Virus record (IMG/VR): IMGVR_UViG_3300050120_000170
Location: 1 to 64,000 of that record
Length of the DNA: 64,000 nt
Strand: one strand, 5' to 3'
Source: a virus
Both the position numbers and the translations under genes were made by a program. The notes under the pieces were generated by a model. The model ran no database searches and was not told the DNA's origin. It was given only the letters and a program-made list of their open reading frames with translations. Below, piece after piece: positions 1-64,000 of this stretch (within the stretch, counting starts at the first letter, position 1; every line of letters begins with the position of its first letter).

Positions 1-31
1 AACCCTGGAGAGTGTTCTCCCGATCCAGACG

Positions 32-2320
32 GTGACTCAGACCTCTTACCTGTTTGTGTCGGCGGACCTCTACAAGGAGACCCGGCGGAGTAACAGTGGG
101 GCCGCGATGACGGACACGTTCCCGGGGACCTCGGTGACGGGTCTGGTGAACGGGACCCGGATCACGTATAACAACGTAGACGTGACGGCGACGGCGACGA
201 TCACGGCAGGAACAGGGACGACTATGTCCAACGGCCTCGGCTCCGAGACCGTGGGGCCGGGTCGATCCATCCAGTACGTTTACGATGCTTCAGCGACCGA
301 GTGGAGGCGGACCCTTAACACAGGGACGGCGCTGCTGGGACCTAATAACTTGAGCGACCTCGACAACATTGCGACGGCTCGGGGTACCTTGATTCCCTCT
401 GGAACGATTACGAACGCCCAGTTGGTTAACTCGGCCACGAGCGTCAACGGGCAAAGTTGCTCCTTAGGTGGGACTTGTACGATCACGGCCACAGCGGCCT
501 CTATCACGGTGGGAACAACCACTGTTTCCGGAAGTCCCGGACTTCTTTTTAGTACCACGAGCGGCGGAGTTTTGTCCTCTGTAACGACGGCCAACAACGG
601 GGTTCTAGTAACCTCTGGGGCCGGAGTATTCTCCATTTCGTCCGCACTCCCTAGCGGCTTGTCGGCGACAAACATGATACTGACGACACCAACGCTCGGT
701 GCGGCCATCGGCACGTCGCTGGCCCTGGGTGGTGCGACGCTCGGCAGCAACGCGCTGGCAGTGACAGGAACGACGCTCCTTGGGACCACGAACATCGTTG
801 CTCAGAACGCGAATGCTTTGAATGTGGGGGTTAGCTTCGCTACCCCCGCATTTCAAGTGGACTCATCTGCTACGGCACAAGTCACAGGACTCAAGGTGAC
901 GGGAGCGGCATCAGGTGGTGGTGTGTCACTTTCCGCTATCTCGTCTGCCTCAAACGAAAACTTGACAATCAACGCCAAAGGCACCGGGACTATCGCGATT
1001 GGAAATGTCTCCACCGGCGTAGTAACCATCACCCCGGCCCTGACACTCGGGACGGCTCTCACCGGAGCGAATGGGGGCACCGGGGCCAACAACGGATCGA
1101 ACACGATTACTCTAGCTGCGAACGTAACTCATGCGGGGGCGTTTGCTACCACGATCACGGCGACCGCGATCACGAACAGCACGTTCCCGGCGGGCACTCA
1201 CACCCTCGCCGGGCTCGATGTAGCTCAGACCTATTCCGGGCTTCAAAGTTACAATGATAGTGACTTCGCGCTGAATGGGACAACCTCGGGCAACCTCGTC
1301 CTCCGGGCGGCGGCGGTAGCAGGCTCCAGCATTGTCCGCTTCCCGGCGGGCTCTACGGACTTCTCGGCGACCGGCGGCACAGGACAGTACGTCAAGCAGA
1401 CCTCCTCGGGCGGGGCACTGACTGTAGCGGCTATCGCGGCAGCCGATCTTCCGTTGGCGACCAACGCCGCAATTGGCGGTATGCGGGGTGACGGCACCAC
1501 CATCACCTGCACCTCGGGTGTCTGTACCTCGTCTGGTTCGTCGGCAATCGCGGTCACACTACTCACCACCACAGTTACGGGCGGGACACTCAATAACGCT
1601 CTGATCGTCACCAGCACAGGATGCAGCGGCACGACCCCTTGCATGACTCAGACCCCTCTTGTTGGGTCCGTAGCTGTTACCTTTATAACGTCCACGGCCA
1701 CATATACTCCGTTGACTGGAGAGATGTATGCCGAATTTGAAGCTATTGGTGGCGGTGGTGGTTCGGGAGGCGCGGCTGATACCGCCACCAACCAATCCTA
1801 CAGCGGCAGCGGTGGCGGTAGCGGGGCCTACTGCGCTCTCGTTCTATCCGCGTCAAGCTCCAGTGGAATAACGATCACCATCGGGGGTGGTGGGGCAGCA
1901 GGAACAGCCAGTGCGTCAGGCGGCTCAGGAGGGAATACTACCGTGGGTGCCTGCACTGCGGGGGGTGGAGGTGGAGGCGTCTTCAGTTCAGTAACCTCTC
2001 TGCCGACTGGGGGTGCCTCCGGAACCGCCAGCGGTGGAACCGTTAATATCTCTGGGTCAACTGGTGGTGTCGGTGTCTACCAAAATGCCAGTATATCAGG
2101 AAACTTAAGCGTGGCTGGAGGATACGGAGGAGCGAGCCATTTCTCGGGCAGTGCTGCCTCCTCCCTGATAAACACTGCGGGAAGCGTCAATGGCAACCCT
2201 GGTCTGGCGTGCGGAGGCGGGGCGAGCGGTGGTGTTATCGATGATACGGTGAGTGGTACGGCCCTTGGGGCGACAGGCGCAGCAGGCTGCGTCAAGGTTA
2301 CTCACTACGTGAACCACTAA
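32..2320 (+). CDS. tail fiber protein with glycine-rich C-terminal domain; start uncertain (frame open to window edge)
   Basis: 762-aa ORF. Fiber-type motif NNLSDLDNIATARGTL, a long T/G/A/S-rich repeat body, and a C-terminal GGGGGSGG..SGSGGGSGAYC..GGGGAAGTASASGGSGGN block. No stop between nt 2 and the GTG at 32. Confidence 0.7.
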   Translation: MTQTSYLFVSADLYKETRRSNSGAAMTDTFPGTSVTGLVNGTRITYNNVDVTATATITAGTGTTMSNGLGSETVGPGRSIQYVYDASATEWRRTLNTGTALLGPNNLSDLDNIATARGTLIPSGTITNAQLVNSATSVNGQSCSLGGTCTITATAASITVGTTTVSGSPGLLFSTTSGGVLSSVTTANNGVLVTSGAGVFSISSALPSGLSATNMILTTPTLGAAIGTSLALGGATLGSNALAVTGTTLLGTTNIVAQNANALNVGVSFATPAFQVDSSATAQVTGLKVTGAASGGGVSLSAISSASNENLTINAKGTGTIAIGNVSTGVVTITPALTLGTALTGANGGTGANNGSNTITLAANVTHAGAFATTITATAITNSTFPAGTHTLAGLDVAQTYSGLQSYNDSDFALNGTTSGNLVLRAAAVAGSSIVRFPAGSTDFSATGGTGQYVKQTSSGGALTVAAIAAADLPLATNAAIGGMRGDGTTITCTSGVCTSSGSSAIAVTLLTTTVTGGTLNNALIVTSTGCSGTTPCMTQTPLVGSVAVTFITSTATYTPLTGEMYAEFEAIGGGGGSGGAADTATNQSYSGSGGGSGAYCALVLSASSSSGITITIGGGGAAGTASASGGSGGNTTVGACTAGGGGGGVFSSVTSLPTGGASGTASGGTVNISGSTGGVGVYQNASISGNLSVAGGYGGASHFSGSAASSLINTAGSVNGNPGLACGGGASGGVIDDTVSGTALGATGAAGCVKVTHYVNH

Positions 2321-2337
2321 GAAAGGGGAAGCCAACA

Positions 2338-2805
2338 ATGACCATCCATGTAGTTCGCGCGGGCATCGCCTCCACCGTATTTAATTGGCCGAACGGAGCC
2401 TATGAGACTACCCCGTATAAAACATCATACAACCTTGACGACGTTAGCGGGCTGGATACTGGAGCCGAGTTCAACAACGCGACTGGCGTCTGGACGCCTC
2501 AAGCCGGTCCGATCTCATGGTGCGCACAAATCTGGGCTTCTGCCTTCGGCGGTATCAACCAGAACTTCTGCCTGACGATGTTCAAGAACGGGGTGGATTT
2601 TCAGGCGGCTCTGCCGAGTGCCCCGGCCTCCGGCGACGTTTTCGCCGGGACGTGTAACACCCGCTGCATGGGCTTTGACGTGGCGAACGGGACAGACGTG
2701 TACCAGATGATGATGTACATGACAACCTACGACGGAACTAGCAGCGGAGCACTGGACGGAGACCCCCGCCATTGCTGGTTCAACGGCATCTCGTTCGGGG
2801 GCTGA
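2338..2805 (+). CDS. C1q/TNF-like jelly-roll protein, possible receptor-binding or fiber accessory
   Basis: 155-aa ORF just after the fiber gene with an AAGGGGA SD. FNNATGVWTPQAGPISW..NFCLTMFKNGVDF resembles C1q-type head domains. Motif-level call only. Confidence 0.45.
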   Translation: MTIHVVRAGIASTVFNWPNGAYETTPYKTSYNLDDVSGLDTGAEFNNATGVWTPQAGPISWCAQIWASAFGGINQNFCLTMFKNGVDFQAALPSAPASGDVFAGTCNTRCMGFDVANGTDVYQMMMYMTTYDGTSSGALDGDPRHCWFNGISFGG

Positions 2806-2860
2806 GGGGCCTAGCCTTCCCCCCGGTTATCGTCTATAACCCCATCCAGGAGAACCCCAT

Positions 2861-3511
2861 ATGACTACCCCGGCCTCAATCCGTTATAACAACCCCGGAG
2901 CCATGTGGGGTGGAACCGTCCTCGCCAAGAAGTGGGGTGCGACCGCGAACGTAGCCCTCCAGGACGGCCTGAACCAGAACAACCACATCGCAGTATTCCC
3001 GACGATGGTTCAGGGAGCGGCGGCCCAGTTTGACGAGTGGCATACGTCAGCGCATTACCACAACAAGCCGCTCGCCGAGGCGATACATACCTGGTCAGGC
3101 GGGAACTCGTCCGGGGCCTACGTCACCTTTCTAACGCAGAGAGTTCCCGGACTGACCCCTACTACCCTTATCAACGACGCCTTCCTCAGCAGTCCCTCCG
3201 GGATTGCGATGATGAAGGCCCAGGCCTGGAACGAGGCCGGGCGACCTTACCCGATGACGGACGCCGAGTGGGCACAGGCCCAGGCTCTCGTCTTCGGGGG
3301 TGTCGTTATCGGGGGGAGCGCCTCCTCCTCGGTCCGGATCGGGGACAGTGGCCCCGCCGTCTCGGAGATGCAAAATCTGCTCGGTTGCGCTATGACCGGG
3401 ACCTATCTGGCGGGCTCGGAGACGGAGTACAGCCTCCGGCTGTTCCAGGTTCGGAACGGCCTGACCCCGGACGGTGAGTGTGGCGATCTAACCTGGAGCA
3501 AGCTTAAGTGA
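2861..3511 (+). CDS. peptidoglycan-binding-domain protein with N-terminal NNPG-type domain (candidate muralytic enzyme)
   Basis: AGGAGA SD. C-terminal IGDSGPAVSEMQNLLG..LRLFQVRNGLTPDGECGDLTW matches a PG_binding_1-type repeat. The N-terminal IRYNNPGAMWGG domain is paralogous to the tape-measure C-terminus (61.6 kb). Confidence 0.65.
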   Translation: MTTPASIRYNNPGAMWGGTVLAKKWGATANVALQDGLNQNNHIAVFPTMVQGAAAQFDEWHTSAHYHNKPLAEAIHTWSGGNSSGAYVTFLTQRVPGLTPTTLINDAFLSSPSGIAMMKAQAWNEAGRPYPMTDAEWAQAQALVFGGVVIGGSASSSVRIGDSGPAVSEMQNLLGCAMTGTYLAGSETEYSLRLFQVRNGLTPDGECGDLTWSKLK

Positions 3512-4212
3512 TTACTTTCGTCGTCCCGGCCTTCAACGAGGAGGCCTATATTGGTCGTTGTCTCCGCTCAATAGCAGCGGACAACGCGGACCGTCCCCAC
3601 GAGGTAATTGTGGTGGACAACGGGAGCACGGACCTGACCGTGGAGATTGCTCACCGTCTCGGGGCAACCGTGATCAGCGAGGACCGGAAGGGAGTCACCC
3701 GGGCTCGTCAGACGGGATTTGAGGCGGCCAAGAACGATACGGTGGCCTTCATTGACGCGGACAACGAGGTCCCGGACGGCTGGACCCTAACCGCCTTGGA
3801 GATGCTTGATGACCCGAGGACGGTGGTGGTCAGCGGTCCGCCGGTCTATTTCGAGATGTCGCGATGGAAGCGTGGGGTGGTATTTGCCTTCTACCTCGTA
3901 ACCCGGGCCATGTCACATCTCGTCCCCGTCGTCCAGGGCGGATGCTTTGCGCTCAAGGGCTCGGCTCTCCGACAAATCGGAGGGTTTGATAAAGAAATTG
4001 AGTTCTATGGGGAGGACACGGACACCGCTGTCCGGCTCTCTCACGTAGGCAAGGTGGTATTCTCATTGGACCTCTGTATGTGGTCCTCGGCGCGACGGCT
4101 CACGGAGGAGGGACTGTTCCTCGCCGGAGGCCGTTACGTTCTTAACTTCATCTGGGTTCAGGTTCTAGGGAGGCCCTACAGTGACCAATACCGGGATATC
4201 CGGCCCCAATAA
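3508..4212 (+). CDS. family 2 glycosyltransferase
   Basis: FVVPAFNEEAYIGRCLRSI..VIVVDNGSTDLT..FIDADN, a typical GT-A/GT2 N-terminus with DxD. GTGA start-stop overlap with the upstream gene. Confidence 0.8.
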   Translation: MITFVVPAFNEEAYIGRCLRSIAADNADRPHEVIVVDNGSTDLTVEIAHRLGATVISEDRKGVTRARQTGFEAAKNDTVAFIDADNEVPDGWTLTALEMLDDPRTVVVSGPPVYFEMSRWKRGVVFAFYLVTRAMSHLVPVVQGGCFALKGSALRQIGGFDKEIEFYGEDTDTAVRLSHVGKVVFSLDLCMWSSARRLTEEGLFLAGGRYVLNFIWVQVLGRPYSDQYRDIRPQ

Positions 4213-4855
4213 GTATCGGGCGTTGTTTCTCTCGGATATCCATCTGGGGTCCAACAACTGTAAGGCGGCTCAGCTCCTCGCTTTCCTCGGGGTAGTCAGT
4301 GCTGATGTGGTCTATCTGGTGGGTGATATCCTCGATGGAGACAGGTTCCTGAATTGGCTCCCTATCCACTACGAGGTCCTGCGGGCTCTGCTGCGTCTCT
4401 CGGGCCGCCTCGTCATCGTCCCCGGAAACCATGACAGATGGATGAGAAGCTTTTTAGGGGCCTATGGCAGCGTGGAAATTCACCGCCAGGCTCTCCACCT
4501 TTGCGCCGGGGGCCGGGTCCTCCTCGTCTCTCACGGAGACGAGACGGACGTGATCACCTCCCAAACCGTGATCCGGTTTATCTCCTCCATCGAGCGGGTC
4601 ACCCGAATAAATCTCTGGGAGGTCTTGCGGCGTTGGGCGGGTGTGTGGATCAGGCACCACACTCACCAATATGAGAACCTGATGATAGCTATGGTCCCCA
4701 ACGAGTACGACGGGGTGGTGTGCGGACATATCCATTTTCCCAATCTTCGGGAAGGGTACATCAACTCTGGGGACTGGACCCATCACTGCTCGGCGGCTGT
4801 AGAGCACCACGATGGGACGTTTGAAATCCTTTACGGCCTCAAGGGAGATTTTTGA
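4181..4855 (+). CDS. LpxH-like calcineurin-type metallophosphoesterase
   Basis: Motifs LFLSDIHLG, LVGDILDG, VPGNHD and GHIH in the order seen in UDP-2,3-diacylglucosamine hydrolase-like phosphoesterases. GGGAGG SD before the GTG. Confidence 0.7.
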   Translation: MTNTGISGPNKYRALFLSDIHLGSNNCKAAQLLAFLGVVSADVVYLVGDILDGDRFLNWLPIHYEVLRALLRLSGRLVIVPGNHDRWMRSFLGAYGSVEIHRQALHLCAGGRVLLVSHGDETDVITSQTVIRFISSIERVTRINLWEVLRRWAGVWIRHHTHQYENLMIAMVPNEYDGVVCGHIHFPNLREGYINSGDWTHHCSAAVEHHDGTFEILYGLKGDF

Positions 4856-4856
4856 T

Positions 4857-5390
4857 ATGAGACTGATACTTTGGACCACCTACTATGCGGCGGCCTTCTC
4901 GGCTCACGCCTTTGCGGCTCCGGTGGACTTCTCGCCGATTGTCACCCCGGTCGTGCAGGCCCTCGGGATCGTCGCCTCGGTGACGGCGCTGCCGGCGATG
5001 TGGTACGCGGTTAACTGGATCAGGGCCAAGGTGGGCCTCGCCGCTATTGACAAGGATAACGCCGTGCGGGTGGCCGTCGATGCCGGCCTTCAGAAGTCCG
5101 TGGGCTCGGGTATCTCCCGGGTTCAGGATGCCGTAGCGGGTCTCCCTATGAAGGTAGACACGAAGAACGCCGTGATCAATCAGGCGGCGGCCTACGCTCA
5201 GGACACGATGCTGGAGACCCTCAAGGCGGCAGGTTTGGACGATCCGACGAAGCTGGCCAACGCCATCGAGGCCCGGCTGGGCATCATGGAGATGCAGGCC
5301 TCCACCGGCTCCTCGTCTCCCGGGATCGCGTCCGCTGCTAGCTCGGGGGTCCGCCCCGAGGTTGTCGCCCTCGCACAGTCCGCCAAGTAA
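4857..5390 (+). CDS. secreted or membrane protein, unknown function
   Basis: Start moved to the ATG at 4857 (GGGAGA SD). N-terminus MRLILWTTYYAAAFSAHAFA looks like a signal peptide, followed by a second hydrophobic segment. Confidence 0.55.
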   Translation: MRLILWTTYYAAAFSAHAFAAPVDFSPIVTPVVQALGIVASVTALPAMWYAVNWIRAKVGLAAIDKDNAVRVAVDAGLQKSVGSGISRVQDAVAGLPMKVDTKNAVINQAAAYAQDTMLETLKAAGLDDPTKLANAIEARLGIMEMQASTGSSSPGIASAASSGVRPEVVALAQSAK

Positions 5391-5399
5391 GAGGTCCCC

Positions 5400-6209
5400 A
5401 TGTCGATTATTACTCCCCAGGGCCGATACCTCGGCGGCAAGGTAGACAAGCCCGATCCGGCCGATCATCGGTTTGAACGGGTACACATGGGGGCTCCTCC
5501 CCAACTTCCCATCAGCGTGGACCTTTCCGCAAAGCTTCCTCCGGCCTTTGATCAGGGCCAGGAGGGCTCTTGCGGCGCCAATGCCGGCTCGGGTCTAATG
5601 TGCTACCTGTTCCCGGACAAGGCGGCGGTGGGCTTCTCCCGCCAGCAGATTTACTATGACGTCCGGGCACTAGAGGGTGATCCCGGGGTGGACGGAGGCG
5701 TGGAGACCCGGGACGTGCTGAAGATACTCCAGCAGACCGGGGCCATCACCGAGGACCTCTGGCGCTATATCCCGGCGAACATGTACACCGCTCCGCCGCA
5801 GGAACAGGCAGCAGACTACTCCAAGCTGGGTAGTTACAGCCGCCTGGTCTCGGAGTACGAATACGCGGCTTGCCTTGCCCAGGGCTTTCCGTTCATGCTC
5901 GGGTTCCAGTGCTACGAATCAATTGACTCACCGGACCTCGCCCGGACCGGCGTGATGCCGTTCCCGAACGCGAAGACGGAGCAGCTGGTGGGTGGCCATG
6001 ACGTCCTCATCGTCGGCTACACGACCAGCTTCAAGTCCTCGGAAGTCTTCAAGGCGTCCGGGGTAGACCCGGCCCTGGTCGATGACGAGGCCCTCCTGAT
6101 CCGTAATAACTGGGGCACGGACTGGGGTCTGAAGGGCTACTTCTGGATGCCCATCAGCTACGCTACCAACCCATCAACCGGCGGAGACGCCTGGACAGGA
6201 AGGTTATAA
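5400..6209 (+). CDS. papain-like (C1 family) cysteine peptidase
   Basis: QGQEGSCGANAG (catalytic Cys context), GGHDVLIVGY (His) and NNWGTDWGLKGYFWM (Asn-Trp), in canonical C1 order. Confidence 0.8.
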   Translation: MSIITPQGRYLGGKVDKPDPADHRFERVHMGAPPQLPISVDLSAKLPPAFDQGQEGSCGANAGSGLMCYLFPDKAAVGFSRQQIYYDVRALEGDPGVDGGVETRDVLKILQQTGAITEDLWRYIPANMYTAPPQEQAADYSKLGSYSRLVSEYEYAACLAQGFPFMLGFQCYESIDSPDLARTGVMPFPNAKTEQLVGGHDVLIVGYTTSFKSSEVFKASGVDPALVDDEALLIRNNWGTDWGLKGYFWMPISYATNPSTGGDAWTGRL

Positions 6210-6397
6210 TGACGACACCGAATCAAGCGGCAATTGCCGCCGGAGTGCGGGCCGGGCGGGCCGCCCTTCAGGCCTACTCCGCCTTTGCGAGCATGGGGGT
6301 CCCGGACGAGGCCCTGACGGTCTTCGTTACCGACATCCTGGCCGCCGCGATCCCGGTCCAATTCCCGGCTCCGCCGAACCCGGCGCAGCCCAAGTAA
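6209..6397 (+). CDS. hypothetical protein
   Basis: 62-aa ORF, TAATG overlap with the upstream gene, high third-position GC. Confidence 0.45.
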   Translation: MTTPNQAAIAAGVRAGRAALQAYSAFASMGVPDEALTVFVTDILAAAIPVQFPAPPNPAQPK

Positions 6398-6440
6398 ATC
6401 CGCGCTGGCCGGTAGCCAGTAACAAAAGAGGAGGACAGAA

Positions 6441-6836
6441 ATGTCTTTGAAGAAGATCGTTATGGGGGTGGCCGCACTCGGCATGGCCCTCGCTCTCGCC
6501 AACTGCGGTCAAACTCCGCAGCAGATCGCCACCACCATCTCGGGTATCGAGAGCCAGGTCCAGGCGGATACCAACCTGGCTTGCGGCTTCATTCCCACCG
6601 TCGCGACGATTGCCGGCCTGATCCCGGCAGTCGGTTCCTTCGTGGCGGACGCGGCCACGATTGCCGAGAGCGTCTGCGCTGCGGTGGCGGCTGCCCCCCC
6701 GGTCGTGGTGGCCTCTGTGAGACGTAATACGGTGGGCAACCCAAATGCCACTCCGGCGAAGGTGGCCACGGTTGTGGTTCCTCAGCCGGGGGGCGGGACG
6801 ACCTCGGTGCCGATTGCCGGAACCTTCACCCGTTGA
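6441..6836 (+). CDS. lipoprotein (possible outer-membrane spanin-like component)
   Basis: Strong AGGAGGA SD. MSLKKIVMGVAALGMALALANCGQ gives a signal peptide with lipobox LANC. Confidence 0.7.
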   Translation: MSLKKIVMGVAALGMALALANCGQTPQQIATTISGIESQVQADTNLACGFIPTVATIAGLIPAVGSFVADAATIAESVCAAVAAAPPVVVASVRRNTVGNPNATPAKVATVVVPQPGGGTTSVPIAGTFTR

Positions 6837-7258
6837 AGTTCCTTTCGGCCTTCATAGGGAACAGGCTGAACGAGTGGGTGATGGTCGCCTGCTTGTTCGG
6901 CTTGTCCCTGGAGCTACTGGTCTGGCCTCTAGCGATGGAGGCCAGTTCCTTTCAATACGTGATATTCGCCCGGGAGGCGTTCCCGGTCGCTCTGTTTTAT
7001 CTCCTGGTATCTTGTGGCCGGATAACGGCCCTAGTAATCAACGGGAGGTCTCTGGTTTACGGTCCTCAGGCCCGGGCGCTGGGTGCGCTTGCTGGGGCAC
7101 TAATATGGGGTCTGATGGACCTCGCTTTGTTCAAGCTTCATTTCGAGCGCGCAAATGCGATCCCGTCCCCTGGTATCCCGATCTATCTAGCTCTTACTCT
7201 GGGTGAGCTCTTCACGGCATACCGGGCAATGACCGATGTTTCCAGACGCAGTTCTTAA
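6833..7258 (+). CDS. multi-pass membrane protein (holin candidate)
   Basis: 141 aa with about four hydrophobic helices. TTGA overlap with the lipoprotein gene. Sits in the lysis cassette. Confidence 0.5.
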   Translation: MKFLSAFIGNRLNEWVMVACLFGLSLELLVWPLAMEASSFQYVIFAREAFPVALFYLLVSCGRITALVINGRSLVYGPQARALGALAGALIWGLMDLALFKLHFERANAIPSPGIPIYLALTLGELFTAYRAMTDVSRRSS

Positions 7259-7574
7259 GGCCTTCTCCAGCTACCCGATAATTGAAGGGGCGGTGGCCCT
7301 GCTCATCTTGTACGGAGGCTATAAGGCGATCAACGCAGGGAGGAAGGACGGCCCCCAGCCGCCCTACCCCAGCACCTTCTCCCACGAATATCCCGCCTGG
7401 CTAATGTCGGGTCCCGTCCACGATACCATGGTCCACATTGCCTCGATAAAGCACGAGATGGTACGGTGCCGGGAGCTATTGACCGAAATTGAAAGACACG
7501 GTACAAGGCAAATTCAAATTCTGGAGATGATCCAGAACGAGAATATTATCAACCCAAGGAGACTTCGGGAATGA
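7236..7574 (+). CDS. single-TM protein with coiled-coil tail (i-spanin-like)
   Basis: N-terminal TM (IIEGAVALLILYGGY) then a charged helical C-terminus. Lies directly upstream of the secreted peptidase. Confidence 0.45.
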   Translation: MFPDAVLKAFSSYPIIEGAVALLILYGGYKAINAGRKDGPQPPYPSTFSHEYPAWLMSGPVHDTMVHIASIKHEMVRCRELLTEIERHGTRQIQILEMIQNENIINPRRLRE

Positions 7575-8041
7575 GACTAATTGTAAGTATCGCCCTCACC
7601 CTTCTCGTCTTGAGTTCGGCCCAAGCAACCACCATCTGGTCCTCTAACGGTAAGACAGCGGAGGTCGCGGGAAGCCACGCCTCAAATTTTCAGTGTCTGG
7701 TATCCGGGCTGGAGGCCACCGGGTACCGGATCGACTTCATGGGCGGGTACCGTCGCCACGGCTCCGTTCGGCATTCCAAGCACCCACTGGGACTGGCTCT
7801 GGACGTCAACCAGACTGGCCGTGGACGGGTCACCAGGCCCCTGCCTTCCAGTGCTACCTCGATTGCGGCGAGCTGTGGTTTATTTCACGGAGCATTGTGG
7901 CACAACCAGGATCAGGGACATTTCGAGGTAGGTGGCCGGGTCTACGCAGAGAGGTCGTCTCGGCATCGTTCGCACCGGAGCCGCTCCCGGATAGCGCAGG
8001 CCCCTTCTGCTGGATTGCACTGGCCGTGGGAGGCTCACTAA
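7571..8041 (+). CDS. secreted M15-type zinc peptidase (endolysin candidate)
   Basis: Signal peptide MRLIVSIALTLLVLSSAQA. GGYRRHGSVRHSKHPLGLALDV and DQGHFEV match the H-x-D / H zinc triad of LAS/M15 peptidases. Confidence 0.7.
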   Translation: MRLIVSIALTLLVLSSAQATTIWSSNGKTAEVAGSHASNFQCLVSGLEATGYRIDFMGGYRRHGSVRHSKHPLGLALDVNQTGRGRVTRPLPSSATSIAASCGLFHGALWHNQDQGHFEVGGRVYAERSSRHRSHRSRSRIAQAPSAGLHWPWEAH

Positions 8042-8098
8042 TCGGGCTCTGGGGGCTGTTCAACAGCGACATCCTCTAAAATAATTTATCAAGCCCAC

Positions 8099-8127
8099 TT
8101 GACTTCTCAGTCGGGTGGGCTTACTCT
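8099..8127 (+). promoter_or_regulatory. sigma70-like promoter (TTGACT-N17-TACTCT) with AT-rich upstream element
   Basis: CCCACTTGACTTCT box, identical to the one at 34416-34429, preceded by AAAATAATTT. Followed by a CCTCAGGAGGG leader and the ATG at 8164. Confidence 0.45.
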
Positions 8128-8163
8128 TTTGACCGTTGAACCAACGCGCCTCAGGAGGGCCAC

Positions 8164-8421
8164 ATGTCCAAATTCGTTATCCGCTCGATGTCCACCACCA
8201 ATCTTCCCGAGTGCCGTCCCTATCACATTTATCTCAAGCCGGTCGCAAAGCGGGCGGGCGCGTACTGGGCTTCCATTTACGACGCGGAACGCTTTGATAG
8301 TTTCGAGGCGGCGGTAGAGGCGGCCCGGTCCAAGATCGACGGTTTTGACATCGTCCCCGAGGATCACAAGGACCTCCCGACTTACTGGGAAGCTCGCCGG
8401 GAAAAAGCCCGGGCCTCGTAA
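8164..8421 (+). CDS. hypothetical protein
   Basis: 85-aa ORF behind a CCTCAGGAGGG ribosome-binding motif. Confidence 0.55.
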   Translation: MSKFVIRSMSTTNLPECRPYHIYLKPVAKRAGAYWASIYDAERFDSFEAAVEAARSKIDGFDIVPEDHKDLPTYWEARREKARAS

Positions 8422-8432
8422 GACCCTCCGGC

Positions 8433-8639
8433 CTAAATCAAACGCCGCTCCGATGAAGGAGCGGCGTTTCGCATTTTAAGATCGTAGAGCCGGGTGAGCA
8501 CGTCATCCGTAGACTGGAGCCTCCGCTCAAACTTCGGGCGACAATCGAGACAGACGAAGATGCCGTGGACCCCGTGCTCGTTCACCCGGAGGAGGGCGTC
8601 CCCGTCCTTGTCGCAGAGCCGACAAATTAGATGAGCCAT
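8433..8639 (-). CDS. small zinc-ribbon protein
   Basis: Start moved to MAHLICRLCDKDG..VCLDCRP (two CxxC pairs). Overlaps the helicase stop by 13 nt. Confidence 0.5.
   Translation of the reverse strand: MAHLICRLCDKDGDALLRVNEHGVHGIFVCLDCRPKFERRLQSTDDVLTRLYDLKMRNAAPSSERRLI
8440..8469. terminator. bidirectional hairpin terminator between convergent genes
   Basis: AAACGCCGCTCC-GATGAA-GGAGCGGCGTTT, a perfect 12-bp stem flanked by T-rich tracts on both strands. Confidence 0.7.
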
Positions 8640-10177
8640 TCTTTGTACCCGTCTCCCATAATCGCCGAGGACATATCCAGCTTGTCCCGGAGGGCCTGTA
8701 CCGGCTTCATCTCGTTCGTGCCCCGGGTGATGAAGTCCCCGATGACACAAGTATGCTTCTGGCCTTCTCGGTGAAATCGCTTCTCACTATTCATTCGTAG
8801 TTCCAGATTATAGTCGTTCGCGAAATACCAGGTCAAGGTGGCAACTGTCCAGGTATTCCCGCGCCCACCCGCCGCCGGGGTGGATAGCATGAAACGACAC
8901 TTCGGGTCCTTGAGAAACCTGCGTTCATCCTCGCCTCGGGTCGCCTTATTCTTGCCGTGAAACTGGGCTACCGATCCCGGGCCGTATATCTTCTCCAGGG
9001 CTGCCGCTGTCCGGGCGAGCGGACGATGAAACGGAAACCACACTATAGCTTTGCCGGCGTGCTCCTCTAGCACGCGAAGGAGAGCCGCCCCACGGTTACT
9101 CGGGATGTCGTGCTCGTTGCCGTCCTCGTCCACCGTAAACCCGCAGAGCACCTGCTGAAGCCGCATGTTCCGGGTGATGACCATCGTCGCCGTGACGTGA
9201 GCCTCGGCGCTGAGCTGGGCCGTCGCGAACTCCCGCAGGTCGTCATAGACCTCCCGTTGCTCCTTCGTCAGTTCTACCTCGATAAAGGGTGCGTAGACGA
9301 GGGGCGGGAGGTCCTGGCAGTCCTTGGACAGGACCCGGTAGCTATAGGGGGCGATCTTCTCCTGTAGCTCCTCTACGTTGCGATAGGCCACCTCGATGTT
9401 GACGCCCCGGGTCTTTGGTGAGCCGTCCGGGTTGAACTTACCCGGAATTACTACGTCAATCTTCTTGAGCACTGCATATCGAGCCCGGAAGGCGTAATAG
9501 GAGTTGAGCCCCAGTATCTTCCAGTCCAGAAACTCAAACTGCGGGTACAGGTCCATGGGCGAATTAGGGGAGACGAGGCCGGTGAGGATGCGCCTAGCTC
9601 CCACGCCCCGGGTCTCTCCTGCCAGGCGAATGATGGCCTGGGTCCGCTCGCTATCGTTGGATTTGATGGAGGTGCTCTCGTCCACCACCATCATCGCCCT
9701 GCGCTTTTTCCCGGAAGGAGTCAGGAAGGCCATAGCCAGGTCCCGGGCCTTTTTAGACGCGGACAAGGCCTCCACGTTCATCAGGAGAGCCCGGGGGCGG
9801 GGATCGTCTACCGTATCCAGGAGAGCCTCCAGCCGCCGGGTATGCCGTACTCCGGCTCCCGATACCCAGGCCTCCGCCCGGAGCCGGTCGTTGAGATCGT
9901 CACTCATATGACGGTGAAACTCGGAGGGCTGGCTCTCGTTCTTGTCCTCAATCCAGTTGAGGTACGATCCGGCTCCGGCGAAGATGAGGAGGTCCTGAAG
10001 GTCCTTCGCGTCCTCCCGTATCCCGAACTCGTCGGTGATCACCTTGGACTTTCCGGTGCCATACTCCATGATCCAGGCGTACACATCCTCCGAGGAGGGT
10101 GAGCGGGGTTTATTGAAGACGCGGTGTAACGCCGTCTCCTGGTGCTCGCGGGGGGTCGTCCGGGGGAGGTAGGTCAT
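8627..10177 (-). CDS. SNF2-family (SF2) helicase/translocase
   Basis: REHQ, EYGTGKSKV (Walker A), VVDESTSIK (DExx), LTGLVSPNSPMDLY, and a C-terminal helicase domain. Start placed at MTYLPR because the upstream extension covers a promoter motif. Confidence 0.85.
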   Translation of the reverse strand: MTYLPRTTPREHQETALHRVFNKPRSPSSEDVYAWIMEYGTGKSKVITDEFGIREDAKDLQDLLIFAGAGSYLNWIEDKNESQPSEFHRHMSDDLNDRLRAEAWVSGAGVRHTRRLEALLDTVDDPRPRALLMNVEALSASKKARDLAMAFLTPSGKKRRAMMVVDESTSIKSNDSERTQAIIRLAGETRGVGARRILTGLVSPNSPMDLYPQFEFLDWKILGLNSYYAFRARYAVLKKIDVVIPGKFNPDGSPKTRGVNIEVAYRNVEELQEKIAPYSYRVLSKDCQDLPPLVYAPFIEVELTKEQREVYDDLREFATAQLSAEAHVTATMVITRNMRLQQVLCGFTVDEDGNEHDIPSNRGAALLRVLEEHAGKAIVWFPFHRPLARTAAALEKIYGPGSVAQFHGKNKATRGEDERRFLKDPKCRFMLSTPAAGGRGNTWTVATLTWYFANDYNLELRMNSEKRFHREGQKHTCVIGDFITRGTNEMKPVQALRDKLDMSSAIMGDGYKEWLI

Positions 10178-10200
10178 GATCTCTAAAAAGAACCTCCCAC

Positions 10201-10214
10201 AGGACGAAGTAAAG
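10201..10214 (-). promoter_or_regulatory. CTTTACTTCGTCCT promoter-associated box (minus-strand copy)
   Basis: 13 of 14 match to the CTTTACTTCGTCTC family. Lies 24 nt upstream of the helicase ATG. Confidence 0.4.
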
Positions 10215-10263
10215 ACCCCGGAAACGACCTCGAAAAAGCGGCGCAACGAGAGTGGGCTGGAGG

Positions 10264-10444
10264 AGAATATTATGGAAAATCAATAGATGTGGGTCCGCTG
10301 GGATACATATCAGAAAAAGGATAACGGACCTTTTGTGGAGCTCAATTCCATAATAACAACGGGGGGTTAGTACTCGCAGGTCCGCTATACCCCAACGTAG
10401 GTCTCGCACGCGCGCGTCCGCGCCTAGGCGTATACGCGCGCGAC
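10264..10444 (+). repeat. 181-bp control-region block, copy A (partner at 43810-43991)
   Basis: Collinear with copy B at a constant offset of 33546 nt across at least 10264-10386. The first 65 nt have 6 mismatches. A 20-nt GCAGGTCCGCTATACCCCAA core is identical. Ends in alternating CG tracts. Confidence 0.85.
10287..10370 (+). CDS. 27-codon micro-ORF inside repeat copy A (speculative)
   Basis: MWVRWDTYQKKDNGPFVELNSIITTGG, preceded by a 4-codon ORF (ATG GAA AAT CAA TAG) abutting its ATG. Copy B has a same-length, same-frame ORF. Confidence 0.3.
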   Translation: MWVRWDTYQKKDNGPFVELNSIITTGG

Positions 10445-10470
10445 ACTTTGAGCGGATTTTCAGGTGTGCG

Positions 10471-10500
10471 CTTTACTTCGTCTCACCCCCCGGGTACCCT
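10471..10500 (+). promoter_or_regulatory. CTTTACTTCGTCTC-type promoter (TTTACT-N17-TACCCT)
   Basis: Exact 14-mer box. The -10-like hexamer ends 7 nt before the ATG at 10508, which implies a leaderless transcript. Confidence 0.5.
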
Positions 10501-10507
10501 TCACTTT

Positions 10508-10828
10508 ATGCCTCTTACTCGCCGATCAATCCTGTCCATGTTGGGCCTCGGAGCTGCGACGGCGGCTGTGCCGTCCCTCCTAGCCGGGGGGACGGTCGCG
10601 GCGGAGGTCCCGGTCACGATGACCGTGACGATTGTTCCACCGCCTCCTCCTATTGTCGGTCAGTTTGTCTATCATTTCGCCAACGGAAAATTCGGCCATA
10701 TGCTTTTTGGGGCGGACGACCGCTGGCACCCCTGGGACGAGACCATTGAGAGCTACGAGCGGATCACCGGGGGTTTACTTCGTCTTGGGCCGGGCTTAGG
10801 CTCCGAGGGATCGAACGAGCGAGCATAA
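10508..10828 (+). CDS. small exported protein with twin-arginine-like signal
   Basis: MPLTRRSILSMLGLGAATAAVPSLLAGG matches the Tat pattern (T-R-R-x-I-L plus a hydrophobic stretch). The upstream part of the tracked ORF covers the promoter. Confidence 0.6.
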   Translation: MPLTRRSILSMLGLGAATAAVPSLLAGGTVAAEVPVTMTVTIVPPPPPIVGQFVYHFANGKFGHMLFGADDRWHPWDETIESYERITGGLLRLGPGLGSEGSNERA

Positions 10829-10908
10829 AGGCATACCGCCAAGGTTCCGCAATGGCTGAGGAGGCCGTCATGAAATAGCCCCACCCACCATACCATGGAT
10901 ATCCCCCA

Positions 10909-10951
10909 ACGCCCCTGTTCCAGTCCCCCTGGCAGGGGCGTTTTTCGTTTT
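10909..10951 (+). terminator. rho-independent terminator
   Basis: ACGCCCCTG..CAGGGGCGT, a 9-bp stem, followed by TTTTTCGTTTT. Confidence 0.8.
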
Positions 10952-10958
10952 ATGCGGG

Positions 10959-10972
10959 CTTTACTTCGTCTC
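10959..10972 (+). promoter_or_regulatory. CTTTACTTCGTCTC promoter box
   Basis: Exact 14-mer directly after the terminator. The downstream gene has CAGGAGGA-N4-GTG at 11021. Confidence 0.5.
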
Positions 10973-11020
10973 CGAGGCGGAGCCTACTACGTGAACCATC
11001 GAACCTATCAGGAGGATATC

Positions 11021-11626
11021 GTGGCCAGTAAGCCCAGTGCTGCGCTCGCAGCAAAAATCAAGCAGGACGTCAAGCCCCCCTCCGACGATAGCCTGGAACG
11101 GGTCCGGGTCGTCCTCCGGAAGACCCGGGACCTAGACCGGGAGATTGCGGACCTGGAGGCCCGGGCCAAGGAGGCCAAGGGCCAGGTCCTGGAGCTGAAG
11201 CAGCGGACCCTCCCGGACATTTACGACGAGGTGGGCATTGACAACCTCGGGCTCCCGGCGGAGGGGAACCTCCCGGCCTATGACTGTAAACTGGAGCCGT
11301 ATTACCACGCCAGTATCGGGACGGACTGGGAGAGCGAGCGGCGGGTGAAGGCCTTCAACTATCTGGAGGAGGTCAACGCGGGCGACCTGATCAAGTCCGT
11401 CTACATCGTCGCCGTCCCGAGGGGAAAGCGTAAGGTCGCAATTGCCGTTCAGAAGGCGCTGGAGAAGCTCAACGTGGAGTTCTCTACCGATCTGAGCGTG
11501 CCGTGGAACACGCTCACTGCGTGGGTCAAGGAGCAAATCGAGAAGAAGAACACCACGCCCAATCTCGATGTGCTAGGCGCAACCGTTGGGCGAGTGGTGA
11601 AGCTTAAAGAACGCAAGGAGAAGTGA
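11021..11626 (+). CDS. coiled-coil protein, unknown function (recombination or replication module)
   Basis: Start moved to the GTG at 11021 because 10895-11020 holds a terminator and a promoter. Charged coiled-coil N-terminus. Confidence 0.6.
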   Translation: MASKPSAALAAKIKQDVKPPSDDSLERVRVVLRKTRDLDREIADLEARAKEAKGQVLELKQRTLPDIYDEVGIDNLGLPAEGNLPAYDCKLEPYYHASIGTDWESERRVKAFNYLEEVNAGDLIKSVYIVAVPRGKRKVAIAVQKALEKLNVEFSTDLSVPWNTLTAWVKEQIEKKNTTPNLDVLGATVGRVVKLKERKEK

Positions 11627-11627
11627 A

Positions 11628-12485
11628 TTGGCTAAATCGGCAACAGCTAAGAAGCCCGGGACCGACGTGGCGGTGTCCAGGGGTCATAACGTCCCCGCCC
11701 ACCTCAAGGCAAAGATCGCGGCGGACGCGGGGAAGGGCATCAGTGAGTCAGCGGATGACTCACTTGTACCCCTCCTGGTCGTGCTCCAGGCTCAGTCGCC
11801 CCAGTCAATGAAGCAGAAGCCCGAATATCTGAAGGGAGCCGAGGCGGGCTGTCTCTGGATGAAGAACGCTCCGCAGCCGGTCGTCAAGTCCGAGGTGGGT
11901 GTCCTCGCCCAGCCGGTCTCGTTCTACAAGAACGTGGTGGAGTGGATACCGAAGAACAAGGATGGCTCCGGCGGCGGTTACGTAGGCGAGCACAAGACGA
12001 TGCCGGCGGACGCCAAGGAGGTCGTGGACAGGGACGATCCGGAGCGTAAGCGGATGATGTCGCCCCGGGGCACCGAATACGTGGAGACCCGCAATCACGT
12101 CGTTATCCTTTACACCGAGGACGGTCAGGCCTTCCCGTACCTGATCCCGCTCTCGTCGTCCGGCCACTCGGTCTCCCGCCAGTGGATGTTCATGATGAAG
12201 TCCAAGGTCGTGGAGGGCAACAAGGTCCCGTCCTTCGCGGTCCTCTACCGGCTGAAGACGATCCTGCGCACGAAGGGTGCCCACAATTGGTACGTCATCG
12301 ACCCGCACGAGGGCTCGGACGACGGCACGGTGCTCTGGGCCTCGGATGAGCAATACGAGGCCGGCAAGACCCTCCACGAGGCGTTCGCGACGGGCGCCAA
12401 GTCCGCCGACATGTCCCAGATGCAGGACGACACGGTGCTGGCGGCGGCCAAGGTGGATACCAAGAAGGCCGGTAAGAGCATCTAA
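11628..12485 (+). CDS. hypothetical protein (possible DNA-binding or annealing factor)
   Basis: 285-aa ORF, TTG start with an AAGGAG SD. Function not recognised. Confidence 0.6.
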   Translation: MAKSATAKKPGTDVAVSRGHNVPAHLKAKIAADAGKGISESADDSLVPLLVVLQAQSPQSMKQKPEYLKGAEAGCLWMKNAPQPVVKSEVGVLAQPVSFYKNVVEWIPKNKDGSGGGYVGEHKTMPADAKEVVDRDDPERKRMMSPRGTEYVETRNHVVILYTEDGQAFPYLIPLSSSGHSVSRQWMFMMKSKVVEGNKVPSFAVLYRLKTILRTKGAHNWYVIDPHEGSDDGTVLWASDEQYEAGKTLHEAFATGAKSADMSQMQDDTVLAAAKVDTKKAGKSI

Positions 12486-12490
12486 AAGTG

Positions 12491-12502
12491 AGCGGTAGTC
12501 TG
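12491..12502 (+). promoter_or_regulatory. near-consensus ops-like element AGCGGTAGTCTG
   Basis: 9 of the 10 specified positions of GGCGGTAGnnTG. Intergenic, followed by a 6-bp GC hairpin at 12511-12531. Confidence 0.3.
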
Positions 12503-12637
12503 ATGGGTATCCCTCCTCCCGTAGCGGAGGGGTAGGTGGGCGCGCAGCGTTTATCCTCCTGGCCTGTTTGACTCGATGACAAAGCCCTACGGTTGGGGCC
12601 TTCACTTTTCATTTATAAGAAGAACAACGGGGACGCT

Positions 12638-14227
12638 GTGGCTGAGTCGCTCGCCCAACGACTAATGAAGCTGTTCACTGGGCACGAGGGCGCACACGGT
12701 ACCCACGGCACCCCGGTCCGGGAGGGCCTAAAATGGATTATCAAGGCCACGGCCCGGACGATCCGGGAGCCTGTCACCGAGGATATGTGGGAGAAGCATC
12801 TCGCCGGAAAGCGGCCCCTCGGGGTCGTCCCGATCCGGGAGAATAGCACCTGCTCTTGGGGCTCCATCGACGTAGACGAGTACGACATTGACCTGTTGTC
12901 AATCATCACCCGGGTAGAGCAGGCTAAGCTCCCCCTCGTCCCTTGCCGTTCCAAGTCCGGAGGTCTTCACCTCTGGCTGTTTCTCAAGGAGGCTGTCCCG
13001 GCGGGACAGGTCCAGGCCGTCCTGAAGGATTGGGCCGCCCAGCTCGGGCTCTCGGGGTGCGAGATATTCCCAAAGCAAACTCAGATGCTCACCGATAAGG
13101 GGGACGTAGGCAACTGGATGGTGATGCCGTACTACGGGGACACCTATAACGGGAAGATCAAGGAGCAGGTAGGCCTGAAGAAGACGGGATCGGAGATGGA
13201 GCTCAGCGAGTTCCTCCGGGCCTCCGAGGCCGCCGCCGTCACCGAGGAGGAGATGGCCACACTGGGCCAGCGCCGTTCGCAGCAGGCCAACAAGGCGAGG
13301 CGGATGCTCCCGGGCTCTAAGGAGCCCTCCAACGTCAACGACTTCTCGGACGGCCCGCCATGTCTCCAGAACATGATCCTTGACGGAGGTATCCAGCGTG
13401 GAGGTCAATCCAACACCCTACTACATATGGGCGTCTACTACAAACGGGCCAATCCGGCAGATTGGGAGAAGCGTTTGGAGCGGGCCAATCAGGAGTTTCT
13501 CTCGCCCCCCGGCTCCACTGAGGGTTTGCTATCCGTCTTGCGTTCCCTACGTAAGAAGGACTACGAGTATCTTTGCAAGACCGAGCCTATGTGTTCGCAC
13601 TGTAACTCCTCGGTATGTCGGACCCGCAAGTACGGGGTCGGAGACGGGGGGAACGTCCCGATCATAACCTCATTGTCCAAGCTGGATACGGAGCCGGTGG
13701 TCTGGTTCGTGGACGTAGAAGGGAAGCGGCTGGAGTGTTCCACGGATCAGCTCCAGAATTACATGCTGTTCCAGAAGCTATGTATCGAGCGGCTGGAAAA
13801 GTCCTACGCCCCGATAAAGATGGGGGAGTGGTTCGCGATCCTAAATGCGGCGCTCCAGAACGTCGTCCTGCTACCAGTGCCCTCAGATATTGCCCGGGGC
13901 GGCTGGTTCCACGAACTGATGGAGGAGTTTCTCACCAACCGGGCGAAGGGCAACCAGCGGGAGGATATCCTCTCGGGGCGTCCCTGGGAGTGTGAGGAAG
14001 ATCAGCGCCATTATTTCCGACTGAAGGACTTCCAGAAGTTCCTGAACCGGGAAGGGGTGAAGGAGCTGAACCGGCCCCAAATCAGTAACCGGATACGAGA
14101 CATGGGGGGTGACCGATACCAGATGAGGATCAAGGGCCGCAACGCGGATACCTGGTATGTCCCGGCGGAGGTTATCAAGCCCCTGATCGAACTAGACCCA
14201 CCACCGATCCCAGCACCACCGATCTAA
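12638..14227 (+). CDS. archaeo-eukaryotic-type primase-polymerase with PriCT-like domain
   Basis: LGVVPIRE..WGSIDVDEYD..SKSGGLHLWLF (prim-pol catalytic core). PPCLQNMILDGGIQRGGQSNTLLHMGVYY is a PriCT-like helix. Start set at the GTG at 12638 (GGGGA SD) because the upstream TTG region is AT-rich. Confidence 0.7.
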   Translation: MAESLAQRLMKLFTGHEGAHGTHGTPVREGLKWIIKATARTIREPVTEDMWEKHLAGKRPLGVVPIRENSTCSWGSIDVDEYDIDLLSIITRVEQAKLPLVPCRSKSGGLHLWLFLKEAVPAGQVQAVLKDWAAQLGLSGCEIFPKQTQMLTDKGDVGNWMVMPYYGDTYNGKIKEQVGLKKTGSEMELSEFLRASEAAAVTEEEMATLGQRRSQQANKARRMLPGSKEPSNVNDFSDGPPCLQNMILDGGIQRGGQSNTLLHMGVYYKRANPADWEKRLERANQEFLSPPGSTEGLLSVLRSLRKKDYEYLCKTEPMCSHCNSSVCRTRKYGVGDGGNVPIITSLSKLDTEPVVWFVDVEGKRLECSTDQLQNYMLFQKLCIERLEKSYAPIKMGEWFAILNAALQNVVLLPVPSDIARGGWFHELMEEFLTNRAKGNQREDILSGRPWECEEDQRHYFRLKDFQKFLNREGVKELNRPQISNRIRDMGGDRYQMRIKGRNADTWYVPAEVIKPLIELDPPPIPAPPI

Positions 14228-14241
14228 CCCAGGAGAGACCT

Positions 14242-14685
14242 ATGAGAAAGCTACTGACTGCCGTTCTGTTTCTTTCAGTCGTGAGCACCTCGGCGTTTGC
14301 CGTGGACCTCACGATGACGTACAAGGACCCCGAGACGGGGAAGCTGATCCCGGACGTGCTTGCCCAGGATGCTAAGACCGCTAAGTGCGAGGGGCAGGAG
14401 GGAGGTCCCTGCCTGACGCTCGGGGCCGTCCTCGTCCACTCGCTGCTCCGCCCGCACCCGGACGACGCCAGCAGCACCGATCCCGCGAAGAAGGAGGCCC
14501 CGTACCTCCGGGGAGCAATTGCCTACCGGGTCCTGGGCAAGAAGGCCCTGAACCTCAACCCGGGCGATCTTCCGATGATCAAGGAGGCGGTCAATCGTAT
14601 ATACTCGCCCGCCATCGTCGTGATGACCTTCCGGGCGATTGACCCGAGCCTCAAGGAGCCGGACGAGGTGGAGCCGAAGAAGTGA
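14242..14685 (+). CDS. secreted protein, unknown function
   Basis: AGGAGAGA SD and signal peptide MRKLLTAVLFLSVVSTSAFA. Confidence 0.6.
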   Translation: MRKLLTAVLFLSVVSTSAFAVDLTMTYKDPETGKLIPDVLAQDAKTAKCEGQEGGPCLTLGAVLVHSLLRPHPDDASSTDPAKKEAPYLRGAIAYRVLGKKALNLNPGDLPMIKEAVNRIYSPAIVVMTFRAIDPSLKEPDEVEPKK

Positions 14686-14867
14686 CCAGCGTCTCGGTCC
14701 GGGATCGGCACGAGTTCACCTGCGATAGTTGCGAGGCCGTCCGAGTAGTTCACTCGGACGACTTCAACGATGCTTGGGGAATGCTGAAGCAGGACGGATG
14801 GACGATCTTCAAGCACGAGCAACACTGGCACCACGAGTGCCCGAAATGTTCACAGGAGAGCGCGTGA
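14682..14867 (+). CDS. small zinc-ribbon protein
   Basis: CDSC..HHECPKC. GTGA overlap with the upstream gene. Confidence 0.5.
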   Translation: MTSVSVRDRHEFTCDSCEAVRVVHSDDFNDAWGMLKQDGWTIFKHEQHWHHECPKCSQESA

Positions 14868-15373
14868 TGGACGAGAAAGCCTGGAAAGACCCGAGCCCCT
14901 GGGTCCCGATGAAGGAGCCCATCGACCAAAAGCACCTCGGGAAGCTTCTGGAGGAGCTGGGCGAGTGCGTGGAGGCCGCGTCTTGGTTGATGTATAGTCC
15001 CGGGACCCGGGACTACAAGAAGTTGGAGAATGAGATGGCGGATGTCGTCTGCGGAATTGAGTTGGCGCAGGAACATTTCGGCCTGATCAATCTTCGGTTC
15101 GATGCCCGGACGGACGGGGCGTGTCTAGAGCGACTTCTCAGTGCCCTCGGGAACGCGGTCTCTGCGTCCGCCCGCTGCTTCATCCAGGGTATTGACGAAC
15201 ACGAGCCGGTCACAAAGAGACCTAACCGGGATTGGTTACAGGAGGCTTTCCGGGACCTCCTGGGGGTTATTTCGGCGATGGAGATTATAAATCGTCTGGA
15301 CACGGAGCGTATCATGAAGCGCACCGAGTTCAAGAAGAAGCACCTGCGAGCCTGGCACCATATGCTCGCTTAA
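14867..15373 (+). CDS. MazG-like nucleotide pyrophosphohydrolase-fold protein
   Basis: Start at the ATGA overlap. LLEELGECVEA and ENEMADVV are acidic helix pairs typical of all-alpha NTP-PPases. Confidence 0.5.
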   Translation: MDEKAWKDPSPWVPMKEPIDQKHLGKLLEELGECVEAASWLMYSPGTRDYKKLENEMADVVCGIELAQEHFGLINLRFDARTDGACLERLLSALGNAVSASARCFIQGIDEHEPVTKRPNRDWLQEAFRDLLGVISAMEIINRLDTERIMKRTEFKKKHLRAWHHMLA

Positions 15374-15388
15374 TGGGAGGACACTGCG

Positions 15389-15688
15389 ATGACGATAGAC
15401 GAACTTCAGCGGGCCTCGGAGGCCTGTAGTGACCTACAGGACTACCGGCGTAAGGCCCAGGCTATATCTAACTACCGGATCACCGAGATTGCCCTCTCCC
15501 GGGTAGAGGGTACGTCGGTGTCAGACCCCATCCGGGTCTCCAAGGGACAATGCGGTACGGGCACCATCAACAGCCTCGGCTACCCAGACGCCCTCCGGGA
15601 CGAGCTGACCCGGACGTTCCACGAGTATTACGAGGAGCGGGTACAGGAGTGCCTGGAGACCCTCAAGGAGCTGGGGATAGACGTATGA
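15389..15688 (+). CDS. hypothetical protein
   Basis: 99-aa ORF with a GGGAGGA SD. Confidence 0.55.
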   Translation: MTIDELQRASEACSDLQDYRRKAQAISNYRITEIALSRVEGTSVSDPIRVSKGQCGTGTINSLGYPDALRDELTRTFHEYYEERVQECLETLKELGIDV

Positions 15689-17193
15689 GGCCCCAGATCA
15701 TCCTCGGCCCCCCGGGTACGGGCAAGACAACGCGCGGCATCCGGGAGGTGGAAAACGAGCTGGGCCGGGGGGTGAGTCCGGACCGGATCGGTTACGTGAC
15801 GTTTACGACGCGGGGAGCCGAGGAGGCCAAATCGAGGGCCTGTGAGCGGTTCTCGCTCCAGCGGGATGACCTGCCATACTTCCGGACCATCCACTCCCTC
15901 TGCTTCCGGCAGCTCGGGATGTCGCGGGGCGACGTGCTGGAGGGAAAGCGGCTCAAGGAGTTCGCGAAGTACGCGGGTGTCCGTATCACCGGGAGAGTGT
16001 CCGAGGACGGTGTCTGGACCGGGTACGATACCGGCGACCGGATTATGTTCATCGAGAACCTGGCTCGCATCCGCCAGGTCCCGCTCCGGGCGGCCTATGA
16101 CGTGGACGACGATACCCTGAGCTGGAACGAGGTAGACCGGGTGTCCAAGGCGCTGCGCAAGTTCAAGAAGGCGAACGGCCTGCGGGACTTCACGGACATG
16201 CTCACCGAGTTCGTGGATACGGGGATCACGCTGGACCTAGAGGTACTGATCGTAGACGAGGCGCAGGACCTCTCGGCGCTCCAGTGGAAGGTCATCGGGC
16301 AGCTTGCCCGAGGCGTCCGGCGGCTGATCGTCTGCGGGGACGATGACCAGGCGATCTATCGCTGGGCCGGGGCGGACGCGGATCACCTTATTGATATGGA
16401 GGGTGAGGTGGAGGTTCTCGGGCAGTCCTGGAGGGTGCCGCTCAATATCCAGGTTGTAGCCAACGAGATTATAGGGCAGGTCCACAAGCGTCGTCCGAAA
16501 GAGTGGAGTGCCCGGGAGGGCAGCCCTGGGCTCGTCGCCCGGGCGGCCTCGTTCGGAGAGGTGGATTGTGGCTCCGGGGAGGTCCTCGTCTTGGCTCGCA
16601 ACGGTTACGTGATCAAGGACCAGGTAGAGCCGGAGCTGCGACGGCAGGGGATCGTCTACGAGGTCAACGGCAACCCGAGTGTCAAGGCGTCCACCCTAGA
16701 GGTTATCCAAGACTGGGAGAGCCTGCGGGCCGGTCGCTCGGTGCTCGTCGCCTCGGTTCGCGAAATATATAAGCACATGACCGTGGGCAAAGGGTTCGCC
16801 CGGGGTTTCAAGTCTCTACCAAATCGGCCCGATGACGAGGAGACCACTCTGAGCGATCTAGTCGCTCATGGGGGTCTCCTCACAGGGGCAATTTGGCACG
16901 AGGCCCTAGATAGGCTCCCCGAGGAGGAGGTGGCCTACATCACCGCCGCCCGCCGCCGGGGCGAGAAGCTGTTACAGCGTCCTCGTGTAAGGTTGAGCAC
17001 AATCCACGGCTCTAAGGGAGGCGAGGCGGAGCACGTCGTCCTATTCAAGGAGATGGCCCGGCGAACCTACGGCGAGATGACCCACTCCAACGGTGAGGAC
17101 GAGGCCCGGGTGTGGTACGTTGGGGTGACCCGAGCCAAGGATCGACTCACTATAGTGGAAAGTAACACGCGACAAGAATGTCCCTGGCTCTAG
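15685..17193 (+). CDS. UvrD/Rep-like SF1 helicase (paralog 1)
   Basis: ILGPPGTGKTT, LIVDEAQDLS, CGDDDQAIYRWAGAD, STIHGSKGGEAEHVVLF, YVGVTRAKDRLTIV. Start at the ATGA overlap. Confidence 0.85.
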   Translation: MRPQIILGPPGTGKTTRGIREVENELGRGVSPDRIGYVTFTTRGAEEAKSRACERFSLQRDDLPYFRTIHSLCFRQLGMSRGDVLEGKRLKEFAKYAGVRITGRVSEDGVWTGYDTGDRIMFIENLARIRQVPLRAAYDVDDDTLSWNEVDRVSKALRKFKKANGLRDFTDMLTEFVDTGITLDLEVLIVDEAQDLSALQWKVIGQLARGVRRLIVCGDDDQAIYRWAGADADHLIDMEGEVEVLGQSWRVPLNIQVVANEIIGQVHKRRPKEWSAREGSPGLVARAASFGEVDCGSGEVLVLARNGYVIKDQVEPELRRQGIVYEVNGNPSVKASTLEVIQDWESLRAGRSVLVASVREIYKHMTVGKGFARGFKSLPNRPDDEETTLSDLVAHGGLLTGAIWHEALDRLPEEEVAYITAARRRGEKLLQRPRVRLSTIHGSKGGEAEHVVLFKEMARRTYGEMTHSNGEDEARVWYVGVTRAKDRLTIVESNTRQECPWL

Positions 17194-17223
17194 CTTTACT
17201 TCGTCTCGGACCACGCGCATGAT
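17194..17223 (+). promoter_or_regulatory. CTTTACTTCGTCTC-type promoter (TTTACT-N17-CATGAT)
   Basis: Exact 14-mer immediately after the helicase stop. Followed by a CTCAGGAGGA SD and the ATG at 17250. Confidence 0.5.
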
Positions 17224-17249
17224 ACCGGATTAGACTGTCTCAGGAGGAC

Positions 17250-17717
17250 ATGATGTTCATATGTAGCGGGAGCCTAGACTACGGGGCTGGGAATACAATA
17301 GCCGAGCTGAGTGATCTTCAGTACGGTTTACTGCGTGGGGCGGTGACGTCCGAGTTCGCAAAGAAGCTGCCCGAGAACCGTTCGGAGTTCAAGCCGGACG
17401 ACTTCCACGGCTGGTCCGAGTGCGTCATGGACGACGTGGAGGTGGAGGCGTTTACCAGGTACGGTATGGAGGTCAAGATGAAGACCGTCCGGGGCCTATC
17501 TAGGGGGGACGCAGGCCCGGTGGTACAGCACGTCACTCAGATTAGTCTTGCCAACATCGGTCTGTTGGAGGTGGATGAGGTCACGTACCAGGAGGACTGC
17601 TGTACGGACGAGCTTCAATCTCTACTAGACGGAGGCTGGCGTATCCTGTGCGTGTGTCCACCAAAGGACGCGCGTAGACCCACCTACATACTCGGACGGC
17701 GGAGGGACAAGAAGTGA
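17250..17717 (+). CDS. hypothetical protein (first gene of modification island)
   Basis: 155-aa ORF. C-terminal DELQSLLDGGWRILCVCP..RRPTYILGR. No function recognised. Confidence 0.55.
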   Translation: MMFICSGSLDYGAGNTIAELSDLQYGLLRGAVTSEFAKKLPENRSEFKPDDFHGWSECVMDDVEVEAFTRYGMEVKMKTVRGLSRGDAGPVVQHVTQISLANIGLLEVDEVTYQEDCCTDELQSLLDGGWRILCVCPPKDARRPTYILGRRRDKK

Positions 17718-18616
17718 CGGACGGTGTAGAGCGGCTCAAGACCTGGATCGTGGAGCGAGAGGCCACCCGGTTCCGCAAGGAGAACAATCTCCCCATGGAC
17801 AACGTCCCGGACGGGAAGGGTGGTACCCGTCCGATCTGGACCGAGGACCCGATCATTGGGGCTTACCGTTTCTGTAACGTCCGGCGGGAAGACGACCGAG
17901 TGACGAAGTGGATAGCCAAGAATTGGCGGACCCCGAACCAGGACGACCCGGACCTCTGGTTTGCGATGCTGGTCGCCCGGTTCATCAATTGGCCGGATAC
18001 GCTGGAGCAGTTGGGCTATCCTATCCTACATACCGGAGCCGAGGCCGCCTGGTCCCTGAGCAAGTTCCTCCAGGTGATGGCCGCTCGGAAAGCACGCAAG
18101 TTGAAGTGCTACACCGGAGCCTATATGGTCCGGGCGGACCGGGATCACGCGGACAAGGCGGCCTACCAGGAGGCCGTCGTGTTCACCCCGATGTGGAAGA
18201 ACCGCTATGCACTACGCCCAAAGAAGGGTGATACGCTAAACAGCTATCATATGCTCCTCGGTCAGTTTCACGGCCTCGGCTCGTTTATGGCGGCCCAGAT
18301 CGTCGCTGACTTGAAGTACGTTGCGCCGCTCTCTAGCGCCTCGGACTGGTGGACGTTCGCGGCCTCCGGGCCGGGATCGCGGCGGGGCATGAACCGGGTT
18401 GCGGGTCGTAAGCCTGACGCCCCCTACACCGAGGACGAATGGCGGGCGGACCTCGGACGGCTTTACCAGAAATTGAGGGAGATGCCTCTCAAAAACGAGG
18501 AGCACAACCTGTTGGAGGGCCTCCACGCCCAGGACATCCAGAATTGTCTCTGCGAGTTCGACAAATACGAACGGGTCCGGCTCGGCGAGGGGCGACCCCG
18601 GAGCAAGTATCCATAA
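17714..18616 (+). CDS. aGPT-pyrophosphorylase-like DNA base hypermodification protein (paralog 1, tentative)
   Basis: WTEDPIIGAYRFCNVRREDDRVTKWI..DDPDLWFAMLVARFINWPDTL recalls the conserved N-terminus of alpha-glutamyl/putrescinyl thymine pyrophosphorylase clade proteins. Recalled from memory, not searched. Confidence 0.5.
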   Translation: MTDGVERLKTWIVEREATRFRKENNLPMDNVPDGKGGTRPIWTEDPIIGAYRFCNVRREDDRVTKWIAKNWRTPNQDDPDLWFAMLVARFINWPDTLEQLGYPILHTGAEAAWSLSKFLQVMAARKARKLKCYTGAYMVRADRDHADKAAYQEAVVFTPMWKNRYALRPKKGDTLNSYHMLLGQFHGLGSFMAAQIVADLKYVAPLSSASDWWTFAASGPGSRRGMNRVAGRKPDAPYTEDEWRADLGRLYQKLREMPLKNEEHNLLEGLHAQDIQNCLCEFDKYERVRLGEGRPRSKYP

Positions 18617-18626
18617 CCAAGGGAGA

Positions 18627-18827
18627 ATGATGATGTTACCCACCAACGAGATTAAACCCAAGGTGGACCTCATAATCGGGACATACCTCAAGGGCGTGAA
18701 GACCCGTCCCGAGGATCAAGCCGTTATCGAAGCGGCAACGGCGCTGGTTACTTCCACCCTGGAGGCCTTCCATGATTTGGTCTACTACATCCAGGAGATT
18801 GAAGGTATTGAGAGGCGACGCCGATGA
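18627..18827 (+). CDS. hypothetical protein
   Basis: 66-aa ORF with a GGGAGA SD, coupled to the neighbouring genes. Confidence 0.45.
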   Translation: MMMLPTNEIKPKVDLIIGTYLKGVKTRPEDQAVIEAATALVTSTLEAFHDLVYYIQEIEGIERRRR

Positions 18828-19726
18828 AAAACCCGATGTGCGTGGAGGGCACTCCTCTGGAGCATTACCCAGAGCTAGGGCTCTGGGTAAAGCGCGAAGA
18901 TTTGTGCTGCCCGCCCGGTCCTCATTTCTCCAAGACCCGGGGCGTGTACGCGCACATCAAGAACCGCCCCGAGGCGGTGATTGGGTGCCTCGATACGTCG
19001 CACTCGCAGGGCGGTTGGGCGACGGCGCAAGCGTGTAAGCTCCTCGGCAAAAAGGCCGTGGTCTTCTACCCCGAGACCGTGAAGATGAGGCGGGACGGAT
19101 ACGAGTTCCAGGAGCAACAACTGCGTCCCCGGGCGCTTGGAGCCTCGCTGGCTCCGCTTCAGGCCGGACGTTCCGCCGTCCTATATCACGCGGCCAAGAA
19201 GAAGCTACGCAAAATCGTCCCCAGCCGGGCCTCGGTCTACATGATGCCCAACGCCCTCAAACTCCCAGAGATGATTGACGAGACCGTGGCCGAGGTCCTC
19301 CGGACGCCCCTCCCCCCGGTTGACCTCGTCATCGTGTCCGCGTCCTCGGGGACGATAGCGGCGGGAGTAATCTCCGGCTTAACCCGGCTCGGCTACACCG
19401 GGGGGATCGTCGTCCACCAGGGGTACAGCCGCCCGGCCCACACCATTCGGAACTATATGGCCACGATGGTGGCTGAGTATTCCAACCGGCTCCTAGTCGC
19501 TCAGAAGCATCCGCATCAGCGCGGGGACGTGGATATTCAGCTCTGGCGGGAGGACTTTACGCTCGTGGACGAGGGTTACAGTTATGGGGACTCAGCTCCG
19601 GCGATCCGGGAGGATCAGGTCCCGTTCCCGTCCAACAAGTTCTATGACCGGAAGGCCCTCTGGTGGTGGTTGGATCAGGGCCGGAAGGTCCACAAGGGCG
19701 AGGTTCTCCTCTGGAACATCGGGTGA
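18824..19726 (+). CDS. PLP-dependent enzyme, tryptophan-synthase-beta/ACC-deaminase-like fold
   Basis: LWVKREDL..FSKTRG (putative PLP lysine) and the SASSGTIAAGV glycine-rich phosphate loop. Confidence 0.65.
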   Translation: MKNPMCVEGTPLEHYPELGLWVKREDLCCPPGPHFSKTRGVYAHIKNRPEAVIGCLDTSHSQGGWATAQACKLLGKKAVVFYPETVKMRRDGYEFQEQQLRPRALGASLAPLQAGRSAVLYHAAKKKLRKIVPSRASVYMMPNALKLPEMIDETVAEVLRTPLPPVDLVIVSASSGTIAAGVISGLTRLGYTGGIVVHQGYSRPAHTIRNYMATMVAEYSNRLLVAQKHPHQRGDVDIQLWREDFTLVDEGYSYGDSAPAIREDQVPFPSNKFYDRKALWWWLDQGRKVHKGEVLLWNIG

Positions 19727-19730
19727 CGTG

Positions 19731-19829
19731 ATGTCGTTAGAGGTCCTGGCCTGGATAGGTCTGTTTGGTTTGATTAACCCTCGGTTCGGGTTCTTCGTTC
19801 TTATGGTGTACGCCGCTCGTCATGCTTGA
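19731..19829 (+). CDS. 32-aa hydrophobic peptide (speculative)
   Basis: MSLEVLAWIGLFGLINPRFGFFVLMVYAARHA fills the gap between the PLP gene and the HNH gene. Confidence 0.25.
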   Translation: MSLEVLAWIGLFGLINPRFGFFVLMVYAARHA

Positions 19830-20223
19830 GGAGCCGCCCACCGCCGAGGAGCTGGCCCGGTTCTACAGTTTCGTGGAGAGGCTACCGAATGGCTGTCACT
19901 TCTGGGCGGGAGCGCGATCCCGGGGCAAGGGGAACACCAAGTGGTACGGGTCATTCCGGTATCGCGGGAAGGTTATACGGGCTCATCGCTTTGCTCACGA
20001 TTACATTGGTGGGAAGTCTTGTCCACCTGGGTATCATCGGGACCACACTTGCGTGTTTAGTCTTTGCGTTAATCCGGAGCACCTGGAGGCGATTACCCGA
20101 GAGGAAAACGAGCGGCGGAAACGGGAGCGGGCATTGGCGGCGGCGGTAATCAAGATCACCTTAACGGTGACGAACGTAGTCAAGAAGGTGACACAGCACG
20201 CGGTAGCGGTGCCGGGCTTGTAA
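19822..20223 (+). CDS. free-standing HNH endonuclease (homing-type)
   Basis: CHFWAGARSRGKGNTKWYGSFRYRGKVIRAHRFAH..YHRDHTCVFSLCVNPEHLEAITREEN, the classic phage HNH_3 pattern. Confidence 0.8.
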   Translation: MLEEPPTAEELARFYSFVERLPNGCHFWAGARSRGKGNTKWYGSFRYRGKVIRAHRFAHDYIGGKSCPPGYHRDHTCVFSLCVNPEHLEAITREENERRKRERALAAAVIKITLTVTNVVKKVTQHAVAVPGL

Positions 20224-20361
20224 CGCCGAGGGCTTCATAGAGGGCCACGGCCTCCCGTCCCATATGAAGTGCGAGGCGGGACCGGGTATTCTGGTCCACA
20301 AGCGATACTGCGAGATGAATGAACACCTGCTCTCGGACGGGCGGATCAAGGAAGACAGCCT

Positions 20362-20520
20362 ATGACCTACAGTTGGTTGACCGATGAGCAGTTAGAAGCG
20401 AAATGTGAGGAGTTGCGGGCTCGGGCGCACGACGCCAACAAACAAAACTACGATGCGCGGGCCCATGACTGGGAAGTGGCCAGCAACGAATTGGAACGCC
20501 GGAAGGCTTTGAAGAAGTGA
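20362..20520 (+). CDS. 52-aa helical protein (speculative)
   Basis: Below the ORF track's length cutoff. MTYSWLTDEQLEAKCEELRARAHD.. with a GTGA overlap to the next gene. Confidence 0.3.
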   Translation: MTYSWLTDEQLEAKCEELRARAHDANKQNYDARAHDWEVASNELERRKALKK

Positions 20521-20933
20521 AACGGTTCGACAACATATCAACCGAGGACCTTACCCAACAGGAGCACGACCTGCGGACGGAGGCTTGTCTCATGAAGTTG
20601 GAGGTTCAGAGGCGAATGCTGGCCGATTGCCCCGCGAAGTGCGGTTGGGTCTACCCGATTATTGACGGGCGTTTTAAGGGCCGGTATATAATGGTGTCCC
20701 AAGTTATCGTGGAGTACAAGGATCGCTGGGAGACACAGGGAAAGACGAAGAAGCCCTGCGGGTTCGTCTGTACTATCCACGGGGTCCTGAGGGGGACCTC
20801 TACGAGGAGAGACGGCTTTAACATCAATCACATCGTCCTCTGGAACAGCACTTTAGACTACACGAAGGGAGTCAAGGGACCCCGAGACTATAACCAATAT
20901 CACCATACATCCGGGAACGAGGACGACGAATAA
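20517..20933 (+). CDS. hypothetical protein
   Basis: 138-aa ORF. Visibly lower GC than its neighbours. Confidence 0.5.
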   Translation: MKRFDNISTEDLTQQEHDLRTEACLMKLEVQRRMLADCPAKCGWVYPIIDGRFKGRYIMVSQVIVEYKDRWETQGKTKKPCGFVCTIHGVLRGTSTRRDGFNINHIVLWNSTLDYTKGVKGPRDYNQYHHTSGNEDDE

Positions 20934-22309
20934 TGGATCACGCAGCCTGGTTACGAGACGGCCTCGATGGAGCCGACGAAGAACTGAAGAAATCGTACCA
21001 ATACTTCATGCGGGTAGACCCGGATCAGCGGGACTTCCTCGGACCTATCGTTAAGATTGACGATCCGGTAACGGGACGCCAGATGCGAACCCGAGTTGGG
21101 AAGGTGGGTATGGTTCGGGGTGCCAAACCCGAGAACATGAAGGACGTCACGATCTATATGGACCCGCTGCCGCACGTCCGTATCGAGAAGGGCAAGGACC
21201 TCCAGGGCTGGTATCAGGGCAAGCAGCTCTCGGCTCCGGGATCGCGGGAGCGGCCCTGTATGACAGACGCGATCCTCACCGAGCCCTACGGCGGCTTTTG
21301 CACTGTGGGCTGCTCGTTCTGCTATATCAACTCCGGGTTCCGGGGCTATCGTGGCTCCGGCTTGATTACTGTCCCGATTGGCTATGGTGCGCACGTCCGG
21401 AAGCAGTTAGCCTCAATGCGAACCTCGGCGGCGGGATACTTCTCCAGCTTCACCGATCCGTTCCTCCCGTTGGAGGACTACTATCACAACACCGAGGAGG
21501 GCGTCCGTGCTTTTACAGATAACGGATTACCAGTCTTTTTCCTCAGCAGACTGGCGTACCCCGACTGGGCAATTGATGCCTTGCGGGCCAATCCGTATAG
21601 TTACGCCCAGAAGTCCATTAACACTCCGGACCCGGACGATTGGAAAAAACTTTCTCCTGGTGCCCTTCCACTCATGGACCATCTCGATGAGATCAGGGCA
21701 CTGCGGGCAGCTGGGATTTACGTCAGCATACAAGTCAACCCCATCATCCCCGGGATCGTAACTCACGACGACGTGGAGAAGCTTTTCGGGATGCTCGCCG
21801 AGGCCGGAGCCAACCACGTCATTGTAAAGTTCGTGGAAGCTAACCACCCCTGGGCCGGGGCGATGGTAGAACGGATCAACAAGCGGTTCGGCGACAACCG
21901 AGGCGCGGCCTTCCGGGACCTGTTCACCGAGAATAGCTGCGGAGGCCAGAAGACGGTCACCGAGGAGTATCGCCGGGAGGGCCACACCCGCTATATGAAG
22001 CGGGCGACCGAGCTGGGTATGACCTATTCGCTGTGCTACGAGTACACGAAGAAGTCTGGTGAATGGCACTCTATGGGGCCGGAGTTCATCACCTCGGACC
22101 AGTGCCACGGCCACCGGGTCCCGATGCATACGAGGAGTGGCCCGGGGCAGCCGTTCCGTCCACTCGGAGAATGCCCACCCTCGGGATGCCTGTCATGCTC
22201 GGACGGCAACCGGGGTGTGCCTCGTTGCGGCTCTGCCCTCCTCGGGGAGGCTAAGGCACTGAGGATCGCAGACCTGAGAAAAGACCCATTCAAGGAGGTA
22301 GACGCATGA
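20933..22309 (+). CDS. radical SAM enzyme (SplB/DNA-photolyase-like architecture)
   Basis: GGFCTVGCSFCYINSGFRGY carries the CxxxCxxC cluster motif. 458 aa with a Cys-rich C-terminus. Confidence 0.8.
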   Translation: MDHAAWLRDGLDGADEELKKSYQYFMRVDPDQRDFLGPIVKIDDPVTGRQMRTRVGKVGMVRGAKPENMKDVTIYMDPLPHVRIEKGKDLQGWYQGKQLSAPGSRERPCMTDAILTEPYGGFCTVGCSFCYINSGFRGYRGSGLITVPIGYGAHVRKQLASMRTSAAGYFSSFTDPFLPLEDYYHNTEEGVRAFTDNGLPVFFLSRLAYPDWAIDALRANPYSYAQKSINTPDPDDWKKLSPGALPLMDHLDEIRALRAAGIYVSIQVNPIIPGIVTHDDVEKLFGMLAEAGANHVIVKFVEANHPWAGAMVERINKRFGDNRGAAFRDLFTENSCGGQKTVTEEYRREGHTRYMKRATELGMTYSLCYEYTKKSGEWHSMGPEFITSDQCHGHRVPMHTRSGPGQPFRPLGECPPSGCLSCSDGNRGVPRCGSALLGEAKALRIADLRKDPFKEVDA

Positions 22310-22896
22310 AAATTGATCTTGATGAAGTACGCTACGGGAGCCGCTACGGTAAAGCTCCAATTCCCCGGGTTCACGGCAACGGCTTTATCCAGCTGGATAT
22401 CGGAGCCGGGCGGCGGCTCCACGTTTGGGGGCACCGGGACCTACCGAGACAGAAAGTGGATACCGGCATTCACGACCACATGTTTGACTTTATATCCACT
22501 TGTATCGCAGGGCGGGTCGTCAACGCCCACTACAAGGTTGTCGGCAGGGAACCTACTCACACGGTCTACGGTCCCGAGCCCCGGGACGGCGAGGACACGG
22601 CGCTGAGACCTTTAGACTTGGGGGGACTAACTCCGGGTAAACTCATTGATTGTCGCCCCTACGTCTACCACATGCGCCTCGTCCCCTCGGGCGAGAGCTA
22701 CAGCTTTGAGCACCGAGAGTTCCACGAGACGTTTACGGATCGCCCCTCGGCGACGATCATGCAGAAAGGTGCGAAGTATCCGGGGCGAGCCCGGGTCCTC
22801 GTCCCTATCGGCTTTGAGCCGGATAACAAGTTCAACCGGAACGATTTTCCGCCCGAGCGGCTCTGGGAGATTATCCACGAGGTTCTCCGCTACTAA
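22306..22896 (+). CDS. hypothetical His-rich protein (possible cupin-like metalloenzyme)
   Basis: HVWGH..GIHDHMFDF..FEHREFHETF His clusters. ATGA-coupled to the radical SAM gene. Confidence 0.4.
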   Translation: MKIDLDEVRYGSRYGKAPIPRVHGNGFIQLDIGAGRRLHVWGHRDLPRQKVDTGIHDHMFDFISTCIAGRVVNAHYKVVGREPTHTVYGPEPRDGEDTALRPLDLGGLTPGKLIDCRPYVYHMRLVPSGESYSFEHREFHETFTDRPSATIMQKGAKYPGRARVLVPIGFEPDNKFNRNDFPPERLWEIIHEVLRY

Positions 22897-22901
22897 CCCC
22901 G

Positions 22902-22931
22902 CTTTACTTCGTCTCTGGAGGCGTGCATGAT
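22902..22931 (+). promoter_or_regulatory. CTTTACTTCGTCTC-type promoter (TTTACT-N17-CATGAT)
   Basis: Exact 14-mer 6 nt after the stop at 22896. Same -10-like hexamer as at 17218. Confidence 0.45.
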
Positions 22932-23082
22932 CGTCCTAGAAAGAATGACCATTGAGACAAATGACGCTCACCTGGCTAACTTCTTCACGGGGTTAGAGAA
23001 GGGAAAGCGGCTCGCATTTCTAGGACGAGAATGGGCTCTGGAGAGCTACGGTGGGGGCAACGAGGGTGGGCGGTTCAAGGCT

Positions 23083-23154
23083 ATTATTAGGTTAAACGGC
23101 GCACCAAGGGAAACATGGATTATTAGGTTAAACGGCGCACCGAGGGAAACATGG
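23083..23154 (+). repeat. tandem 36-bp duplication spanning the ribosome-binding site and start codon
   Basis: ATTATTAGGTTAAACGGCGCACC(A/G)AGGGAAACATGG twice, with 1 mismatch. The second copy supplies the ATG at 23151. Confidence 0.9.
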
Positions 23155-23990
23155 CAGCAGACAGTACTAAGATCGGGGTCCGAGAGTTCGGCGACCTCCT
23201 CATTAAGACCCAGGACCTGGATCCAACGTATGTGGGCCTCCATGGTGCGGGTCTGGAAGTGGCTCAGCTCTCCCGCTGGCTCCTAGCTTACTGGTGTTTT
23301 TACCACGTGGGCCTCGCCTCCTGGCTCTCCGAACATACCAACAAGGACTATTGGCGCTGGATGGGGGAGGCGGCGGCTAATATAGCCCGGCCCCCGAATG
23401 CCCGTTACGAGCGTTGGCCCCGGGCTCCGGAACGCCGCCACTTCCGAGGTCAGAAGTGCGTGGACGCCGTTGACTGGCTCTCCAAGAAGGAGCCGGAGCA
23501 TTGGGTGGGAATGTTCCTTGACGCCCCGAACCGGGTCCGGAATGCAGGAGCCTGGACGGATAAGCAGGTTATGAAAAAGGTCCAAGATTGGCCGTTGTTC
23601 GGTCCCTGGATCGCGTTCAAGGTCGCCGATATGCTGGAGCGTTGCGCGGGCGTCCCGGTAAAGTTTGACCCCAACATCGCACTGATGTACGACGAGCCCC
23701 GGGCCGGGCTCGGGCTCTGCCAGCTCCACTCTCCGCCGGAGTACGCCCACCTGTCCCAGACGGATTGGTACAACGCCCTGTCTTTGTACTTCCGGGCGAG
23801 GCTGGCCCCCCCGGCTCGGGATCGGACTTGCGGCCCTCAGGAGGTGGAGACGGTCCTCTGTAAGTGGAAGTCCTATATGGGTGGACATTACCACCTCGGA
23901 AAGGATATCACCGATCACCGCAACGCCCTAGACGGTTGGGGGATTACGGCGGATCGGATCAAGAAGGCAATGCCGGAGGAGGTGAAATGA
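23151..23990 (+). CDS. aGPT-pyrophosphorylase-like or glycosylase-fold hypermodification protein (paralog 2, tentative)
   Basis: 279 aa. WLLAYWCFYHVGLASW..ERRHFRGQK..GPWIAFKVADMLER. Call rests on gene context and recalled family features only. Confidence 0.4.
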   Translation: MAADSTKIGVREFGDLLIKTQDLDPTYVGLHGAGLEVAQLSRWLLAYWCFYHVGLASWLSEHTNKDYWRWMGEAAANIARPPNARYERWPRAPERRHFRGQKCVDAVDWLSKKEPEHWVGMFLDAPNRVRNAGAWTDKQVMKKVQDWPLFGPWIAFKVADMLERCAGVPVKFDPNIALMYDEPRAGLGLCQLHSPPEYAHLSQTDWYNALSLYFRARLAPPARDRTCGPQEVETVLCKWKSYMGGHYHLGKDITDHRNALDGWGITADRIKKAMPEEVK

Positions 23991-24589
23991 TTGCTATCAA
24001 TATCAGGGGAACCGGGGGGAGCGGGAAGTCCACACTGGTCCGCAAGTTGATCGACCTCTACCCGAACCACGCGAATATTCTGGAGGAGAAGCGCAAGCGG
24101 GCGATGGCGACGTGCCACTGGTTCGGAGATAAGCTTAAAGACAGTCCGGCGGTTCGGCCTCCCGGCCTGTTTGTCCCGGGGCACTACGAGACGGATTGCG
24201 GCGGCTGCGACACGGTCAAGACCGTGGATAAGGTCTATGATCTGGTGCGGGCGTCCGCCCTCTGGGACGGCAACAACGTCCTCTACGAGGGGATCATGGT
24301 TATGGACGACGTGACCCGGGCCGTTGCCTTTGACCAGGATTTGAAGAAGGCCGGAGGCCGCCTGGTCGTAGTCAGCTTGACTACGACCATTGACGAATGT
24401 CTCGCAGGCATCCGGCAGAGGCGAGGCGCAGAGAAGGAGGCGGCCAAGCCCCTCAACGAGAAGAACACCCGGGACCGGATGAAGCGGCAGGAGAACAGTC
24501 TCCATCGCCTCAAGCAGGCCGGGGTGGAGCTGCGCAAGTTGTCGCGGGAGGACGCTTTCCTCCAGATCAGGGAATTGTTGGGGGTCTAG
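23987..24589 (+). CDS. P-loop kinase (5-hydroxymethyluracil DNA kinase-like)
   Basis: Start at the ATGA overlap. MIAINIRGTGGSGKSTLVRKL Walker A, about 200 aa, next to the pyrophosphorylase-like gene. Confidence 0.6.
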   Translation: MIAINIRGTGGSGKSTLVRKLIDLYPNHANILEEKRKRAMATCHWFGDKLKDSPAVRPPGLFVPGHYETDCGGCDTVKTVDKVYDLVRASALWDGNNVLYEGIMVMDDVTRAVAFDQDLKKAGGRLVVVSLTTTIDECLAGIRQRRGAEKEAAKPLNEKNTRDRMKRQENSLHRLKQAGVELRKLSREDAFLQIRELLGV

Positions 24590-25053
24590 TGAAGCCAGTT
24601 ATCGTGGGGATGAATAACCCTCTCTCGGGACGTTCGGAGCATGCGCTGTACCCGTTCCCGGAAGGGTGTACCGGACACCGGCTCTGGGTGCTTCTGAATA
24701 AGCGAACGGGGGCCTCCCAGGAGGATTACCTGGAGGCATTCGAGCGGCGGAACCTGCTTAACGAGCGGGTCTGGAATTTGAACAAGGCCCGGGACGCGGC
24801 CTCAAAGCTTATCCTGGAGATGAGGGGGCGCACCGTCCTCGTCCTCGGGGCGGAGGTCCGGACGGTTCTCAAACTGCCGGTGATGCTCGTACACCCGCAG
24901 GAATTGTGGGGCGTGACCTGGAGGCAACTCCCACATCCTTCGGGTCGTAACCCCTGGTACATGAAGGCGGGCAACCGGGAGGTCGCGGAGCTGCTCCTAG
25001 AGGAGCTGTTCCGGCTTCCACAACTAGGCCCAAGGGAGCCGATGATGCTATGA
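24589..25053 (+). CDS. uracil-DNA-glycosylase superfamily protein, SMUG-like motifs
   Basis: The GTG overlaps the TAG. VIVGMNNPLSG versus SMUG motif GMNPGP, and LPHPSGRNPWY versus HPSPRNP. Confidence 0.5.
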   Translation: MKPVIVGMNNPLSGRSEHALYPFPEGCTGHRLWVLLNKRTGASQEDYLEAFERRNLLNERVWNLNKARDAASKLILEMRGRTVLVLGAEVRTVLKLPVMLVHPQELWGVTWRQLPHPSGRNPWYMKAGNREVAELLLEELFRLPQLGPREPMML

Positions 25054-25502
25054 CGGTCCTCAGCGCACAGACGATCCTCCGGCTGGGGATCGTAATCCCC
25101 TGCCACGAGGCCTGGAAGGACGAGCACGGCAATTCCGCCGGGCTCTCGGGGTGTGGCTACGACATCACGCTGGAGAAGGAGATAGCCCTCCATCCGGGGT
25201 GCCACCTGCTCTGTGCCGCGCAGCAACAGTTTTCTCTCCCGAACAACGTCATGGGCGTCGTCCACGACAAGTCCTCGCTCGCCCGGCGGGGCCTCGCCGT
25301 CCAAAACACGGTCCTGGAACCGGGCTGGCGAGGCTTCCTGACCCTGGAGGTCACGAACCACGGCCACTCTTATATGCGCCTCGCCGAGGGAGCCGCCATT
25401 GCCCAGGTGGTGTTTCACTTCCTGGACGAGCCCACCCTCCTCCCCTACGCGGGAAAGTATCAGGACCAGGAACCCGGTCCCCAGAAGGCAAGGAGCAAGT
25501 AG
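25050..25502 (+). CDS. dcd: dCTP deaminase/dUTPase-fold enzyme
   Basis: GYDITL..DKSSLARRGLAVQNTVLEPGWRGFLTLEVTNHG, a typical Dcd/Dut beta-barrel signature. Confidence 0.8.
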   Translation: MTVLSAQTILRLGIVIPCHEAWKDEHGNSAGLSGCGYDITLEKEIALHPGCHLLCAAQQQFSLPNNVMGVVHDKSSLARRGLAVQNTVLEPGWRGFLTLEVTNHGHSYMRLAEGAAIAQVVFHFLDEPTLLPYAGKYQDQEPGPQKARSK

Positions 25503-25503
25503 A

Positions 25504-26694
25504 ATGCACGTCATACACGCCCGGAACGTCAGCGCGGCCCTCCCTCAGGGGTTGGCCTTCCTATCCAGCTGCGGTATTTGGGAGGAAACCCGAGCCGGGC
25601 GAGCCCTCGTCTCCCCCGTCCCCGTCGTCACAGCCTACACCAAGCCCCGGGAGCGGGTCCTACTTTCCCCGATCCGGGACGCCAATCCGTTCTTTCATCT
25701 CGCCGAGGCGCTGTGGATGCTCCAGGGTCGGGCTGATAGCAAGTTCCTGGACAACTTCATTCGCGACTTCGGCAGCCGGTTCGCGGAGCCGGGGGGAGAC
25801 GTTCATGGGGCCTACGGACGGCGCTGGCGGGGTCACTTTCAACAGAGCCAGAAGGGCTTCAGTGGGACCTGGGGGCTCAGGGTTCTAGACCAGCTGGCGT
25901 CCGTCGCTCGGGAGCTGAAGGACAACCCGGGCTCCCGCCAGGTCGTCCTCACGATGTGGGACCCGGGAGCGGACCTCGGGATTGCTGGCCTGAAGGACCG
26001 GCCCTGTAACACCCATATATACTTCCGGCTCCGGGATGAGGCCTACCAGAACCCACCTGTAACGGACCAGAACTCAGCGGAGCATGAGGCCCGGATTGCG
26101 CGCGGGGAGCATATGGTTCTGGATATGACCGTCCTCTGCCGTTCCAACGACATCGTGATGGGGGCCTACGGCGCGAACGCCGTCCACTTCTCCGTCCTTC
26201 AGGAATACCTAGCCTCCAAGATCGGCGTGCGGGTGGGGACTTACTATCAGGTCTCGAACAACTTCCACGCCTACGAGCGGGACCTCAACTTGCTCGCCAA
26301 GCGGAACCATGACAGCGGGTCTCATTACGCGGTGGAGGACGAGCTGAAGGACCTCTCTTATGAGGAGCGGCGGGTGAGCCCCCACCGGCTCGTGGATAAC
26401 CCGGCGACTTTCGATGGTGAGCTGCTTTGGCTGATGGATGCCTACGAGGCGGTGTTGGGGCAGGACACGGCTGACGAGAGTATCCACTCTCACGCCGAGG
26501 ACCTCGGCAACGGGTTCCTCGCCCATACGGTCTGGCCCATGCTGATGGCGCATCGGTTCTACCGGCGGGAGCAATACGACCCGGCTTTCCAGTGGGCGGA
26601 TCGGATTGAGGCTAAGGATTGGGGACGGGCCTCCGTGGAGTGGCTCCGCCGCCGCGAATTCATGTCCCAACATAAGAAGGAGAAGTTAGCTTGA
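25504..26694 (+). CDS. thymidylate-synthase-family pyrimidine hydroxymethylase (divergent ThyA homolog)
   Basis: AEALWMLQGRADSKFL, HGAYGRRWR, NPGSRQVVLTMWDP, DRPCNTHIYF (catalytic Cys), CRSNDIVMGAYGANAVHF. 396 aa with insertions. Confidence 0.8.
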   Translation: MHVIHARNVSAALPQGLAFLSSCGIWEETRAGRALVSPVPVVTAYTKPRERVLLSPIRDANPFFHLAEALWMLQGRADSKFLDNFIRDFGSRFAEPGGDVHGAYGRRWRGHFQQSQKGFSGTWGLRVLDQLASVARELKDNPGSRQVVLTMWDPGADLGIAGLKDRPCNTHIYFRLRDEAYQNPPVTDQNSAEHEARIARGEHMVLDMTVLCRSNDIVMGAYGANAVHFSVLQEYLASKIGVRVGTYYQVSNNFHAYERDLNLLAKRNHDSGSHYAVEDELKDLSYEERRVSPHRLVDNPATFDGELLWLMDAYEAVLGQDTADESIHSHAEDLGNGFLAHTVWPMLMAHRFYRREQYDPAFQWADRIEAKDWGRASVEWLRRREFMSQHKKEKLA

Positions 26695-27245
26695 GACGAG
26701 AACAAATCATGGCGTCCCGGCAGCTCGCCGGGCGCGTAGAGCGGTGGCACACCTGGCCAATGATCCGGCGGCCTACCGTGATGGAACACGCCGGGCGGGT
26801 TGCTTCGCTGTTCTGCGAGCTGTGGGGTATCCCCCGGGGCGAGGTCCTGTATTATTGCCTCCACCACGACCACGGTGAGTTTACGGCGGGCGATGTGCCG
26901 TTCAGCGCCAAGGAGCTGGCTCCCAACCTTCGGGAGAGCATGAACTTTGCCGAGGCTATCGGGCGGGATCGGCTCGGGATTATCCTGCCGGAGATCAACC
27001 AGGAGGAGTTCCTCCGGTTCAAGATTTGCGACCTCCTGGAGATGTTCGAGACGGCCATCGTGGAGTGGAATATGGGGAACCGCTACGCGGGTTGCGTGGT
27101 GGTGGACTGCGCTAATACGGCCCTGGATATGGCGCACAAGGTAGACCTCCTGGTGAGTGGAAACCGGACGGCCTGCCGTGACTATATCGAGGGCTGGGTG
27201 TACAAGAACGGCTACAAGGGAGCAGCAACCTATGACGTCTTCTAA
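26691..27245 (+). CDS. HD-domain 5'-deoxynucleotidase (YfbR-like)
   Basis: RWHTWPMIRRPTVMEHAGRVA..YCLHHDHGEFTAGDVP. TTG start with an AAGGAG SD. Confidence 0.65.
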   Translation: MRREQIMASRQLAGRVERWHTWPMIRRPTVMEHAGRVASLFCELWGIPRGEVLYYCLHHDHGEFTAGDVPFSAKELAPNLRESMNFAEAIGRDRLGIILPEINQEEFLRFKICDLLEMFETAIVEWNMGNRYAGCVVVDCANTALDMAHKVDLLVSGNRTACRDYIEGWVYKNGYKGAATYDVF

Positions 27246-28326
27246 CATGGAACATATGAAGCACATCGACGCGGTGGTGGACAGCGACACCGCCGTGCTC
27301 CGCCAGAAGGAGAGCACCTATCAGGGCTCGTGGAAGGCCGCCGGGGGCCGTTCGGCCTGGTTCATGTTCCGGCGCAACATGGACCGGCTCCTCTCGATGA
27401 TGAAGAAGCCTCCAGAGGTGGACGGCTTCTCGATGGTGGACCTGGACGATTGTATCCAGCAGGCCTGGTCCGAGGCGGACAAGGCCTCCGGCGACTGTAC
27501 CATGGACGTTAGCATCGTCCAGTACCTCCGGGACAGCTACGTCTCCGAAAATATCTTCGCCAAGATACGGGAAAACCCATTGGGGCAGGACGGTACCGTG
27601 CTGGCTTGTCTCCGGGACCTCCGCCGCTACGCGATCCTCATCGAGGCGGAGATGGTGGGCCGGGGCGTCTTGACGCCCGAGGAGCGCGGGGGGGAGTGGG
27701 ACCGGGAGAGCAAGGAACAGCTCCTGGCTCCCGAGAAGGAACGTAAAATCCTGGAGCGGGCTCTCGGGTTCGGAGAAGGCAGCCTGGACCTATACACTTT
27801 CTGCGCTCAACTTATGGGGGTTGATCGCCAGGTGGCCAAGGAGGAGATTATCAAGCTACTCTACGGAGGGCCAAACCCGGAAACCAAGGTAGAACACATT
27901 GAGGTCAAGGTCATAGCCTCGCCCGAGAATGGCTCCCAGCATGCCAGCCTCGTTCCCTGGGCCGTTTCTACCAGCTGGCAGTACAAGCAGGGATACAACG
28001 CTAACTCTACCACACGCTCTATGTTTGATCGTTGGTGGCACCAGCAAGCTCCCGGGGTTTACGTTATGGAGACCGCCGTCCTGGTGAATGATTCCTTGGT
28101 ACCCGAAGAAATCGGCCACCTCTACATCCGCTCAGGAAACTTCTGGGTGGCCCTGATCGAGCGGTGCCCACCCGACGCCCGCGACTGGTTCCCCCGGTTA
28201 CGACGGGAGGTTAACTCCAAGGAACATGACGAGCTGCCGGCCTGGCAGAATAGCATGTACGCTTGGAACCAGAGCGGGAACAAGTGGGTTATCGAGCGGC
28301 AACACGAGGCCTGGGCACGCGACTGA
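27232..28326 (+). CDS. protein with MazG/DUF1599-like N-terminal domain and unknown C-terminal domain
   Basis: KESTYQGSWKAAGGRSAWFMFRRNMDRL..LRDLRRYAILIEAEM resembles phage all-alpha NTP-PPase-like domains. Confidence 0.4.
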   Translation: MTSSNMEHMKHIDAVVDSDTAVLRQKESTYQGSWKAAGGRSAWFMFRRNMDRLLSMMKKPPEVDGFSMVDLDDCIQQAWSEADKASGDCTMDVSIVQYLRDSYVSENIFAKIRENPLGQDGTVLACLRDLRRYAILIEAEMVGRGVLTPEERGGEWDRESKEQLLAPEKERKILERALGFGEGSLDLYTFCAQLMGVDRQVAKEEIIKLLYGGPNPETKVEHIEVKVIASPENGSQHASLVPWAVSTSWQYKQGYNANSTTRSMFDRWWHQQAPGVYVMETAVLVNDSLVPEEIGHLYIRSGNFWVALIERCPPDARDWFPRLRREVNSKEHDELPAWQNSMYAWNQSGNKWVIERQHEAWARD

Positions 28327-30332
28327 TGGCCAAGCCGCGTAACCCGCACATTGGCGGGCAACAGGAGCCGTTGTTCCTCCCGGATAGCTCGTGGGTTGCT
28401 CCTACAAGCCTCCCTGATCTAAGGCGACATAAGAGGGTCGCCTTAGATACGGAGGAACGAGACGACGGCCTGGCTGCCTCCCGTGGTCCGGGCTGGGCCA
28501 TTAAGGCCGGGTACATCTCGGGGTACTCCATGGCCTGGGACGGGGGAGCGATGTACGCCCCGGTCCGCGATCCGGACACGGCGAACCTGGACCCCGAGAC
28601 CGTGGTCCGCTGGATTGAGGATCATCGCAAGGCGGGCGTCCAGTTTATATTCCAGAATAGCAATTACGATATCGGGTGGATGACCACCGAGGGTATTGAC
28701 GTCCGGGCCTGGACCAATATCGAGGATACGATGAACCGGGCCGTCTTAATCGACGAGACCCAGTACACCTACAACCTAGACGACCTCTGTAAGCGCCGAG
28801 GGATACCCGGGAAGGACGAGGCCTCGCTCCTGGAAGTGGGGGCCGCGTTCGGGTACCACACCCGGAAGGAGATCAAGTCAAACCTCTGGCGGTTCCCGGC
28901 CCGGCATAAGGCCCAGTACGCGATTGCGGACGCTGTATCCACTCTCGCCCTGTTCGATGTTCAGCAGGCCGATATTGACGACCAGGAGCTGGGGGACGCC
29001 TACCGGCTGGAGATGGACATTGTCCCGATGGTCGTGGAGATGCGCCGCCGGGGCGTGAAGGTCAACGTAGAGCGAGCGGAGCGGGAGCGGGAATACTGTC
29101 TCGGGGAGCGTGACCGGGTATTCGAGGAACTCCGCCAGAAGACCGGCGAACGGATGGGCATGGAGGAGATTGGAAAGAATACCTTCCTCCAGAGGCTGTT
29201 CCAGGTTCACGCCCCGCAGATAGAGATACCTCGGACGGCCCCCTCAGCCAAGCACCCGGGCGGACAGCCCTCGTTCACCGCCGGGTCTACCGGCTGGATG
29301 CCGAAGGTGAAGCACTGGCTTCCTCAGCTCCTCATCCAGGCAGACAAGTACAATAACGCAGCGGAGAAGTTCCTCAAGGGCTACATCATCGACTTTGCGC
29401 ACCGGGGCCGTCTCCACGCCTCGATTAACCAGCTGCTCGGGGAGGACGACTCAGGGGCTATTAAGGGCACCCGGACGTTCCGCTTTTCATACAGTGAGCC
29501 ACCGCTCCAGCAGATGACGGCGCGTGACGAGGACCTCGCTCCGCGCATCCGGGGTGTGTTCGAGCCCGAGGAGGGGGAGAGCTGGCTCAGCGCGGACTAT
29601 TCTCAGCAGGAATACCGGCTCATTGTTCACTTCGCGTGTCTCCTGGAATGTACCAAGGCGGAGGTCGCGGCCCAGCGTTACATAGACGACCCGAAGACGG
29701 ATTATCACTCCATGGTTGCGGACCTGACCGGCCTGGAGCGCAAGCCCGCGAAGGATACCAACTTTGCGAAGTCCTACGGGGCCGGGATACCGAAGTTTGC
29801 GGCGATGATCAACAAATCCGTGGAGGAAGCCCGGGCGATCATGAAGCAGTACGACACCCAGATGCCCTTCGTCAAGGAGCTGAACGAGATTTGCCAGAAG
29901 CTGGCGGATGAGCGAGGCTACATCCGCCTGCTGGACGGAGCCCGGTCTCATTTCCCGAGGTGGGAGTTGGCCTGGCGACCGAAGGGTGAGCCGCCGGTAT
30001 CGGTGGACAGCCTAGAGAAGGCCCGGGCACTCTGGCCCGGGAAGCGGATCAAGCGAGCCGACACGAAGGACGCCATGAACCGGCTGATTCAGGGATCGGC
30101 AGCCCGGCAGACCAAGGAGGCTATGCGGGCCTGCTGGCGGGAGGGCTACGTCCCGTTGCTTCAGCTTCATGATGAACTCGACTTCTCGATTGCGAAGAAG
30201 AAGGACGGCGACAACATCGTGGTGATCATGCGCGATATCCGGCGGCTCAAGGTCCCGATGCTGGTAGACGCGGAATACGGGCGGACCTGGGGCACCGCGA
30301 AGCACGAGTGGAAAGAGAGGATGGTGGCATGA
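28326..30332 (+). CDS. family A DNA polymerase with 3'-5' exonuclease domain
   Basis: ALDTEE (ExoI), DYSQQEYRL (motif A), KDTNFAKSYGAG (motif B), LLQLHDELDF (motif C). ATGA start overlap. Confidence 0.9.
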   Translation: MAKPRNPHIGGQQEPLFLPDSSWVAPTSLPDLRRHKRVALDTEERDDGLAASRGPGWAIKAGYISGYSMAWDGGAMYAPVRDPDTANLDPETVVRWIEDHRKAGVQFIFQNSNYDIGWMTTEGIDVRAWTNIEDTMNRAVLIDETQYTYNLDDLCKRRGIPGKDEASLLEVGAAFGYHTRKEIKSNLWRFPARHKAQYAIADAVSTLALFDVQQADIDDQELGDAYRLEMDIVPMVVEMRRRGVKVNVERAEREREYCLGERDRVFEELRQKTGERMGMEEIGKNTFLQRLFQVHAPQIEIPRTAPSAKHPGGQPSFTAGSTGWMPKVKHWLPQLLIQADKYNNAAEKFLKGYIIDFAHRGRLHASINQLLGEDDSGAIKGTRTFRFSYSEPPLQQMTARDEDLAPRIRGVFEPEEGESWLSADYSQQEYRLIVHFACLLECTKAEVAAQRYIDDPKTDYHSMVADLTGLERKPAKDTNFAKSYGAGIPKFAAMINKSVEEARAIMKQYDTQMPFVKELNEICQKLADERGYIRLLDGARSHFPRWELAWRPKGEPPVSVDSLEKARALWPGKRIKRADTKDAMNRLIQGSAARQTKEAMRACWREGYVPLLQLHDELDFSIAKKKDGDNIVVIMRDIRRLKVPMLVDAEYGRTWGTAKHEWKERMVA

Positions 30333-30583
30333 TTGATGAGGATGCCCAAGAGTTCTACGCCCGGCTTCAGAAGATAGCTGACAGGTTCACCGGGTCCATC
30401 ATCAATTCTACGACCGTGGGTGCCTTCCGAATGGCCGTGGAGGCCGAGGTCCACCAGTGGTACTCCGAGGGTGGATCGTTCCGGGACCTCCATGGAGACC
30501 GCATAGCTACCTTTGAGGAGGCAGAATTACATGTCTCTCAGAGCGGACACAGCCTCAACGCGAGTTTGGTGAGGAAAAGTTAA
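30329..30583 (+). CDS. hypothetical protein
   Basis: 84-aa ORF starting at the ATGA overlap with the polymerase stop. Confidence 0.5.
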   Translation: MIDEDAQEFYARLQKIADRFTGSIINSTTVGAFRMAVEAEVHQWYSEGGSFRDLHGDRIATFEEAELHVSQSGHSLNASLVRKS

Positions 30584-30598
30584 GTGACCAAGGAGGAC

Positions 30599-30847
30599 AT
30601 GGAGCGGTGGCATTCTGCTCTCGCAAAGGGCTCGGCCATCCTGGCAGCGACCTTGGCCAAGCGAAAACGAAATCCACGAATGGTAATGGACATCCTGGCT
30701 CTTATCGAGCCAACAATCAGGGAGATGCAAGATGCTGCTGGCAGTGATGGACACGGAGACGACCGGGATAGACGAACAGGACCAGGTGGTGGAGATAGCC
30801 GGGATCGCGGTGCGCCAAAGCGAGTCAGGGCCTCTGACATCATTTGA
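30599..30847 (+). CDS. hypothetical small protein (doubtful 3' part)
   Basis: AAGGAGGA SD before the ATG at 30599. The last third or so overlaps the exonuclease gene out of frame and looks non-coding. Confidence 0.3.
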   Translation: MERWHSALAKGSAILAATLAKRKRNPRMVMDILALIEPTIREMQDAAGSDGHGDDRDRRTGPGGGDSRDRGAPKRVRASDII

Positions 30848-31523
30848 GGCCGGGCACTGGGAGACCCTTATCCAACCTACGGTCCCGATCACCATCGGAG
30901 CCCGAGCGACCCACCACATCACTGACGAGGAGCTGAAGACGGCACCCGGTCCGAAGGAAACCATGGAGACCCTCGGGGAGATGCTCCGGGATGAAGAGGG
31001 AGACGAGACGGTGACGGTGTTTCACAATGCCGAGTTTGACCTCCGGCTTCTTCGGCAGACCTGCTGGGCCGTGGACCTCGTGTATCACACGATCATCCCG
31101 GCTCGGTATATCTGTACCTGGGTCTGTGCCAAGCACATCTACCCGGATAGCCCGGGGCACTCCAATCAGGTCCTGCGCTACTACCTCGGGTTGGACGAGC
31201 TGTACGGCTCACTCACGATCCCGGGCGTACCGCCGCACCGGGCCATGCCGGATGCGCTCGTGACCTCCCGGCTCCTTATGCACATGCTCCGGACGAAGAC
31301 ACCGGAGGAGCTGATTCTGCTGACGCAAACCCCGGTCCTTCAAACCTATTGCCGGATGCCGAAGCATGCAGGCAAGACCTGGGAGGAGGTCGCCCGGATC
31401 GACCCGAGTTATTGTCACTGGATGCTCGCCCAGGGTCCCGAGGTAAAGCTACCCGCAGGGGGCAAGACTGGATTTGACGCCGATACGATCCACACCTTGA
31501 AGTTCCATCTCGGCTTGTTGTAA
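30732..31523 (+). CDS. DnaQ-like DEDDh 3'-5' exonuclease
   Basis: AVMDTETTG, FHNAEFDLRLL, PHRAMPDA. Has a C-terminal extension. Confidence 0.85.
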   Translation: MLLAVMDTETTGIDEQDQVVEIAGIAVRQSESGPLTSFEAGHWETLIQPTVPITIGARATHHITDEELKTAPGPKETMETLGEMLRDEEGDETVTVFHNAEFDLRLLRQTCWAVDLVYHTIIPARYICTWVCAKHIYPDSPGHSNQVLRYYLGLDELYGSLTIPGVPPHRAMPDALVTSRLLMHMLRTKTPEELILLTQTPVLQTYCRMPKHAGKTWEEVARIDPSYCHWMLAQGPEVKLPAGGKTGFDADTIHTLKFHLGLL

Positions 31524-31534
31524 GGGAGAAGTCA

Positions 31535-31750
31535 ATGAAGGTAGAGCCCACCAATATCGCGTTCACGTACACGAACCACAAGGGGGAGACCGAGGATCGC
31601 CACGTGGAGGTTCGGGGGCTGCGTTTTGGGACCCTGGACGAATACTTTCCAGGCTCCGCAGCGCAATGGTACCTGGAATGTATCGACACGGACCGGAACG
31701 CACCTCGCTCGTTCCGCTTGGCCGCGATGGTCAACGTCAAGGCCCCCTAG
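31535..31750 (+). CDS. hypothetical protein
   Basis: 71-aa ORF with a GGGAGAAG SD. Confidence 0.5.
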   Translation: MKVEPTNIAFTYTNHKGETEDRHVEVRGLRFGTLDEYFPGSAAQWYLECIDTDRNAPRSFRLAAMVNVKAP

Positions 31751-31992
31751 TGATCGTATGTCCCCACTGTAAGCCCGGGCGCAAGGTCGCCCGGGCTTCT
31801 CTCCCCCGGTCACGCGTTGTTGAGACCCGGGAGATTCACTGTATGGTCGTCCACCGGGGGGCGAAGCGGCGGACCTCTACCGTGATGCGGCTCCGGGAGT
31901 GTGTGCGCTGCCGCTATCGCTGGAAGACCTCGGAGACGATCTATCGTGGTATTGGTAAAAAGGTTCACCGGCCTAAAATAGTTCTTGACTAA
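31750..31992 (+). CDS. stand-alone NrdR-like zinc-ribbon protein
   Basis: VIVCPHCKPG..VVETRE..RLRECVRCRYRWKTSE parallels the NrdR N-terminal ribbon, but there is no ATP-cone. Confidence 0.5.
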   Translation: MIVCPHCKPGRKVARASLPRSRVVETREIHCMVVHRGAKRRTSTVMRLRECVRCRYRWKTSETIYRGIGKKVHRPKIVLD

Positions 31993-32013
31993 ATGAGAGG
32001 GTGCTGTTAAGAA
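31985..32013 (+). promoter_or_regulatory. sigma70-like promoter TTGACT-N17-TAAGAA
   Basis: AAATAGTTCTTGACT 15-mer, identical to 35920-35934. Followed by a CCTCAGGAGGG leader. Confidence 0.5.
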
Positions 32014-32047
32014 GGGGGTCATTGCAACGCAGCCTCAGGAGGGCTAC

Positions 32048-32164
32048 ATGAACGAGAAGCGCCGCAAAGACCTCAACCGAGCACTCAATCTTCTCGCGAC
32101 CGAGGAGGCCGCCCGGGCGGACTACATTACCATTGCGAATGCGGTGCGCTACACGGCGGCTTGA
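32048..32164 (+). CDS. 38-aa protein (below ORF-track cutoff)
   Basis: MNEKRRKDLNRALNLLATEEAARADYITIANAVRYTAA, behind CCTCAGGAGGGCTAC. Confidence 0.4.
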   Translation: MNEKRRKDLNRALNLLATEEAARADYITIANAVRYTAA

Positions 32165-32184
32165 TCCTTTTTATCCCCACCCCC

Positions 32185-32213
32185 TTTACTTGTCCAATCA
32201 ATCAGATTAAATC
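32185..32213 (+). promoter_or_regulatory. sigma70-like promoter TTTACT-N17-TAAATC
   Basis: Located between the small ORF and the helicase gene. The leader ends in CCTCAGGAGGG. Confidence 0.4.
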
Positions 32214-32246
32214 GTTCGGGTCAACAACGCCTCAGGAGGGCATCCT

Positions 32247-33725
32247 ATGACCGAGTTTGTTCCATCACTCCAGCAACAGGCCGTTTTCGATTGGATCCAG
32301 ACCGGACGGGGGTCCGCGTTCGTGGAGGCCGTCGCCGGGGCCGGCAAGACCACCACCCTTATCAACGCTTCCCGGTTTATGACCGGCTCCGTCTCCTCGG
32401 CGATGTACAACAAGAAGAACGCCACCGACTTCCAGAACAAACTCCAGGACTCAGGGATTGCGTCCAGCCAGCACAAGGCCGGGACGTTTCATGCTTTCGG
32501 GTTCTCCGCCTGGAGGAACTCCCACCGGAAGGTCGTGGTGGACGACAAGATCAAGAAGGACCGGATCATCAACACGCTTATGATCCCGACGCAGTTCCAG
32601 ACGTTCGCCCTCAATCTCTGTTCGCTGGCGAAGCAGGCCGCCCTTGGCGCGGTCCACGACGCGGGCAACGAGCGGCACTGGTGGGATATCGTAGAGCACC
32701 ACGACCTAGACCTGGAGCTAGAGGACCCGGAGACGGCCAAGGAAGGCATCCGCTGGGCCTACAAGGCCCTCGTCCAGTCCCGGAAGATCGCCCACGAGGT
32801 CATCGACTATGACGACATGATCTACATGCCGATTGCCACCAACTGCCGGGTCTGGCAGAACGACTGGGTGCTCGTTGACGAGGCCCAGGACACGAACCCG
32901 GCCCGGCTCGCTCTCACCCGCAAGATGCTCCGCCCCGGCGGGCGGGCGATCTTCGTCGGTGACCGGCACCAGGCCATCTACGGGTTCACCGGAGCCGACA
33001 ACGACGCGGTGGCTAACATCATTCGGGACTTCGGCTGCACCAGCCTCCCGCTCACAATCACCTACCGCTGCCCCAAGTCCGTCGTGGCCGAGGCCCGGAC
33101 GATTGTCTCCCACATCACGGCTCACGAGACGGCTCCGGAGGGGACCGTGAGGACGATTGAAGCCGGGGACATCCAGAAGGAGAGCCTCAAGCCCGAGGAC
33201 GCGATCCTCTGCCGCAACACCGCCCCGCTCGTCAAAATGGCCTTCTCCTTCATCAAGGCCGGGATCGCCTGCCACGTGGAAGGTAAGTCCATCGGCGAGG
33301 GTCTCCTGAAACTGGCAGGTCGCTGGAAGACGACTAGCGTCACGGTTCTAAAGGACGCCCTGATCAACTACCGGGAAAAGCAGGTGGCTAAGCTGCTTAT
33401 GCAGGGCAAAGAGAGCCTCGCCGAGGGCCTATCGGATCGGGTGGACACGCTCCTCGTCATTGCGGAGGGCTGCCCGGACGTGGCCTGCGTCCACAAGAAG
33501 ATCAAGGACCTATTCCAGGACGATACCCCCACGCTCACCCTCTCTACGGTCCACAAGAGCAAGGGCCGGGAGTGGCACCGGGTGTTCCTCCTCGGGCGCA
33601 ACGCCTATATGCCATCCAAGTACGCCCGGCAGGCCTGGCAGTTGGAACAGGAGGCCAACCTGGAATACGTCGCGATGACCCGAGCCCAGAAGGAATTGAT
33701 CTACGCCAAGGTAACATTGGATTAA
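32247..33725 (+). CDS. UvrD/Rep-like SF1 helicase (paralog 2)
   Basis: AVAGAGKTTTL, LVDEAQDTNP, VGDRHQAIYGFTGAD, STVHKSKGREWHRVFLL, YVAMTRAQKELIY. Confidence 0.85.
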   Translation: MTEFVPSLQQQAVFDWIQTGRGSAFVEAVAGAGKTTTLINASRFMTGSVSSAMYNKKNATDFQNKLQDSGIASSQHKAGTFHAFGFSAWRNSHRKVVVDDKIKKDRIINTLMIPTQFQTFALNLCSLAKQAALGAVHDAGNERHWWDIVEHHDLDLELEDPETAKEGIRWAYKALVQSRKIAHEVIDYDDMIYMPIATNCRVWQNDWVLVDEAQDTNPARLALTRKMLRPGGRAIFVGDRHQAIYGFTGADNDAVANIIRDFGCTSLPLTITYRCPKSVVAEARTIVSHITAHETAPEGTVRTIEAGDIQKESLKPEDAILCRNTAPLVKMAFSFIKAGIACHVEGKSIGEGLLKLAGRWKTTSVTVLKDALINYREKQVAKLLMQGKESLAEGLSDRVDTLLVIAEGCPDVACVHKKIKDLFQDDTPTLTLSTVHKSKGREWHRVFLLGRNAYMPSKYARQAWQLEQEANLEYVAMTRAQKELIYAKVTLD

Positions 33726-33741
33726 CTCTTTAGGAGTACCC

Positions 33742-33771
33742 CTCCAGGGGTCTATTATTAGAACCCTGGAG
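33742..33771 (+). terminator. hairpin after helicase gene (no clear U-tract)
   Basis: CTCCAGGGGTC-TATTATTA-GAACCCTGGAG, 10 of 11 bp paired. Confidence 0.35.
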
Positions 33772-33874
33772 AGCCTAGAATGCGTGCCCTGGATATTGAC
33801 GACGAGACCCTGGAATTATCCAGAATGTATCGGGCGGTGGTCGCCCGAGTCAGAGCCCAACAGGAGGGGCTATT

Positions 33875-34060
33875 ATGGGAACAGAACAATTGGGGACACA
33901 CGAATACGCTGGATTCAAGTACGCCGTCTCCCGGGTGACGGGCGACAAGGGAGACAAGCATATCTTCCTCCAGGCCCTCCCGGGGCAGCACCCGGCGGCC
34001 TCCAAGGAGAAGCACCTCCAGGCGGCCCTGAAGACCTACCTGGAGAAGAACTCCCCATGA
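33875..34060 (+). CDS. hypothetical protein
   Basis: 61-aa ORF with a GGAGGGG SD. Confidence 0.45.
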   Translation: MGTEQLGTHEYAGFKYAVSRVTGDKGDKHIFLQALPGQHPAASKEKHLQAALKTYLEKNSP

Positions 34061-34230
34061 CCCCGAAGCAAGCGGAGCTGATGCGGTGCCTGACGGCCTG
34101 TCAGGCGGCTCTCTGGGAAGTAGTAGAGGAAACCCCGGGGACGGGACCGGGACTGGTCACCTCGTCAAAGATGCTCAAAATCTGCGTGGAGCGGGTCCAG
34201 GAGCTGACTGAGGAGATTACGAATGGCTAA
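34057..34230 (+). CDS. hypothetical protein
   Basis: 57 aa starting at the ATGA overlap. It is the plausible part of the tracked ORF 33784..34230. Confidence 0.4.
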   Translation: MTPKQAELMRCLTACQAALWEVVEETPGTGPGLVTSSKMLKICVERVQELTEEITNG

Positions 34231-34405
34231 ACACTGGTCCGAGGAGCTGGGTTGCCGCTGCGGAGCCCGGTTCCGGTCCTACGAGGCGGAGGCCCGGCAC
34301 CGCCACAACTTCCCGGCTCTCTGTAAGCGGCCCAAGCCCAAGAAGGCGCGGACCCGTAGAGAGCCGGACCCACTCAAGAAAATAATTGTCCAAATGGACA
34401 AATAA
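34223..34405 (+). CDS. hypothetical basic protein
   Basis: 60-aa ORF with a CRCG..H..H pattern and a Lys/Arg-rich tail. Confidence 0.4.
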   Translation: MAKHWSEELGCRCGARFRSYEAEARHRHNFPALCKRPKPKKARTRREPDPLKKIIVQMDK

Positions 34406-34420
34406 TTTCGGAAGACCCAC

Positions 34421-34450
34421 TTGACTTCTGTAATCAACCAGGCGTAGGGT
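34421..34450 (+). promoter_or_regulatory. sigma70-like promoter TTGACT-N18-TAGGGT
   Basis: CCCACTTGACTTCT plus an AAATAATTT upstream element, as at 8080-8107. About 60-nt leader ending in CCTCAGGAGGG. Confidence 0.45.
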
Positions 34451-34511
34451 CCCAATTGTCGGTTGGACACGGTGTCCAGCCCACCTTCGGCCTCAGGAGG
34501 GCCTCTTTAAG

Positions 34512-35138
34512 ATGACCAAGACCCAAACCCCCGATCTCACCCTCTCTGGTTCGCTCCTCGTCGTCCAGTTCAACGAGATGGTAGCAACCGCCACGGACCT
34601 CGGGCTCACCGCCAAGGAAGTCAACCGATTTGCCGATACCGCGACCGGCGTCAAACGCACCGAGGCTCTCCACAAGGCGATCCAGGAGCGCGTCACCGCT
34701 CTTAAGATCGCCAACGAGGAGGCCGCCGAGCTGGCGAAGCACACCGGACGCCCGGCCAACACAGACACCTCAACGGAATCAGTTGTTGAGGCGAGTACTT
34801 CGGAGGGCAATTCCGCCCCTGAAGATCAGAGCGAGGAGGCTACAGAGCGCCTTCCCGACGAAACTGAGGAGGCTTTTATGGCTCGTAAGGCCGCGAAAAA
34901 GACGTCAGCGCGGGGCAAGACCCGCACCAAGACCGCCGGGCGTGCGCTCGGTGGAAAGCGGGTCAAGTCCACAGGAGGGACCACGATCCGCGAGAAGACC
35001 GAGCAGTACAACTCGCTCGTCCCGGCGGCCCACAAGAAGGGGGTCACCTGGGCAAAGCGTCACACGTCCAATTTCGAGAGCCAGGAAAAGGCGGACATCG
35101 CCTTGAAGAAGCTCCAGGACGCGATGAAGAAGGCCTAA
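34512..35138 (+). CDS. hypothetical protein with basic C-terminal tail
   Basis: 208-aa ORF. C-terminus KAAKKTSARGKTRTKTAGR suggests nucleic-acid binding. Confidence 0.6.
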   Translation: MTKTQTPDLTLSGSLLVVQFNEMVATATDLGLTAKEVNRFADTATGVKRTEALHKAIQERVTALKIANEEAAELAKHTGRPANTDTSTESVVEASTSEGNSAPEDQSEEATERLPDETEEAFMARKAAKKTSARGKTRTKTAGRALGGKRVKSTGGTTIREKTEQYNSLVPAAHKKGVTWAKRHTSNFESQEKADIALKKLQDAMKKA

Positions 35139-35169
35139 CCAGACCCCATTAGGGCCTGAGGCGACCTAA

Positions 35170-35198
35170 GCCCCCCGGCTCAGCCGGGGGCTTTCGTT
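35170..35198 (+). terminator. rho-independent terminator
   Basis: CCCCCGG-CTCAG-CCGGGGG followed by CTTTCGTT. Overlaps the next promoter box. Confidence 0.65.
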
Positions 35199-35220
35199 CG
35201 TCTCGGTGGGGGCGTAGAAT
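35191..35220 (+). promoter_or_regulatory. variant CTTTCGTTCGTCTC box with TAGAAT -10
   Basis: TTTCGT-N17-TAGAAT. The ATG at 35227 starts 7 nt after the -10, which implies a leaderless transcript. Confidence 0.5.
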
Positions 35221-35226
35221 ACCGGG

Positions 35227-35550
35227 ATGGTGCAACAGCGGGAGGAGTTGGTGGCTAGGTTCTACATTGGGCAGCCGGTACGCTGTATCAAGGGCTGGCC
35301 TTCAGGCCCGGAATGGCTGGTGCTCCCGAAACTGGGAGAACGGTACACAGTCAAAGAGTACGACACTCTCCGCCCGGAGTTCCTCGGGCTCAACGAGGTC
35401 CCCTCTAACCAGACACGAGGGGCGGGCCACCCGGTCTACCTGCTCTGGGCAGAGAGCCATTTTGCCCCGATCACTGATGAGAAGGTACTGGAAATAATGC
35501 GCGTGGCTCTCGGGTGGCCGCTGCGGGTCCGGGAGCGGGAAGATGCGTGA
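35227..35550 (+). CDS. hypothetical protein
   Basis: 107-aa ORF with no SD, consistent with leaderless initiation. Confidence 0.55.
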   Translation: MVQQREELVARFYIGQPVRCIKGWPSGPEWLVLPKLGERYTVKEYDTLRPEFLGLNEVPSNQTRGAGHPVYLLWAESHFAPITDEKVLEIMRVALGWPLRVREREDA

Positions 35551-35755
35551 GCCAACAGCCCGGGGCGACGAGGTAGCAGCCCGGGTCCGCGAATGGTATG
35601 AGGCGAACCGGGAGAGCTGGTGGACGAGGTACAAGTATTTGTTCTGGGGACCGGCTCCGGATCGCTCGGGCGCGCACGCGGACGAGTTCATGCTCCGGCT
35701 TATCAACCAGGTGGAATACGAGCAGGCCCGGGCGGACGGCGGAGACTGTAAGTGA
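35543..35755 (+). CDS. hypothetical protein
   Basis: 70-aa ORF overlapping the upstream stop. Confidence 0.45.
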   Translation: MREPTARGDEVAARVREWYEANRESWWTRYKYLFWGPAPDRSGAHADEFMLRLINQVEYEQARADGGDCK

Positions 35756-35925
35756 AGATCAAGACGATCACGCTATCCAAAGACGTTTCCGAGGAGGAGT
35801 ACCGGGTGGAGAAGATCACGGACTCAATTGATTACACGCCCGGGAGCTGTCTCCCGGAGTTGACGGTCCGGGGATTGTGCGACGCGGAAGATTGGAAGGT
35901 GATAACCACCAAGCCGCCGAAATAG
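35752..35925 (+). CDS. 57-aa protein (below ORF-track cutoff)
   Basis: GTGA overlap. VKIKTITLSKDVSEEEYRVEKITDS.. Confidence 0.35.
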   Translation: MKIKTITLSKDVSEEEYRVEKITDSIDYTPGSCLPELTVRGLCDAEDWKVITTKPPK

Positions 35926-35928
35926 TTC

Positions 35929-35957
35929 TTGACTTTGGGAAATACGTTTGGTAAGAA
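35929..35957 (+). promoter_or_regulatory. sigma70-like promoter TTGACT-N17-TAAGAA
   Basis: Same 15-mer and the same -10 as the promoter at 31985. Confidence 0.5.
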
Positions 35958-35988
35958 CGGGAACGTCAACCGCTTCAGGAGAGCAGAG

Positions 35989-36180
35989 ATGACCAACCTA
36001 GCTACCCTCACCAAGAAGATCGTAGCCGCCCACATTGCGAAGGTGGATGGTATGACCGGAGAGGAACTCCTTGACTACGTCAACCAGCCGGTTATGCCCT
36101 GGGAAGAACGGAACGTCAACGGACCTCTCATGACGGTTCGCCGTCACGCCTTCGCTCGTCTCGAATCACTCACCAAGTAA
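35989..36180 (+). CDS. hypothetical protein
   Basis: Start moved to the ATG at 35989 (CAGGAGAG SD). The tracked TTG start is the -35 box itself. Confidence 0.5.
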   Translation: MTNLATLTKKIVAAHIAKVDGMTGEELLDYVNQPVMPWEERNVNGPLMTVRRHAFARLESLTK

Positions 36181-36199
36181 CCGACCTCAGGAGGGTCAC

Positions 36200-36328
36200 A
36201 TGTCTTTCCATCTCAAATCCGAACGCCTTGCGGGCGTTATTCAGACCTACGTCGTGGACATCTTCCTCGCCCTCGGCACCCTCGCTTCCCTCATCGTCAT
36301 CGCCCTCGTTACCACCGGGGTGCTGTGA
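36200..36328 (+). CDS. 42-aa membrane peptide (below ORF-track cutoff)
   Basis: MSFHLKSERLAGVIQTYVVDIFLALGTLASLIVIALVTTGVL, behind CCTCAGGAGGG. Confidence 0.4.
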   Translation: MSFHLKSERLAGVIQTYVVDIFLALGTLASLIVIALVTTGVL

Positions 36329-36939
36329 TGGGTAAGCGCATCGAGTTTGACCGAGCCGCCGCGATCAAGGCCGCCTGGGACCTCTGCTGGAAAGACAACC
36401 TCAAGCAGCGCAAGGAGGATGTAGCCTACGAGAAGAAGGTGGGCAAGAAACCTTTTAATTCGGCCCGGACCTTCTACCTAACCGCCTCGGATATTGAGGC
36501 GTAGGTTCGCCAGTTCGCGAACGAGACCGCCGCCGGTCAGGTATGGGGTACCCGGGGCCGCACCTGCGGGCGTCCCTGGGAAACTCTCCGCTTCTCGGGG
36601 GACCTCCTCGGGGATTGCCGCCGCTGGCTCCGCAACAATCCCAAGCTCACCTCCCATAACTTCGGCAAGGGCCACATCTCCGGCGAGCGGTACCGCCCGG
36701 TGGGCGAGCCGATCAGCGAGGCCGAGAAGGGCACGCTAGAGGAGAAGGCCAAGCGGGAAGCCACTCCGCCTCCGATCCACATGCATAAGAAGCTGGGAGA
36801 GTACAGCTCCACCTTCCTGTGCGCTCCAGTCAAGAAAAAGGTCTCCTGGAGCCGATCCCGGTCCCAGGCCCACGTCGTCCGGGACGCGACCCGCGTCACC
36901 TGCCCGCGCTGCCTCAAATTGATGAAGGAAGTCAAGTGA
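36328..36939 (+). CDS. 203-codon reading frame interrupted by a single in-frame TAG (36502-36504)
   Basis: The frame is open and GC3-rich on both sides of the TAG. There is no ATG, GTG or TTG between 36505 and 36699. C-terminal CPRC motif. Confidence 0.45.
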
Positions 36940-37994
36940 TGTCGGAGAAGACCAAAGACCAGGTAGACCTGGAGAAGGTAACGGCGACGGTCCAGAAGCT
37001 TCTCAACCTGGCGGCCAAGAACCCGAACGAGCACGAGGCCGCCTCGGCGACGGCCCGGGCGATGGAGATGTTGGCCGCCTACAACCTAGACCTCTCCACC
37101 CTCGAACAGGGCGGGGAGACCTCCGGGAAGCGGGAGGACAGCCGGGTTCGGGGAGGCATGTACACCTACGAGCGAGAGCTGTGGGACCAGATCGCCTCGA
37201 TCAACTTCTGTATGTACTTCTCCACCCGGACGATTACCCATGTCAAAGGTACCGTGGGCTGGTCGTCTCAGCCCCAGTACACCGGCAAGCGTAAGATATC
37301 CTTCCAGCACCGGATTATCGGTCGCACGGTCAACGCGACCTCTACCCGGGTGATGGCACAGTACATCCAGGGCACTATCGAGCGGCTCGTGCAGGAGCGG
37401 TTCCCGGTCAACTCGCAGCGGTTTACCTCGGAGGCCGTCGCCTACCGGGAAGGTATGGCCGAGGCCGTGTCCGAGAAGCTGCGGAAACGGCGCAGGGCGC
37501 AGCAGCGGGAGCAGGACGAGAAGGCCGAGCGGGATCGGGCTGCCGCCGAGCGGGCGGCACGAGCGGGTGTCTCTACTGCCACGGCTCTCACGATCCGGGA
37601 CGTGCTGAAGTCCGAGGCGGAGGCCAACTATGACTTCCTGCACGGCGAGGGGTCCTGGGCTGAAAAAGAAAAGAGAGAACGGGAGTGGAGCGAGGGCTGG
37701 GAGAAACGGAGAGCCGCCCGGGCCGCCGCCGAGGCCGCCGCTGAGGCCGCGCAAGCCGAGTGGGCCGCTGCCCACCCCGAGGAGGCCGCGAAGGAGGAGA
37801 AGAAGCGCCTGGCCAAGGAGCGGGCGGCGGAGCGAGCGGCTTCCCGGCGGACCGGGCGCTGGCGTGGGCGATCCGAGACGCCCGCCGAACGCCGCCAGGG
37901 CTCCAACTACTACTACGAGGGGAAGGACAAGGGGGCGTCCATCTCGATTGATCCACAAGCCGGAACCTCCACTAAGCCGAGGGCGTTGCGATGA
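36939..37994 (+). CDS. DUF2786-like protein with highly charged C-terminal region
   Basis: VQKLLNLAAKNPNEHEAASATARAMEMLAAYNL is the characteristic N-terminal helix pair. Start at the TGATG overlap. Confidence 0.55.
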   Translation: MSEKTKDQVDLEKVTATVQKLLNLAAKNPNEHEAASATARAMEMLAAYNLDLSTLEQGGETSGKREDSRVRGGMYTYERELWDQIASINFCMYFSTRTITHVKGTVGWSSQPQYTGKRKISFQHRIIGRTVNATSTRVMAQYIQGTIERLVQERFPVNSQRFTSEAVAYREGMAEAVSEKLRKRRRAQQREQDEKAERDRAAAERAARAGVSTATALTIRDVLKSEAEANYDFLHGEGSWAEKEKREREWSEGWEKRRAARAAAEAAAEAAQAEWAAAHPEEAAKEEKKRLAKERAAERAASRRTGRWRGRSETPAERRQGSNYYYEGKDKGASISIDPQAGTSTKPRALR

Positions 37995-38905
37995 GCGAAC
38001 ATCTTCGCTGTTACATTCCCAGGAAATTCGGCCCGGCGGCCCTGGACGCCATCGTCAAGGCCAACCAGATCATCGAGGAGTACGATCGCAAGGGCTTCCA
38101 GCTCACGCTCCGCCAGCTCTACTACCAGCACGTGGCCCGGGGCCTGATCGAGAATTCACAGGCGTCTTATAATCGCCTGGGAAATCTCATTTCGGATGCT
38201 CGCTTGGCCGGGCTCACGTCCTGGACAGCTATCGAGGACCGGACCCGGAACCTGATGGGCTTGACTACCTATCACAGCCCCCAGGCCCTGATCCAGACGC
38301 TCCGGGGACAGTCCTATCGCCGGGACCTATGGGAAGATCAGCCGATCCGGCCCGAGGTCTGGGTAGAGAAGGACGCCCTCAGCGACGTAGTGGGACAAAT
38401 CTGTAACCGGCTCCGGGTGGACTTCTTTGCCTGCCGGGGCTACGTCTCGCAATCGGAACAGTGGCGAGCCGGGCAGCGTCTCCGGGGCTACATCCAGAAG
38501 GGCCAGCGCCCCATCATCTTCCACTTCGGGGATCACGATCCCTCGGGCCTAGATGTGACCCGGGACAACACGGCCCGGCTCTCGATGTTCGCCGGGACGC
38601 CTGTCCAGGTCGTCCGGCTCGCATTGAACATGAACCAGGTGCAGCAGTACAATCCGCCGCCCAATCCTGCAAAGATCACAGATAGTCGCTTCGCAGACTA
38701 TCAGAGATTGTACGGCGATGCGAGCTGGGAGCTGGACGCCCTGGAGCCCTCGGTGATCCAGGACCTGATTGAGAACAACATCCTGCGGGTCCGGGACGGG
38801 CGGCTTTGGGACGAGGCGCTGCGGCAGGAGAGCCTGGAGCGTCAGGAGCTAAACGACATCCTGGACGAGATTGGGGGACCAGAAGATGGGGAGCTATCGA
38901 GTTAG
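37991..38905 (+). CDS. Spo11/Topo VI-A-like protein (5Y-CAP plus Toprim)
   Basis: LTLRQLYYQHV (CAP tyrosine context) and IIFHFGDHDPSGLDV (Toprim DxD). Confidence 0.5.
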   Translation: MSEHLRCYIPRKFGPAALDAIVKANQIIEEYDRKGFQLTLRQLYYQHVARGLIENSQASYNRLGNLISDARLAGLTSWTAIEDRTRNLMGLTTYHSPQALIQTLRGQSYRRDLWEDQPIRPEVWVEKDALSDVVGQICNRLRVDFFACRGYVSQSEQWRAGQRLRGYIQKGQRPIIFHFGDHDPSGLDVTRDNTARLSMFAGTPVQVVRLALNMNQVQQYNPPPNPAKITDSRFADYQRLYGDASWELDALEPSVIQDLIENNILRVRDGRLWDEALRQESLERQELNDILDEIGGPEDGELSS

Positions 38906-38970
38906 GCCCGGGACCCGGGACAAAGTGCTCCAGAGCCCCTATTCCAACATTGGAGGCCCGGGTCCCGGGC
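38906..38970. repeat. 14-bp perfect inverted repeat built from four CCCGGG hexamers
   Basis: GCCCGGGACCCGGG at 38906-38919 and its reverse complement at 38957-38970, with a 37-nt spacer. Confidence 0.85.
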
Positions 38971-39096
38971 TCTCCCTGAAGCGGACGCGGATGACGGATA
39001 GCACCGAGCCGGACAAGGACCGAGTAGCCTTAAAGGCTACTCAAACCCGAGCCGCCCGGAAGGCTAAGAAGCCAACAGTGCCCAGGATGCCATGGT

Positions 39097-39327
39097 ATGA
39101 CTAAACGAAACGTAAAACTGGATCCACGCATCGAGGCTCTCCTGAAGGGCGTGACGTACACCGTAGAGCACGGCGCGAAGCATAAGCAGCTCCGGATCGG
39201 AGGGCGGCTCGTCGCCGTCCTCCCGGAGGACTACAACGCAGGCGGGAGCCGCCAGAGCCTCAACGCCCTGGCGAGTGTCCGCCGGTTCCTGAAACAACTA
39301 AAAGGAGGAGAAGATGTCAGAACCTGA
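39097..39327 (+). CDS. hypothetical protein
   Basis: 76-aa ORF. Confidence 0.45.
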   Translation: MTKRNVKLDPRIEALLKGVTYTVEHGAKHKQLRIGGRLVAVLPEDYNAGGSRQSLNALASVRRFLKQLKGGEDVRT

Positions 39328-39529
39328 ACTAGCAATTCTGTACGACAAAGTGGACTCAATCGGCGGACGGGCGTTTATGGCGGGAGGAGAGGTCCGGGAC
39401 CGAGTTGGGAAAAAGGTAGAACAGGTCAAATCCCTGTACACAACAGACCCGGTACAATTCAAAAAGGAAGCCGAGGAACTTATCAACTGGGCCGAGAGTG
39501 ACAACAACCCGATCCCGGATAGTTGGTAA
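39314..39529 (+). CDS. hypothetical protein
   Basis: 71-aa ORF with an AGGAGGAGA SD. Last gene of the rightward arm. Confidence 0.5.
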   Translation: MSEPELAILYDKVDSIGGRAFMAGGEVRDRVGKKVEQVKSLYTTDPVQFKKEAEELINWAESDNNPIPDSW

Positions 39530-39532
39530 AAA

Positions 39533-39979
39533 CTAGGTGGGTGATACTAGGAGATGCTTCCTGACGCTCACCCAATCCCAAACGCTCGGCCCCCCGGCAT
39601 AGACGCCTAGCACGGCAGCCGGGGGGCAGCCCCGGAGGCCCTCGCGCTTCAGCTCCTTGGCAAAGCTACCCCGCAGCAGCCATAGCTCGTCGGCAGCCAC
39701 TCTCCGCTTGCCGGCGGTGCATCTCCGGCGGACTGCGACGAAGACCCGGCCCCCGTAGCGAATACGTCGTAGCACCCAACCTACCTGCTCCACCTCTAGC
39801 GTGACGGCCCACTCTTTGGTCTGCTTCATCTCTACCCAGACCTCGGGGGCTCCCTTCGGCTTGCCGTTGAGATCGGGGATGCCGCCGCCGGTGAGCGCGG
39901 ACTCAACGGACTGCCAGTCAAACCCAACGATGAGCCGCTCCCGGAATAGGCCCCGGAGGCCGCCGTCCTTCTCTACCAC
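39533..39979 (-). CDS. VRR-NUC domain nuclease
   Basis: Start moved to the GTG at 39979 (GAGGA SD). GGGIPDLNG..VWVEMKQTK matches the PD-(D/E)xK VRR-NUC core. Confidence 0.65.
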   Translation of the reverse strand: MVEKDGGLRGLFRERLIVGFDWQSVESALTGGGIPDLNGKPKGAPEVWVEMKQTKEWAVTLEVEQVGWVLRRIRYGGRVFVAVRRRCTAGKRRVAADELWLLRGSFAKELKREGLRGCPPAAVLGVYAGGPSVWDWVSVRKHLLVSPT

Positions 39980-39995
39980 TTGACAGTCCTCGGAG

Positions 39996-40259
39996 TTAGA
40001 ACCTCTGGAGGCGATGCGGGGACATACCGCCGTCGTTCCACTGTATGACTTGGCGGAGGAGGACCGTGGCCAGGTTGTGTAGCTCGTCCTTATGTCGCTG
40101 GCTCGGGGGCTCCGGGAACTTCGTGCCCGGGATCGGGAGCTGGGTCCCGTCCTCCTCGCCGAGGTGGTCAATGACCTTCCCGATATCGTTGATTAAGGTA
40201 CAGATCAGGTACCGGCGGCCCCGGTAGTTCTTGAGCATCTCGCCGTCACGGTCATCCAT
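39996..40259 (-). CDS. hypothetical protein
   Basis: 87-aa ORF overlapping the upstream stop. Confidence 0.45.
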   Translation of the reverse strand: MDDRDGEMLKNYRGRRYLICTLINDIGKVIDHLGEEDGTQLPIPGTKFPEPPSQRHKDELHNLATVLLRQVIQWNDGGMSPHRLQRF

Positions 40260-40575
40260 GGACGAGTTCCCAATTGTGTATCTCCCTCAGGAGCATCTTG
40301 TGGTAAACGGCCTGATCCTTATTACCCAGCTCTCCGGGGTGCTTGTCCTGGAGCATCGCCAGGGCGTCCCGGGCGGAGCATCCGCCCCGGTTAGCCAGGC
40401 CCCGGAGCGACAGGCCGTGATTGGTGACGCATCGGTCGTTGTGACCGTCCATCATCTCCATCGGAACCGCGATGACAAAGGCGCAGAGCCCCACCCTCCG
40501 GAGGCGCTGGACCTCCTCCGCGAACCGATAGGAGCCGGGATAGACGATGGGCATCATAGTCAAATCATCGTTCAT
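40252..40575 (-). CDS. hypothetical protein
   Basis: Start moved to MNDDLTMMPIVYPG (GGAGGAGA SD). Confidence 0.45.
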   Translation of the reverse strand: MNDDLTMMPIVYPGSYRFAEEVQRLRRVGLCAFVIAVPMEMMDGHNDRCVTNHGLSLRGLANRGGCSARDALAMLQDKHPGELGNKDQAVYHKMLLREIHNWELVHG

Positions 40576-40999
40576 GTGGGGTTCTCCTCCGTAGTGAATA
40601 CATGGGGCTGTCTGCCCTGGCACTTGCGGACCCGGATACAGCTCCGGGTAATCCGCCGGGTGTCTGTAACCCGGCTGGGGGCTCCGCACTGGGGGCAGGG
40701 GACAGAGGCCCCACCCCGGGGTCGCTTCTTGGCGGTCGTCTTAGTAGTGGCCATGGAGAAAAGCTTTTCCAATTAACACCCCCGCCGCCCCGAACAGGAC
40801 GAACAATGAGGACACAGAGGAGCGTGACGAACGACCGAGCCCCGCGATTGCGTACATGTGTGAGCGGCTCGCAGGCCTCGTAACAGGCGTCACGCTCCCG
40901 GGTCGTGTTACAGGTACAACCCGGAGGTCCCTTGAAGGGGATCGGGTAGGGTGGATAGTTGAAGCCCCGGGAGCAGGGCTCGTAATCCTCATCCGACAC
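40565..40999 (-). CDS. Cys-rich protein; only the first ~50 codons look coding
   Basis: MSDEDYEPCSRGFNYPPYPIPFKGPPGCTCNTTRERDACYEACEP. Downstream, this frame overlaps the zinc-ribbon gene with poor GC3. Confidence 0.3.
   Translation of the reverse strand: MSDEDYEPCSRGFNYPPYPIPFKGPPGCTCNTTRERDACYEACEPLTHVRNRGARSFVTLLCVLIVRPVRGGGGVNWKSFSPWPLLRRPPRSDPGVGPLSPAPSAEPPAGLQTPGGLPGAVSGSASARADSPMYSLRRRTPHER
40572..40772 (-). CDS. stand-alone NrdR-like zinc-ribbon protein (second copy of the type)
   Basis: VPCPQCGAPSRVTDTRR..IRVRKC..HVFTTEE, with high GC3 in this frame. Start could be 40772 (TTG) or 40754 (ATG). Confidence 0.5.
   Translation of the reverse strand: MEKLFSMATTKTTAKKRPRGGASVPCPQCGAPSRVTDTRRITRSCIRVRKCQGRQPHVFTTEENPT
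40741..40857 (-). CDS. 38-aa hydrophobic peptide (speculative)
   Basis: MYAIAGLGRSSRSSVSSLFVLFGAAGVLIGKAFLHGHY. This frame looks better for coding than the overlapping long ORF. Confidence 0.25.
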   Translation of the reverse strand: MYAIAGLGRSSRSSVSSLFVLFGAAGVLIGKAFLHGHY

Positions 41000-41210
41000 T
41001 TTTCAATCTCCGCTTCAGCTCACCAAAGGCTCGCTCTACCTTGAGCGTGGACGTAGCCAGCTGAGCCGCCAGCGTCTGTACGTTCGTCGGCTCGGGCCGT
41101 CCTATCTCCCAGCACTTATAGTGCCAGTGCTCCTCGGGCTCCCGGCCTGTATAGCGCGGCTCCTTGAGCGGGACGATCAGCTGGAGACAGCCGTTACAGA
41201 TAATACTCAA
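40989..41210 (-). CDS. small zinc-binding protein
   Basis: CNGC..HWHYKC. Confidence 0.45.
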   Translation of the reverse strand: MSIICNGCLQLIVPLKEPRYTGREPEEHWHYKCWEIGRPEPTNVQTLAAQLATSTLKVERAFGELKRRLKSVG

Positions 41211-41461
41211 CGCTTCCTCCTGTGTCCCACGTGGATGCCGGGGCCTCCGCCGCCGCTAAACTCGATGGTGACGCGGACCCGGCCCTCCGGGATATTGAGC
41301 GTGCGGACGACCTGACCACCCTCGCTGTAGGAAAGGATCGCACCCGGGGGGACAATCCGCTCTACTACCATGGTCTCCGCCCGGGCAGCGGTGACGGCGA
41401 GGAAGGTCAGAGCGAGGGCGGCTCCCCAGAGGAGGCCGCGTGCGAGATGGGTCAAAGCCAT
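41207..41461 (-). CDS. small secreted protein
   Basis: Signal-like LLWGAALALTFLAVTAARAE. Confidence 0.5.
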   Translation of the reverse strand: MALTHLARGLLWGAALALTFLAVTAARAETMVVERIVPPGAILSYSEGGQVVRTLNIPEGRVRVTIEFSGGGGPGIHVGHRRKR

Positions 41462-41766
41462 AGGTCAAGTCCTTTCAGAATACTGGAGACGGAGAGGTGG
41501 TGGGTGAGATAGTGGACGAGGTACCCGTTGAGGGAGGCGAGGGGGATGGAAAGCCAGGTGAACCAGAACGTGATTAGGTTCTCGGTGTCCGGACCGTAGA
41601 GGGGACGCCGCTTTGGTTGTAGTGTCTGGAGGTCCCAAATGGTGTAGGAGCCGGTGACGATCTGCTCCGGCCACGTCCAGCGCGTGCCGTAGCGGCTAAG
41701 CCCCACGATCATCGAGCCCTGGATGAGGATCGTGGTCCAAAATAAGAGGGCGAGGGCGAGGGTCAT
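41452..41766 (-). CDS. membrane protein
   Basis: Start moved to MTLALALLFWTTILIQG. Two to three hydrophobic helices. Confidence 0.45.
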   Translation of the reverse strand: MTLALALLFWTTILIQGSMIVGLSRYGTRWTWPEQIVTGSYTIWDLQTLQPKRRPLYGPDTENLITFWFTWLSIPLASLNGYLVHYLTHHLSVSSILKGLDLWL

Positions 41767-42032
41767 GGCTGAACTCCCTTGATGCGGTAGGTCTTGTGAG
41801 GGCGAGCGTTGACCGGACGAGGGTGGGACCTGCCGTACATTCGCTCGTCCTGATAACGTAGCTTGGGGATAATAGGAGGAGGAGGAAAGTGCGTCACACC
41901 CAGCTCGTGGAGTATGATCCGGGCCTCCAGGGGTCCGTAATCCATTGTGGCAACAACTAACTCGGCGGCTGCCGCCAGACCGATCCCGCCCGCTCCACCG
42001 GAGCCGGTGACTAGTACGATATGGTGCTTCAT
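41763..42032 (-). CDS. hypothetical protein
   Basis: 89-aa ORF with an N-terminal glycine-rich loop, IVLVTGSGGAGGIG. Confidence 0.45.
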   Translation of the reverse strand: MKHHIVLVTGSGGAGGIGLAAAAELVVATMDYGPLEARIILHELGVTHFPPPPIIPKLRYQDERMYGRSHPRPVNARPHKTYRIKGVQP

Positions 42033-42310
42033 GTTTGCCTCGCAAATCGCCGCTTAGGCTCCGCGTTGCTACGCTGGATCCAGCCGTCCCGGGCGTCGTA
42101 GTCGCAGTGTCCGAACATGACCGCCATTTCTACGCAGGCCGGCATGCGCTCCCCGGGGCAGCAGGTGGGGAGCGAGCCCTCGGCTCCGTGGCATACGTCG
42201 CAGAAGGCGAGGCCACCGGAGCAGATCACGCATTCCGAGGCCCAGCAGTTGCAATTGACGTCCCGGCCTACGAGGCGATGGCGTGGGAATTGATAGATGA
42301 GGGCCATCAC
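42029..42310 (-). CDS. Cys-rich hypothetical protein
   Basis: 93 aa with more than 12 Cys (CNCW..CVICSGG..CDVCHG..CCPG). Confidence 0.45.
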   Translation of the reverse strand: MMALIYQFPRHRLVGRDVNCNCWASECVICSGGLAFCDVCHGAEGSLPTCCPGERMPACVEMAVMFGHCDYDARDGWIQRSNAEPKRRFARQT

Positions 42311-42519
42311 TCGTCCTCCAGCTTCGTGTACTCGCCTGCGGGGATCGTGCGGACCTCGCCCGAGGCCTCCCAGGCTACAGCGGTGAGGCCGTCCTTCGGG
42401 TCCATGTAGACGAACCGGAGCCGCTTGAGCGGGAGGCCACCCACGAGGTCAAAGGCCGCCCGCATGCGGGTCGTCTTCCCGGCTCGGCGGCCCGACATGA
42501 ACGCGCTGAAGCTACCCAC
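42307..42519 (-). CDS. hypothetical protein
   Basis: 70-aa ORF with a GRRAGKTT motif, but too short for an NTPase. Confidence 0.4.
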   Translation of the reverse strand: MGSFSAFMSGRRAGKTTRMRAAFDLVGGLPLKRLRFVYMDPKDGLTAVAWEASGEVRTIPAGEYTKLEDE

Positions 42520-42865
42520 TGAGGTCTTCCTTCTGTTGGGCCAGGACGGCCTCCGCCTTCAGCCGGGCCTTCTTACCCTGCGTCGTCCAGCGCGGTATCG
42601 TATCGGTGGACCTCCAGACCAGGATGTCCTTCAGGACCGGGGCGAGCCGCCGCCCGAAGGGGGTGTCCACCTCCTCCATTTTGCCCGAGGGATCGGGGAC
42701 CTTATTGGAGAGCTGAACGTCCACCGTGAACGGGTCGTTGTCCCACCGATGGAGGGCCTTGAGTGCCTCGTCCCCCCGGCGGAAGTGGTAGACGTGCTGG
42801 AGGCACATGGTCCGGACGATGAGCGTGAGGTTCATTTCCGGTAGCTTCGGTGTGGCAGTGTTCAT
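42512..42865 (-). CDS. hypothetical protein
   Basis: 117-aa ORF in the leftward operon. Confidence 0.45.
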   Translation of the reverse strand: MNTATPKLPEMNLTLIVRTMCLQHVYHFRRGDEALKALHRWDNDPFTVDVQLSNKVPDPSGKMEEVDTPFGRRLAPVLKDILVWRSTDTIPRWTTQGKKARLKAEAVLAQQKEDLSG

Positions 42866-43131
42866 TGGGTCTCTCCTGGGAGCGAGCCGAACGCTTTCAT
42901 GAACAGCTGTTCGGGGGTCTCCTCGATGTCGATACAGAGGGGCAGGGGGATGAACGCGCGTTCCGGGTCCTTCGGGGTGGGGCCAATGGACTGGTCTCCC
43001 GACCAGACCCGGGTGTATGAGGGGTGGTGTTGTTGCGAGATAACCATCATCGAGAAGACGGAGTTGAGGTTGATCCAGATCGGGTCCTTACTCGGGAGGC
43101 AGATGGCCTTAACCCAGTTACAGCCGTTCAT
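42862..43131 (-). CDS. hypothetical protein
   Basis: 89-aa ORF, coupled to its neighbours. Confidence 0.45.
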   Translation of the reverse strand: MNGCNWVKAICLPSKDPIWINLNSVFSMMVISQQHHPSYTRVWSGDQSIGPTPKDPERAFIPLPLCIDIEETPEQLFMKAFGSLPGETQ

Positions 43132-43577
43132 ATTCTCATCTCCGCGACGGTGACCCAGTTGTTCTTGAATGCCTCCCGGATATCCCGGCGAGTGGCTCCG
43201 CGTCGCAGAGCCGAGCCGAGGGTCTGCCCCGGGATGAAGTACTGATAGCGGTAGAAGGAGGGTGTTGTGGGGAGCCTCGGGTTCTGAACCACCGAGATAA
43301 TCCGCCGGTCGTCCGGCGAGGGCTTGCGCCTCGGGAGGAGCGGGTAGGGCTTAGGAGGCCGGGGCGGCAGCTTCTGGATCGGGTGCCCGATCAGGGCCTC
43401 TACCTCGGGGAGGAGGCTGAGGTGGAGCAGTTCTAGGACCACATCGGCCTGACCGAGATGCTTAAGGACGAGAGCATCCCAGAGTGGGAGGTTCGCGTCT
43501 AGGTTTAGCTTGATTTGGAGGGCTCGGGCGACCCCGGGCGAGAAGGATTGTATGACTGGAAGATATTTTGGTAGCAA
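43128..43577 (-). CDS. hypothetical protein (first gene of leftward operon)
   Basis: 149-aa ORF. TTG start with an AAGGGGGA SD. Confidence 0.45.
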   Translation of the reverse strand: MLPKYLPVIQSFSPGVARALQIKLNLDANLPLWDALVLKHLGQADVVLELLHLSLLPEVEALIGHPIQKLPPRPPKPYPLLPRRKPSPDDRRIISVVQNPRLPTTPSFYRYQYFIPGQTLGSALRRGATRRDIREAFKNNWVTVAEMRI

Positions 43578-43809
43578 AGTTGTTCCCCCTTGAGTTAGGC
43601 ATTTTCTACGAACGGTTAACTACGGGTAGAGTGCATATACCTGGGCCATGACCCAAGTCTAGGGGGTCCACAAAATAAATTTAGGTCCGTTATTCCCGTT
43701 TCGTTCTCGTGAAAAGGTCCGCTTAATCCGCTTACCAGGGTGGTTTTTTGCGGAACGATTAGGGAACGTGGTCCAGGAACCGAGGGGTGCCGCGAGAGTG
43801 GCTTGGTAA

Positions 43810-43991
43810 AGAATATCGTGGAAAATCAATAGATGTGGGTCCGCTCTCCTACATATCAGAAAAAGGATAACGGATTTTTGATGGAGGTGAAAAGTGTATT
43901 TATACCGGGGGGTTAAGGTATGCAGGTCCGCTATACCCCAAAGTAGGCCTAGCGCGCGCGTATCCGTACCTCCGCGTAAGGCGCGGGCGAC
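43810..43991 (+). repeat. 182-bp control-region block, copy B (partner at 10264-10444)
   Basis: See copy A. Same orientation, between the leftward operon and the NusG-like gene. Confidence 0.85.
43833..43916 (+). CDS. 27-codon micro-ORF inside repeat copy B (speculative)
   Basis: MWVRSPTYQKKDNGFLMEVKSVFIPGG, preceded by GTG GAA AAT CAA TAG. Same length and frame as copy A despite a diverged middle. Confidence 0.3.
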   Translation: MWVRSPTYQKKDNGFLMEVKSVFIPGG

Positions 43992-44089
43992 AATTGCTGG
44001 GGTACCTGACTGATGGGGCCGGGGGCTTGCCTTTGTTTTTGAGATCGGTTAGGAATTGCCCCTCATCAACCGAGGGAGCTGAACTGGGA

Positions 44090-44572
44090 ATGTGGATGGT
44101 CACGACCTTACAACCTGGAGGTTTGACCAAGGCGCAGGACAACCTGAAGGCTCAGTCATTTGAGCCCTACGCCCCCCGGTTCTTTGGAGACTTCGGAAAA
44201 CCAGAATTTCTATTTCCAGGCTATCTGCTAGTCAAGTTCCAGGCCGAATGGGGTCCAATCCGGAGCACGCGTGGGATCGCGAATGTGCTCATGGAGGGGC
44301 TCCGGCCTGGCTTGATTAAGGATGAAGAAGTTGACCGTTGGAAGGACGCCGAGGCCCCGGACGGGCTGATCAGGCTCCCCCGCGTGCTGACCCAGCCGCG
44401 TTTCCGGAACGGGCAGCGCCTACGTTTAGTCAACGGCTCCCTCGCCGGGAACCGAGGCTCCACAGTCATATACCAGAATCAAGAACCCCAGGAGCGGTGC
44501 GCAGTGCTCATGCGCCTTCTTGGGAAGCAGCTGAGCGTCGTGGTGCGTGAGGAGGACCTGGTAGCCCTCTAA
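44090..44572 (+). CDS. NusG/RfaH-family transcription antitermination factor
   Basis: Start moved to MWMVTT. NGN-like W-V..A...L..FEPYAP..LFPGYLLVKF..IRSTRGI, plus a KOW-like FRNGQRLRLVNGSLAG segment. Confidence 0.65.
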   Translation: MWMVTTLQPGGLTKAQDNLKAQSFEPYAPRFFGDFGKPEFLFPGYLLVKFQAEWGPIRSTRGIANVLMEGLRPGLIKDEEVDRWKDAEAPDGLIRLPRVLTQPRFRNGQRLRLVNGSLAGNRGSTVIYQNQEPQERCAVLMRLLGKQLSVVVREEDLVAL

Positions 44573-44637
44573 CAACGGCCAAGGCCGGGCTACCCGTTCC
44601 CTCACTGTCATCGGTATAACCCCCAGTCCAGGGGTCC

Positions 44638-44649
44638 GGCGGTAGCTTG
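44638..44649 (+). promoter_or_regulatory. ops-type element GGCGGTAGCTTG
   Basis: Matches all 10 specified positions of the RfaH recruitment consensus GGCGGTAGnnTG on the non-template strand. Sits in the 99-nt gap after the NusG-like gene. Confidence 0.55.
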
Positions 44650-44671
44650 CCCAAACCAGAGAGAGGATGTC

Positions 44672-45055
44672 GTGGGTCACCAGCTTAACACCGAGATATC
44701 ATTCAAGGCCCGGGAGACCCTGAAGGCGGAGGCCGTCAAGCGGGGTCTCTCAGGGCGTACCCTGCTCGGCCTAATCCTGGAGAGGGTCATCCTGGTGGTG
44801 GGGGTGGATACCTTCATGGAGGATGAGGGCAAGGTGTACGAGGTCGCGAAGCGAGCCCCCCGGGGCAGCCGGACGCGGACCCGCAGCGATATCCGACACG
44901 TGACCCAGAGCCACGATCCGGATCGGCGGCTGCCGAGTGGCAGTGTGGTTCAGATGAGGCGGCGCAACTACGACAAGCCTATGCGCCACGCACCCAAGAC
45001 CAAGGCTGAGATGTACGAGGACCTCCGCCAGGCCGTCCTAAACACCACAGGCTGA
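44672..45055 (+). CDS. possible ribbon-helix-helix DNA-binding protein
   Basis: EISFKARETLKAEAVKRGLSGRTLLGLILERV has a strand-helix-helix pattern. GTG start. Lies directly before the small terminase. Confidence 0.4.
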   Translation: MGHQLNTEISFKARETLKAEAVKRGLSGRTLLGLILERVILVVGVDTFMEDEGKVYEVAKRAPRGSRTRTRSDIRHVTQSHDPDRRLPSGSVVQMRRRNYDKPMRHAPKTKAEMYEDLRQAVLNTTG

Positions 45056-45056
45056 T

Positions 45057-45701
45057 GTGATGGCCCGGAAGGGTGAACCCCGGGCACCTGGAGCGGGGGT
45101 CAAGAAGCGAGCCCCCGAGGATAGGCCCCTATCAAAGAAGATGAAGGCCCTAGCGGACTTCTACCTGGTGCCGGGGACCTCGGGACAGGACGCTGCGATC
45201 AAGGCCGGATATCCGGCTCCGTCAGCCTCCTCCCAGGCCAACTGGGTCCTGAGCCGCCCGAACGTCGCCCGGTATGTCGCCGAGCGCCAGGTCAAGCTAC
45301 AGGCTAAGCACGACGTCACGCTGGATCGGGTCATCCAGGAGTTCGCGAAGATCGGCTTTGCGAACATGGATGACTACCTCGTGGACGACGGCTCTGGCCC
45401 TCGGTTCCGGCTCCTCGGCGATATCGGGCGGGACAAGCTGGCGGTGGTCACCGAGGTTACGGTGGATGTCAGGAAGGAATTTGAGGGATACGGTAAGGAC
45501 CGCGAACACGTGGCCAACACCGAGCGCGTTCGGTTCAAGCTGGCCTCCAAGGTGGAGGCCCTGAACCTCCTCGGCAAGCACCTCGGGATGTTCCCGAAGG
45601 AGAGCTCAGGAGGCGGCTCGGGCGATTGGGACCCGGATCAGCCGCGCAAGATCGTGGTGGAGGTTGTCGGTGGCATGTCTAGGTCACCGCCCAAGAAATG
45701 A
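45057..45701 (+). CDS. terminase small subunit
   Basis: KALADFYLVPGTSGQDAAIKAGYPAPSASSQANWVLSRPNVARYVAER is a typical Terminase_2-type HTH region. Confidence 0.7.
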   Translation: MMARKGEPRAPGAGVKKRAPEDRPLSKKMKALADFYLVPGTSGQDAAIKAGYPAPSASSQANWVLSRPNVARYVAERQVKLQAKHDVTLDRVIQEFAKIGFANMDDYLVDDGSGPRFRLLGDIGRDKLAVVTEVTVDVRKEFEGYGKDREHVANTERVRFKLASKVEALNLLGKHLGMFPKESSGGGSGDWDPDQPRKIVVEVVGGMSRSPPKK

Positions 45702-47077
45702 GTACCGCTGCGGGCCGTAGGCTGAAGAGTGAGCGAGGCCCCGAGGTTCATTTCAAGATGGAGCTGCCGGACCTCTACCCGGACCAGCTCCAGGCGTTTG
45801 AGACGCTGGCTGACGAGCAATACGCGATCCTGCGCTGTGGCCGCCGGTACGGCAAGACGACCTACGGCGGTGAGTGGGCGATAGGCGGTGCCAACTACGG
45901 CGGCCTCGCCTCGGGACAGAATGTTGGTTGGTTCGCTCCCTCCTACAAGATCATGGCGGAGGTCTACTACGAGCTGAGCCAGATGCTGGAGCCGATCAAG
46001 CTTCACGCATCCAAGACAGACGGCGTGATACGGACGGTCACCGGCGGGCGGATCGACTTCTGGACGTTGGAAAACCTAGACGCAGGCCGGTCGCGCAAGT
46101 ACCACCGGATCGTGATTGACGAGGGAGCCTTCACGAACGACGAGACGATGATGGACCAATGGGAGAAGGCTATTGAGCCCACCCTGGCGGACTACAACGG
46201 ATCGGTTCTGGTCTGCTCCAACACGAACGGAGTGAACCCGAACAACTTCCTTTACCGCATCTCCCCCGGTGGTGCCGACACCCCGGGGCCGGACGGACGA
46301 GGAAGCAAGTTCCACTTTCGTGAGTACCACGCACCCTCGTCGCGTAACCCGTTCCTCTCCAAGCAGTTCTTGGAGAACAAGAAGGCGAACAGCCACCCAC
46401 TGGTCTGGCGGCAGGAATACCTCGCCGAGTTCGTGGACTGGTCTGGTGTGGCGTTCTTCAGTCTGGACAAGCTGCTGGTCAACAACAAGCCGGTCCCGAG
46501 GCCGCCCCGGGTTGATGGGGTGTTCGCGGTCATCGACACGGCGGTGAAGACCGGCAAGGACAACAACGGGACGGCGGTGACGTTCTGGGGCCTAATTAAC
46601 AACGTGCCCGCCCCGCTCGTCATTCTGGATTGGGACATTCTACAGATTGAGGGCAGCCTGCTAGAGACCTGGCTCCCTACCGTGTTTCAGAGGCTAGAGG
46701 AGCTGGCCCGGGTCTGTAAGGCCCGCAACGGCTCCCTCGGGGTGCACATCGAGGATAAGTCAACGGGCATGGTTCTCCTCCAGCAGGCGTTGAAGCGAGG
46801 ATGGCCCGCTCACCCGATCAACGGCAAGCTGACCGGGATGGGCAAGGACGAGCGGTGTATCAACGTCTCCGGCGACGTATACAACGGGAAGATCAAGTTG
46901 AGCCAGGAGGCCTACGACAAGGTGATGGTATACAAGGACGTTAGCCAGAACCACCTCGTCAGCCAGGTCACCGGGTTCCGGGTGGGAGATAAGAAGGCCG
47001 CGACCCGGGCGGACGATTTATTGGACACGTTCTGCTATGGGATCGCCATAGCGATAGGGAACCCTGATCTATGGTAA
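45698..47077 (+). CDS. terminase large subunit
   Basis: CGRRYGKTT (Walker A), RIVIDEGAF (Walker B), and a C-terminal RNaseH-like VIDTA region. Confidence 0.85.
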   Translation: MSTAAGRRLKSERGPEVHFKMELPDLYPDQLQAFETLADEQYAILRCGRRYGKTTYGGEWAIGGANYGGLASGQNVGWFAPSYKIMAEVYYELSQMLEPIKLHASKTDGVIRTVTGGRIDFWTLENLDAGRSRKYHRIVIDEGAFTNDETMMDQWEKAIEPTLADYNGSVLVCSNTNGVNPNNFLYRISPGGADTPGPDGRGSKFHFREYHAPSSRNPFLSKQFLENKKANSHPLVWRQEYLAEFVDWSGVAFFSLDKLLVNNKPVPRPPRVDGVFAVIDTAVKTGKDNNGTAVTFWGLINNVPAPLVILDWDILQIEGSLLETWLPTVFQRLEELARVCKARNGSLGVHIEDKSTGMVLLQQALKRGWPAHPINGKLTGMGKDERCINVSGDVYNGKIKLSQEAYDKVMVYKDVSQNHLVSQVTGFRVGDKKAATRADDLLDTFCYGIAIAIGNPDLW

Positions 47078-47295
47078 AAACAACCTTAGCTCTCCTTATT
47101 TTGTCCGCGTCAGCGGCTCATGCGGAGAAGCCTTGTGCGCCGTGTGCCACCTATGTGGGATCGTCCTATGGGTGGATACTGCCCTCTGGTTACCACGACA
47201 AGGACGGTCACTACGTCGCCTGCCCTCTTAGGGTCGCCGAGCCGTTCTGTGTAACTCCAGCGGATCGTGCCCTGCTGCGAGGCTTGTTACGTTGA
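47071..47295 (+). CDS. small secreted Cys-containing protein
   Basis: Signal peptide MVKTTLALLILSASAAHA. Confidence 0.45.
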   Translation: MVKTTLALLILSASAAHAEKPCAPCATYVGSSYGWILPSGYHDKDGHYVACPLRVAEPFCVTPADRALLRGLLR

Positions 47296-48875
47296 GCGTC
47301 CTCGGCACCAACCAATCCACGCTGAACGGCTCCCTCTCCGAGCTGCTGCGGGCGGACGAGATTGAGCCGGGCACCGAGCCCGGCTATCAGACCTGTAAGA
47401 CGATCTACACGCAGCACCCGCTCGGGGCCAAGATGGCCGAGAGCCCGATCAACCTGGCTCAGAGCCAGCAGCGTGAGATCACGATCCCGAACAGCCCCGA
47501 GGACCGCATCCGGGCGGCCTTCCTGGACGAGTGGGAGGCCATCGGCGCAGATGGTCATATCTTCAACACGATGCGCCTGGCTCGGGCCTACGGGATCGCG
47601 ACGATTGGTCTGCTGGCCGAGGGCGTCCCGGCGGACCGGCCCATTGACTACAAGAACCTGTCCAAGCTGACCATTGGGTTCAACAGCTGGGACCCGCTGA
47701 ACACTTCGGGTTCTCAGGTCCGGAACCAGGACCCCAACGCGATAGACTTCCAGAAGTCTCAGGGGGTCACGGTCCAGGGGACGACGTACCACCGCTCCCG
47801 CACCGTCGTCATGTTGAATGAGAGCCCGATCTATATCAGCTACACCGTGTCCGCGTTCGGGTACTTGGGCCGCTCGGTCTATCAGAGAGCCCTGTTCCCG
47901 CTGAAGTCCTTCGTTCAGTCCATGATCACGGACGACATGGTAACGAAAAAGGCCGGTGTACTGATCGCCTCGCTGAAGCAGGCCGGGTCCGTGATCAACA
48001 ACCTGATGGCTTCCATCTCCGGGGTGAAGCGAGCCCTCCTCAAGGAGGCGGAGACCAACAACGTCATCTCGATCAGCGCGACCGACAACGAGAAGATCGA
48101 AACGCTGAACATGCAGAACCTTGACGGCGCTTATAGCCTAGCGCGCAAGAACATTCTGGAGAATATCGCCGTCTCGGCGGACATGCCCGCGATGCTGCTC
48201 AACTCGGAGACCTTCGCGGAAGGGTTCGCGGACGGCTCCGAGGACGCCAAGGCCGTCGCCCGCTACATCGACCGGGTGCGGGTCCAGATGTCCCCGCTGT
48301 ACAAGTTCTTTGATAAGATCGTCATGTACCGGGCCTGGAACCCGGAGTTCTACAAGACGATCCAGAAGGAGTTCCCGGACACCTACGGCAGTGTGCCCTA
48401 CACCAAGGCGTTCTTTGACTGGACCAACTCCTTCTCCGCCCAGTGGCCGAACCTGCTCACCGAGCCGGACAGCGAGAAGGTTAAGGTGGACGACGTGAAG
48501 CTGAAGGCGGCCATCGCCATCGTGGAGAGCCTCCTCCCCGCGATGGACCCGGAGAACAAGGCCGTAGTCATCGAGTGGTTGGCGGACAACCTCAATGATA
48601 TGAAGTTCCTGTTCACCTCGCCGCTCACGCTGGACTACAAGGCCCTCGCTGAATACGTCCCCCCGGTTATGGCCATGGGCGGTGACAACGCCGAGGGCGG
48701 AGAGCCCAAGCCGAGGAACGAGGGGGAGAGCGAGGCCAAGGCGGATCGGGTCAGCCCGGCGATGTCCGCCTACAACGACGCGGTGGAGCGGCTCCAGAAG
48801 AAGCCTCGCCTGCGGTTGCTCCGGGGCGGCGGCTCTACGACGGTGCGTGGGATGCTGGAGCATCGAGCTAACTGA
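47292..48875 (+). CDS. portal protein
   Basis: 527 aa, directly downstream of the large terminase with an acidic C-terminus. Called from position and size. Confidence 0.75.
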   Translation: MSVLGTNQSTLNGSLSELLRADEIEPGTEPGYQTCKTIYTQHPLGAKMAESPINLAQSQQREITIPNSPEDRIRAAFLDEWEAIGADGHIFNTMRLARAYGIATIGLLAEGVPADRPIDYKNLSKLTIGFNSWDPLNTSGSQVRNQDPNAIDFQKSQGVTVQGTTYHRSRTVVMLNESPIYISYTVSAFGYLGRSVYQRALFPLKSFVQSMITDDMVTKKAGVLIASLKQAGSVINNLMASISGVKRALLKEAETNNVISISATDNEKIETLNMQNLDGAYSLARKNILENIAVSADMPAMLLNSETFAEGFADGSEDAKAVARYIDRVRVQMSPLYKFFDKIVMYRAWNPEFYKTIQKEFPDTYGSVPYTKAFFDWTNSFSAQWPNLLTEPDSEKVKVDDVKLKAAIAIVESLLPAMDPENKAVVIEWLADNLNDMKFLFTSPLTLDYKALAEYVPPVMAMGGDNAEGGEPKPRNEGESEAKADRVSPAMSAYNDAVERLQKKPRLRLLRGGGSTTVRGMLEHRAN

Positions 48876-49708
48876 TGGCGGGTCCGCAGCGCGAATACTT
48901 TGACACGATCACGGCGGCGGTCAACGACCTCGTAGAGCATGGTTTTGATTCGATGGATCGGGTCAACTACTGGACCGAGGAAGTGCGCAAGGCCGCCGTG
49001 CGGGCGTCCGCCTCTCCGGAGCGGCTCCAGCAGATGCTTTCGAACTACCTGACGCTGATCTACACGCGGCTGGTGGACCAGGGACAGATCGCGCGGTACC
49101 ATCCCGGGGTTGCGATGTTTACGGTGGATCGGGTTAGGCCGGAGCTGCGGGCGGAGTTGAACCGCCGCATACTGGCCTCGGCTGAACTGATCAAGCTGAA
49201 AAAGGCCGCCACCATAGAGAAGACCCTCCAGCGGTTCCAGGGCTGGTCTACCTCGTTGCCCAAGGGTCCGTCCCGAACCACGGACAAGCCCGAGGTGAAG
49301 GCTGATATTACCAAGGCCCTGAAGCAGCACACTTTCGAGGAGCGCCGGGTGCTCATCGACCAGGGCCACAAGCTGACCGCCTCGATCAACGAGGTAGTGG
49401 CGGCGGGCGGGGGGGCTATCGCTCTGGTGTGGCACTCGCACTGGCGTCAGGCCGGGTACAACTACCGTGAGGACCACAAGGAGCGGGATGGCGAGGTCTA
49501 CCTCCTCCGGAATAGCTGGGCCACTGAGCGAGGCCTCGTCAAGCCGGGTCCGGCTGGATGGTACGACAACGTGACCGCCGTGGCTGAAGAACCCTATTGC
49601 CGCTGCTATGCGCAGTACCTGTACAACCCTCGGGACCTCCCGGCGGAGATGTTAACCAAGAAGGGCGAGGAGCAACTTGCCCTCGCCCGCCGGGCTTTGG
49701 CGTCATGA
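48875..49708 (+). CDS. head morphogenesis protein (Mu F / SPP1 gp7-like)
   Basis: Follows the portal gene. WHSHWRQAGYNYREDHKERDGEVY resembles the conserved R..H...DG motif. Confidence 0.6.
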   Translation: MAGPQREYFDTITAAVNDLVEHGFDSMDRVNYWTEEVRKAAVRASASPERLQQMLSNYLTLIYTRLVDQGQIARYHPGVAMFTVDRVRPELRAELNRRILASAELIKLKKAATIEKTLQRFQGWSTSLPKGPSRTTDKPEVKADITKALKQHTFEERRVLIDQGHKLTASINEVVAAGGGAIALVWHSHWRQAGYNYREDHKERDGEVYLLRNSWATERGLVKPGPAGWYDNVTAVAEEPYCRCYAQYLYNPRDLPAEMLTKKGEEQLALARRALAS

Positions 49709-49908
49709 GCGTCTCTGAGCTGTGGGCGAGGTCCGAGCCCGAGGTCCGCAAGCCGGTGAAGGCGGTAGCGGACCCGGTGGAGAAGGCCAAGCTGATCCGG
49801 GAGTTCCAGGAACGGCTCGGGCTTCCGGTGGATAACAAAAAGTTCAACGAGTGGCTCACCCTGTGCGTGGGCTCCCAACAGATACAGAAGGGAATAGCGG
49901 ATGGCTGA
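49705..49908 (+). CDS. hypothetical protein
   Basis: 67 aa starting at the ATGA overlap. Confidence 0.45.
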   Translation: MSVSELWARSEPEVRKPVKAVADPVEKAKLIREFQERLGLPVDNKKFNEWLTLCVGSQQIQKGIADG

Positions 49909-50752
49909 TGAAAAGGACACCGATCCCCGCAAGGTGACCAAGTACAAGGTCTCCGGGACCTTTTACAATCCTTCCGCCAAGGAGAAGACGGACAAGTTTG
50001 AGGAAATGGTAGAAGGCGAGGAGATGTCCGAGGGAGCGGCCAACTCGGCGTTCTACCAGCAGCACTCCAAGAAGTACCCACACTACAAGATCAGCTCCAT
50101 CGAGAAGCAGGAAGCTGCGAAGGCGGACGCTCATGCGGACGTCACCCGCTACCGAGATTTTGTGATTGTCGAGAACAAGGGTTCTTTTGACTTGTATTAC
50201 GACAATATGACGTTCATCAAGAGGTTCAAGACTATGGCCGAGGCCAAGGCTAAGGCGGATCATATCCTTGGTGGTTCTCGGAAGGACGGCGACACCGATA
50301 CCCAGCGAAGGGCTGATGGTGCCGGCACGAGAGACGAAGGGGCCTCGGCGCAGAAGGCCGGGAAGTCTCGTTCAGATAATCCGTATCCCGTGGGATCAGT
50401 CTCGGCTCGTTCTTGGAACAACGGGTACAGTGAAGCTGAGAACTCGAAGAAGGACGGTGACAAGGGCGTCCCGCAGACCGACACCCAGCGCGCGGGCAAG
50501 CGGATGGACGCCGAGGTGCTGGACAAGGTCGCCGACACCGTCGCCCGGATCGCGGACCGCTTCGGAGCCTACGTGGACCGGGAGATGTGCCGGATGGATG
50601 CTGAGGTGGAGAAGACCTTCAAGGTGTTCATAAAGATCAAGGATAAGGAGCGTGAGGTGTACCAAAAGGCGGCCTCCGCCGAAGAAGCTATCAAGAAGGT
50701 GAAGGAAACACTTTCTGGTGAAGAGAAGCGTTGGGCCTCGGTGTTCGTTTGA
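49901..50752 (+). CDS. Lys/Asp-rich protein with Rmf/CrpP-like motif
   Basis: GASAQKAGKSRSDNPYPVGSVSARSWNNGY resembles the G..A..G....NPY.......W..G(W/Y) motif. Lower GC than its surroundings. Confidence 0.4.
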   Translation: MADEKDTDPRKVTKYKVSGTFYNPSAKEKTDKFEEMVEGEEMSEGAANSAFYQQHSKKYPHYKISSIEKQEAAKADAHADVTRYRDFVIVENKGSFDLYYDNMTFIKRFKTMAEAKAKADHILGGSRKDGDTDTQRRADGAGTRDEGASAQKAGKSRSDNPYPVGSVSARSWNNGYSEAENSKKDGDKGVPQTDTQRAGKRMDAEVLDKVADTVARIADRFGAYVDREMCRMDAEVEKTFKVFIKIKDKEREVYQKAASAEEAIKKVKETLSGEEKRWASVFV

Positions 50753-52641
50753 GCGGCCCCCTCTCTCCCATCATCACGGCAGCCGGCATCGCGTTTATCG
50801 CCGGCAAGTCCGGGGTCCCAATCCAGGACCGGCTGGTGCTGTTCCTCCAGCGATCAGGTGAGGGTGACCACGCGGGCGAATGGTGTTTGCCCGGCGGCAA
50901 GCTGGAGGATGGAGAGACCGCGAAGGAGGCCGCCCGCCGCGAATGTCGTGAGGAGACGGGCGTGGCTCCGAAGGGCGAGTTGTTCCTGCTCACCCGTACC
51001 AAAAAGGTTTACGAGGTCGCCGTCCCCACGGCGCCAGATGGCACGGCGGCGGCTGCGCCTCCTCCCTTGAGTCCCGCCGTGCCGCTGGGCCCCGTCATCG
51101 ACTTCACGACCTACGCCCAGAAGATTGAAGCCCCATTCGAGGTCAAGCTGGACGGCGAGCATACGGCCTACACCTGGGCTCCGGCTAACCGGCCTCCCCA
51201 GCCGCTCCACCCGGGCGTTGCCATCTCGCTCGCCCGGCTCTCGATGAATGAACTGGATATCGCCGAGGCGATGGTCCGGGGTGATCTTCTCTCGCCACAG
51301 TACCACCACAATATGGCGATGTTCGATATGCGCATCACCGGGACCGGGATGGCCTACCGCCGGGGCATCAAGGAGTACGTGTTCCGCAAGCCGGAGATTT
51401 ACCTCAACGACACGTTCCTGAAGCGGTGTAACGGGCTCAACGTGATCCTGGAGCACCCCGAGAAGGCCACCTTGGACAGCAAGGAGTTCGGCGACCGGAT
51501 CGTGGGCAACATATTCGTCCCCTACATCAAGGGTGACGAGGTATGGGGCATCGCAAAAGTTTACGACGACACAACTATCAGGATGCTGGAGACAGGTCAA
51601 CTCTCCACCTCCCCGTCAGTTGTGTTTCGAGACCCCAAGACCACGAACAGCAAGATCACCTTAGACGGTGGGGAGACTGTTCTGATCGAGGGTGATCCTA
51701 ACCTTTTGGACCATCTCGCCATCTGTCCAAAGGGAGTTTGGGATAAGGGCGGGGAGCCGAGAGGCATTGAGTTTGAAACCAGAAAGGACGACGACATGAC
51801 CCCCGAAGAACAGGCTGCTGCCGACAAGGCCAAGAAGGACGCCGAGATTGCAGCGGCGGACAAGGCCCGGAAGGACGCCGAGGAGAAGGAAGCCAAGGAG
51901 AAGGCTGACGCAGAACGCGCCAAGGCGGACGCCGAGGCCGGTCAGAAGCTGGACAAGCTTCTGACCTGCGTTGACTCGCTGGCTGGGCGTATGGACGCCT
52001 GGGACGCGAAGGAGAAGGCCAAGGCCGATGCCGAGGCGGAGGAGAAGCGCAAGGCGGGTGATCCGGATCAGGTCGCTGCCGACAAGGCCAAGAAGGACGC
52101 CGAGGCGGAGAAGGCGGACAAGGCCCGGAAGGACGCCGAGGAGAAGGAGAAGGCGGACCGCGCTAGGGCGGACGCTGAGACCCGGGACAGCATCCAGAAG
52201 CTGGCCGATGCAATCCCCAAGCCGATGTCGGATGACGAGCTGAACGCCATGGCTGACGCTCAGTCGCGTGCGGACAGCATCTGGTCCACCTTCGGCAAGT
52301 CCGCCCCCCGGCCCCTGCCCGGTGAGAACCTTCTCCAGTACCGTCGCCGCAATGCGTCGGCACTCAAGGTCCACAGCCCGGCCTACAAGGACGTGGACCT
52401 CTCGGCGATTGCGGACGATGACAACGGCCTCAAGATGTTCGAGGCGGTGGAGAAGGTCATCTATGCCGACGCGGAGCGCGCAGGCAATTCTCCGGCGGAT
52501 GTGCCGGTGGATACCCTCATGGAGACACGTAGGCCGGACGTTACTGGCCGCCAGGTCTCTACCTTCCGTGGTCAGCCGAGGGCCTGGATGGATGGTTTCT
52601 CGGGTCACCGCCGCCGCCTCACCGGCATCCGTAACCGCTAA
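50731..52641 (+). CDS. Nudix hydrolase fused to prohead scaffold/protease-like (DUF2213-like) and coiled-coil domains
   Basis: Complete Nudix box GGKLEDGETAKEAARRECREETGV. The central domain is LNVILEHPEK..IVGNIFVPYIKGDEVWGIAKVYD. There is a long KAKKDAE-type coiled coil. The start could instead be the TTG at 50749. Confidence 0.6.
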   Translation: MGLGVRLSGPLSPIITAAGIAFIAGKSGVPIQDRLVLFLQRSGEGDHAGEWCLPGGKLEDGETAKEAARRECREETGVAPKGELFLLTRTKKVYEVAVPTAPDGTAAAAPPPLSPAVPLGPVIDFTTYAQKIEAPFEVKLDGEHTAYTWAPANRPPQPLHPGVAISLARLSMNELDIAEAMVRGDLLSPQYHHNMAMFDMRITGTGMAYRRGIKEYVFRKPEIYLNDTFLKRCNGLNVILEHPEKATLDSKEFGDRIVGNIFVPYIKGDEVWGIAKVYDDTTIRMLETGQLSTSPSVVFRDPKTTNSKITLDGGETVLIEGDPNLLDHLAICPKGVWDKGGEPRGIEFETRKDDDMTPEEQAAADKAKKDAEIAAADKARKDAEEKEAKEKADAERAKADAEAGQKLDKLLTCVDSLAGRMDAWDAKEKAKADAEAEEKRKAGDPDQVAADKAKKDAEAEKADKARKDAEEKEKADRARADAETRDSIQKLADAIPKPMSDDELNAMADAQSRADSIWSTFGKSAPRPLPGENLLQYRRRNASALKVHSPAYKDVDLSAIADDDNGLKMFEAVEKVIYADAERAGNSPADVPVDTLMETRRPDVTGRQVSTFRGQPRAWMDGFSGHRRRLTGIRNR

Positions 52642-52699
52642 CCACAGCCACCCACCCGGGGCTTAATCGCCTCAGCGGCCTGTAGCAAGGAAAGACCAA

Positions 52700-53578
52700 A
52701 TGTCCATCGCTTTCAATCCGTCCGTTACGACCAATGCGGGCGGTACCTTCAATGTTACCACCGAGGGCTACATCCAGGGCACCGCCCTGAATGATCCCGC
52801 GATCCGGAACCAGCTGGCCGGGGGCATTCTCGCCTCCAGCGAGACCCTCCCCATGTGGGGTGGTGTTGGTATCTCGGAGAACGTCCCCACCCCGGGCACG
52901 AACGGTTCGCCGCTCGCTTCCCTGGGTCCCACGCTCGTTCGTGCCAGCCAGATTGCCGTGTCCGGTTCTCCGGCGGCGGGCGACCTCACCGGCTTCTCGG
53001 TGTTTGACCAGGATCACTCCATGGTCACGACCCCGCAGAGCCCGGTACCATCAGCCGGCAACGGCATGGGTGTCAACTTCTACCGGCTCGGATCGGGTGC
53101 CCGCATCGCGGTCGCTATTGACCCGGCCCTGGTGGACCTGGAGGGTAACATCATTACCCAATTGGTCTCCTGGGACTTCGTCAACCAGCGTCTCGTTCCC
53201 TACGAGGCGGCAGAGGCTCAGATTGCGATTACGTCGCAGACCTGGGCTGGCGGCGTGGTTACGGTCGTTACCACCACGGCTCATAACCTGGCGGTGGGTG
53301 ACGACGCCAACATCTCGGGTGCGGTTCCGGCGGGTTACAACGGTTCAGTGACCGTCGTATCCACGGCGGACAATACCCACTTCACCTACGCCCTGGCGGC
53401 GGAGCCGGGCGGTGTTTCTCCGGCGACGACCCCGGGTGTCATCCTCAAGGGCGGCGGAGCCCTCCCCGTCCGCATTATGGACGTCAACATCGGTGGCTCG
53501 ATGACAGTTGTCTACAGTGCCACCACCGGCTTTGTAACGTGGAACCGTTCGGGCTCCACGGCCATCATCCTGATCTGA
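52700..53578 (+). CDS. virion structural protein carrying the shared 61-aa domain (head-associated)
   Basis: AAGGAAAGA SD. Lies between the scaffold and major capsid genes. Domain at 53228-53410. Confidence 0.55.
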   Translation: MSIAFNPSVTTNAGGTFNVTTEGYIQGTALNDPAIRNQLAGGILASSETLPMWGGVGISENVPTPGTNGSPLASLGPTLVRASQIAVSGSPAAGDLTGFSVFDQDHSMVTTPQSPVPSAGNGMGVNFYRLGSGARIAVAIDPALVDLEGNIITQLVSWDFVNQRLVPYEAAEAQIAITSQTWAGGVVTVVTTTAHNLAVGDDANISGAVPAGYNGSVTVVSTADNTHFTYALAAEPGGVSPATTPGVILKGGGALPVRIMDVNIGGSMTVVYSATTGFVTWNRSGSTAIILI

Positions 53579-53627
53579 TCGCCCTAGTCTGGCGTCACGA
53601 CAAAACCTGATAAGGAGAAACTAGACT

Positions 53628-54650
53628 ATGGCAAACCTTGCCGCCTCGTTTGTGACGGTCAATCCGTCCTATATCGCTCCGGACATCATCCTGCCCTACT
53701 CGCAGGCGTCCGGGGCGTTTGAAACCGTTGCCGATGGGCAGCCGCTTGCGCGGCTCTCCGAGGGCGACCTCTATGCTTACATCAAGCGCATGGACGTGCG
53801 CACGAAGGTCGCGGCAGGGCAGTCAGCCTACAACCTGCTCCCGTCGATCAGCACCACGATGTCCATGATCAGCACCCCCTCCTATCTCCTCCGCGTCCGT
53901 GGCGAATACGACCACCACGACACGGCGGCGATGGGACGTTGGGGCGTGTCGATTGTCGAGGCCCAGCGCCTCGGCATGCGCCAGGGACACTTCCAGCTCG
54001 CCCGAGCGGCGCTGCTGTACGGGTTCCAGCCGGCAAACGGCGAGGGCCTCCTGAATACCCAGGGTGCCACCGCCGTCAATCTCCCGCCGGACAGCAACGC
54101 GCACGACACGGTGGTAACCTACGATCCGGGCCAGATGGGCGTGTTCCTTCTGACCCAGTTCTCGGCGCTGAAGACCCGGACCAACCAGCTCGGGATCGGC
54201 CACAAGTTCGTCATCCTCGGACCGCAGCGCGTTCTCGGGGCGTTTGAATACCAGAACATTGTTCAGGTCACCTCGTTCCAGCGCGCAGGTGCCGGTTCAA
54301 CCTCCACCGCCGGTATGGTGAAGGACGTTCTGGAAATGAACGACGACGAGATTGTCTGGGCCTACGACGACACCCTGATCGGCAAGGGTGCCGGCGGGAA
54401 CGACGCGGTGATCATCGTGATGCCCGAGGTGAAGAAGCCCAACGGCGGAAAGATCAACACCAACGAGTTCGCCAAGTTGGCGCCGGGCATGGAAGCCTGC
54501 ACGCTGATGTACTGCGATATGGCTGCCCCTCGGGAAATCCCGACACCGCTGCCGGGTGGTGCCATTGACGTTCTGTCCGAATGGCGTATCACCTCGGGTT
54601 GGGGCGTTCGCCCCGAGGCGATCACCATTATCTCGATGCAATACCAGTAA
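53628..54650 (+). CDS. major capsid protein
   Basis: 340 aa, strong AAGGAGA SD, downstream of the scaffold, followed by a hairpin. Called from position and size, compatible with an HK97 fold. Confidence 0.7.
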   Translation: MANLAASFVTVNPSYIAPDIILPYSQASGAFETVADGQPLARLSEGDLYAYIKRMDVRTKVAAGQSAYNLLPSISTTMSMISTPSYLLRVRGEYDHHDTAAMGRWGVSIVEAQRLGMRQGHFQLARAALLYGFQPANGEGLLNTQGATAVNLPPDSNAHDTVVTYDPGQMGVFLLTQFSALKTRTNQLGIGHKFVILGPQRVLGAFEYQNIVQVTSFQRAGAGSTSTAGMVKDVLEMNDDEIVWAYDDTLIGKGAGGNDAVIIVMPEVKKPNGGKINTNEFAKLAPGMEACTLMYCDMAAPREIPTPLPGGAIDVLSEWRITSGWGVRPEAITIISMQYQ

Positions 54651-54667
54651 GCACCGAGAGAACTCTA

Positions 54668-54697
54668 CGGCCCGGGGGAGACCTCCTCGGGCCGGTT
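54668..54697 (+). terminator. GC-rich hairpin after capsid gene (attenuator or terminator)
   Basis: CGGCCCG..CGGGCCG core stem with extended pairing. Only a weak T-tract. Confidence 0.45.
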
Positions 54698-54726
54698 CCT
54701 CTGAAAATCAAGGGAGACTACCCTCT

Positions 54727-55281
54727 ATGACTAAGATGTACGTTGCCAACTGTACGAACCAGGTTCAGCAGTTCGTCTACCGGCTGCCGGAAATCCCGGC
54801 CCCTCGTTCGCAGACCATTGATATCGGTCGCCAGGTTCTCCTCTCGGGAGAACTCACCACCAAGGATATCGAGGCGATCATCAAGCAGCATTCCAAGTAC
54901 GGCTTCAAGTCCGTCCAAGAGGTGGAGCAGAAGTCCAACGCGGGCGAGCGTCCGTTTGTCGGGCTCGTCTACTCGCTGGACAAGTATATCAATGTCGAGA
55001 AGATCAAGCGGGTTCTCCTGCTTAACCACAACGTGTTGATCCTCCGGGGTAGTCAACAGCGGAAGGCCGCCGCCGTCGCCGCCAGCGATGCGATCAACCA
55101 GCAGACCGAGGGCACACCCCTCGCCCTGAAGGCTCTGGAACTCCAGGCCGAAGAAATGGCCGACAACAAGAACCCGAACCCCGAGTTCAACGAGGGTGTG
55201 CGGGTCTCTTCAGAGGAGACGCCCACCGAGACAACGGGACGCAATCGTAAGTCCCGCGCCTCCCGCGCCTCCGAGGCATAG
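54727..55281 (+). CDS. virion-associated protein, unknown function
   Basis: Start moved to MTKMYVANC (GGGAGA SD). Confidence 0.5.
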   Translation: MTKMYVANCTNQVQQFVYRLPEIPAPRSQTIDIGRQVLLSGELTTKDIEAIIKQHSKYGFKSVQEVEQKSNAGERPFVGLVYSLDKYINVEKIKRVLLLNHNVLILRGSQQRKAAAVAASDAINQQTEGTPLALKALELQAEEMADNKNPNPEFNEGVRVSSEETPTETTGRNRKSRASRASEA

Positions 55282-55286
55282 CGACG

Positions 55287-55763
55287 ATGGGCCAGGGACC
55301 AACTCAGGCGGGCTTCAATAGCTTTGTTCAGCAGCAGATGGGGATCGCAACGGCGGTGTTGCCCGTTGACTCCATCTACCTCGTCTGGGCTTACCAGCAG
55401 TCCCTGGCCCTCGTTAATCAAATGATAGCTACGGCTTCCTCGGTGATGTACCTGGTTGCCGTGTACAACCTCGCCGGGGCGATCCTCCTCGATATCGCCC
55501 AGGATGTTGCTAACGCACCTCCGGTGACCGGCTCCAAGCCCCCTCAGCCCTTCTTCGCGTACACCCGAACGCGGCTAAACCTCAATTCATTCGTGACCGG
55601 GGTTATCTCGTCCACTTCGGACGAGGGCACCTCTGAGTCCCTGGTCGTCCCTGACCAGCTGAAGAACCTCACTATTGCGGACCTCCAGCTGGCCAAGACG
55701 CCCTGGGGTCAGCGATATCTCGGCATTGCCCAGTCCGTAGGTTCGGATTGGGGCATGAGCTAG
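55287..55763 (+). CDS. head-tail connector-region protein
   Basis: 158-aa ORF, called from its position in the module. Confidence 0.45.
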   Translation: MGQGPTQAGFNSFVQQQMGIATAVLPVDSIYLVWAYQQSLALVNQMIATASSVMYLVAVYNLAGAILLDIAQDVANAPPVTGSKPPQPFFAYTRTRLNLNSFVTGVISSTSDEGTSESLVVPDQLKNLTIADLQLAKTPWGQRYLGIAQSVGSDWGMS

Positions 55764-55776
55764 AAGGATAAAACCC

Positions 55777-56154
55777 ATGTCCCCCTTTCCCGGTCCCCCG
55801 GTTGTTTCCCCCGATGCCTCGGGTAACGTCCCAGTAGTTGTTCAAGGTAACGCTTCGGTAGTCATCCAAGGTCCCGGTGGGATTAACGGGTCTCCGCTCG
55901 GGTTTCAGAGCGAGGCCCTGACCAACGCGGCAGCGGTAGCGTTGCCCGCTATCCCGGCGGGCACGATCTACGCGACCGTGACCCCGAGCGTGGCCGCGAC
56001 CTACCGGGACGACGGGGTGGCCCCTACGTCCACGGTTGGTGTGCCGATGAACGCTGGGCAGTCCTATACGTTCTCGGGTCCCCAACTGGCTACGATCAAG
56101 TTCATTGCCGTGGGGGTCACGGCGGGGACCCTCAACGCCTCTTACTACAACTAA
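55777..56154 (+). CDS. head-tail connector-region protein
   Basis: 125-aa ORF. Confidence 0.45.
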   Translation: MSPFPGPPVVSPDASGNVPVVVQGNASVVIQGPGGINGSPLGFQSEALTNAAAVALPAIPAGTIYATVTPSVAATYRDDGVAPTSTVGVPMNAGQSYTFSGPQLATIKFIAVGVTAGTLNASYYN

Positions 56155-56567
56155 TGAAGCTTCACCTCGGGGTCATTGACTTCCCGTACACTTACGGGGA
56201 CAAGGCAATGACCACAGGCGACGTGGCCGTGATCCTAGAGGACAAATACGAGATCATGGGGACCTACTGGGAGAAGCATGGCCAGGAGGGGGCGGACGCC
56301 CTCGCCGAGGGCATGGCCGGGACCCTGGAGAGCCTCCTGATGGGGGCTCCCCCTACCCAGGACCCGTTCGGGACGGGAACGAGCAAGATTGAGGACGGCT
56401 TCAGGAAGTTCCTGGACGCCAGGGAGATGGACGGGATTGAGGGTATCCCGACGCAGGCCTCCCTAGACGGCGTGAACTCCCGGCTCAAGAAGCAGAGCGG
56501 GGATCAGCGTCCCTCGTTCATCGACGGCGGCCTGTACCAATCCAGCTTCAAGGCGTGGGTGAAGTAA
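56154..56567 (+). CDS. head-tail connector-region protein
   Basis: 137-aa ORF with a TAATG overlap. Confidence 0.45.
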   Translation: MKLHLGVIDFPYTYGDKAMTTGDVAVILEDKYEIMGTYWEKHGQEGADALAEGMAGTLESLLMGAPPTQDPFGTGTSKIEDGFRKFLDAREMDGIEGIPTQASLDGVNSRLKKQSGDQRPSFIDGGLYQSSFKAWVK

Positions 56568-56568
56568 A

Positions 56569-57765
56569 ATGCCCACCCTAGACGAGGTGATGGGGGCCAA
56601 GACTAGCTTCGCAGCGGACGCGGCCACCGGGGTCCAGGTTCTGTCCGACATGGGCAATGTCGTTTTTGACCTCTACCACCGGACCGTCCTCCCGCTGGAC
56701 GGTTACGTGTTTTGGGTTCAGGACGCGGACGCCGAGACTTCAATCACGGTCTCCGGGTCCCTTCACTATGACACGGACTTCCGGCAGGACGAGAGCAACA
56801 ACTATGCGGCCTCCCGCTGCGTCTTCACGTCCCTAACCGAGGTCAACGACCTCCGCGACGTGGGACCGAATGAGTGTTACATCGCCACACAGGGCAACCT
56901 CGTGTTCGCGTTCTCGTCTCGGGGCTACTTCTACAAGAAGGTTGACCTGTACCACTATCGGGGGTTCGCGACATACAACGACGTTCTGACCCAGGTCGTC
57001 CCGGCGGGAACGAACCTGCACGCGGACGAGGTTATTGTCTCCAACAGCCTCCCTATCTGGCTCTCCTTCAACAGTTACGTGGCAGGCTACGGGTTCACGA
57101 CCTCGGGCGTGGCCTCCTATCCATCCTTCCTCGTTCCGGACAACGAGGAGCCACCGTATGCTGCGGTGCACATCCTCCCGGAAACAACTCAGGCCCTCGG
57201 CGGTGCCCCCCGGCTAACGACTGCCCCGGCGGCCCTTGTCCTGACATCCCTGGCATGGGCCGGGGGGATCGTGACGGCGACCACGGCAGCGCCGCACGGA
57301 ATTACTACTCCGGCGGCCTTGATCACGATAGCAGGAGCGGTTCCGGCGGGTTACAACGGCACGGTGGCCGCGAAGATTACGGGGGCCTCCACGTTCACCT
57401 ACCCGCTGGCAGCTAACCCGGGGGCGGAGACGGCTCCGGGAACCTACAAGGCAGCCGGGACGACGGCGGGAACGAGCCATGATCAACTCGTCCAGGAGCG
57501 GGTTCGGGTCACGCTGACTGGACTCAACAACGAACAGGCCCTGAACTTTATTGACTTCGTCAATCAGTTCACGCTGGATAACCCGGGTGTGCTCGGGGTT
57601 ATGAACCAGCCGGTTCCTCGGGACGAGAAGCGGACCCAGAACGAGCTGCGTGTCATTGGTCAGAAGAAGACCATAGAGTTTCAAGTTAATTACTATCAAA
57701 GCGCCGTCTTCGATATAGCCCAGAGGCTGATTGAGACGGTGAATATCAGCTTCACCCCTCAATAG
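56569..57765 (+). CDS. virion structural protein carrying the shared 61-aa domain
   Basis: 398 aa. Domain at 57241-57423. Confidence 0.5.
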   Translation: MPTLDEVMGAKTSFAADAATGVQVLSDMGNVVFDLYHRTVLPLDGYVFWVQDADAETSITVSGSLHYDTDFRQDESNNYAASRCVFTSLTEVNDLRDVGPNECYIATQGNLVFAFSSRGYFYKKVDLYHYRGFATYNDVLTQVVPAGTNLHADEVIVSNSLPIWLSFNSYVAGYGFTTSGVASYPSFLVPDNEEPPYAAVHILPETTQALGGAPRLTTAPAALVLTSLAWAGGIVTATTAAPHGITTPAALITIAGAVPAGYNGTVAAKITGASTFTYPLAANPGAETAPGTYKAAGTTAGTSHDQLVQERVRVTLTGLNNEQALNFIDFVNQFTLDNPGVLGVMNQPVPRDEKRTQNELRVIGQKKTIEFQVNYYQSAVFDIAQRLIETVNISFTPQ

Positions 57766-57779
57766 GAGCGCGGGACACC

Positions 57780-59162
57780 ATGGCTAACCCGATTGTTAAT
57801 GTAACTGTGAACGTCATCGCGGCTCCGGCACCGAACAATCTTCAGAAGAAGGGAGCCATCATCTCTCAGGGGGCCACGACCTTGGGGAATGGTAATACCA
57901 GTCTCATCACTCAGGTCGCGGACCTGACGGCGATTGCGGCGACCCCGAAGGCCCTCGCCTCGATTGCCTGGGCTGGAAATCTGGCGACGGCAACCACGAC
58001 GGCTCCGCACGGTCTCACGAATGGGGACGTTATTCCGCTAACGATTGCGGGAGCGGTGCCCTCCGGGTATGACGGCTCGTTTCAGTGCACTATCACCGGG
58101 GCCTCCACGTTCACCTATCCGCTGGCGGTTAACCCGGGGACGACCCCCGCAAGCACCCCCGGGACCTATATCCCCACCGATAGCCTGGAGCTCAATACTC
58201 AGGTGGCTACGTTCTTTGCTCAAGGTTCCCAGCAGTCCGTCTACGTTCTGGAGCTGGGGGCCGGGACGGCGGTGGAGGGTATCGCGGCTCTGTCCGCCTA
58301 TATCACCGCAAACCCGGGTTGCTTCTATCGCTACCTGCTCCCGCGCGAATGGGACGCTGCGCAGACGCAGCTACTTCCGTTTATCTCGTTGTTCGAGAGC
58401 ACCACGGCTAAGACGTATTTTCATATTACGTCAACGCTGGCTACCTATACCGGCTACACCAACACGATGAAGTCTGCGGTCGTCTTTATCGAGAGCCCGA
58501 ACGCGAACCCCGCTGCCGAGTTCGGGGCGGCCTGGCCGTTCTGGAGAATGCTCAGCCAGAACCCGTCCGCGACGAATAAGGCTCAGCCGCTCGCTTTTGC
58601 CTACGGGTTCGGGGTCACGCCCTACCCGACAAAGGGCAACGCGGCTCTGTTCTCCACACTCAAGGCGGCTTACGTCAACTGGGCGGGCACCGGAGCCGAG
58701 GGCGGGATCAGCGACGTTATCCTGTTCTGGGGCACGACGATGGACGGGCGAGATGGCCTGTATTGGTACGCCATCGACTGGGCTCAGATCAATATTGATC
58801 TCAACATCTCGAATGCGGTCATCAACGGCTCAAACTCTCAGCCGCCGCTCGATTACAACCAGGACGGCATCAACTCTCTCCAGGCCGTGGCTGCGGCCAC
58901 TCTGGCGAGTGGCGTCTCGTTCGGCCTCCTTGTCGGAACCGTCAAGCAGACCGAGTTAAGCGGAGCAGCGTTTGACGTCAATTTCGCAAACGGGGTCTAT
59001 GCGGGTATGGCGGTGATCAATGCAATCCCGTTTGCTACCTATGTGGCTTCCAACCCGTCTGACTACCCGGACGGCATCTATGACGGCTTCTCAGCCGTGA
59101 TTACGACTGCCCGGGGCTTCGTGACCATCGGGTTCGTGATCAACGTCACCGACTTCGTTTAA
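57780..59162 (+). CDS. tail sheath-like protein carrying the shared 61-aa domain
   Basis: 460 aa, immediately upstream of the tube, chaperone and tape-measure genes. Domain at 57957-58139. Confidence 0.55.
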   Translation: MANPIVNVTVNVIAAPAPNNLQKKGAIISQGATTLGNGNTSLITQVADLTAIAATPKALASIAWAGNLATATTTAPHGLTNGDVIPLTIAGAVPSGYDGSFQCTITGASTFTYPLAVNPGTTPASTPGTYIPTDSLELNTQVATFFAQGSQQSVYVLELGAGTAVEGIAALSAYITANPGCFYRYLLPREWDAAQTQLLPFISLFESTTAKTYFHITSTLATYTGYTNTMKSAVVFIESPNANPAAEFGAAWPFWRMLSQNPSATNKAQPLAFAYGFGVTPYPTKGNAALFSTLKAAYVNWAGTGAEGGISDVILFWGTTMDGRDGLYWYAIDWAQINIDLNISNAVINGSNSQPPLDYNQDGINSLQAVAAATLASGVSFGLLVGTVKQTELSGAAFDVNFANGVYAGMAVINAIPFATYVASNPSDYPDGIYDGFSAVITTARGFVTIGFVINVTDFV

Positions 59163-59177
59163 CAAGGAGACTGATCT

Positions 59178-59618
59178 ATGGCTGGCAATCCGCTTGTTGC
59201 CCAGGGCGTCCTCAATCGTATCCGGGGATCGGTCACCTGGGATAGCTTTAACGCCCTCAACGTCACGGCGGCCTATTTGGGCCGGGAGGGCATCCGCCTC
59301 GCTATCGAGGGGGCGGCCTCCAAGCCCATCCCGACGATGACGGGCGTGGTACAGTCACCGGAGGCCTACCTCATGGTGTCTCTAACCCTGAACCTTCTGA
59401 AGTCTCAGGCCCTCGCCGATGCCTACAAGTCCCAGATTGAGCTCAGCTCTCTCCTGGGAGATTGTACCGTTCGCCCGGACTCCACGACGCTGTCCCCGTA
59501 CTCCCTGCTCAATTGCTCGATCAATCCGCCGAGCGATCAGGACTTCAGCGGCGAGAACGCGGGCTATGTAGTCAAGGCCACCGGGTATTACCTGGTCAAC
59601 GCAAACCTCTGGAACTAA
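59178..59618 (+). CDS. tail tube-like protein
   Basis: 146 aa with an AAGGAGA SD. Called from its position between the sheath-like and chaperone genes. Confidence 0.55.
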   Translation: MAGNPLVAQGVLNRIRGSVTWDSFNALNVTAAYLGREGIRLAIEGAASKPIPTMTGVVQSPEAYLMVSLTLNLLKSQALADAYKSQIELSSLLGDCTVRPDSTTLSPYSLLNCSINPPSDQDFSGENAGYVVKATGYYLVNANLWN

Positions 59619-59625
59619 AATCGTC

Positions 59626-60282
59626 ATGAAGATTGACCAGCAACTCAAGATCGTCCTCCCGCTCGATGTCGAGGGGACGCCCAAGGCGGAGGTCCCCGTC
59701 CTGGGGCCTGACGGGGCTCCGCTTGTCGTGGACGGTAAACCTGTAACCCAGTTGGTCCCGCAGCCGTATTACGTCTATTCGGCTCCGCTCTCCCGGAAAG
59801 TGTTCGAGCGTTACTGGCTAGTGTTCAGTAAAACCTTCGCGCAGATATACAACGAGGGCCTCCATGTCACCGCCGGTCCCCGGATCGCGGCGATGGCTAT
59901 GCGGGAGATTGCGGGCTCCCTCGGGCGGCTGGAGGGCATCGACGGGGTGGAGCACGGCGTATTTGACGAGATACGACGAACCACCACGATTGCTATGCCT
60001 ACCGATAAGGGCTGGCAGCAAGTCATCCTGGACGACGCAGTAAAGGGAGGCCTCATCAGTGACGAGGACTTCTCGGAGGTGGAAAACATCCTTGCTTTTT
60101 TTACTGTGATCTCAGCCATGCATCGCGCGGATCAACGCCGTCCGATCCTGGAGGGGGCTGCGAGACTTTGGGATGCGCAAATTATATCGTCAAGCTTTTC
60201 GGCGTTTATCGCTTCCTTGCCGAAGTTGACCGTGATCGCCAATTCTGGCGTGAGGATGGTGGGGTCGTCAGCACCATCCTAG
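59626..60282 (+). CDS. tail assembly chaperone (G-like)
   Basis: 218 aa directly before the tape measure gene. Contains the T TTT TTT heptamer in frame. Confidence 0.5.
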   Translation: MKIDQQLKIVLPLDVEGTPKAEVPVLGPDGAPLVVDGKPVTQLVPQPYYVYSAPLSRKVFERYWLVFSKTFAQIYNEGLHVTAGPRIAAMAMREIAGSLGRLEGIDGVEHGVFDEIRRTTTIAMPTDKGWQQVILDDAVKGGLISDEDFSEVENILAFFTVISAMHRADQRRPILEGAARLWDAQIISSSFSAFIASLPKLTVIANSGVRMVGSSAPS

Positions 60283-60407
60283 ACTGGGCTACCAATGAGG
60301 GCTTCCCGGCCTTCATGTCCCAGGTGGACGAGTTCAAGTACAGCTCCGCCCACCAGTATCGCCAACGCGATCTAATAACCCTCCTCCTCGCACTTAAAGG
60401 ACGCTAG
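60168..60407 (+). CDS. -1 frame extension ORF (GT-like frameshift product tail)
   Basis: Overlaps the chaperone gene in the -1 frame, which is open from 60063. Ends 1 nt before the tape-measure GTG. Confidence 0.4.
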   Translation: MGCANYIVKLFGVYRFLAEVDRDRQFWREDGGVVSTILDWATNEGFPAFMSQVDEFKYSSAHQYRQRDLITLLLALKGR

Positions 60408-62006
60408 GTGCCCGTCAGGTCTGTCATTGACATCGACGTTAACGACGCGAAGTTCAAGGCCTTCCAGGCTGACTTCGCGAAGTATGACGCTATGCTCAAA
60501 AAGATGCCGGGAGCCTGGGCCTCCGCCGCGACCTCTCAGGACAGCATGAAAGAGGGCTTTGTAGGTATGGCGGCAGCCATGATGGCCCAGCTGGACTTCC
60601 TACGCAAGAAGGAGAAGGCGGAGGCGGAGGCCGCCCGGGCGGCCCGGGAGCAGGTCACGCTCTGGGATAGCCTCTCGCGCAGCACCAAGTCCGTCGCCGG
60701 CAACATCGCCTCGGCGACCTCTCAACTGCTAAAGTGGACGGCGCTCACGAGCGTCGTCTCCGGGCTCCTCGGGGTCGGGGGCCTGTTCGGCATCGAGCGG
60801 CTGGCAGGCGGGGTGGCCTCTGGGAGGCGATCCTCCCTCGGTGTCGGGTCTTCCTTCGGTGAACAGGCCGCTTTCGGGGTTAACTTCTCCCGGCTCGTAG
60901 ACCCGGACAGCTTCCTCGGGTCCGTAAACGAGGCGCAGCACGACGTGACAAAACGCTCAGCGTTCTACGGCGCAGGGTTGCGGGAAGGGGATATTGCTGG
61001 CCGGTCTAGTGCGCAAGTCGGGACACAGCTCCTCGGTGCATTAAAACGCATCGTAGATGCCACCCCCGAGGCTCAGCTTCAGCAAACCCTGACGGCCCGG
61101 CACCTAGACCAGTTCCTGAGCCTTCAGGACGCCCAGCGGCTGCGTAGCATGAGCCCGGCGGAACTCGCTGAGCTTCAGGGTGGGTTCCGAACGGATCAAC
61201 GCTCGCTCGGGCTATCCGCTGACAACCAGAAGATTTGGACGGACTTCTCCACCCAGATGTCCCGGGCGGGCGGGACGATTGAGAACGTATTCGTGAAGGG
61301 TCTCACGCCCCTCATCCCCTCCCTCAATTCCCTGTCCAAGTCCGTCACCCAAGCGGTGGAGACCTTCCTCTCAACTCCCAAGCTAGGGGAGTGGATTAGG
61401 GACCTCGGGACCGGCCTGGAGAAGGCTGCCACCTATCTCGGCTCGGACGACTTCCAGGAGAAGGTCAAGAAGTTCGTGGAGGCCTTCGGGGACATCGTAG
61501 ACACGGTGGTGAAGGTGGCCCCCTACGTCCAGCACCCCACAAAAGTTTTTAGCAGCAACCTTCTCGGGAACCCGTTTCAGCCGGGCACCTTTGATGGAGG
61601 AGGCAACAACCCAGGCAACCTCCGCCCTCCCGGGTCCAAGACCGGCTTCCAGACCTTCGCAACCCCGGAGGAGGGTTACAAGGCGATGGCCCGCCAGCTT
61701 AAGCTGTACGCGGACCGGGACCACCTGGACACGGTGAACGATATTGTCTCCAAGTGGGCTCCACCGAGTGAGAACGACACCGCCGCCTATATCGGTGACG
61801 TGTCCAAGCGGTCCGGCCTCGGGGCGACCGACAAGCTTAACCTCAACGATCCGGACCAGATGGCGCGGCTCATCGCGGCCATGGCCCACCACGAGAACTC
61901 CCGAAACAACATCACCCCGCAGCAGGTCAAGATCACCCTGTACGGGGCTCCCGGCGGAAACGCCGTTGCGAACGCCCAACAGGCGGCAACCCCAGGTCAG
62001 AATTGA
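60408..62006 (+). CDS. tape measure protein with C-terminal NNPG-type domain
   Basis: 532 aa with a helical, Ala-rich N-terminus. C-terminus reads GGGNNPGNLRPPGSKTGFQTFATPEEGYKAMARQLKLY..SKWAPPSENDTAAY. Confidence 0.65.
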   Translation: MPVRSVIDIDVNDAKFKAFQADFAKYDAMLKKMPGAWASAATSQDSMKEGFVGMAAAMMAQLDFLRKKEKAEAEAARAAREQVTLWDSLSRSTKSVAGNIASATSQLLKWTALTSVVSGLLGVGGLFGIERLAGGVASGRRSSLGVGSSFGEQAAFGVNFSRLVDPDSFLGSVNEAQHDVTKRSAFYGAGLREGDIAGRSSAQVGTQLLGALKRIVDATPEAQLQQTLTARHLDQFLSLQDAQRLRSMSPAELAELQGGFRTDQRSLGLSADNQKIWTDFSTQMSRAGGTIENVFVKGLTPLIPSLNSLSKSVTQAVETFLSTPKLGEWIRDLGTGLEKAATYLGSDDFQEKVKKFVEAFGDIVDTVVKVAPYVQHPTKVFSSNLLGNPFQPGTFDGGGNNPGNLRPPGSKTGFQTFATPEEGYKAMARQLKLYADRDHLDTVNDIVSKWAPPSENDTAAYIGDVSKRSGLGATDKLNLNDPDQMARLIAAMAHHENSRNNITPQQVKITLYGAPGGNAVANAQQAATPGQN

Positions 62007-62743
62007 GCCCTCCCCCCGGCCTCCTCGCATTCAAGCTATCGTTTGAGCTCTCCCCGATCATCCTGACCGGGGGGGCGGCCTCGTTTATCCCGGGTGGTAT
62101 GCTCCCGATTATTGCTCTGACCGAGGCGGCGGACTTCGTGACGGGTCTGCTCAGCGGGAACGTCAACGATGATCTGGATAGTTACTTCGCGCACTTCTAC
62201 CCGATGCCGGGCGGGAAGCTGGCGAATAACTCCATTGGCGAATACCCGTTTGCTAACCAGCAGGTCGCGGCAAACGCAATTATAGCCAATCCGCTGAATA
62301 TTTCAATGCGTATGGTTTGTCCTGCGAAGGGGGATGGGGGGTACGCCCTGAAGCTGGCGACGATGGTAGCCCTACAGGCGGTCATTGCGAACCATACCAA
62401 CTCGGGTGGGACGTTCACGGTGGCCACGCCATCGTACTACTACACGGACCTAATTCTGACCGGCCTAACGGACGTCACCAGCTCGGGCGCGAAGCAGCCC
62501 CAATCCGAGTGGCAGTGGGACTTCACCCAGCCTCTCTTGACCCAGGCGGCGGCGGACGCGGCCATGAACTCGATGATGAATAAGTTGAGTCAGGGGCTCC
62601 CGTCTACGGGGGCGACTTCAGGATTGGATACCACGGTGGGGGCTCCGAATACCCTGGCAACCTCTCAGGTGGCTCCCGTCGCCTCGAATACGGCGGGAAC
62701 CTCGGTGGCGTCTCAGTTGGCGGGCGGGGTGATCCCGGTATGA
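62003..62743 (+). CDS. tail/baseplate protein
   Basis: 246-aa ORF coupled to the tape measure gene. Confidence 0.5.
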   Translation: MSPPPGLLAFKLSFELSPIILTGGAASFIPGGMLPIIALTEAADFVTGLLSGNVNDDLDSYFAHFYPMPGGKLANNSIGEYPFANQQVAANAIIANPLNISMRMVCPAKGDGGYALKLATMVALQAVIANHTNSGGTFTVATPSYYYTDLILTGLTDVTSSGAKQPQSEWQWDFTQPLLTQAAADAAMNSMMNKLSQGLPSTGATSGLDTTVGAPNTLATSQVAPVASNTAGTSVASQLAGGVIPV

Positions 62744-63231
62744 CTACATACACGGACTTTCAGCCGTCCACTCAGCAGGTCTCCACGTTCCAGCCGACGT
62801 TGGATGGGGAGGTGTACGTCTGCACCCTTACCTGGAACCTATTTGGACAACGGTACTATATCAACTGCTCAGACCTCTCGGGCAACCTCATATTCTCACT
62901 CCCCCTAATCGGCTCCCCGGACGGCCTTGCCGTGGAAGCTATTACCTGGGATCAGAGCGTGGTTACCGTAAAGACGGCGGTGCCCCATGGGTACCGGGCG
63001 GGAGTCACAGTAAACCTGACGCTGGCCCAGACGGAACCCTCCGGGTATAGCGGTAACTTCAACATGCTCGTGATCAACGATACCGAGCTGACGTTCTCTC
63101 TCAGTAGTAATCCGGGCATTTGTACGGCTCCGGGGCTCCTGTTCGATAATATCAATATCGCAGGGGGTTATTTTACCACCAGCACTTTGGTATTCCGGAC
63201 TTCATCCTCCCAGTTTGAGGTGACGCCGTGA
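62740..63231 (+). CDS. baseplate-region protein carrying the shared 61-aa domain
   Basis: 163 aa. Domain at 62935-63117. Confidence 0.5.
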   Translation: MTTYTDFQPSTQQVSTFQPTLDGEVYVCTLTWNLFGQRYYINCSDLSGNLIFSLPLIGSPDGLAVEAITWDQSVVTVKTAVPHGYRAGVTVNLTLAQTEPSGYSGNFNMLVINDTELTFSLSSNPGICTAPGLLFDNINIAGGYFTTSTLVFRTSSSQFEVTP

Positions 63232-64000
63232 GGCGGTACAGCATCCAGATTGAGGGAGGTACGGGAGGTCCTACCCGAAACGGCATCTATGATAGTCAGA
63301 TCAACGGCGCGAATAACCCCGGGGCGTTGAACGTAGAGCTGGACATATCAGTGATTAGCTACGATCTTCCGAGCGGGGCGGCTCTCGTCCGCATATGGGG
63401 GATATCCCTGGCGGACATCAGCCAGGCCGCGAATAATAATAACAAGAACATAAAGGTGTTCGCCGGGTTCGGTCCTGGGCTCCCGCTTGCCAACCCAGCG
63501 CAGTACGGCTTGATCCTTCAGGGCTACGTGTTTCAGGCCTATGGTAACTGGATTATGAATAGCCAGACACTGGACCTCATCGTGTTGGCCGGATCGGCTC
63601 CGGCCTCCGGGACGGCGCAGGGGGCTCCAGTCAACCTTTCGCTCAACTGGCCCTCGGGGACCTCGCTCTCGGACGCGATTAAGCAGACCCTGACCACGGC
63701 CTATCCGGGGTACACGGCGAATATTAACATTAGCCCCAACCTTAAGTTCTCGGGGGACCTGCCGGGCTCGTATCAGAACCTAAAACAGTTCTCCACCTAC
63801 ATTCGTCAGGTATCCAAGTCTATCCTGAACAACCCGAGCTACCCGGGGGTGTCGCTGACCCTTCAGGGAAAGACCTTCACTGTGTTTGACGGGACACAGG
63901 CCGCGTCCTCCTCGCCCCGGGCGATAGCTTTTCAGGACCTGGTCAGCCAGCCTACCTGGATCAATGCTCCCTCTATCCAGTTCCGGACGGCTATGCGGGC
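63228..64000 (+). CDS. baseplate/tail protein, 3'-truncated by window end
   Basis: GTGA overlap, and the frame stays open to nt 64000 (not in the ORF track). MRRYSIQIEGGTGGPTRNGIYDSQ.. Confidence 0.55.
   Translation, partial: MRRYSIQIEGGTGGPTRNGIYDSQINGANNPGALNVELDISVISYDLPSGAALVRIWGISLADISQAANNNNKNIKVFAGFGPGLPLANPAQYGLILQGYVFQAYGNWIMNSQTLDLIVLAGSAPASGTAQGAPVNLSLNWPSGTSLSDAIKQTLTTAYPGYTANINISPNLKFSGDLPGSYQNLKQFSTYIRQVSKSILNNPSYPGVSLTLQGKTFTVFDGTQAASSSPRAIAFQDLVSQPTWINAPSIQFRTAMR

What the first reader, a model, noticed from the sequence alone, without database searches (positions are those of the whole stretch)
25050..28326. Nucleotide-pool rewiring block fused to the polymerase operon: dCTP deaminase, divergent ThyA-family enzyme, HD nucleotidase, MazG-like protein
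**Seen in sequence:** four start/stop-coupled genes sit directly upstream of the family A polymerase.
- A Dcd/Dut-fold enzyme.
- A 396-aa ThyA homolog that keeps the catalytic Cys context (DRPCNTHIYF) but has large insertions.
- A YfbR-like HD 5'-deoxynucleotidase.
- A MazG/DUF1599-like protein.

**Established knowledge:** phages that replace dT with 5-hmdU or derivatives (SPO1-type, PhiW-14, ViI, M6) pair a dUMP hydroxymethylase with enzymes that supply dUMP and destroy dTMP/dTTP.

**Inference:** this phage synthesises 5-hmdUTP and excludes thymidine.
Basis: partly seen in the sequence, partly recalled or inferred. Interest (0 to 1): 0.75.

Follow-up and report, generated by a model that had tools for sequence, protein, structure and literature searches.

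The report
Phage thymidine hypermodification gene cluster
This block is the nucleotide-supply half of a known type of phage pathway (as in Pseudomonas phage M6) that builds DNA with 5-hydroxymethyluracil and then converts part of it into a bulky modified thymine, so it is a new example of a known system rather than a new one.

Summary
The four genes exist as described and are tightly coupled to the family A polymerase gene. Three annotations hold.
- **dCTP deaminase:** it passes the curated family threshold and keeps its catalytic residues.
- **ThyA homolog (396 aa):** it has the derived characters of phage dUMP hydroxymethylases, not of thymidylate synthase.
- **HD enzyme:** it is YfbR-like and keeps the catalytic residues.

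The fourth gene could not be shown to be MazG- or DUF1599-like. An ORF with MazG motifs lies 10 kb upstream instead.

Directly upstream (17.7-24.6 kb) lie homologs of every enzyme of the phage M6 5-(2-aminoethyl)uridine (5-NedU) pathway:
- a 5-hmdU DNA kinase;
- an amino acid:DNA transferase;
- a radical SAM isomerase, 62% identical to its counterpart in the M6-like phage LKO4;
- a PLP-dependent decarboxylase.

The most likely mechanism runs dCTP to dU nucleotides to 5-hmdUMP to 5-hmdUTP, which is incorporated into DNA. After replication, part of the 5-hmdU is converted to a 5-NedU-type base. By analogy with M6, the rest becomes thymine.

The reading "5-hmdU DNA that excludes thymidine" is therefore only partly right. 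This is a new metagenomic member of a known kind. Its one clear variation is a dCTP deaminase in place of the usual dCMP deaminase.

The parts
25050..25502 (+). Compact dCTP deaminase (Dcd/Dut fold, 150 aa). Proposed supplier of dU nucleotides from dCTP.
   Evidence: PF22769 at 68.9 bits, TIGR02274 at 95.1 bits (cutoff 92.8), phrog_1663 at 2e-39. It keeps S75, R79 and E100, which correspond to E. coli Dcd S111, R115 and catalytic E138. The short PDB chain 8y1w has Met at the E138 position.
25504..26694 (+). ThyA-superfamily enzyme (396 aa), predicted dUMP hydroxymethylase: dUMP + methylene-THF + water gives 5-hmdUMP.
   Evidence: PF00303 at 71.3 bits, but every NCBIfam ThyA equivalog is far below its cutoff. 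BLASTP bits: 221-230 to the LKO4 and PhiJL001 homologs, 119-122 to SPO1-like gp29 and SP10 dUMP hydroxymethylase, 55-69 to phage and E. coli ThyA, 26 to T4 gp42. It keeps C146 and N177; H147 is Asn and W80 is lost, as in all dUMP hydroxymethylase lineages compared.
26709..27245 (+). HD-domain phosphohydrolase, YfbR-like 5'-deoxynucleotidase. Proposed dTMP or dT-nucleotide clearing enzyme. An alternative TTG start lies at 26691.
   Evidence: PF12917 at 29.5 bits (cutoff 25.9), phrog_6047. The YfbR alignment keeps H33, H68, D69, E72 and D77. The same position after the ThyA homolog is occupied by an HD gene in LKO4, Pam3 and contigs L013 and L014.
27232..28326 (+). Conserved two-domain protein of unknown function (364 aa). 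It has an N-terminal helical domain (about residues 6-151) and a C-terminal alpha/beta domain (about 240-364).
   Evidence: 143 metagenomic homologs, none with a Pfam domain. AlphaFold2 pLDDT is 86 for the full protein and 93 for the N-domain. No significant Foldseek match. The N-domain is homologous to Pam3 gp54, annotated 'nucleotide modification' (hhalign 99.5%, E 4e-22), which sits in the same slot between the HD gene and PolA.
28326..30332 (+). Family A DNA polymerase with a 3'-5' exonuclease domain. Presumed to incorporate 5-hmdUTP.
   Evidence: PF00476 at 118.9 bits; PF01612 at 20.8 bits, below its 23.6 cutoff. 31-32% identical to LKO4 gp24 and PhiJL001 gp28.
23987..24589 (+). P-loop kinase, candidate 5-hmdU DNA kinase (counterpart of M6 gp54).
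   Evidence: Walker A motif GTGGSGKST. 25% identical to LKO4 gp16 at E 2.5e-8. PF18748 HMUDK_HMUD1 scores only 18.8 bits, below its cutoff. It hits phrog_800, a family labelled 'terminase small subunit', the same label LKO4 gp16 carries in GenBank.
23151..23990 (+). Amino acid:DNA transferase (aGPT-Pplase clade 2, counterpart of M6 gp51).
   Evidence: PF18724 ADDT at 63.1 bits. 38% identical to LKO4 gp12 over the full length, with the conserved QEVETVLCKWKS Glu/Cys segment. PMC8989533 reports an essential Cys and a neighbouring Glu in this family.
20933..22309 (+). Radical SAM enzyme, counterpart of the M6 gp53 glycinyl-thymine isomerase.
   Evidence: 62% identical over 460 aa to LKO4 gp15. 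phrog_9252 at 1.5e-204. Its CTVGCSFC cluster motif matches the M6 gp53 motif CTVGCAFC quoted in PMC8989533, and a C-terminal Cys-rich segment is conserved.
18824..19726 (+). PLP-dependent enzyme, counterpart of the M6 gp52 decarboxylase.
   Evidence: PF00291 at 53.5 bits. 45% identical to LKO4 gp13. The FSKTRGV lysine is conserved where M6 gp52 K36 is predicted (PMC8989533).
17714..18616 (+). aGPT-Pplase clade 1 / HMUDK_hel protein (counterpart of LKO4 gp17). Its role is unknown.
   Evidence: PF18723 at 145 bits. 36% identical to LKO4 gp17.
24589..25053 (+). UDG-superfamily-like protein (154 aa, GTG start) lying between the kinase and Dcd.
   Evidence: phrog_12275 at 1e-22. 30% identical to LKO4 gp09, annotated uracil-DNA glycosylase. 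No Pfam hit. Gene call taken from L003.
19822..20223 (+). HNH endonuclease inside the cluster, as in LKO4 (gp14).
   Evidence: PF13392 at 25.8 bits. 31% identical to LKO4 gp14.
22306..22896 (+). 196-aa protein of unknown function between the radical SAM and transferase genes. Probably not specific to the pathway.
   Evidence: phrog_4784. Homologs occur in 298 phage records, almost all 64-67 kb Pseudomonas phages. Absent from the LKO4 cluster.
14729..15373 (+). ORF carrying MazG-type motifs (EELGE and ENEMADVV). Its start codon is uncertain.
   Evidence: The C-terminal part hits phrog_4856 'nucleoside triphosphate pyrophosphohydrolase' at 2.3e-10. The motifs are read from the translation. No Pfam hit.

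Best explanation
The block is the pre-replicative half of an M6-type thymidine hypermodification system, carried by a metagenomic tailed phage related to Mesyanzhinovviridae-like phages. Gene identities rest on homology, residues and synteny shown here. All enzymatic steps are inferred.

**Before replication**
1. Dcd deaminates dCTP to dUTP, or directly to dUMP if it is bifunctional.
2. dUTP is cleaved to dUMP by the host Dut or by a phage pyrophosphatase.
3. The ThyA homolog adds the methylene of methylene-THF to dUMP. It lets water rather than hydride resolve the exocyclic methylene intermediate, which gives 5-hmdUMP.
4. The HD 5'-deoxynucleotidase removes competing dT nucleotides.
5. Host kinases make 5-hmdUTP.
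6. The adjacent family A polymerase incorporates it in place of dTTP.

**After replication**
1. The upstream P-loop kinase phosphorylates 5-hmdU in DNA.
2. The amino acid:DNA transferase adds an amino acid, glycine if it behaves like M6 gp51.
3. The radical SAM enzyme isomerises the N-linked glycine to a C-linked one.
4. The PLP enzyme decarboxylates it to 5-(2-aminoethyl)uridine (5-NedU).
5. By analogy with M6, the remaining 5-hmdU ends up as thymine by an unknown route.
For: **The ThyA homolog groups with dUMP hydroxymethylases.**
- Full-length matches of 37-39% identity to the LKO4 (Yuavirus, the genus of M6) and PhiJL001 homologs.
- Next come SPO1-like gp29 and SP10 'dUMP hydroxymethylase' at 119-122 bits. 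Phage and E. coli ThyA score 55-69 bits and T4 gp42 scores 26.
- All seven NCBIfam ThyA equivalogs are far below cutoff, for example 54 against 327 bits.
- The best PDB sequence match is the CMP hydroxymethylase MilA, not a thymidylate synthase.

**Residues.**
- The catalytic Cys and the uracil-specifying Asn177 are kept. PMC8670742 describes the Asn/Asp switch that sets dUMP versus dCMP preference.
- H147 is Asn and W80 is absent. The same holds in 117-119 of the 119 nearest homologs and in all six dUMP hydroxymethylase lineage proteins compared.
- The thymidylate synthase C-terminal tail is replaced by a helical extension.

**Context.**
- Homologs of LKO4 gp12, gp13, gp15, gp16 and gp17 lie at 17.7-24.6 kb. 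By order and family they correspond to M6 gp51, gp52, gp53, gp54 and gp55. The radical SAM enzyme is 62% identical, the PLP enzyme 45% and the transferase 38%, and their motifs are conserved.
- The activities of M6 gp51-54 act on 5-hmdU-containing DNA (PMC8989533).

**Synteny.**
- The order ThyA-like, HD, small protein(s), PolA is shared with LKO4, PhiJL001, Pam3 and Rhizobium phage RHph_I72.
- Dcd, ThyA-like, HD, ~400-aa protein, PolA is shared with contigs L013 and L014.

**Other enzymes.** Dcd and the HD enzyme keep their catalytic residues. tblastn found no dCMP deaminase, TMP kinase, ribonucleotide reductase or trimeric dUTPase homolog in the window. No dihydrofolate reductase appeared among the roughly 45 ORFs scanned.
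Against: - No biochemistry exists for this protein. The papers read here describe the M6 dUMP hydroxymethylase only as part of the general pathway, not as an assayed enzyme.
- My neighbour-joining tree does not resolve the deep nodes. Bootstrap support is 56% or less, and the dUMP hydroxymethylase lineages do not form one supported clade.
- The kinase is only 25% identical to LKO4 gp16 and falls below the Pfam HMUDK threshold.
- The transferase is only 38% identical to LKO4 gp12, so the amino acid it uses could differ.
- Whether W80 loss and Asn147 cause hydroxymethylation rests on my own reading of the thymidylate synthase literature.
- Nothing found here phosphorylates 5-hmdUMP.
- Dcd plus a ThyA enzyme is also the ordinary bacterial route to dTMP.
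Confidence: 0.75

Rival explanations
1. An M6-type pathway with a different end product. The pre-replicative part works as described, but the transferase uses another amino acid, or extra genes change the chemistry, so the final base is not 5-NedU.
For: - The transferase is only 38% identical to LKO4 gp12.
- Related transferases use serine (ViI) or glycine (M6, PaMx11), and the downstream enzymes vary combinatorially (PMC8989533).
- Related contig L013 keeps the same Dcd, ThyA-like, HD, ~400-aa protein, PolA block but carries a different module with a radical SAM-SPASM enzyme.
- The window has an extra 196-aa gene inside the cluster.
Against: - The radical SAM enzyme (62%) and the PLP enzyme (45%) are clear counterparts of the M6-type pair, which acts specifically on glycinyl-thymine (PMC8989533).
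- The 196-aa protein is common in Pseudomonas phage records that show no link to this pathway.
Confidence: 0.2
2. One reading: an SPO1-type phage whose mature DNA carries 5-hmdU in place of all thymine, with no further modification.
For: - The block contains a dU-nucleotide supplier, a hydroxymethylase-like ThyA homolog and a nucleotidase.
- SPO1-like gp29 and SP10 dUMP hydroxymethylase are clear homologs.
Against: - A complete set of 5-hmdU-consuming DNA-modifying enzymes lies directly upstream in the same orientation.
- In all studied phages with these genes the virion DNA has no 5-hmdU (PMC8989533).
Confidence: 0.07
3. An ordinary dTMP-supply operon. Dcd makes dUTP, a dUTPase makes dUMP, and the ThyA homolog is a divergent but true thymidylate synthase that boosts dTTP for replication.
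For: - Dcd followed by ThyA is the standard route to dTMP in many bacteria (established knowledge).
- Pfam places the protein in Thymidylat_synt, and most database records name its relatives 'thymidylate synthase'.
Against: - It fails all ThyA equivalog thresholds.
- It lacks W80 and the thymidylate synthase C-terminal tail.
- It scores two to four times higher against dUMP hydroxymethylase lineages than against thymidylate synthases.
- No dihydrofolate reductase was found.
- A deoxynucleotidase gene follows it.
- The neighbouring kinase and transferase need 5-hmdU in DNA.
Confidence: 0.06
4. A dCMP hydroxymethylase, as in T4 gp42, that makes 5-hydroxymethylcytosine DNA.
For: It belongs to the same superfamily. 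The best PDB sequence match is a CMP hydroxymethylase, MilA.
Against: - The pyrimidine-specifying residue is Asn, not Asp, in this protein and in all 119 nearest homologs (PMC8670742).
- It scores only 26 bits against T4 gp42.
- A dCTP deaminase next door would destroy the precursor.
- No dCTPase or 5-hmC glucosyltransferase lies in the cluster.
Confidence: 0.02

Closest known systems
Pseudomonas phage M6 / Yuavirus 5-NedU pathway (compared here through phage LKO4, same genus; Lee et al. 2018 PMC5889632 and 2021 PMC8989533)
   Same: - It carries the same enzyme set: ThyA-like hydroxymethylase, HD phosphohydrolase, PolA, P-loop kinase, clade 1 and clade 2 aGPT-Pplases, a radical SAM enzyme, a PLP enzyme, and even an HNH gene between the PLP and radical SAM genes.
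- The local order ThyA-like, HD, small protein(s), PolA is the same.
   Different: - Identities range from 25% to 62%.
[quoted passage not shown]
- A dCTP deaminase upstream of the ThyA homolog replaces the dCMP deaminase found downstream of PolA.
- No Nmad5 or DUF3310 gene is present.
- There is an extra 196-aa gene.
- A 364-aa two-domain protein occupies the slot between HD and PolA.
Pseudanabaena cyanophage Pam3 and Rhizobium phages RHph_I72 / RHph_I65 (cultured phages with the same cluster type)
   Same: - Both carry the radical SAM, aGPT-Pplase, P-loop NTPase, ThyA-like and PolA genes in the same layout; Pam3 also has an annotated 5'-deoxynucleotidase.
- Pam3 gp54 is homologous to the N-terminal domain of the window's 364-aa protein.
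- The Rhizobium phage radical SAM gene is the only part of the 12-kb stretch 20000-32000 with a nucleotide-level match to a cultured phage (72.8%).
   Different: - RHph_I72 has a dCMP deaminase and Pam3 has Nmad5; the window has neither.
- Pam3 gp54 lacks the C-terminal domain.
- No modification data for these phages were found in the papers searched.
SPO1 gp29-type and SP10 dUMP hydroxymethylases (Bacillus hmU and hypermodifying phages)
   Same: - 32% identity over the catalytic core.
- A shared PCN motif, Asn177, loss of W80, and a helical C-terminal extension.
   Different: - These are different phage families.
- In the SPO1-like phage Goe9 a HAD-like protein, not an HD enzyme, lies next to the hydroxymethylase gene.
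- SPO1-type hmU phages keep 5-hmdU as the final base (PMC8989533).
Canonical thymidylate synthase ThyA (E. coli) and T4 dCMP hydroxymethylase gp42
   Same: The fold and the core catalytic residues are shared: Cys146, Glu58, Tyr94, Arg166, Ser167, Asp169, His207 and Tyr209.
   Different: - Against ThyA: W80 is missing, H147 is Asn, the C-terminal tail is absent, and scores are far below the family cutoffs.
- Against gp42: the window protein has Asn where gp42 has Asp179 (PMC8670742), and the match is only 26 bits.

Membership tests
dUMP hydroxymethylase (ThyA superfamily; SPO1 gp29 / SP10 / M6 type) | ThyA fold with the catalytic cysteine | tested here: met
   PF00303 at 71.3 bits. The Cys in DRPCN aligns with E. 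coli C146.
dUMP hydroxymethylase (ThyA superfamily; SPO1 gp29 / SP10 / M6 type) | Uracil-specifying Asn at the E. coli N177 position (Asp in dCMP-specific enzymes) | tested here: met
   Asn in the window protein and in 119 of 119 nearest homologs. The rule comes from PMC8670742.
dUMP hydroxymethylase (ThyA superfamily; SPO1 gp29 / SP10 / M6 type) | Closer to known dUMP hydroxymethylase lineages than to thymidylate synthases or dCMP hydroxymethylase, and sharing their derived characters | tested here: met
   Bit scores: 221-230 (M6-like lineage), 119-122 (SPO1-like, SP10), 92 (ViI-like), 55-69 (ThyA) and 26 (T4 gp42). It shares the PCN motif, the loss of W80 and the C-terminal extension. The neighbour-joining tree itself is unresolved at depth.
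dUMP hydroxymethylase (ThyA superfamily; SPO1 gp29 / SP10 / M6 type) | Produces 5-hmdUMP and THF from dUMP and methylene-THF | not testable with these tools
   This needs an enzyme assay.
Canonical thymidylate synthase (ThyA) | Reaches the curated equivalog score | tested here: not met
   Seven NCBIfam ThyA models hit, all far below cutoff: 61.6 against 174.6, 54.1 against 327, 38.4 against 108.4 bits, and so on.
Canonical thymidylate synthase (ThyA) | Cofactor-shielding Trp80 and a C-terminal tail that closes the active site | tested here: not met
   W80 aligns with Gly. The E. coli C-terminus has no counterpart. The functional meaning of both features rests on my own knowledge.
M6-type 5-NedU hypermodification pathway | 5-hmdU DNA kinase (P-loop, M6 gp54 type) | tested here: inconclusive
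   It is 25% identical to LKO4 gp16 at E 2.5e-8, has a Walker A motif and sits beside the transferase gene. PF18748 scores only 18.8 bits against a cutoff of 27.
M6-type 5-NedU hypermodification pathway | Clade 2 aGPT-Pplase / amino acid:DNA transferase with a conserved Cys and Glu | tested here: met
   PF18724 at 63.1 bits. 38% identical to LKO4 gp12, with the conserved EVETVLCKW segment.
M6-type 5-NedU hypermodification pathway | Radical SAM isomerase (M6 gp53 type) and PLP decarboxylase (M6 gp52 type) | tested here: met
   62% and 45% identical to LKO4 gp15 and gp13. The CTVGCSFC motif and the Schiff-base Lys context are conserved.
M6-type 5-NedU hypermodification pathway | 5-NedU present in virion DNA | not testable with these tools
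   This is a metagenomic contig, so no DNA chemistry is available.
dCTP deaminase (Dcd) | Curated family score and the catalytic Ser/Arg/Glu | tested here: met
   TIGR02274 at 95.1 bits against 92.8. S75, R79 and E100 correspond to E. coli S111, R115 and E138. Whether it is mono- or bifunctional cannot be told.
YfbR-like HD 5'-deoxynucleotidase | Family score and the metal/catalytic residues (H, HD, E, D) | tested here: inconclusive
   Pfam PF12917 passes at 29.5 against 25.9 bits, and the residues H33, H68, D69, E72 and D77 align. The NCBIfam equivalog scores 18.2 against 122 bits, and the PDB YfbR match has E 0.22. Substrate preference for dTMP was not tested.
MazG / DUF1599 (Nmad1) all-alpha NTP pyrophosphohydrolase, for gene 27232-28326 | Sequence or fold match to the family | tested here: not met
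   No Pfam hit in the protein or its 67 homologs. hhalign against a ViI-like NTP pyrophosphohydrolase gives probability 0.3%. Foldseek against the PDB gives nothing below E 0.4. The only hints are matches at E 0.6-1.2 to Nmad1 proteins among predicted viral structures.

The most novel reading that the evidence does not exclude
The conserved 360-400-aa protein that always sits between the HD nucleotidase and the polymerase in this phage clade has no family assignment. It combines a Pam3 gp54-like helical domain with an unmatched alpha/beta domain. It could be a missing enzyme of the pathway. Candidates are the 5-hmdUMP kinase or dT-nucleotide pyrophosphatase function that no gene in the window covers, or the still unknown activity that turns leftover 5-hmdU in DNA into thymine.
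Probability: 0.15. Interest if true: 0.6.

Novelty: new member of a known kind. Interest (0 to 1): 0.3.

Why it matters
It flags an uncultured phage, seen in at least two independent datasets, whose DNA is predicted to carry a hypermodified thymine. Such DNA resists many restriction enzymes, which matters for virome methods and for enzyme discovery.

The block also shows that the nucleotide-supply module (Dcd, hydroxymethylase, HD, unknown protein, PolA) stays fixed while the post-replicative chemistry module is swapped between relatives. This supports the modular gene-pool picture of Lee et al. (PMC8989533).

It points to two cheap targets: a dCTP deaminase used in place of a dCMP deaminase, and a conserved protein of unknown function in the pathway. 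It does not open a new kind of biology.

Tried and rejected
- **Tree.** A neighbour-joining tree of 21 ThyA-family proteins with 200 bootstraps left the deep nodes unsupported (56% or less). I rely on pairwise scores, shared residues and synteny instead.
- **MazG/DUF1599 for gene 27232-28326.** Nothing significant came from any of the following:
  - Pfam at E up to 1 on the protein, on its N-terminal half and on all 68 family members.
  - PHROGs, NCBIfam and PADLOC.
  - hhalign against a ViI-like NTP pyrophosphohydrolase and against the small LKO4 and PhiJL001 proteins in the same slot.
  - A profile search of PDB sequences.
  - Foldseek with the full-length and N-domain models.
- **The 196-aa gene in the cluster as an extra modification enzyme.** Rejected as pathway-specific, because its homologs sit in about 290 Pseudomonas phage records of 64-67 kb.
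- **Megablast of 12 kb (20000-32000) against phage genomes.** It found only a 780-bp stretch of the radical SAM gene in Rhizobium phages.
- **Promoter and terminator scan of 17-32.5 kb.** Counts were no different from shuffled sequence, so the operon structure rests on gene overlaps only.
- **tblastn for other nucleotide-metabolism genes.** No hits below E 0.1 for dCMP deaminase, TMP kinase, dUTPase, ribonucleotide reductase, Nmad5, DUF3310, T4 gp56 or a HAD nucleotidase.
- **Comparison of the MazG-motif ORF (14729-15373) with the Pam3 and ViI-like pyrophosphohydrolases.** No similarity.

Full report
**What is in the sequence**

On the + strand there is a run of tightly packed genes. An independent gene call on an identical contig from another dataset, L003, corroborates them.

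| Coordinates | Gene |
|---|---|
| 24589-25053 | UDG-like, 154 aa |
| 25050-25502 | Dcd, 150 aa |
| 25504-26694 | ThyA-like, 396 aa |
| 26709-27245 | HD, 178 aa (a TTG at 26691 is an alternative start) |
| 27232-28326 | unknown protein, 364 aa |
| 28326-30332 | family A polymerase, 668 aa |

The junctions are overlaps of 1 to 14 nt or a gap of 1 nt. The 'start/stop-coupled' description is therefore correct. A consensus scan found no excess of promoters or terminators inside the run.

The window is 100% identical over 21 kb to a contig from a second sequencing run. Its ThyA-like protein also occurs on a 70.5-kb JGI contig. It is an uncultured phage. A small terminase subunit, a primase and helicases are present.

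**The four genes**

*Dcd.* It passes the curated dCTP deaminase model, TIGR02274, at 95.1 bits against a cutoff of 92.8. The dUTPase models fall far below their cutoffs. Aligned to E. coli Dcd it keeps Ser111, Arg115 and the catalytic Glu138, as S75, R79 and E100. The short 155-aa chain 8y1w, the closest solved sequence, has Met at the Glu138 position. The protein is therefore deaminase-competent. Whether it also cleaves dUTP cannot be read from the sequence.

*ThyA homolog.* It belongs to Pfam Thymidylat_synt (71 bits) but fails all seven NCBIfam ThyA equivalogs by a wide margin.
- Its full-length relatives among cultured phages are the homologs in PhiJL001 and in the Yuavirus, Ab18 and ZC01 group of Pseudomonas phages, at 36-38% identity. 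Next come SP10 'dUMP hydroxymethylase', SPO1-like gp29 and the ViI-like phages.
- BLASTP bit scores are 221-230, 119-122 and 92 for these groups. Phage and E. coli thymidylate synthases score 55-69, and T4 dCMP hydroxymethylase scores 26.
- In alignment it keeps Glu58, Tyr94, Cys146, Arg166, Ser167, Asp169, Asn177, His207 and Tyr209.
- It has Asn for His147 and Gly for Trp80. It replaces the thymidylate synthase C-terminus with a helical extension that the M6-like, SPO1-like and SP10 enzymes share.
- The 119 nearest metagenomic homologs behave the same way: Asn177 in 119, Asn147 in 117 and Trp80 in none.
- Asn at 177 specifies uracil and Asp specifies cytosine (PMC8670742), so the substrate is dUMP.
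- From my own knowledge of thymidylate synthase enzymology, Trp80 and the C-terminal tail shield the methylene intermediate and position the cofactor for hydride transfer. Their loss fits resolution by water. That link is inference.

*HD protein.* It passes Pfam YfbR-like (29.5 bits against 25.9) and aligns with YfbR residues His33, His68, Asp69, Glu72 and Asp77. It is far below the NCBIfam equivalog cutoff. An HD gene follows the ThyA homolog in LKO4, Pam3, L013 and L014 as well. A dTMP preference is plausible by analogy with the dTMPase of hmU phages (PMC8989533) but is untested.

*Fourth gene.* It could not be tied to MazG or DUF1599.
- It has 143 metagenomic homologs, none with a Pfam domain.
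- It gives confident AlphaFold2 models, with pLDDT 86 for the full protein and 93 for the N-terminal domain.
- It has no significant structural neighbour. Two weak matches among predicted viral structures are to 'Nucleotide modification associated domain 1' proteins.
- Its N-terminal helical domain is clearly homologous to Pam3 gp54 (hhalign 99.5%), which occupies the same slot. Its C-terminal alpha/beta domain matches nothing.
- A separate ORF at 14729-15373 carries the MazG-type motifs EELGE and ENEMADVV and hits a phage pyrophosphohydrolase family.

Directly upstream, in the same orientation, lie the following genes.

| Coordinates | Gene | Family score | Identity to LKO4 |
|---|---|---|---|
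| 17714-18616 | clade 1 aGPT-Pplase / HMUDK_hel | 145 bits | 36% to gp17 |
| 18824-19726 | PLP enzyme | 53.5 bits | 45% to gp13 |
| 19822-20223 | HNH endonuclease | 25.8 bits | 31% to gp14 |
| 20933-22309 | radical SAM enzyme | phrog_9252, 1.5e-204 | 62% to gp15 |
| 23151-23990 | clade 2 amino acid:DNA transferase | 63 bits | 38% to gp12 |
| 23987-24589 | P-loop kinase | below cutoff | 25% to gp16 |

LKO4 is in the same genus as M6. By gene order and family, its gp12, gp13, gp15 and gp16 correspond to M6 gp51, gp52, gp53 and gp54.

The signature motifs are conserved:
- CTVGCSFC in the radical SAM enzyme, against CTVGCAFC in M6 gp53;
- the lysine context of the PLP enzyme;
- the Glu and Cys segment of the transferase.

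Lee et al. showed how these act in M6 (PMC8989533):
1. gp54 phosphorylates 5-hmdU in DNA.
2. gp51 transfers glycine.
3. gp53 isomerises N-linked glycinyl-thymine to the C-linked form.
4. gp52 decarboxylates it to 5-NedU.

The same paper reports metagenomic contigs with organisation identical or nearly identical to M6. These enzymes need 5-hmdU in DNA, which independently argues that the ThyA homolog next door makes 5-hmdUMP.

**Comparison with relatives**

The layout ThyA-like, HD, small protein(s), PolA recurs in LKO4, PhiJL001, cyanophage Pam3 and Rhizobium phage RHph_I72. LKO4, PhiJL001 and RHph_I72 carry a dCMP deaminase just after PolA. The window has none and instead has Dcd before the ThyA homolog.

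Two metagenomic relatives keep the same Dcd, ThyA-like, HD, ~400-aa protein, PolA block.
- L014 has the same post-replicative genes as the window.
- L013 has a different set that includes a radical SAM-SPASM enzyme.

The supply module is therefore conserved while the chemistry module is exchangeable.

**Mechanism and verdict**

The most likely mechanism is as follows.
1. dCTP is deaminated to dU nucleotides.
2. dUMP is hydroxymethylated.
3. dT nucleotides are cleared by the HD enzyme, possibly with help from the MazG-motif protein.
4. 5-hmdUTP is incorporated by PolA.
5. Part of the 5-hmdU is converted in DNA to a 5-NedU-type base.
6. The rest becomes thymine, as in M6, where about 30% of T is replaced (PMC11946847).

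The gene identities are shown by homology, residues and synteny. Every catalytic step is inferred.

Its endpoint, 5-hmdU DNA without thymidine, is probably wrong, and its fourth-gene annotation is unsupported. This is a new metagenomic member of a known system, with a modest variation in how dUMP is supplied.

Noticed in passing
window 23083-23154: A 36-bp tandem duplication (2.0 copies, 97% match) contains the ribosome-binding site and ATG of the amino acid:DNA transferase gene. The first copy creates a three-codon mini-ORF (ATG GAT TAT TAG) just upstream of the real start. The identical contig from a second dataset has it too.
   Followed up: partly
window 14729-15373 (+): This ORF carries MazG-type motifs (EELGE and ENEMADVV). 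Its C-terminal part hits phrog_4856, 'nucleoside triphosphate pyrophosphohydrolase'. It is the likelier MazG-like enzyme of this phage, 10 kb upstream of the block. It has no Pfam hit and its start codon is uncertain.
   Followed up: partly
window 24589-25053 (+): A 154-aa protein with UDG-superfamily-like motifs (GMNNPLSG and HPSGRN) lies between the DNA kinase and Dcd. It is 30% identical to LKO4 gp09, annotated uracil-DNA glycosylase, and has no Pfam hit. Its role is unclear in a phage that raises dU nucleotide pools and builds 5-hmdU DNA.
   Followed up: partly
L013 5095-9522 (NCBI GCA_900143125.1, contig FRDC01003037.1): A related contig keeps the same Dcd, ThyA-like, HD, ~400-aa protein, PolA block. 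Its upstream module differs: an HMUDK_hel protein, a 319-aa unknown, a radical SAM-SPASM enzyme, and 184-aa and 152-aa unknowns. No ADDT or PLP hit is on record. It may make a different, uncharacterised thymidine modification.
   Followed up: no
protein P0096 (637 aa): One homolog of the ThyA-like protein carries HNH_3 and intein-splicing Pfam domains. It appears to be an intein-interrupted hydroxymethylase gene.
   Followed up: no
window 23987-24589; LKO4 gp16; Salmonella phage 38 SP38_200: The candidate 5-hmdU DNA kinase falls in phrog_800, labelled 'terminase small subunit'. LKO4 gp16, the gene in the M6 gp54 kinase position, and a gene near the ViI-like ThyA homolog carry that name in GenBank. 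This looks like a propagated misannotation. The window's likely true small terminase is at 45057-45701 (phrog_51).
   Followed up: partly
window 22306-22896 (+): A 196-aa protein (phrog_4784) sits inside the modification cluster. Its homologs are in about 290 Pseudomonas phage records of 64-67 kb and a few Brevundimonas phages.
   Followed up: partly
window 15550-17193 and 32247-33725 (+): Two UvrD-like helicase genes flank the modification and replication region. Contigs L013 and L014 also carry UvrD-like helicase genes in this region.
   Followed up: no
window 10895-14227 (+): Two proteins match Pfam families built on cyanophage Pam3 gp33 and gp34 (DUF7307 and Pam3_Gp34). They are followed by a 544-aa protein with an archaeo-eukaryotic primase domain of the TOTE conflict-system type.
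   Followed up: no
window 2861-6209 (+) and 8627-10246 (-): A run of genes encodes a peptidoglycan-binding protein, a family 2 glycosyltransferase, a calcineurin-like phosphoesterase and a papain-family protease. A SNF2-type helicase lies on the opposite strand. A phrog_6247 'DNA topoisomerase' family protein is at 37991-38905.
   Followed up: no

Follow-up and report, generated by a model that had tools for sequence, protein, structure and literature searches.

Does a phage bring its own operon-specific antiterminator, together with the DNA site at which that factor is loaded, to the expression of its virion genes? The question is raised by a locus in a 64,000-nt stretch of viral DNA (positions 1 to 64,000 of IMG/VR record IMGVR_UViG_3300050120_000170; hereafter the window), in which an ORF at 44090..44572 is followed by an ops-type element at the head of a long operon. 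The ORF was considered likely to encode an RfaH-type NusG paralog of the phage, as first gene of the operon; the 99-nt spacer that separates it from the following gene would hold the cognate ops.

The RfaH-like protein

The rfaH-like gene (44090..44572, + strand) runs from an ATG at 44090 to a TAA at 44570-44572; its product, of 160 aa, belongs to the NusG family and combines an NGN domain with a KOW-type C-terminal domain. In the public gene call, P0001 (158 aa), the start is two codons downstream; because this drops the family-invariant Trp2, 44090 was taken as the better start. The original prediction had read NGN and KOW-like features from this ORF, and both were recovered: residues 2-83 matched Pfam NGN PF02357 with 33.5 bits (cut-off 22.2), and the C-terminal domain was predicted as a β-barrel, with no separate Pfam KOW match in the protein. 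RfaH TIGR01955 was the best NCBIfam family (68.2 bits, end to end, 1-158 of 159), and NusG, UpxY and LoaP scored 26, 21 and 14 bits. Since the TIGR01955 score is below the equivalog cut-off of 144.5 bits, the protein was filed as RfaH-like and not as an RfaH ortholog. Identity to E. coli RfaH was about 23%. The best matches in a PDB sequence search were RfaH, a profile search reached Pseudomonadota proteins named RfaH by their sources, and the nearest cellular relatives carry the name RfaH in their source records.

Modelling of the ORF against RfaH and NusG, which had been proposed as a check, gave an NGN fold, whose absence had been named as refuting the proposal, with RfaH as best Foldseek match. 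AlphaFold2 pLDDT was 88.9 for the whole protein and about 95 for the NGN domain; the top match was RfaH bound to an ops-paused elongation complex, Foldseek probability to RfaH and NusG structures was 1.0, and the NGN domain was placed on RfaH:ops (5ond) at 2.9 Å over 93-94 aligned columns. The C-terminal domain was predicted as five-stranded (pLDDT 80-87; AlphaFold2 with two independent alignments) and matched the RfaH and NusG C-terminal domain structures 2lcl, 2jvv and 6tf4. In the metamorphic RfaH of E. coli, an autoinhibited α-hairpin form of this domain makes the protein depend on ops and refolds to a β-barrel. Neither AlphaFold2 run of the phage protein gave any sign of the α-hairpin, both showing the β-barrel only, a result to be read with the caveat that fold switching is not reliably judged by AlphaFold2 (PMC11344769). 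The autoinhibition positions E48, I93 and F130 of RfaH correspond to E39, V81 and Y128 in the window protein, the first of which varies within the close phage clade described below; R138 corresponds to R136.

Four RfaH side chains, K10, H20, R23 and R73, contact ops directly, and R73A abolishes recruitment (PMC5995543). RfaH K10, H20, R23, R73, Q24 and T72 are represented in the window protein by Q8, N18, A21, R61, Q22 and T60, so that three of the four direct contacts are changed (K10 to Q, H20 to N and R23 to A), while Thr60-Arg61-Gly62 and Gln22 correspond to RfaH T72-R73-G74 and Q24. The equivalents of R73, Q24 and T72 are kept throughout the clade; K10 is kept in protein P0008, H20 in P0003, and R23 in P0002, P0003 and P0005. 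It is conceivable, if rather doubtful, that the protein is a permanently open, pared-down RfaH (β-barrel, not autoinhibited) that would read ops specifically mainly through the equivalents of Arg73 and Gln24 and would replace a Q/N-type late switch. If so, autoinhibition would not be a requirement for specificity in the RfaH family.

The ops element and its linkage to the gene

The perfect ops that had been predicted downstream of the ORF was found on the + (non-template) strand at 44638-44649 (GGCGGTAGCTTG), beginning 66 nt past the last base of the rfaH-like stop codon. It is unique in the window (exact GGCGGTAGNNTG occurs once in 64 kb, both strands scanned) and conserved in relatives. The cognate ops that belongs to the functional definition of RfaH, GGCGGTAGnnTG in the non-template strand ahead of the operon it serves, is present at this site. 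The chance figure given earlier, 0.06 per strand, is right for uniform composition; in dinucleotide-preserving shuffles of the window 0.14 exact ops were expected on both strands together, and at least one was present in 12 of 100 shuffles. One-mismatch matches were at chance level (6 found, 5.1 expected). Because of the shuffle result the single ops is weakly significant, and the case rests on conservation.

Conservation of the 12-mer in related phages, whose absence had been named as refuting the pairing, was found at all 10 fetched loci of the close clade (L001-L010), which encode 8 distinct proteins with 45-55% identity to that of the window. Each locus has a single exact ops on the + strand, some 55-85 nt past the stop codon of the rfaH-like gene. 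An exact ops was also present in L031/L112, where the protein is 32% identical to that of the window. The intergenic DNA around ops has a mean column identity of 60% (alignment A1), and within it CGGCGGTAGCnTGC, at 44637-44650, is an invariant block wider than ops; nine distinct lineages agree with one another, and with E. coli and plasmid ops, at every one of the 10 specified ops positions, and the spacing from gene to site and the strand are fixed across the clade. A chance match beside a NusG-family gene, with no functional link, might be argued from the 12 shuffles in 100 that contained an exact match. Although the proteins have diverged by about 50%, each relative has exactly one match per locus, in a fixed place and strand, and this conservation, judged from sequence comparison, refutes the chance reading in practice; its probability was set close to nil.

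The phage is an uncultured lineage. Among GenBank phages DNA relatives were limited to weak terminase matches, and the factor was without protein relative. A search of IMG/VR with the window protein alone gave no relatives; with the clade alignment it gave L010 and the distant L011/L012, which are without ops, and nothing else. A scan of GTDB genomes with the extended motif CARGGGNNCGGCGGTAGCNTGC gave 17 matches in unrelated phyla, with about 9 expected by chance (estimate); the neighbourhood of none of the 17 included rfaH-like, terS, terL or portal genes, and they pointed to no prophage or host. A metagenome TerL scan gave relatives 49-57% identical, in a collection from which the window contig and the close clade are absent.

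Linkage was assessed in 53 viral loci that have a TerL relative preceded by 1500 nt of sequence or more. An exact ops upstream of TerL was present only at the locus with an rfaH-like gene directly upstream, and at none of the 50 loci without an rfaH-like gene. The sole other exact ops in the metagenome set was inside an ATPase gene of an AT-rich phage; the chance expectation in the similarly sized viral set was about 1.2. The site also varied with the residue at RfaH position 73: where the protein has T-R-G at 72-74 (the window clade, L031 and L115) a CGGTAG core was found downstream in every case, and where it has F, P or Y at 73 (L030/L111/L124; L102/L103/L170; L171) no CGGTAG core was found downstream. 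Co-occurrence of ops with the rfaH-like gene and co-variation with Arg73 support a predicted cognate pair, and the proposal that the phage carries its own operon-specific antiterminator with its loading site is to this extent supported computationally.

The same data bear on the reader of the site. Since the site is the exact canonical consensus, any host RfaH should recognise it, and the host may have an RfaH of its own able to use the phage ops. The phage protein would then have another task, such as that of a general NusG mimic protecting all phage transcription from Rho, or of a competitor displacing host RfaH or NusG; it is without the K10, H20 and R23 equivalents, and only the open β-barrel form is predicted for it, as in signal-independent NusG. 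This explanation was considered unlikely, because ops occurs among the terminase relatives only beside an rfaH-like gene, because it is gone in lineages without Arg73, which would be unexpected if a host factor were the reader, and because spacing and strand are constant in the clade.

The flanking DNA, the operon and the proposed mode of action

Upstream of the rfaH-like gene, the divergent intergenic region 43578..44089 is a presumed promoter/operator. It parts leftward small unknown ORFs (39.5-43.6 kb, minus strand) from the rfaH-like gene, and an alignment with L001 and L004 showed blocks kept in relatives: CTACGGGTAG (43620-43629) and AGTCTAGGGGGTCC (43656-43669), the latter with AAAATAAAT after it. 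A consensus scan of 43400-45100 gave no sigma-70-like promoter. Three promoter candidates were rejected: a pair chosen by eye (TTGTCA-like and CATAGT-like), as the hexamers are 12 nt apart, which is too close, and CATAGT is absent from the window; a T7-like promoter, ATAGTCAGGGG, as none of the 10 largest early-region ORFs is a single-subunit polymerase; and AGTC(n)A(A/G)GGG as a recurrent phage promoter, as four + strand copies were found and about 2.5 expected. The copy of the last motif at 20870 is inside an ORF, and only those at 43656 and 44625 are intergenic and conserved.

In the spacer, a G+C-rich hairpin (CGGC-CAAG-GCCG, 44576..44587, + strand) is located just past the stop codon, with no T-run after it. 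A hairpin is found at this position in most relatives with differing stem sequences, and its covariation is weak (3 predicted pairs with one compensatory change each). Upstream of ops, the conserved block TGTCATCGGTAT (44606..44617, + strand; consensus TGTCnnCGGYAT, with columns that do not vary in alignment A1) occurs once in the window without mismatch, and its 1-mismatch matches are at chance level. A potential 5-bp hairpin (ACCCC-CAGTCCA-GGGGT, 44619..44635, + strand), which contains AGTC(n)AGGGG, ends 2 nt before ops. Hairpins of 3-5 bp ending 1-3 nt 5' of ops were seen at nine of nine phage loci tested, among them the divergent L031 with a different sequence, and in the E. coli waaQ leader; individually they are not significant (z 0.0 to -2.6). 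Conserved RNA structure was not evident in the spacer (RNAalifold -9 kcal/mol, covariation term -0.6; no Rfam match). Homology to JUMPstart was rejected, as the E. coli waaQ leader aligns with the phage spacer only at ops and one further base.

Packaging sites (pac/cos) are often located just upstream of terS, and the conserved block lies there too. Its conservation extends beyond ops to TGTCnnCGGYAT and AGTCnAGGGG, AGTCnAGGGG recurs in the upstream intergenic region, and the contigs of six relatives start less than 200 nt from the rfaH-like gene, a possible sign that a genome end is near. The block might then be a packaging site recognised by the small terminase, or an operator or promoter of some other protein, in which the ops match is incidental. 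We hold this to be very improbable: all 10 specified positions are shared by the nine lineages and by E. coli and plasmid ops; the block is absent from phages that have homologous terminases (50-57% identical) and no rfaH-like gene; and its loss follows loss of the RfaH DNA-contact residue, not change of the terminase.

From 44090 to 63231, a length of 19 kb, the + strand is 92% coding, with ORFs overlapping or nearly abutting. The first ORF after ops (44672..45055, + strand, 127 aa) has a GTG start with GAGG 5 nt upstream; it gave no Pfam, NCBIfam or PHROG match, and the ~50-65 residues at its C-terminus recur, conserved, in the 61-80-aa ORFs that relatives have at this position. It is followed by the small terminase (45057-45701, + strand; PF03592, phrog_51), the large terminase (45698-47077, + strand; phrog_2) and the remaining operon (47292..63231, + strand), with PHROG matches to portal, head morphogenesis protein, Nudix-domain protein, major-head-like protein, tail sheath, tape measure/transglycosylase and others. 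By this dense + strand gene map and its PHROG genes, the packaging and structural operon of about 20 kb, with ops on its non-template strand, stands as described in the original prediction; late expression of its genes is assumed. Intrinsic terminators in the operon were rejected as the target of antitermination (19 terminator-like sites, 14.9 expected, chance level), and as none was convincing, Rho is assumed to be the target. Normal Shine-Dalgarno sequences precede the genes after ops, and ribosome recruitment in the manner of RfaH is therefore not obviously needed.

From sequence, the protein most likely acts on host RNA polymerase as a cis-linked factor, loaded at ops, that promotes processivity and counters polarity, and the phage thus probably has its own device for full read-through of a long operon. 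We infer the use of host polymerase, the timing, pausing, loading, antitermination and the exclusion of NusG and Rho. The host multisubunit RNA polymerase (inspection of the 10 largest early-region ORFs revealed no phage RNA polymerase) would move rightward and pause at T11 of ops (44648), a position predicted from E. coli ops (PMC5995543). The non-template strand, GGCGGTAG, would form a small hairpin exposing G5 and T6, by analogy with E. coli, on which the phage protein would dock via its Thr60-Arg61-Gly62 and Gln22 surface. The NGN domain would clamp on the polymerase, ride along with it and suppress pausing; NusG would be excluded, and Rho-dependent termination and polarity would be blocked over about 19 kb, from terS to the tail genes. 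The gene is upstream of ops, and synthesis of the factor itself therefore needs no ops; with the distal virion genes dependent on ops, the arrangement may act as a feed-forward delay and amplifier for late functions.

The textbook cases of phage late-gene control are Q, N, put RNA and phage sigma factors. If the proposal is true, a factor of the NusG family that loads through a DNA hairpin of the transcription bubble would add a class to them, one borrowed from the host toolkit for expressing foreign operons. A private pair would let long operons be expressed in whatever host has been entered. The clade is in effect a mutational series, with invariant ops, variable K10, H20 and R23 equivalents and sister lineages without Arg73 and ops, and could be used to dissect ops reading; the Arg73-less sister lineages would also be a natural series of a NusG paralog gaining or changing its DNA signal. 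The cassette of gene, 65-nt spacer and ops is a candidate portable part for long synthetic operons.

Comparison with known systems

Among the papers found, none describes an RfaH that a phage encodes together with ops at its virion operon; the nearest case was rfaH-like genes on prophages, mentioned in passing (PMC7593976). Phage-encoded NusG-family proteins are gathered in PHROG 6386 'transcription antiterminator' (for example those of Nostoc phage Nsp-JY10 and Microcystis phage vB_MweS-yong2), to which the window protein has a weak match (26.8 bits, residues 39-155); the member examined, L011/L012, has no ops, and a ParB-methyltransferase gene comes after it. Lambda Q, like other phage late-gene antiterminators, shares the proposed role: it, too, is loaded at a pause set by the DNA close to where the late operon starts, and then travels with polymerase through a very long transcription unit. 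It is, however, an unrelated protein that loads at a sigma-dependent promoter-proximal pause via a site in the promoter, whereas the window protein is of the NusG family and no promoter is evident beside its ops.

UpxY, TaA and NusG-family genes of alphaproteobacterial plasmids are likewise an operon's own NusG paralog as first gene. The nearest plasmid relatives of the window protein (~30% identity) head polysaccharide clusters, and in one of them, at a Haematospirillum plasmid polysaccharide locus, the gene is followed by exact GGCGGTAGCGTGCC about 155 nt downstream. The NusG paralogs of polysaccharide loci, unlike the phage factor, target cellular envelope genes, and UpxY scores poorly against the window protein, as given above.

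The best match in both sequence and fold is E. coli RfaH with ops (waa, hly, kps and tra operons), likewise a two-domain NusG paralog, with Q24, T72, R73 and G74 shared with the window protein and the same 12-nt non-template signal in an untranslated spacer before a long operon (waaQ leader, GGCGGTAGCGTGC). E. coli RfaH serves several operons in trans from a gene located elsewhere, whereas the phage gene is linked to a single site; its HTTT motif is absent from the window protein.

PrfaH (IncX3) is an RfaH-like factor of a mobile element, co-transcribed with the operon that it activates and provided with an ops-like site, and ActX and TraB on other plasmids are of the same kind (PMC11880322; PMC7593976). 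The PrfaH structure 9ik0 was among the Foldseek fold matches. The key DNA-contact residues reported for PrfaH differ from those of RfaH. Its ops-like site is upstream of prfaH in the promoter-proximal leader, whereas the phage ops is downstream of the gene, and its target is a type IV secretion/conjugation operon and not virion genes (PMC11880322).

In AnfA1/afp of the Serratia entomophila plasmid pADAP, a linked distant RfaH homolog and the operator GGCGGTAGNNT head the operon of a contractile tail-like particle, and Photorhabdus PVC operons have ops upstream (PMC6748792); AnfA1 was likened to the phage factor by description. Afp and PVC are bacterial tail-derived toxin-delivery particles without capsid, packaging or replication genes, whereas terminase, portal, head and sheath genes and a DNA polymerase of its own mark the present element as a complete phage. 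The layout of the locus matches the AnfA1/afp, PrfaH/IncX3 and RfaH/ops modules, here in a true phage: a private antiterminator with its loading site would then be carried by mobile elements of several kinds, by plasmids, by tail-like particles and now by a complete phage.

Conservation of ops and its linkage to the rfaH-like gene

The 12-mer GGCGGTAGCTTG was located at 44638-44649 (+), beginning 66 nt past the last base of the stop codon of the rfaH-like ORF and on the same strand, which bears out the position and strand of the original prediction. The exact ops motif GGCGGTAGNNTG had this sole match in the window when both strands were searched. Dinucleotide-preserving shuffles contained 0.14 exact matches per window (at least one match in 12 of 100), and six one-mismatch matches were counted versus 5.1 by chance; the single occurrence alone was therefore suggestive, not significant. 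Seven homologs, 45–55% identical to the window protein, were then taken from metagenome assemblies and their contigs were fetched. All ten loci of this small clade (three 50%-identity clusters) had the gene order rfaH-like gene, short ORF, terS, terL; the short ORF was uncalled in three of them, and tblastn recovered it in two or more of those three. A single exact GGCGGTAGNNTG was present per locus, always on the coding strand and ~55–85 nt past the rfaH-like stop codon, and in the spacer alignment the block CGGCGGTAGCnTGC was invariant versus a mean column identity of 60%. A more distant phage locus (L031, identical to L112), with an rfaH-like protein 32% and a terminase 56% identical to those of the window, contained ...CAGGGGCATCGGCGGTAGCCTGCC... 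73 nt past the rfaH-like gene and 13 nt ahead of the terS start. Conservation in relatives had been the decisive test of the prediction, and the exact element was thus present in 10/10 clade loci and in L031. A chance match of ops beside a NusG-family gene was ruled out by this conservation. In all phage loci, as in the waaQ leader of E. coli, a small hairpin ended 1–3 nt 5' of ops, individually not significant in each case; that it helps pausing is speculative.

Linkage of site to gene was analysed in terminase relatives gathered without reference to the ops motif. Among 80 loci from viral contigs, 53 extended 1500 nt or more upstream of terL and three of these carried an rfaH-like gene; the sole exact ops upstream of terL adjoined an rfaH-like gene, and none was found in the 50 viral loci without one. 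In 80 loci from metagenome contigs, the sole further exact ops (L179, an AT-rich phage) lay within an ATPase gene, and chance accounts for it, since ~1.2 matches were expected in the viral set, which is of similar size. Since the conserved block adjoins terS and has extra conserved flanks, a pac or cos site or an operator is also allowed as its function; set against this reading, the ten specified ops positions were all matched in nine lineages and were identical to those of the E. coli and plasmid ops, and the block was missing in terminase relatives lacking an rfaH-like gene.

The RfaH-like protein and co-variation with its putative site

The rfaH-like ORF (44090-44572, +; ATG start, TAA stop) encodes 160 aa, of which residues 2–83 matched the NusG NGN family with a score over the Pfam cut-off. 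RfaH (TIGR01955) was the top NCBIfam model with 68 bits over positions 1–158 of 159, which is below its equivalog cut-off of 144.5 bits, and other models were far behind (NusG 26, UpxY 21, LoaP 14 bits). RfaH chains were the best PDB sequence matches with end-to-end alignment, and identity to E. coli RfaH was ~23%. AlphaFold2 with a 71-sequence alignment returned a mean pLDDT of 88.9 (NGN ~95; five-strand C-terminal domain 80–87), in agreement with the predicted NGN and KOW-like features of the ORF. The top Foldseek match of the predicted protein was 8phk_P, RfaH on the ops-paused elongation complex, and the predicted NGN superposed on 5ond (RfaH:ops crystal structure) with 2.9 Å over 93–94 aligned columns. 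A clade profile search retrieved thousands of proteins, the nearest named ones being RfaH from Pseudomonadota; among 1.84 billion representatives searched, the phage clade stood apart, with three at 225–239 bits and the next protein at 164 bits. The window protein is thus a divergent, rare, RfaH-like NusG paralog. Autoinhibition was not supported, as the two AlphaFold2 runs (71 and 8 sequences) each modelled the C-terminal domain as a β-barrel; AlphaFold2 itself judges fold switching poorly (PMC11344769).

In RfaH, the flipped-out T6 of ops is held in a pocket of H20, R23, Q24 and R73 (Zuber et al., PMC5995543). Aligned with E. coli RfaH, all ops-bearing proteins (window clade and L031) kept T72-R73-G74 and Q24; position 20 was N (H in one member), position 10 was Q (K or R in single members) and position 23 was A or R. 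A further phage locus (L115; metagenome contig ODAK010014211.1, ~1440-1460) encoded an rfaH-like protein with T-R-G and H20 kept and had no full ops; the hairpin core and T11 were kept as CCGGTAGTGTT, followed by a T-run, ~25 nt ahead of terS, and this reduced element may be a variant recruitment signal. No CGGTAG was found downstream of the phage rfaH-like genes whose products have R73 replaced by F, P or Y (L030/L111/L124; L102/L103/L170; L171), and these lineages may load through a different signal. Their rfaH-like genes also lay upstream of homologous terminases. The sample was small (three lineages with residue and site, three with neither), and the direction of co-variation is that predicted for a cognate protein–DNA pair. 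It is possible that host RfaH reads ops and that the phage protein has another role, but both the linkage of ops to the gene and the Arg73 co-variation speak against this, and the latter is hard to reconcile with either a host reader or a packaging site.

Operon, upstream region and proposed mechanism

The original prediction of a ~20-kb packaging and structural operon after the 12-mer held: the + strand from 44090 to 63231 was 92% coding, with ORFs overlapping or almost abutting, and encoded the small terminase (PF03592, phrog_51), large terminase (phrog_2), portal, head morphogenesis protein, a Nudix-domain protein, major-head-like protein, tail sheath and tape measure/transglycosylase. Expression timing was assumed from gene content. 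The ops lay in a 99-nt spacer between the rfaH-like gene and the next ORF (44672-45055, +; 127 aa, no family match). This ORF is 61–80 aa in relatives, the common part being the C-terminal ~50–65 residues; the window-specific N-terminal ~70 residues resembled a ribbon-helix-helix DNA-binding motif by eye and matched no family. In the head module, 50731-52641 encoded 636 aa with an N-terminal Nudix hydrolase motif and a large domain of unknown function (phrog_6216), an arrangement also called on the relative contig of clade protein P0007.

To the left of the rfaH-like gene, a 512-bp divergent intergenic region (43578-44089) was followed by leftward small ORFs without known family. Conserved with L001 and L004 of the clade were a near-palindrome CTACGGGTAG (43620-43629) and AGTCTAGGGGGTCC then AAAATAAAT (43656-43679). 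An AGTC(n)AGGGG(n)TCC block of this region recurred directly 5' of ops (44625-44637) and may be a common promoter or operator element. A terminator-like hairpin with a T-run was seen just 5' of the start codon (44016-44045, +); the T-run was not kept in L001 or L004, and the nearby GGGGCTTGCC and TCGGYTAGG were. Six clade contigs (L003, L005, L006, L007, L008, L009) began less than 200 nt ahead of the rfaH-like gene, which could reflect a hypervariable region breaking assemblies or a physical genome end left of the gene. No promoter was located in searches of the window locus.

Farther left, a rightward replication module encoded family A DNA polymerase, AEP primase, two UvrD-type helicases, SNF2 helicase, thymidylate-synthase-like protein and topoisomerase. 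The 431-aa product of 25399-26694 had a partial thymidylate-synthase match only (PF00303, 71 bits); an enzyme of the pyrimidine hydroxymethylase type is a possibility, and would point to modified DNA. The window yielded no tRNA genes, and the ten largest early-region ORFs included no phage RNA polymerase. G+C was ~60% throughout. Given its gene content, with replication and virion modules, the window covers most of a contractile-tailed phage genome; the window protein lies on a public contig of 70,553 bp. The very start of the window (32-2320) encoded a 762-aa protein whose C-terminal domain is glycine-rich (PF21722). As this protein may be a tail fibre, the virion module may run beyond the right end of the window, wrapping round the 70.5-kb contig. 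The nearest cellular and plasmid relatives of the phage factor were proteobacterial.

All steps of the proposed mechanism are inferred by homology. Host RNA polymerase, moving rightward, would pause at ops, with the pause predicted at T44648 because ops fits the consensus (G at −10, pyrimidine at −1, G at +1). The non-template strand would fold into a small hairpin, the phage factor would bind hairpin and polymerase, and it would then ride the polymerase through terS, terL, head and tail genes, suppressing pauses and shielding the complex against both NusG and Rho. The target is presumed to be Rho-dependent polarity, because intrinsic terminators in the operon were not above chance level. Since the rfaH-like gene lies upstream of ops, its own expression would need no signal; that of the distal genes would.

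Comparison with known RfaH systems

RfaH/ops is a classic system. The window protein differs from E. coli RfaH in that K10, H20 and R23 are replaced, the HTTT motif is missing and autoinhibition is unsupported in view of the predicted β-barrel; unlike the E. coli case, the phage genes downstream of ops are preceded by ordinary Shine-Dalgarno sequences. Of the systems described so far, the closest are AnfA1, a distant RfaH homolog linked to an RfaH operator heading the Serratia afp phage-tail-like particle operon, with related ops sites ahead of Photorhabdus PVC operons (PMC6748792), and PrfaH of IncX3 plasmids, a factor indispensable for conjugation whose own leader carries an ops-like site (PMC11880322). 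The gene-then-ops layout of the phage was also found on an alphaproteobacterial plasmid of Haematospirillum jordaniae (NZ_CP014527.1; L192, 5001-5650), where the rfaH-like gene is broken by a stop codon and annotated as two fragments, and exact GGCGGTAGCGTGCC follows ~155 nt on, ahead of polysaccharide genes. Among 50,697 GenBank phage records, no relatives of the phage factor were found and NusG-family genes of any sort were rare; the literature searched contained no description of a phage system of this kind. The module should be of moderate interest to phage and transcription specialists, and the clade has some added value as a natural series for the study of ops recognition. The kind of system is already known; the setting is new, a complete phage in which the module heads the packaging and virion operon.
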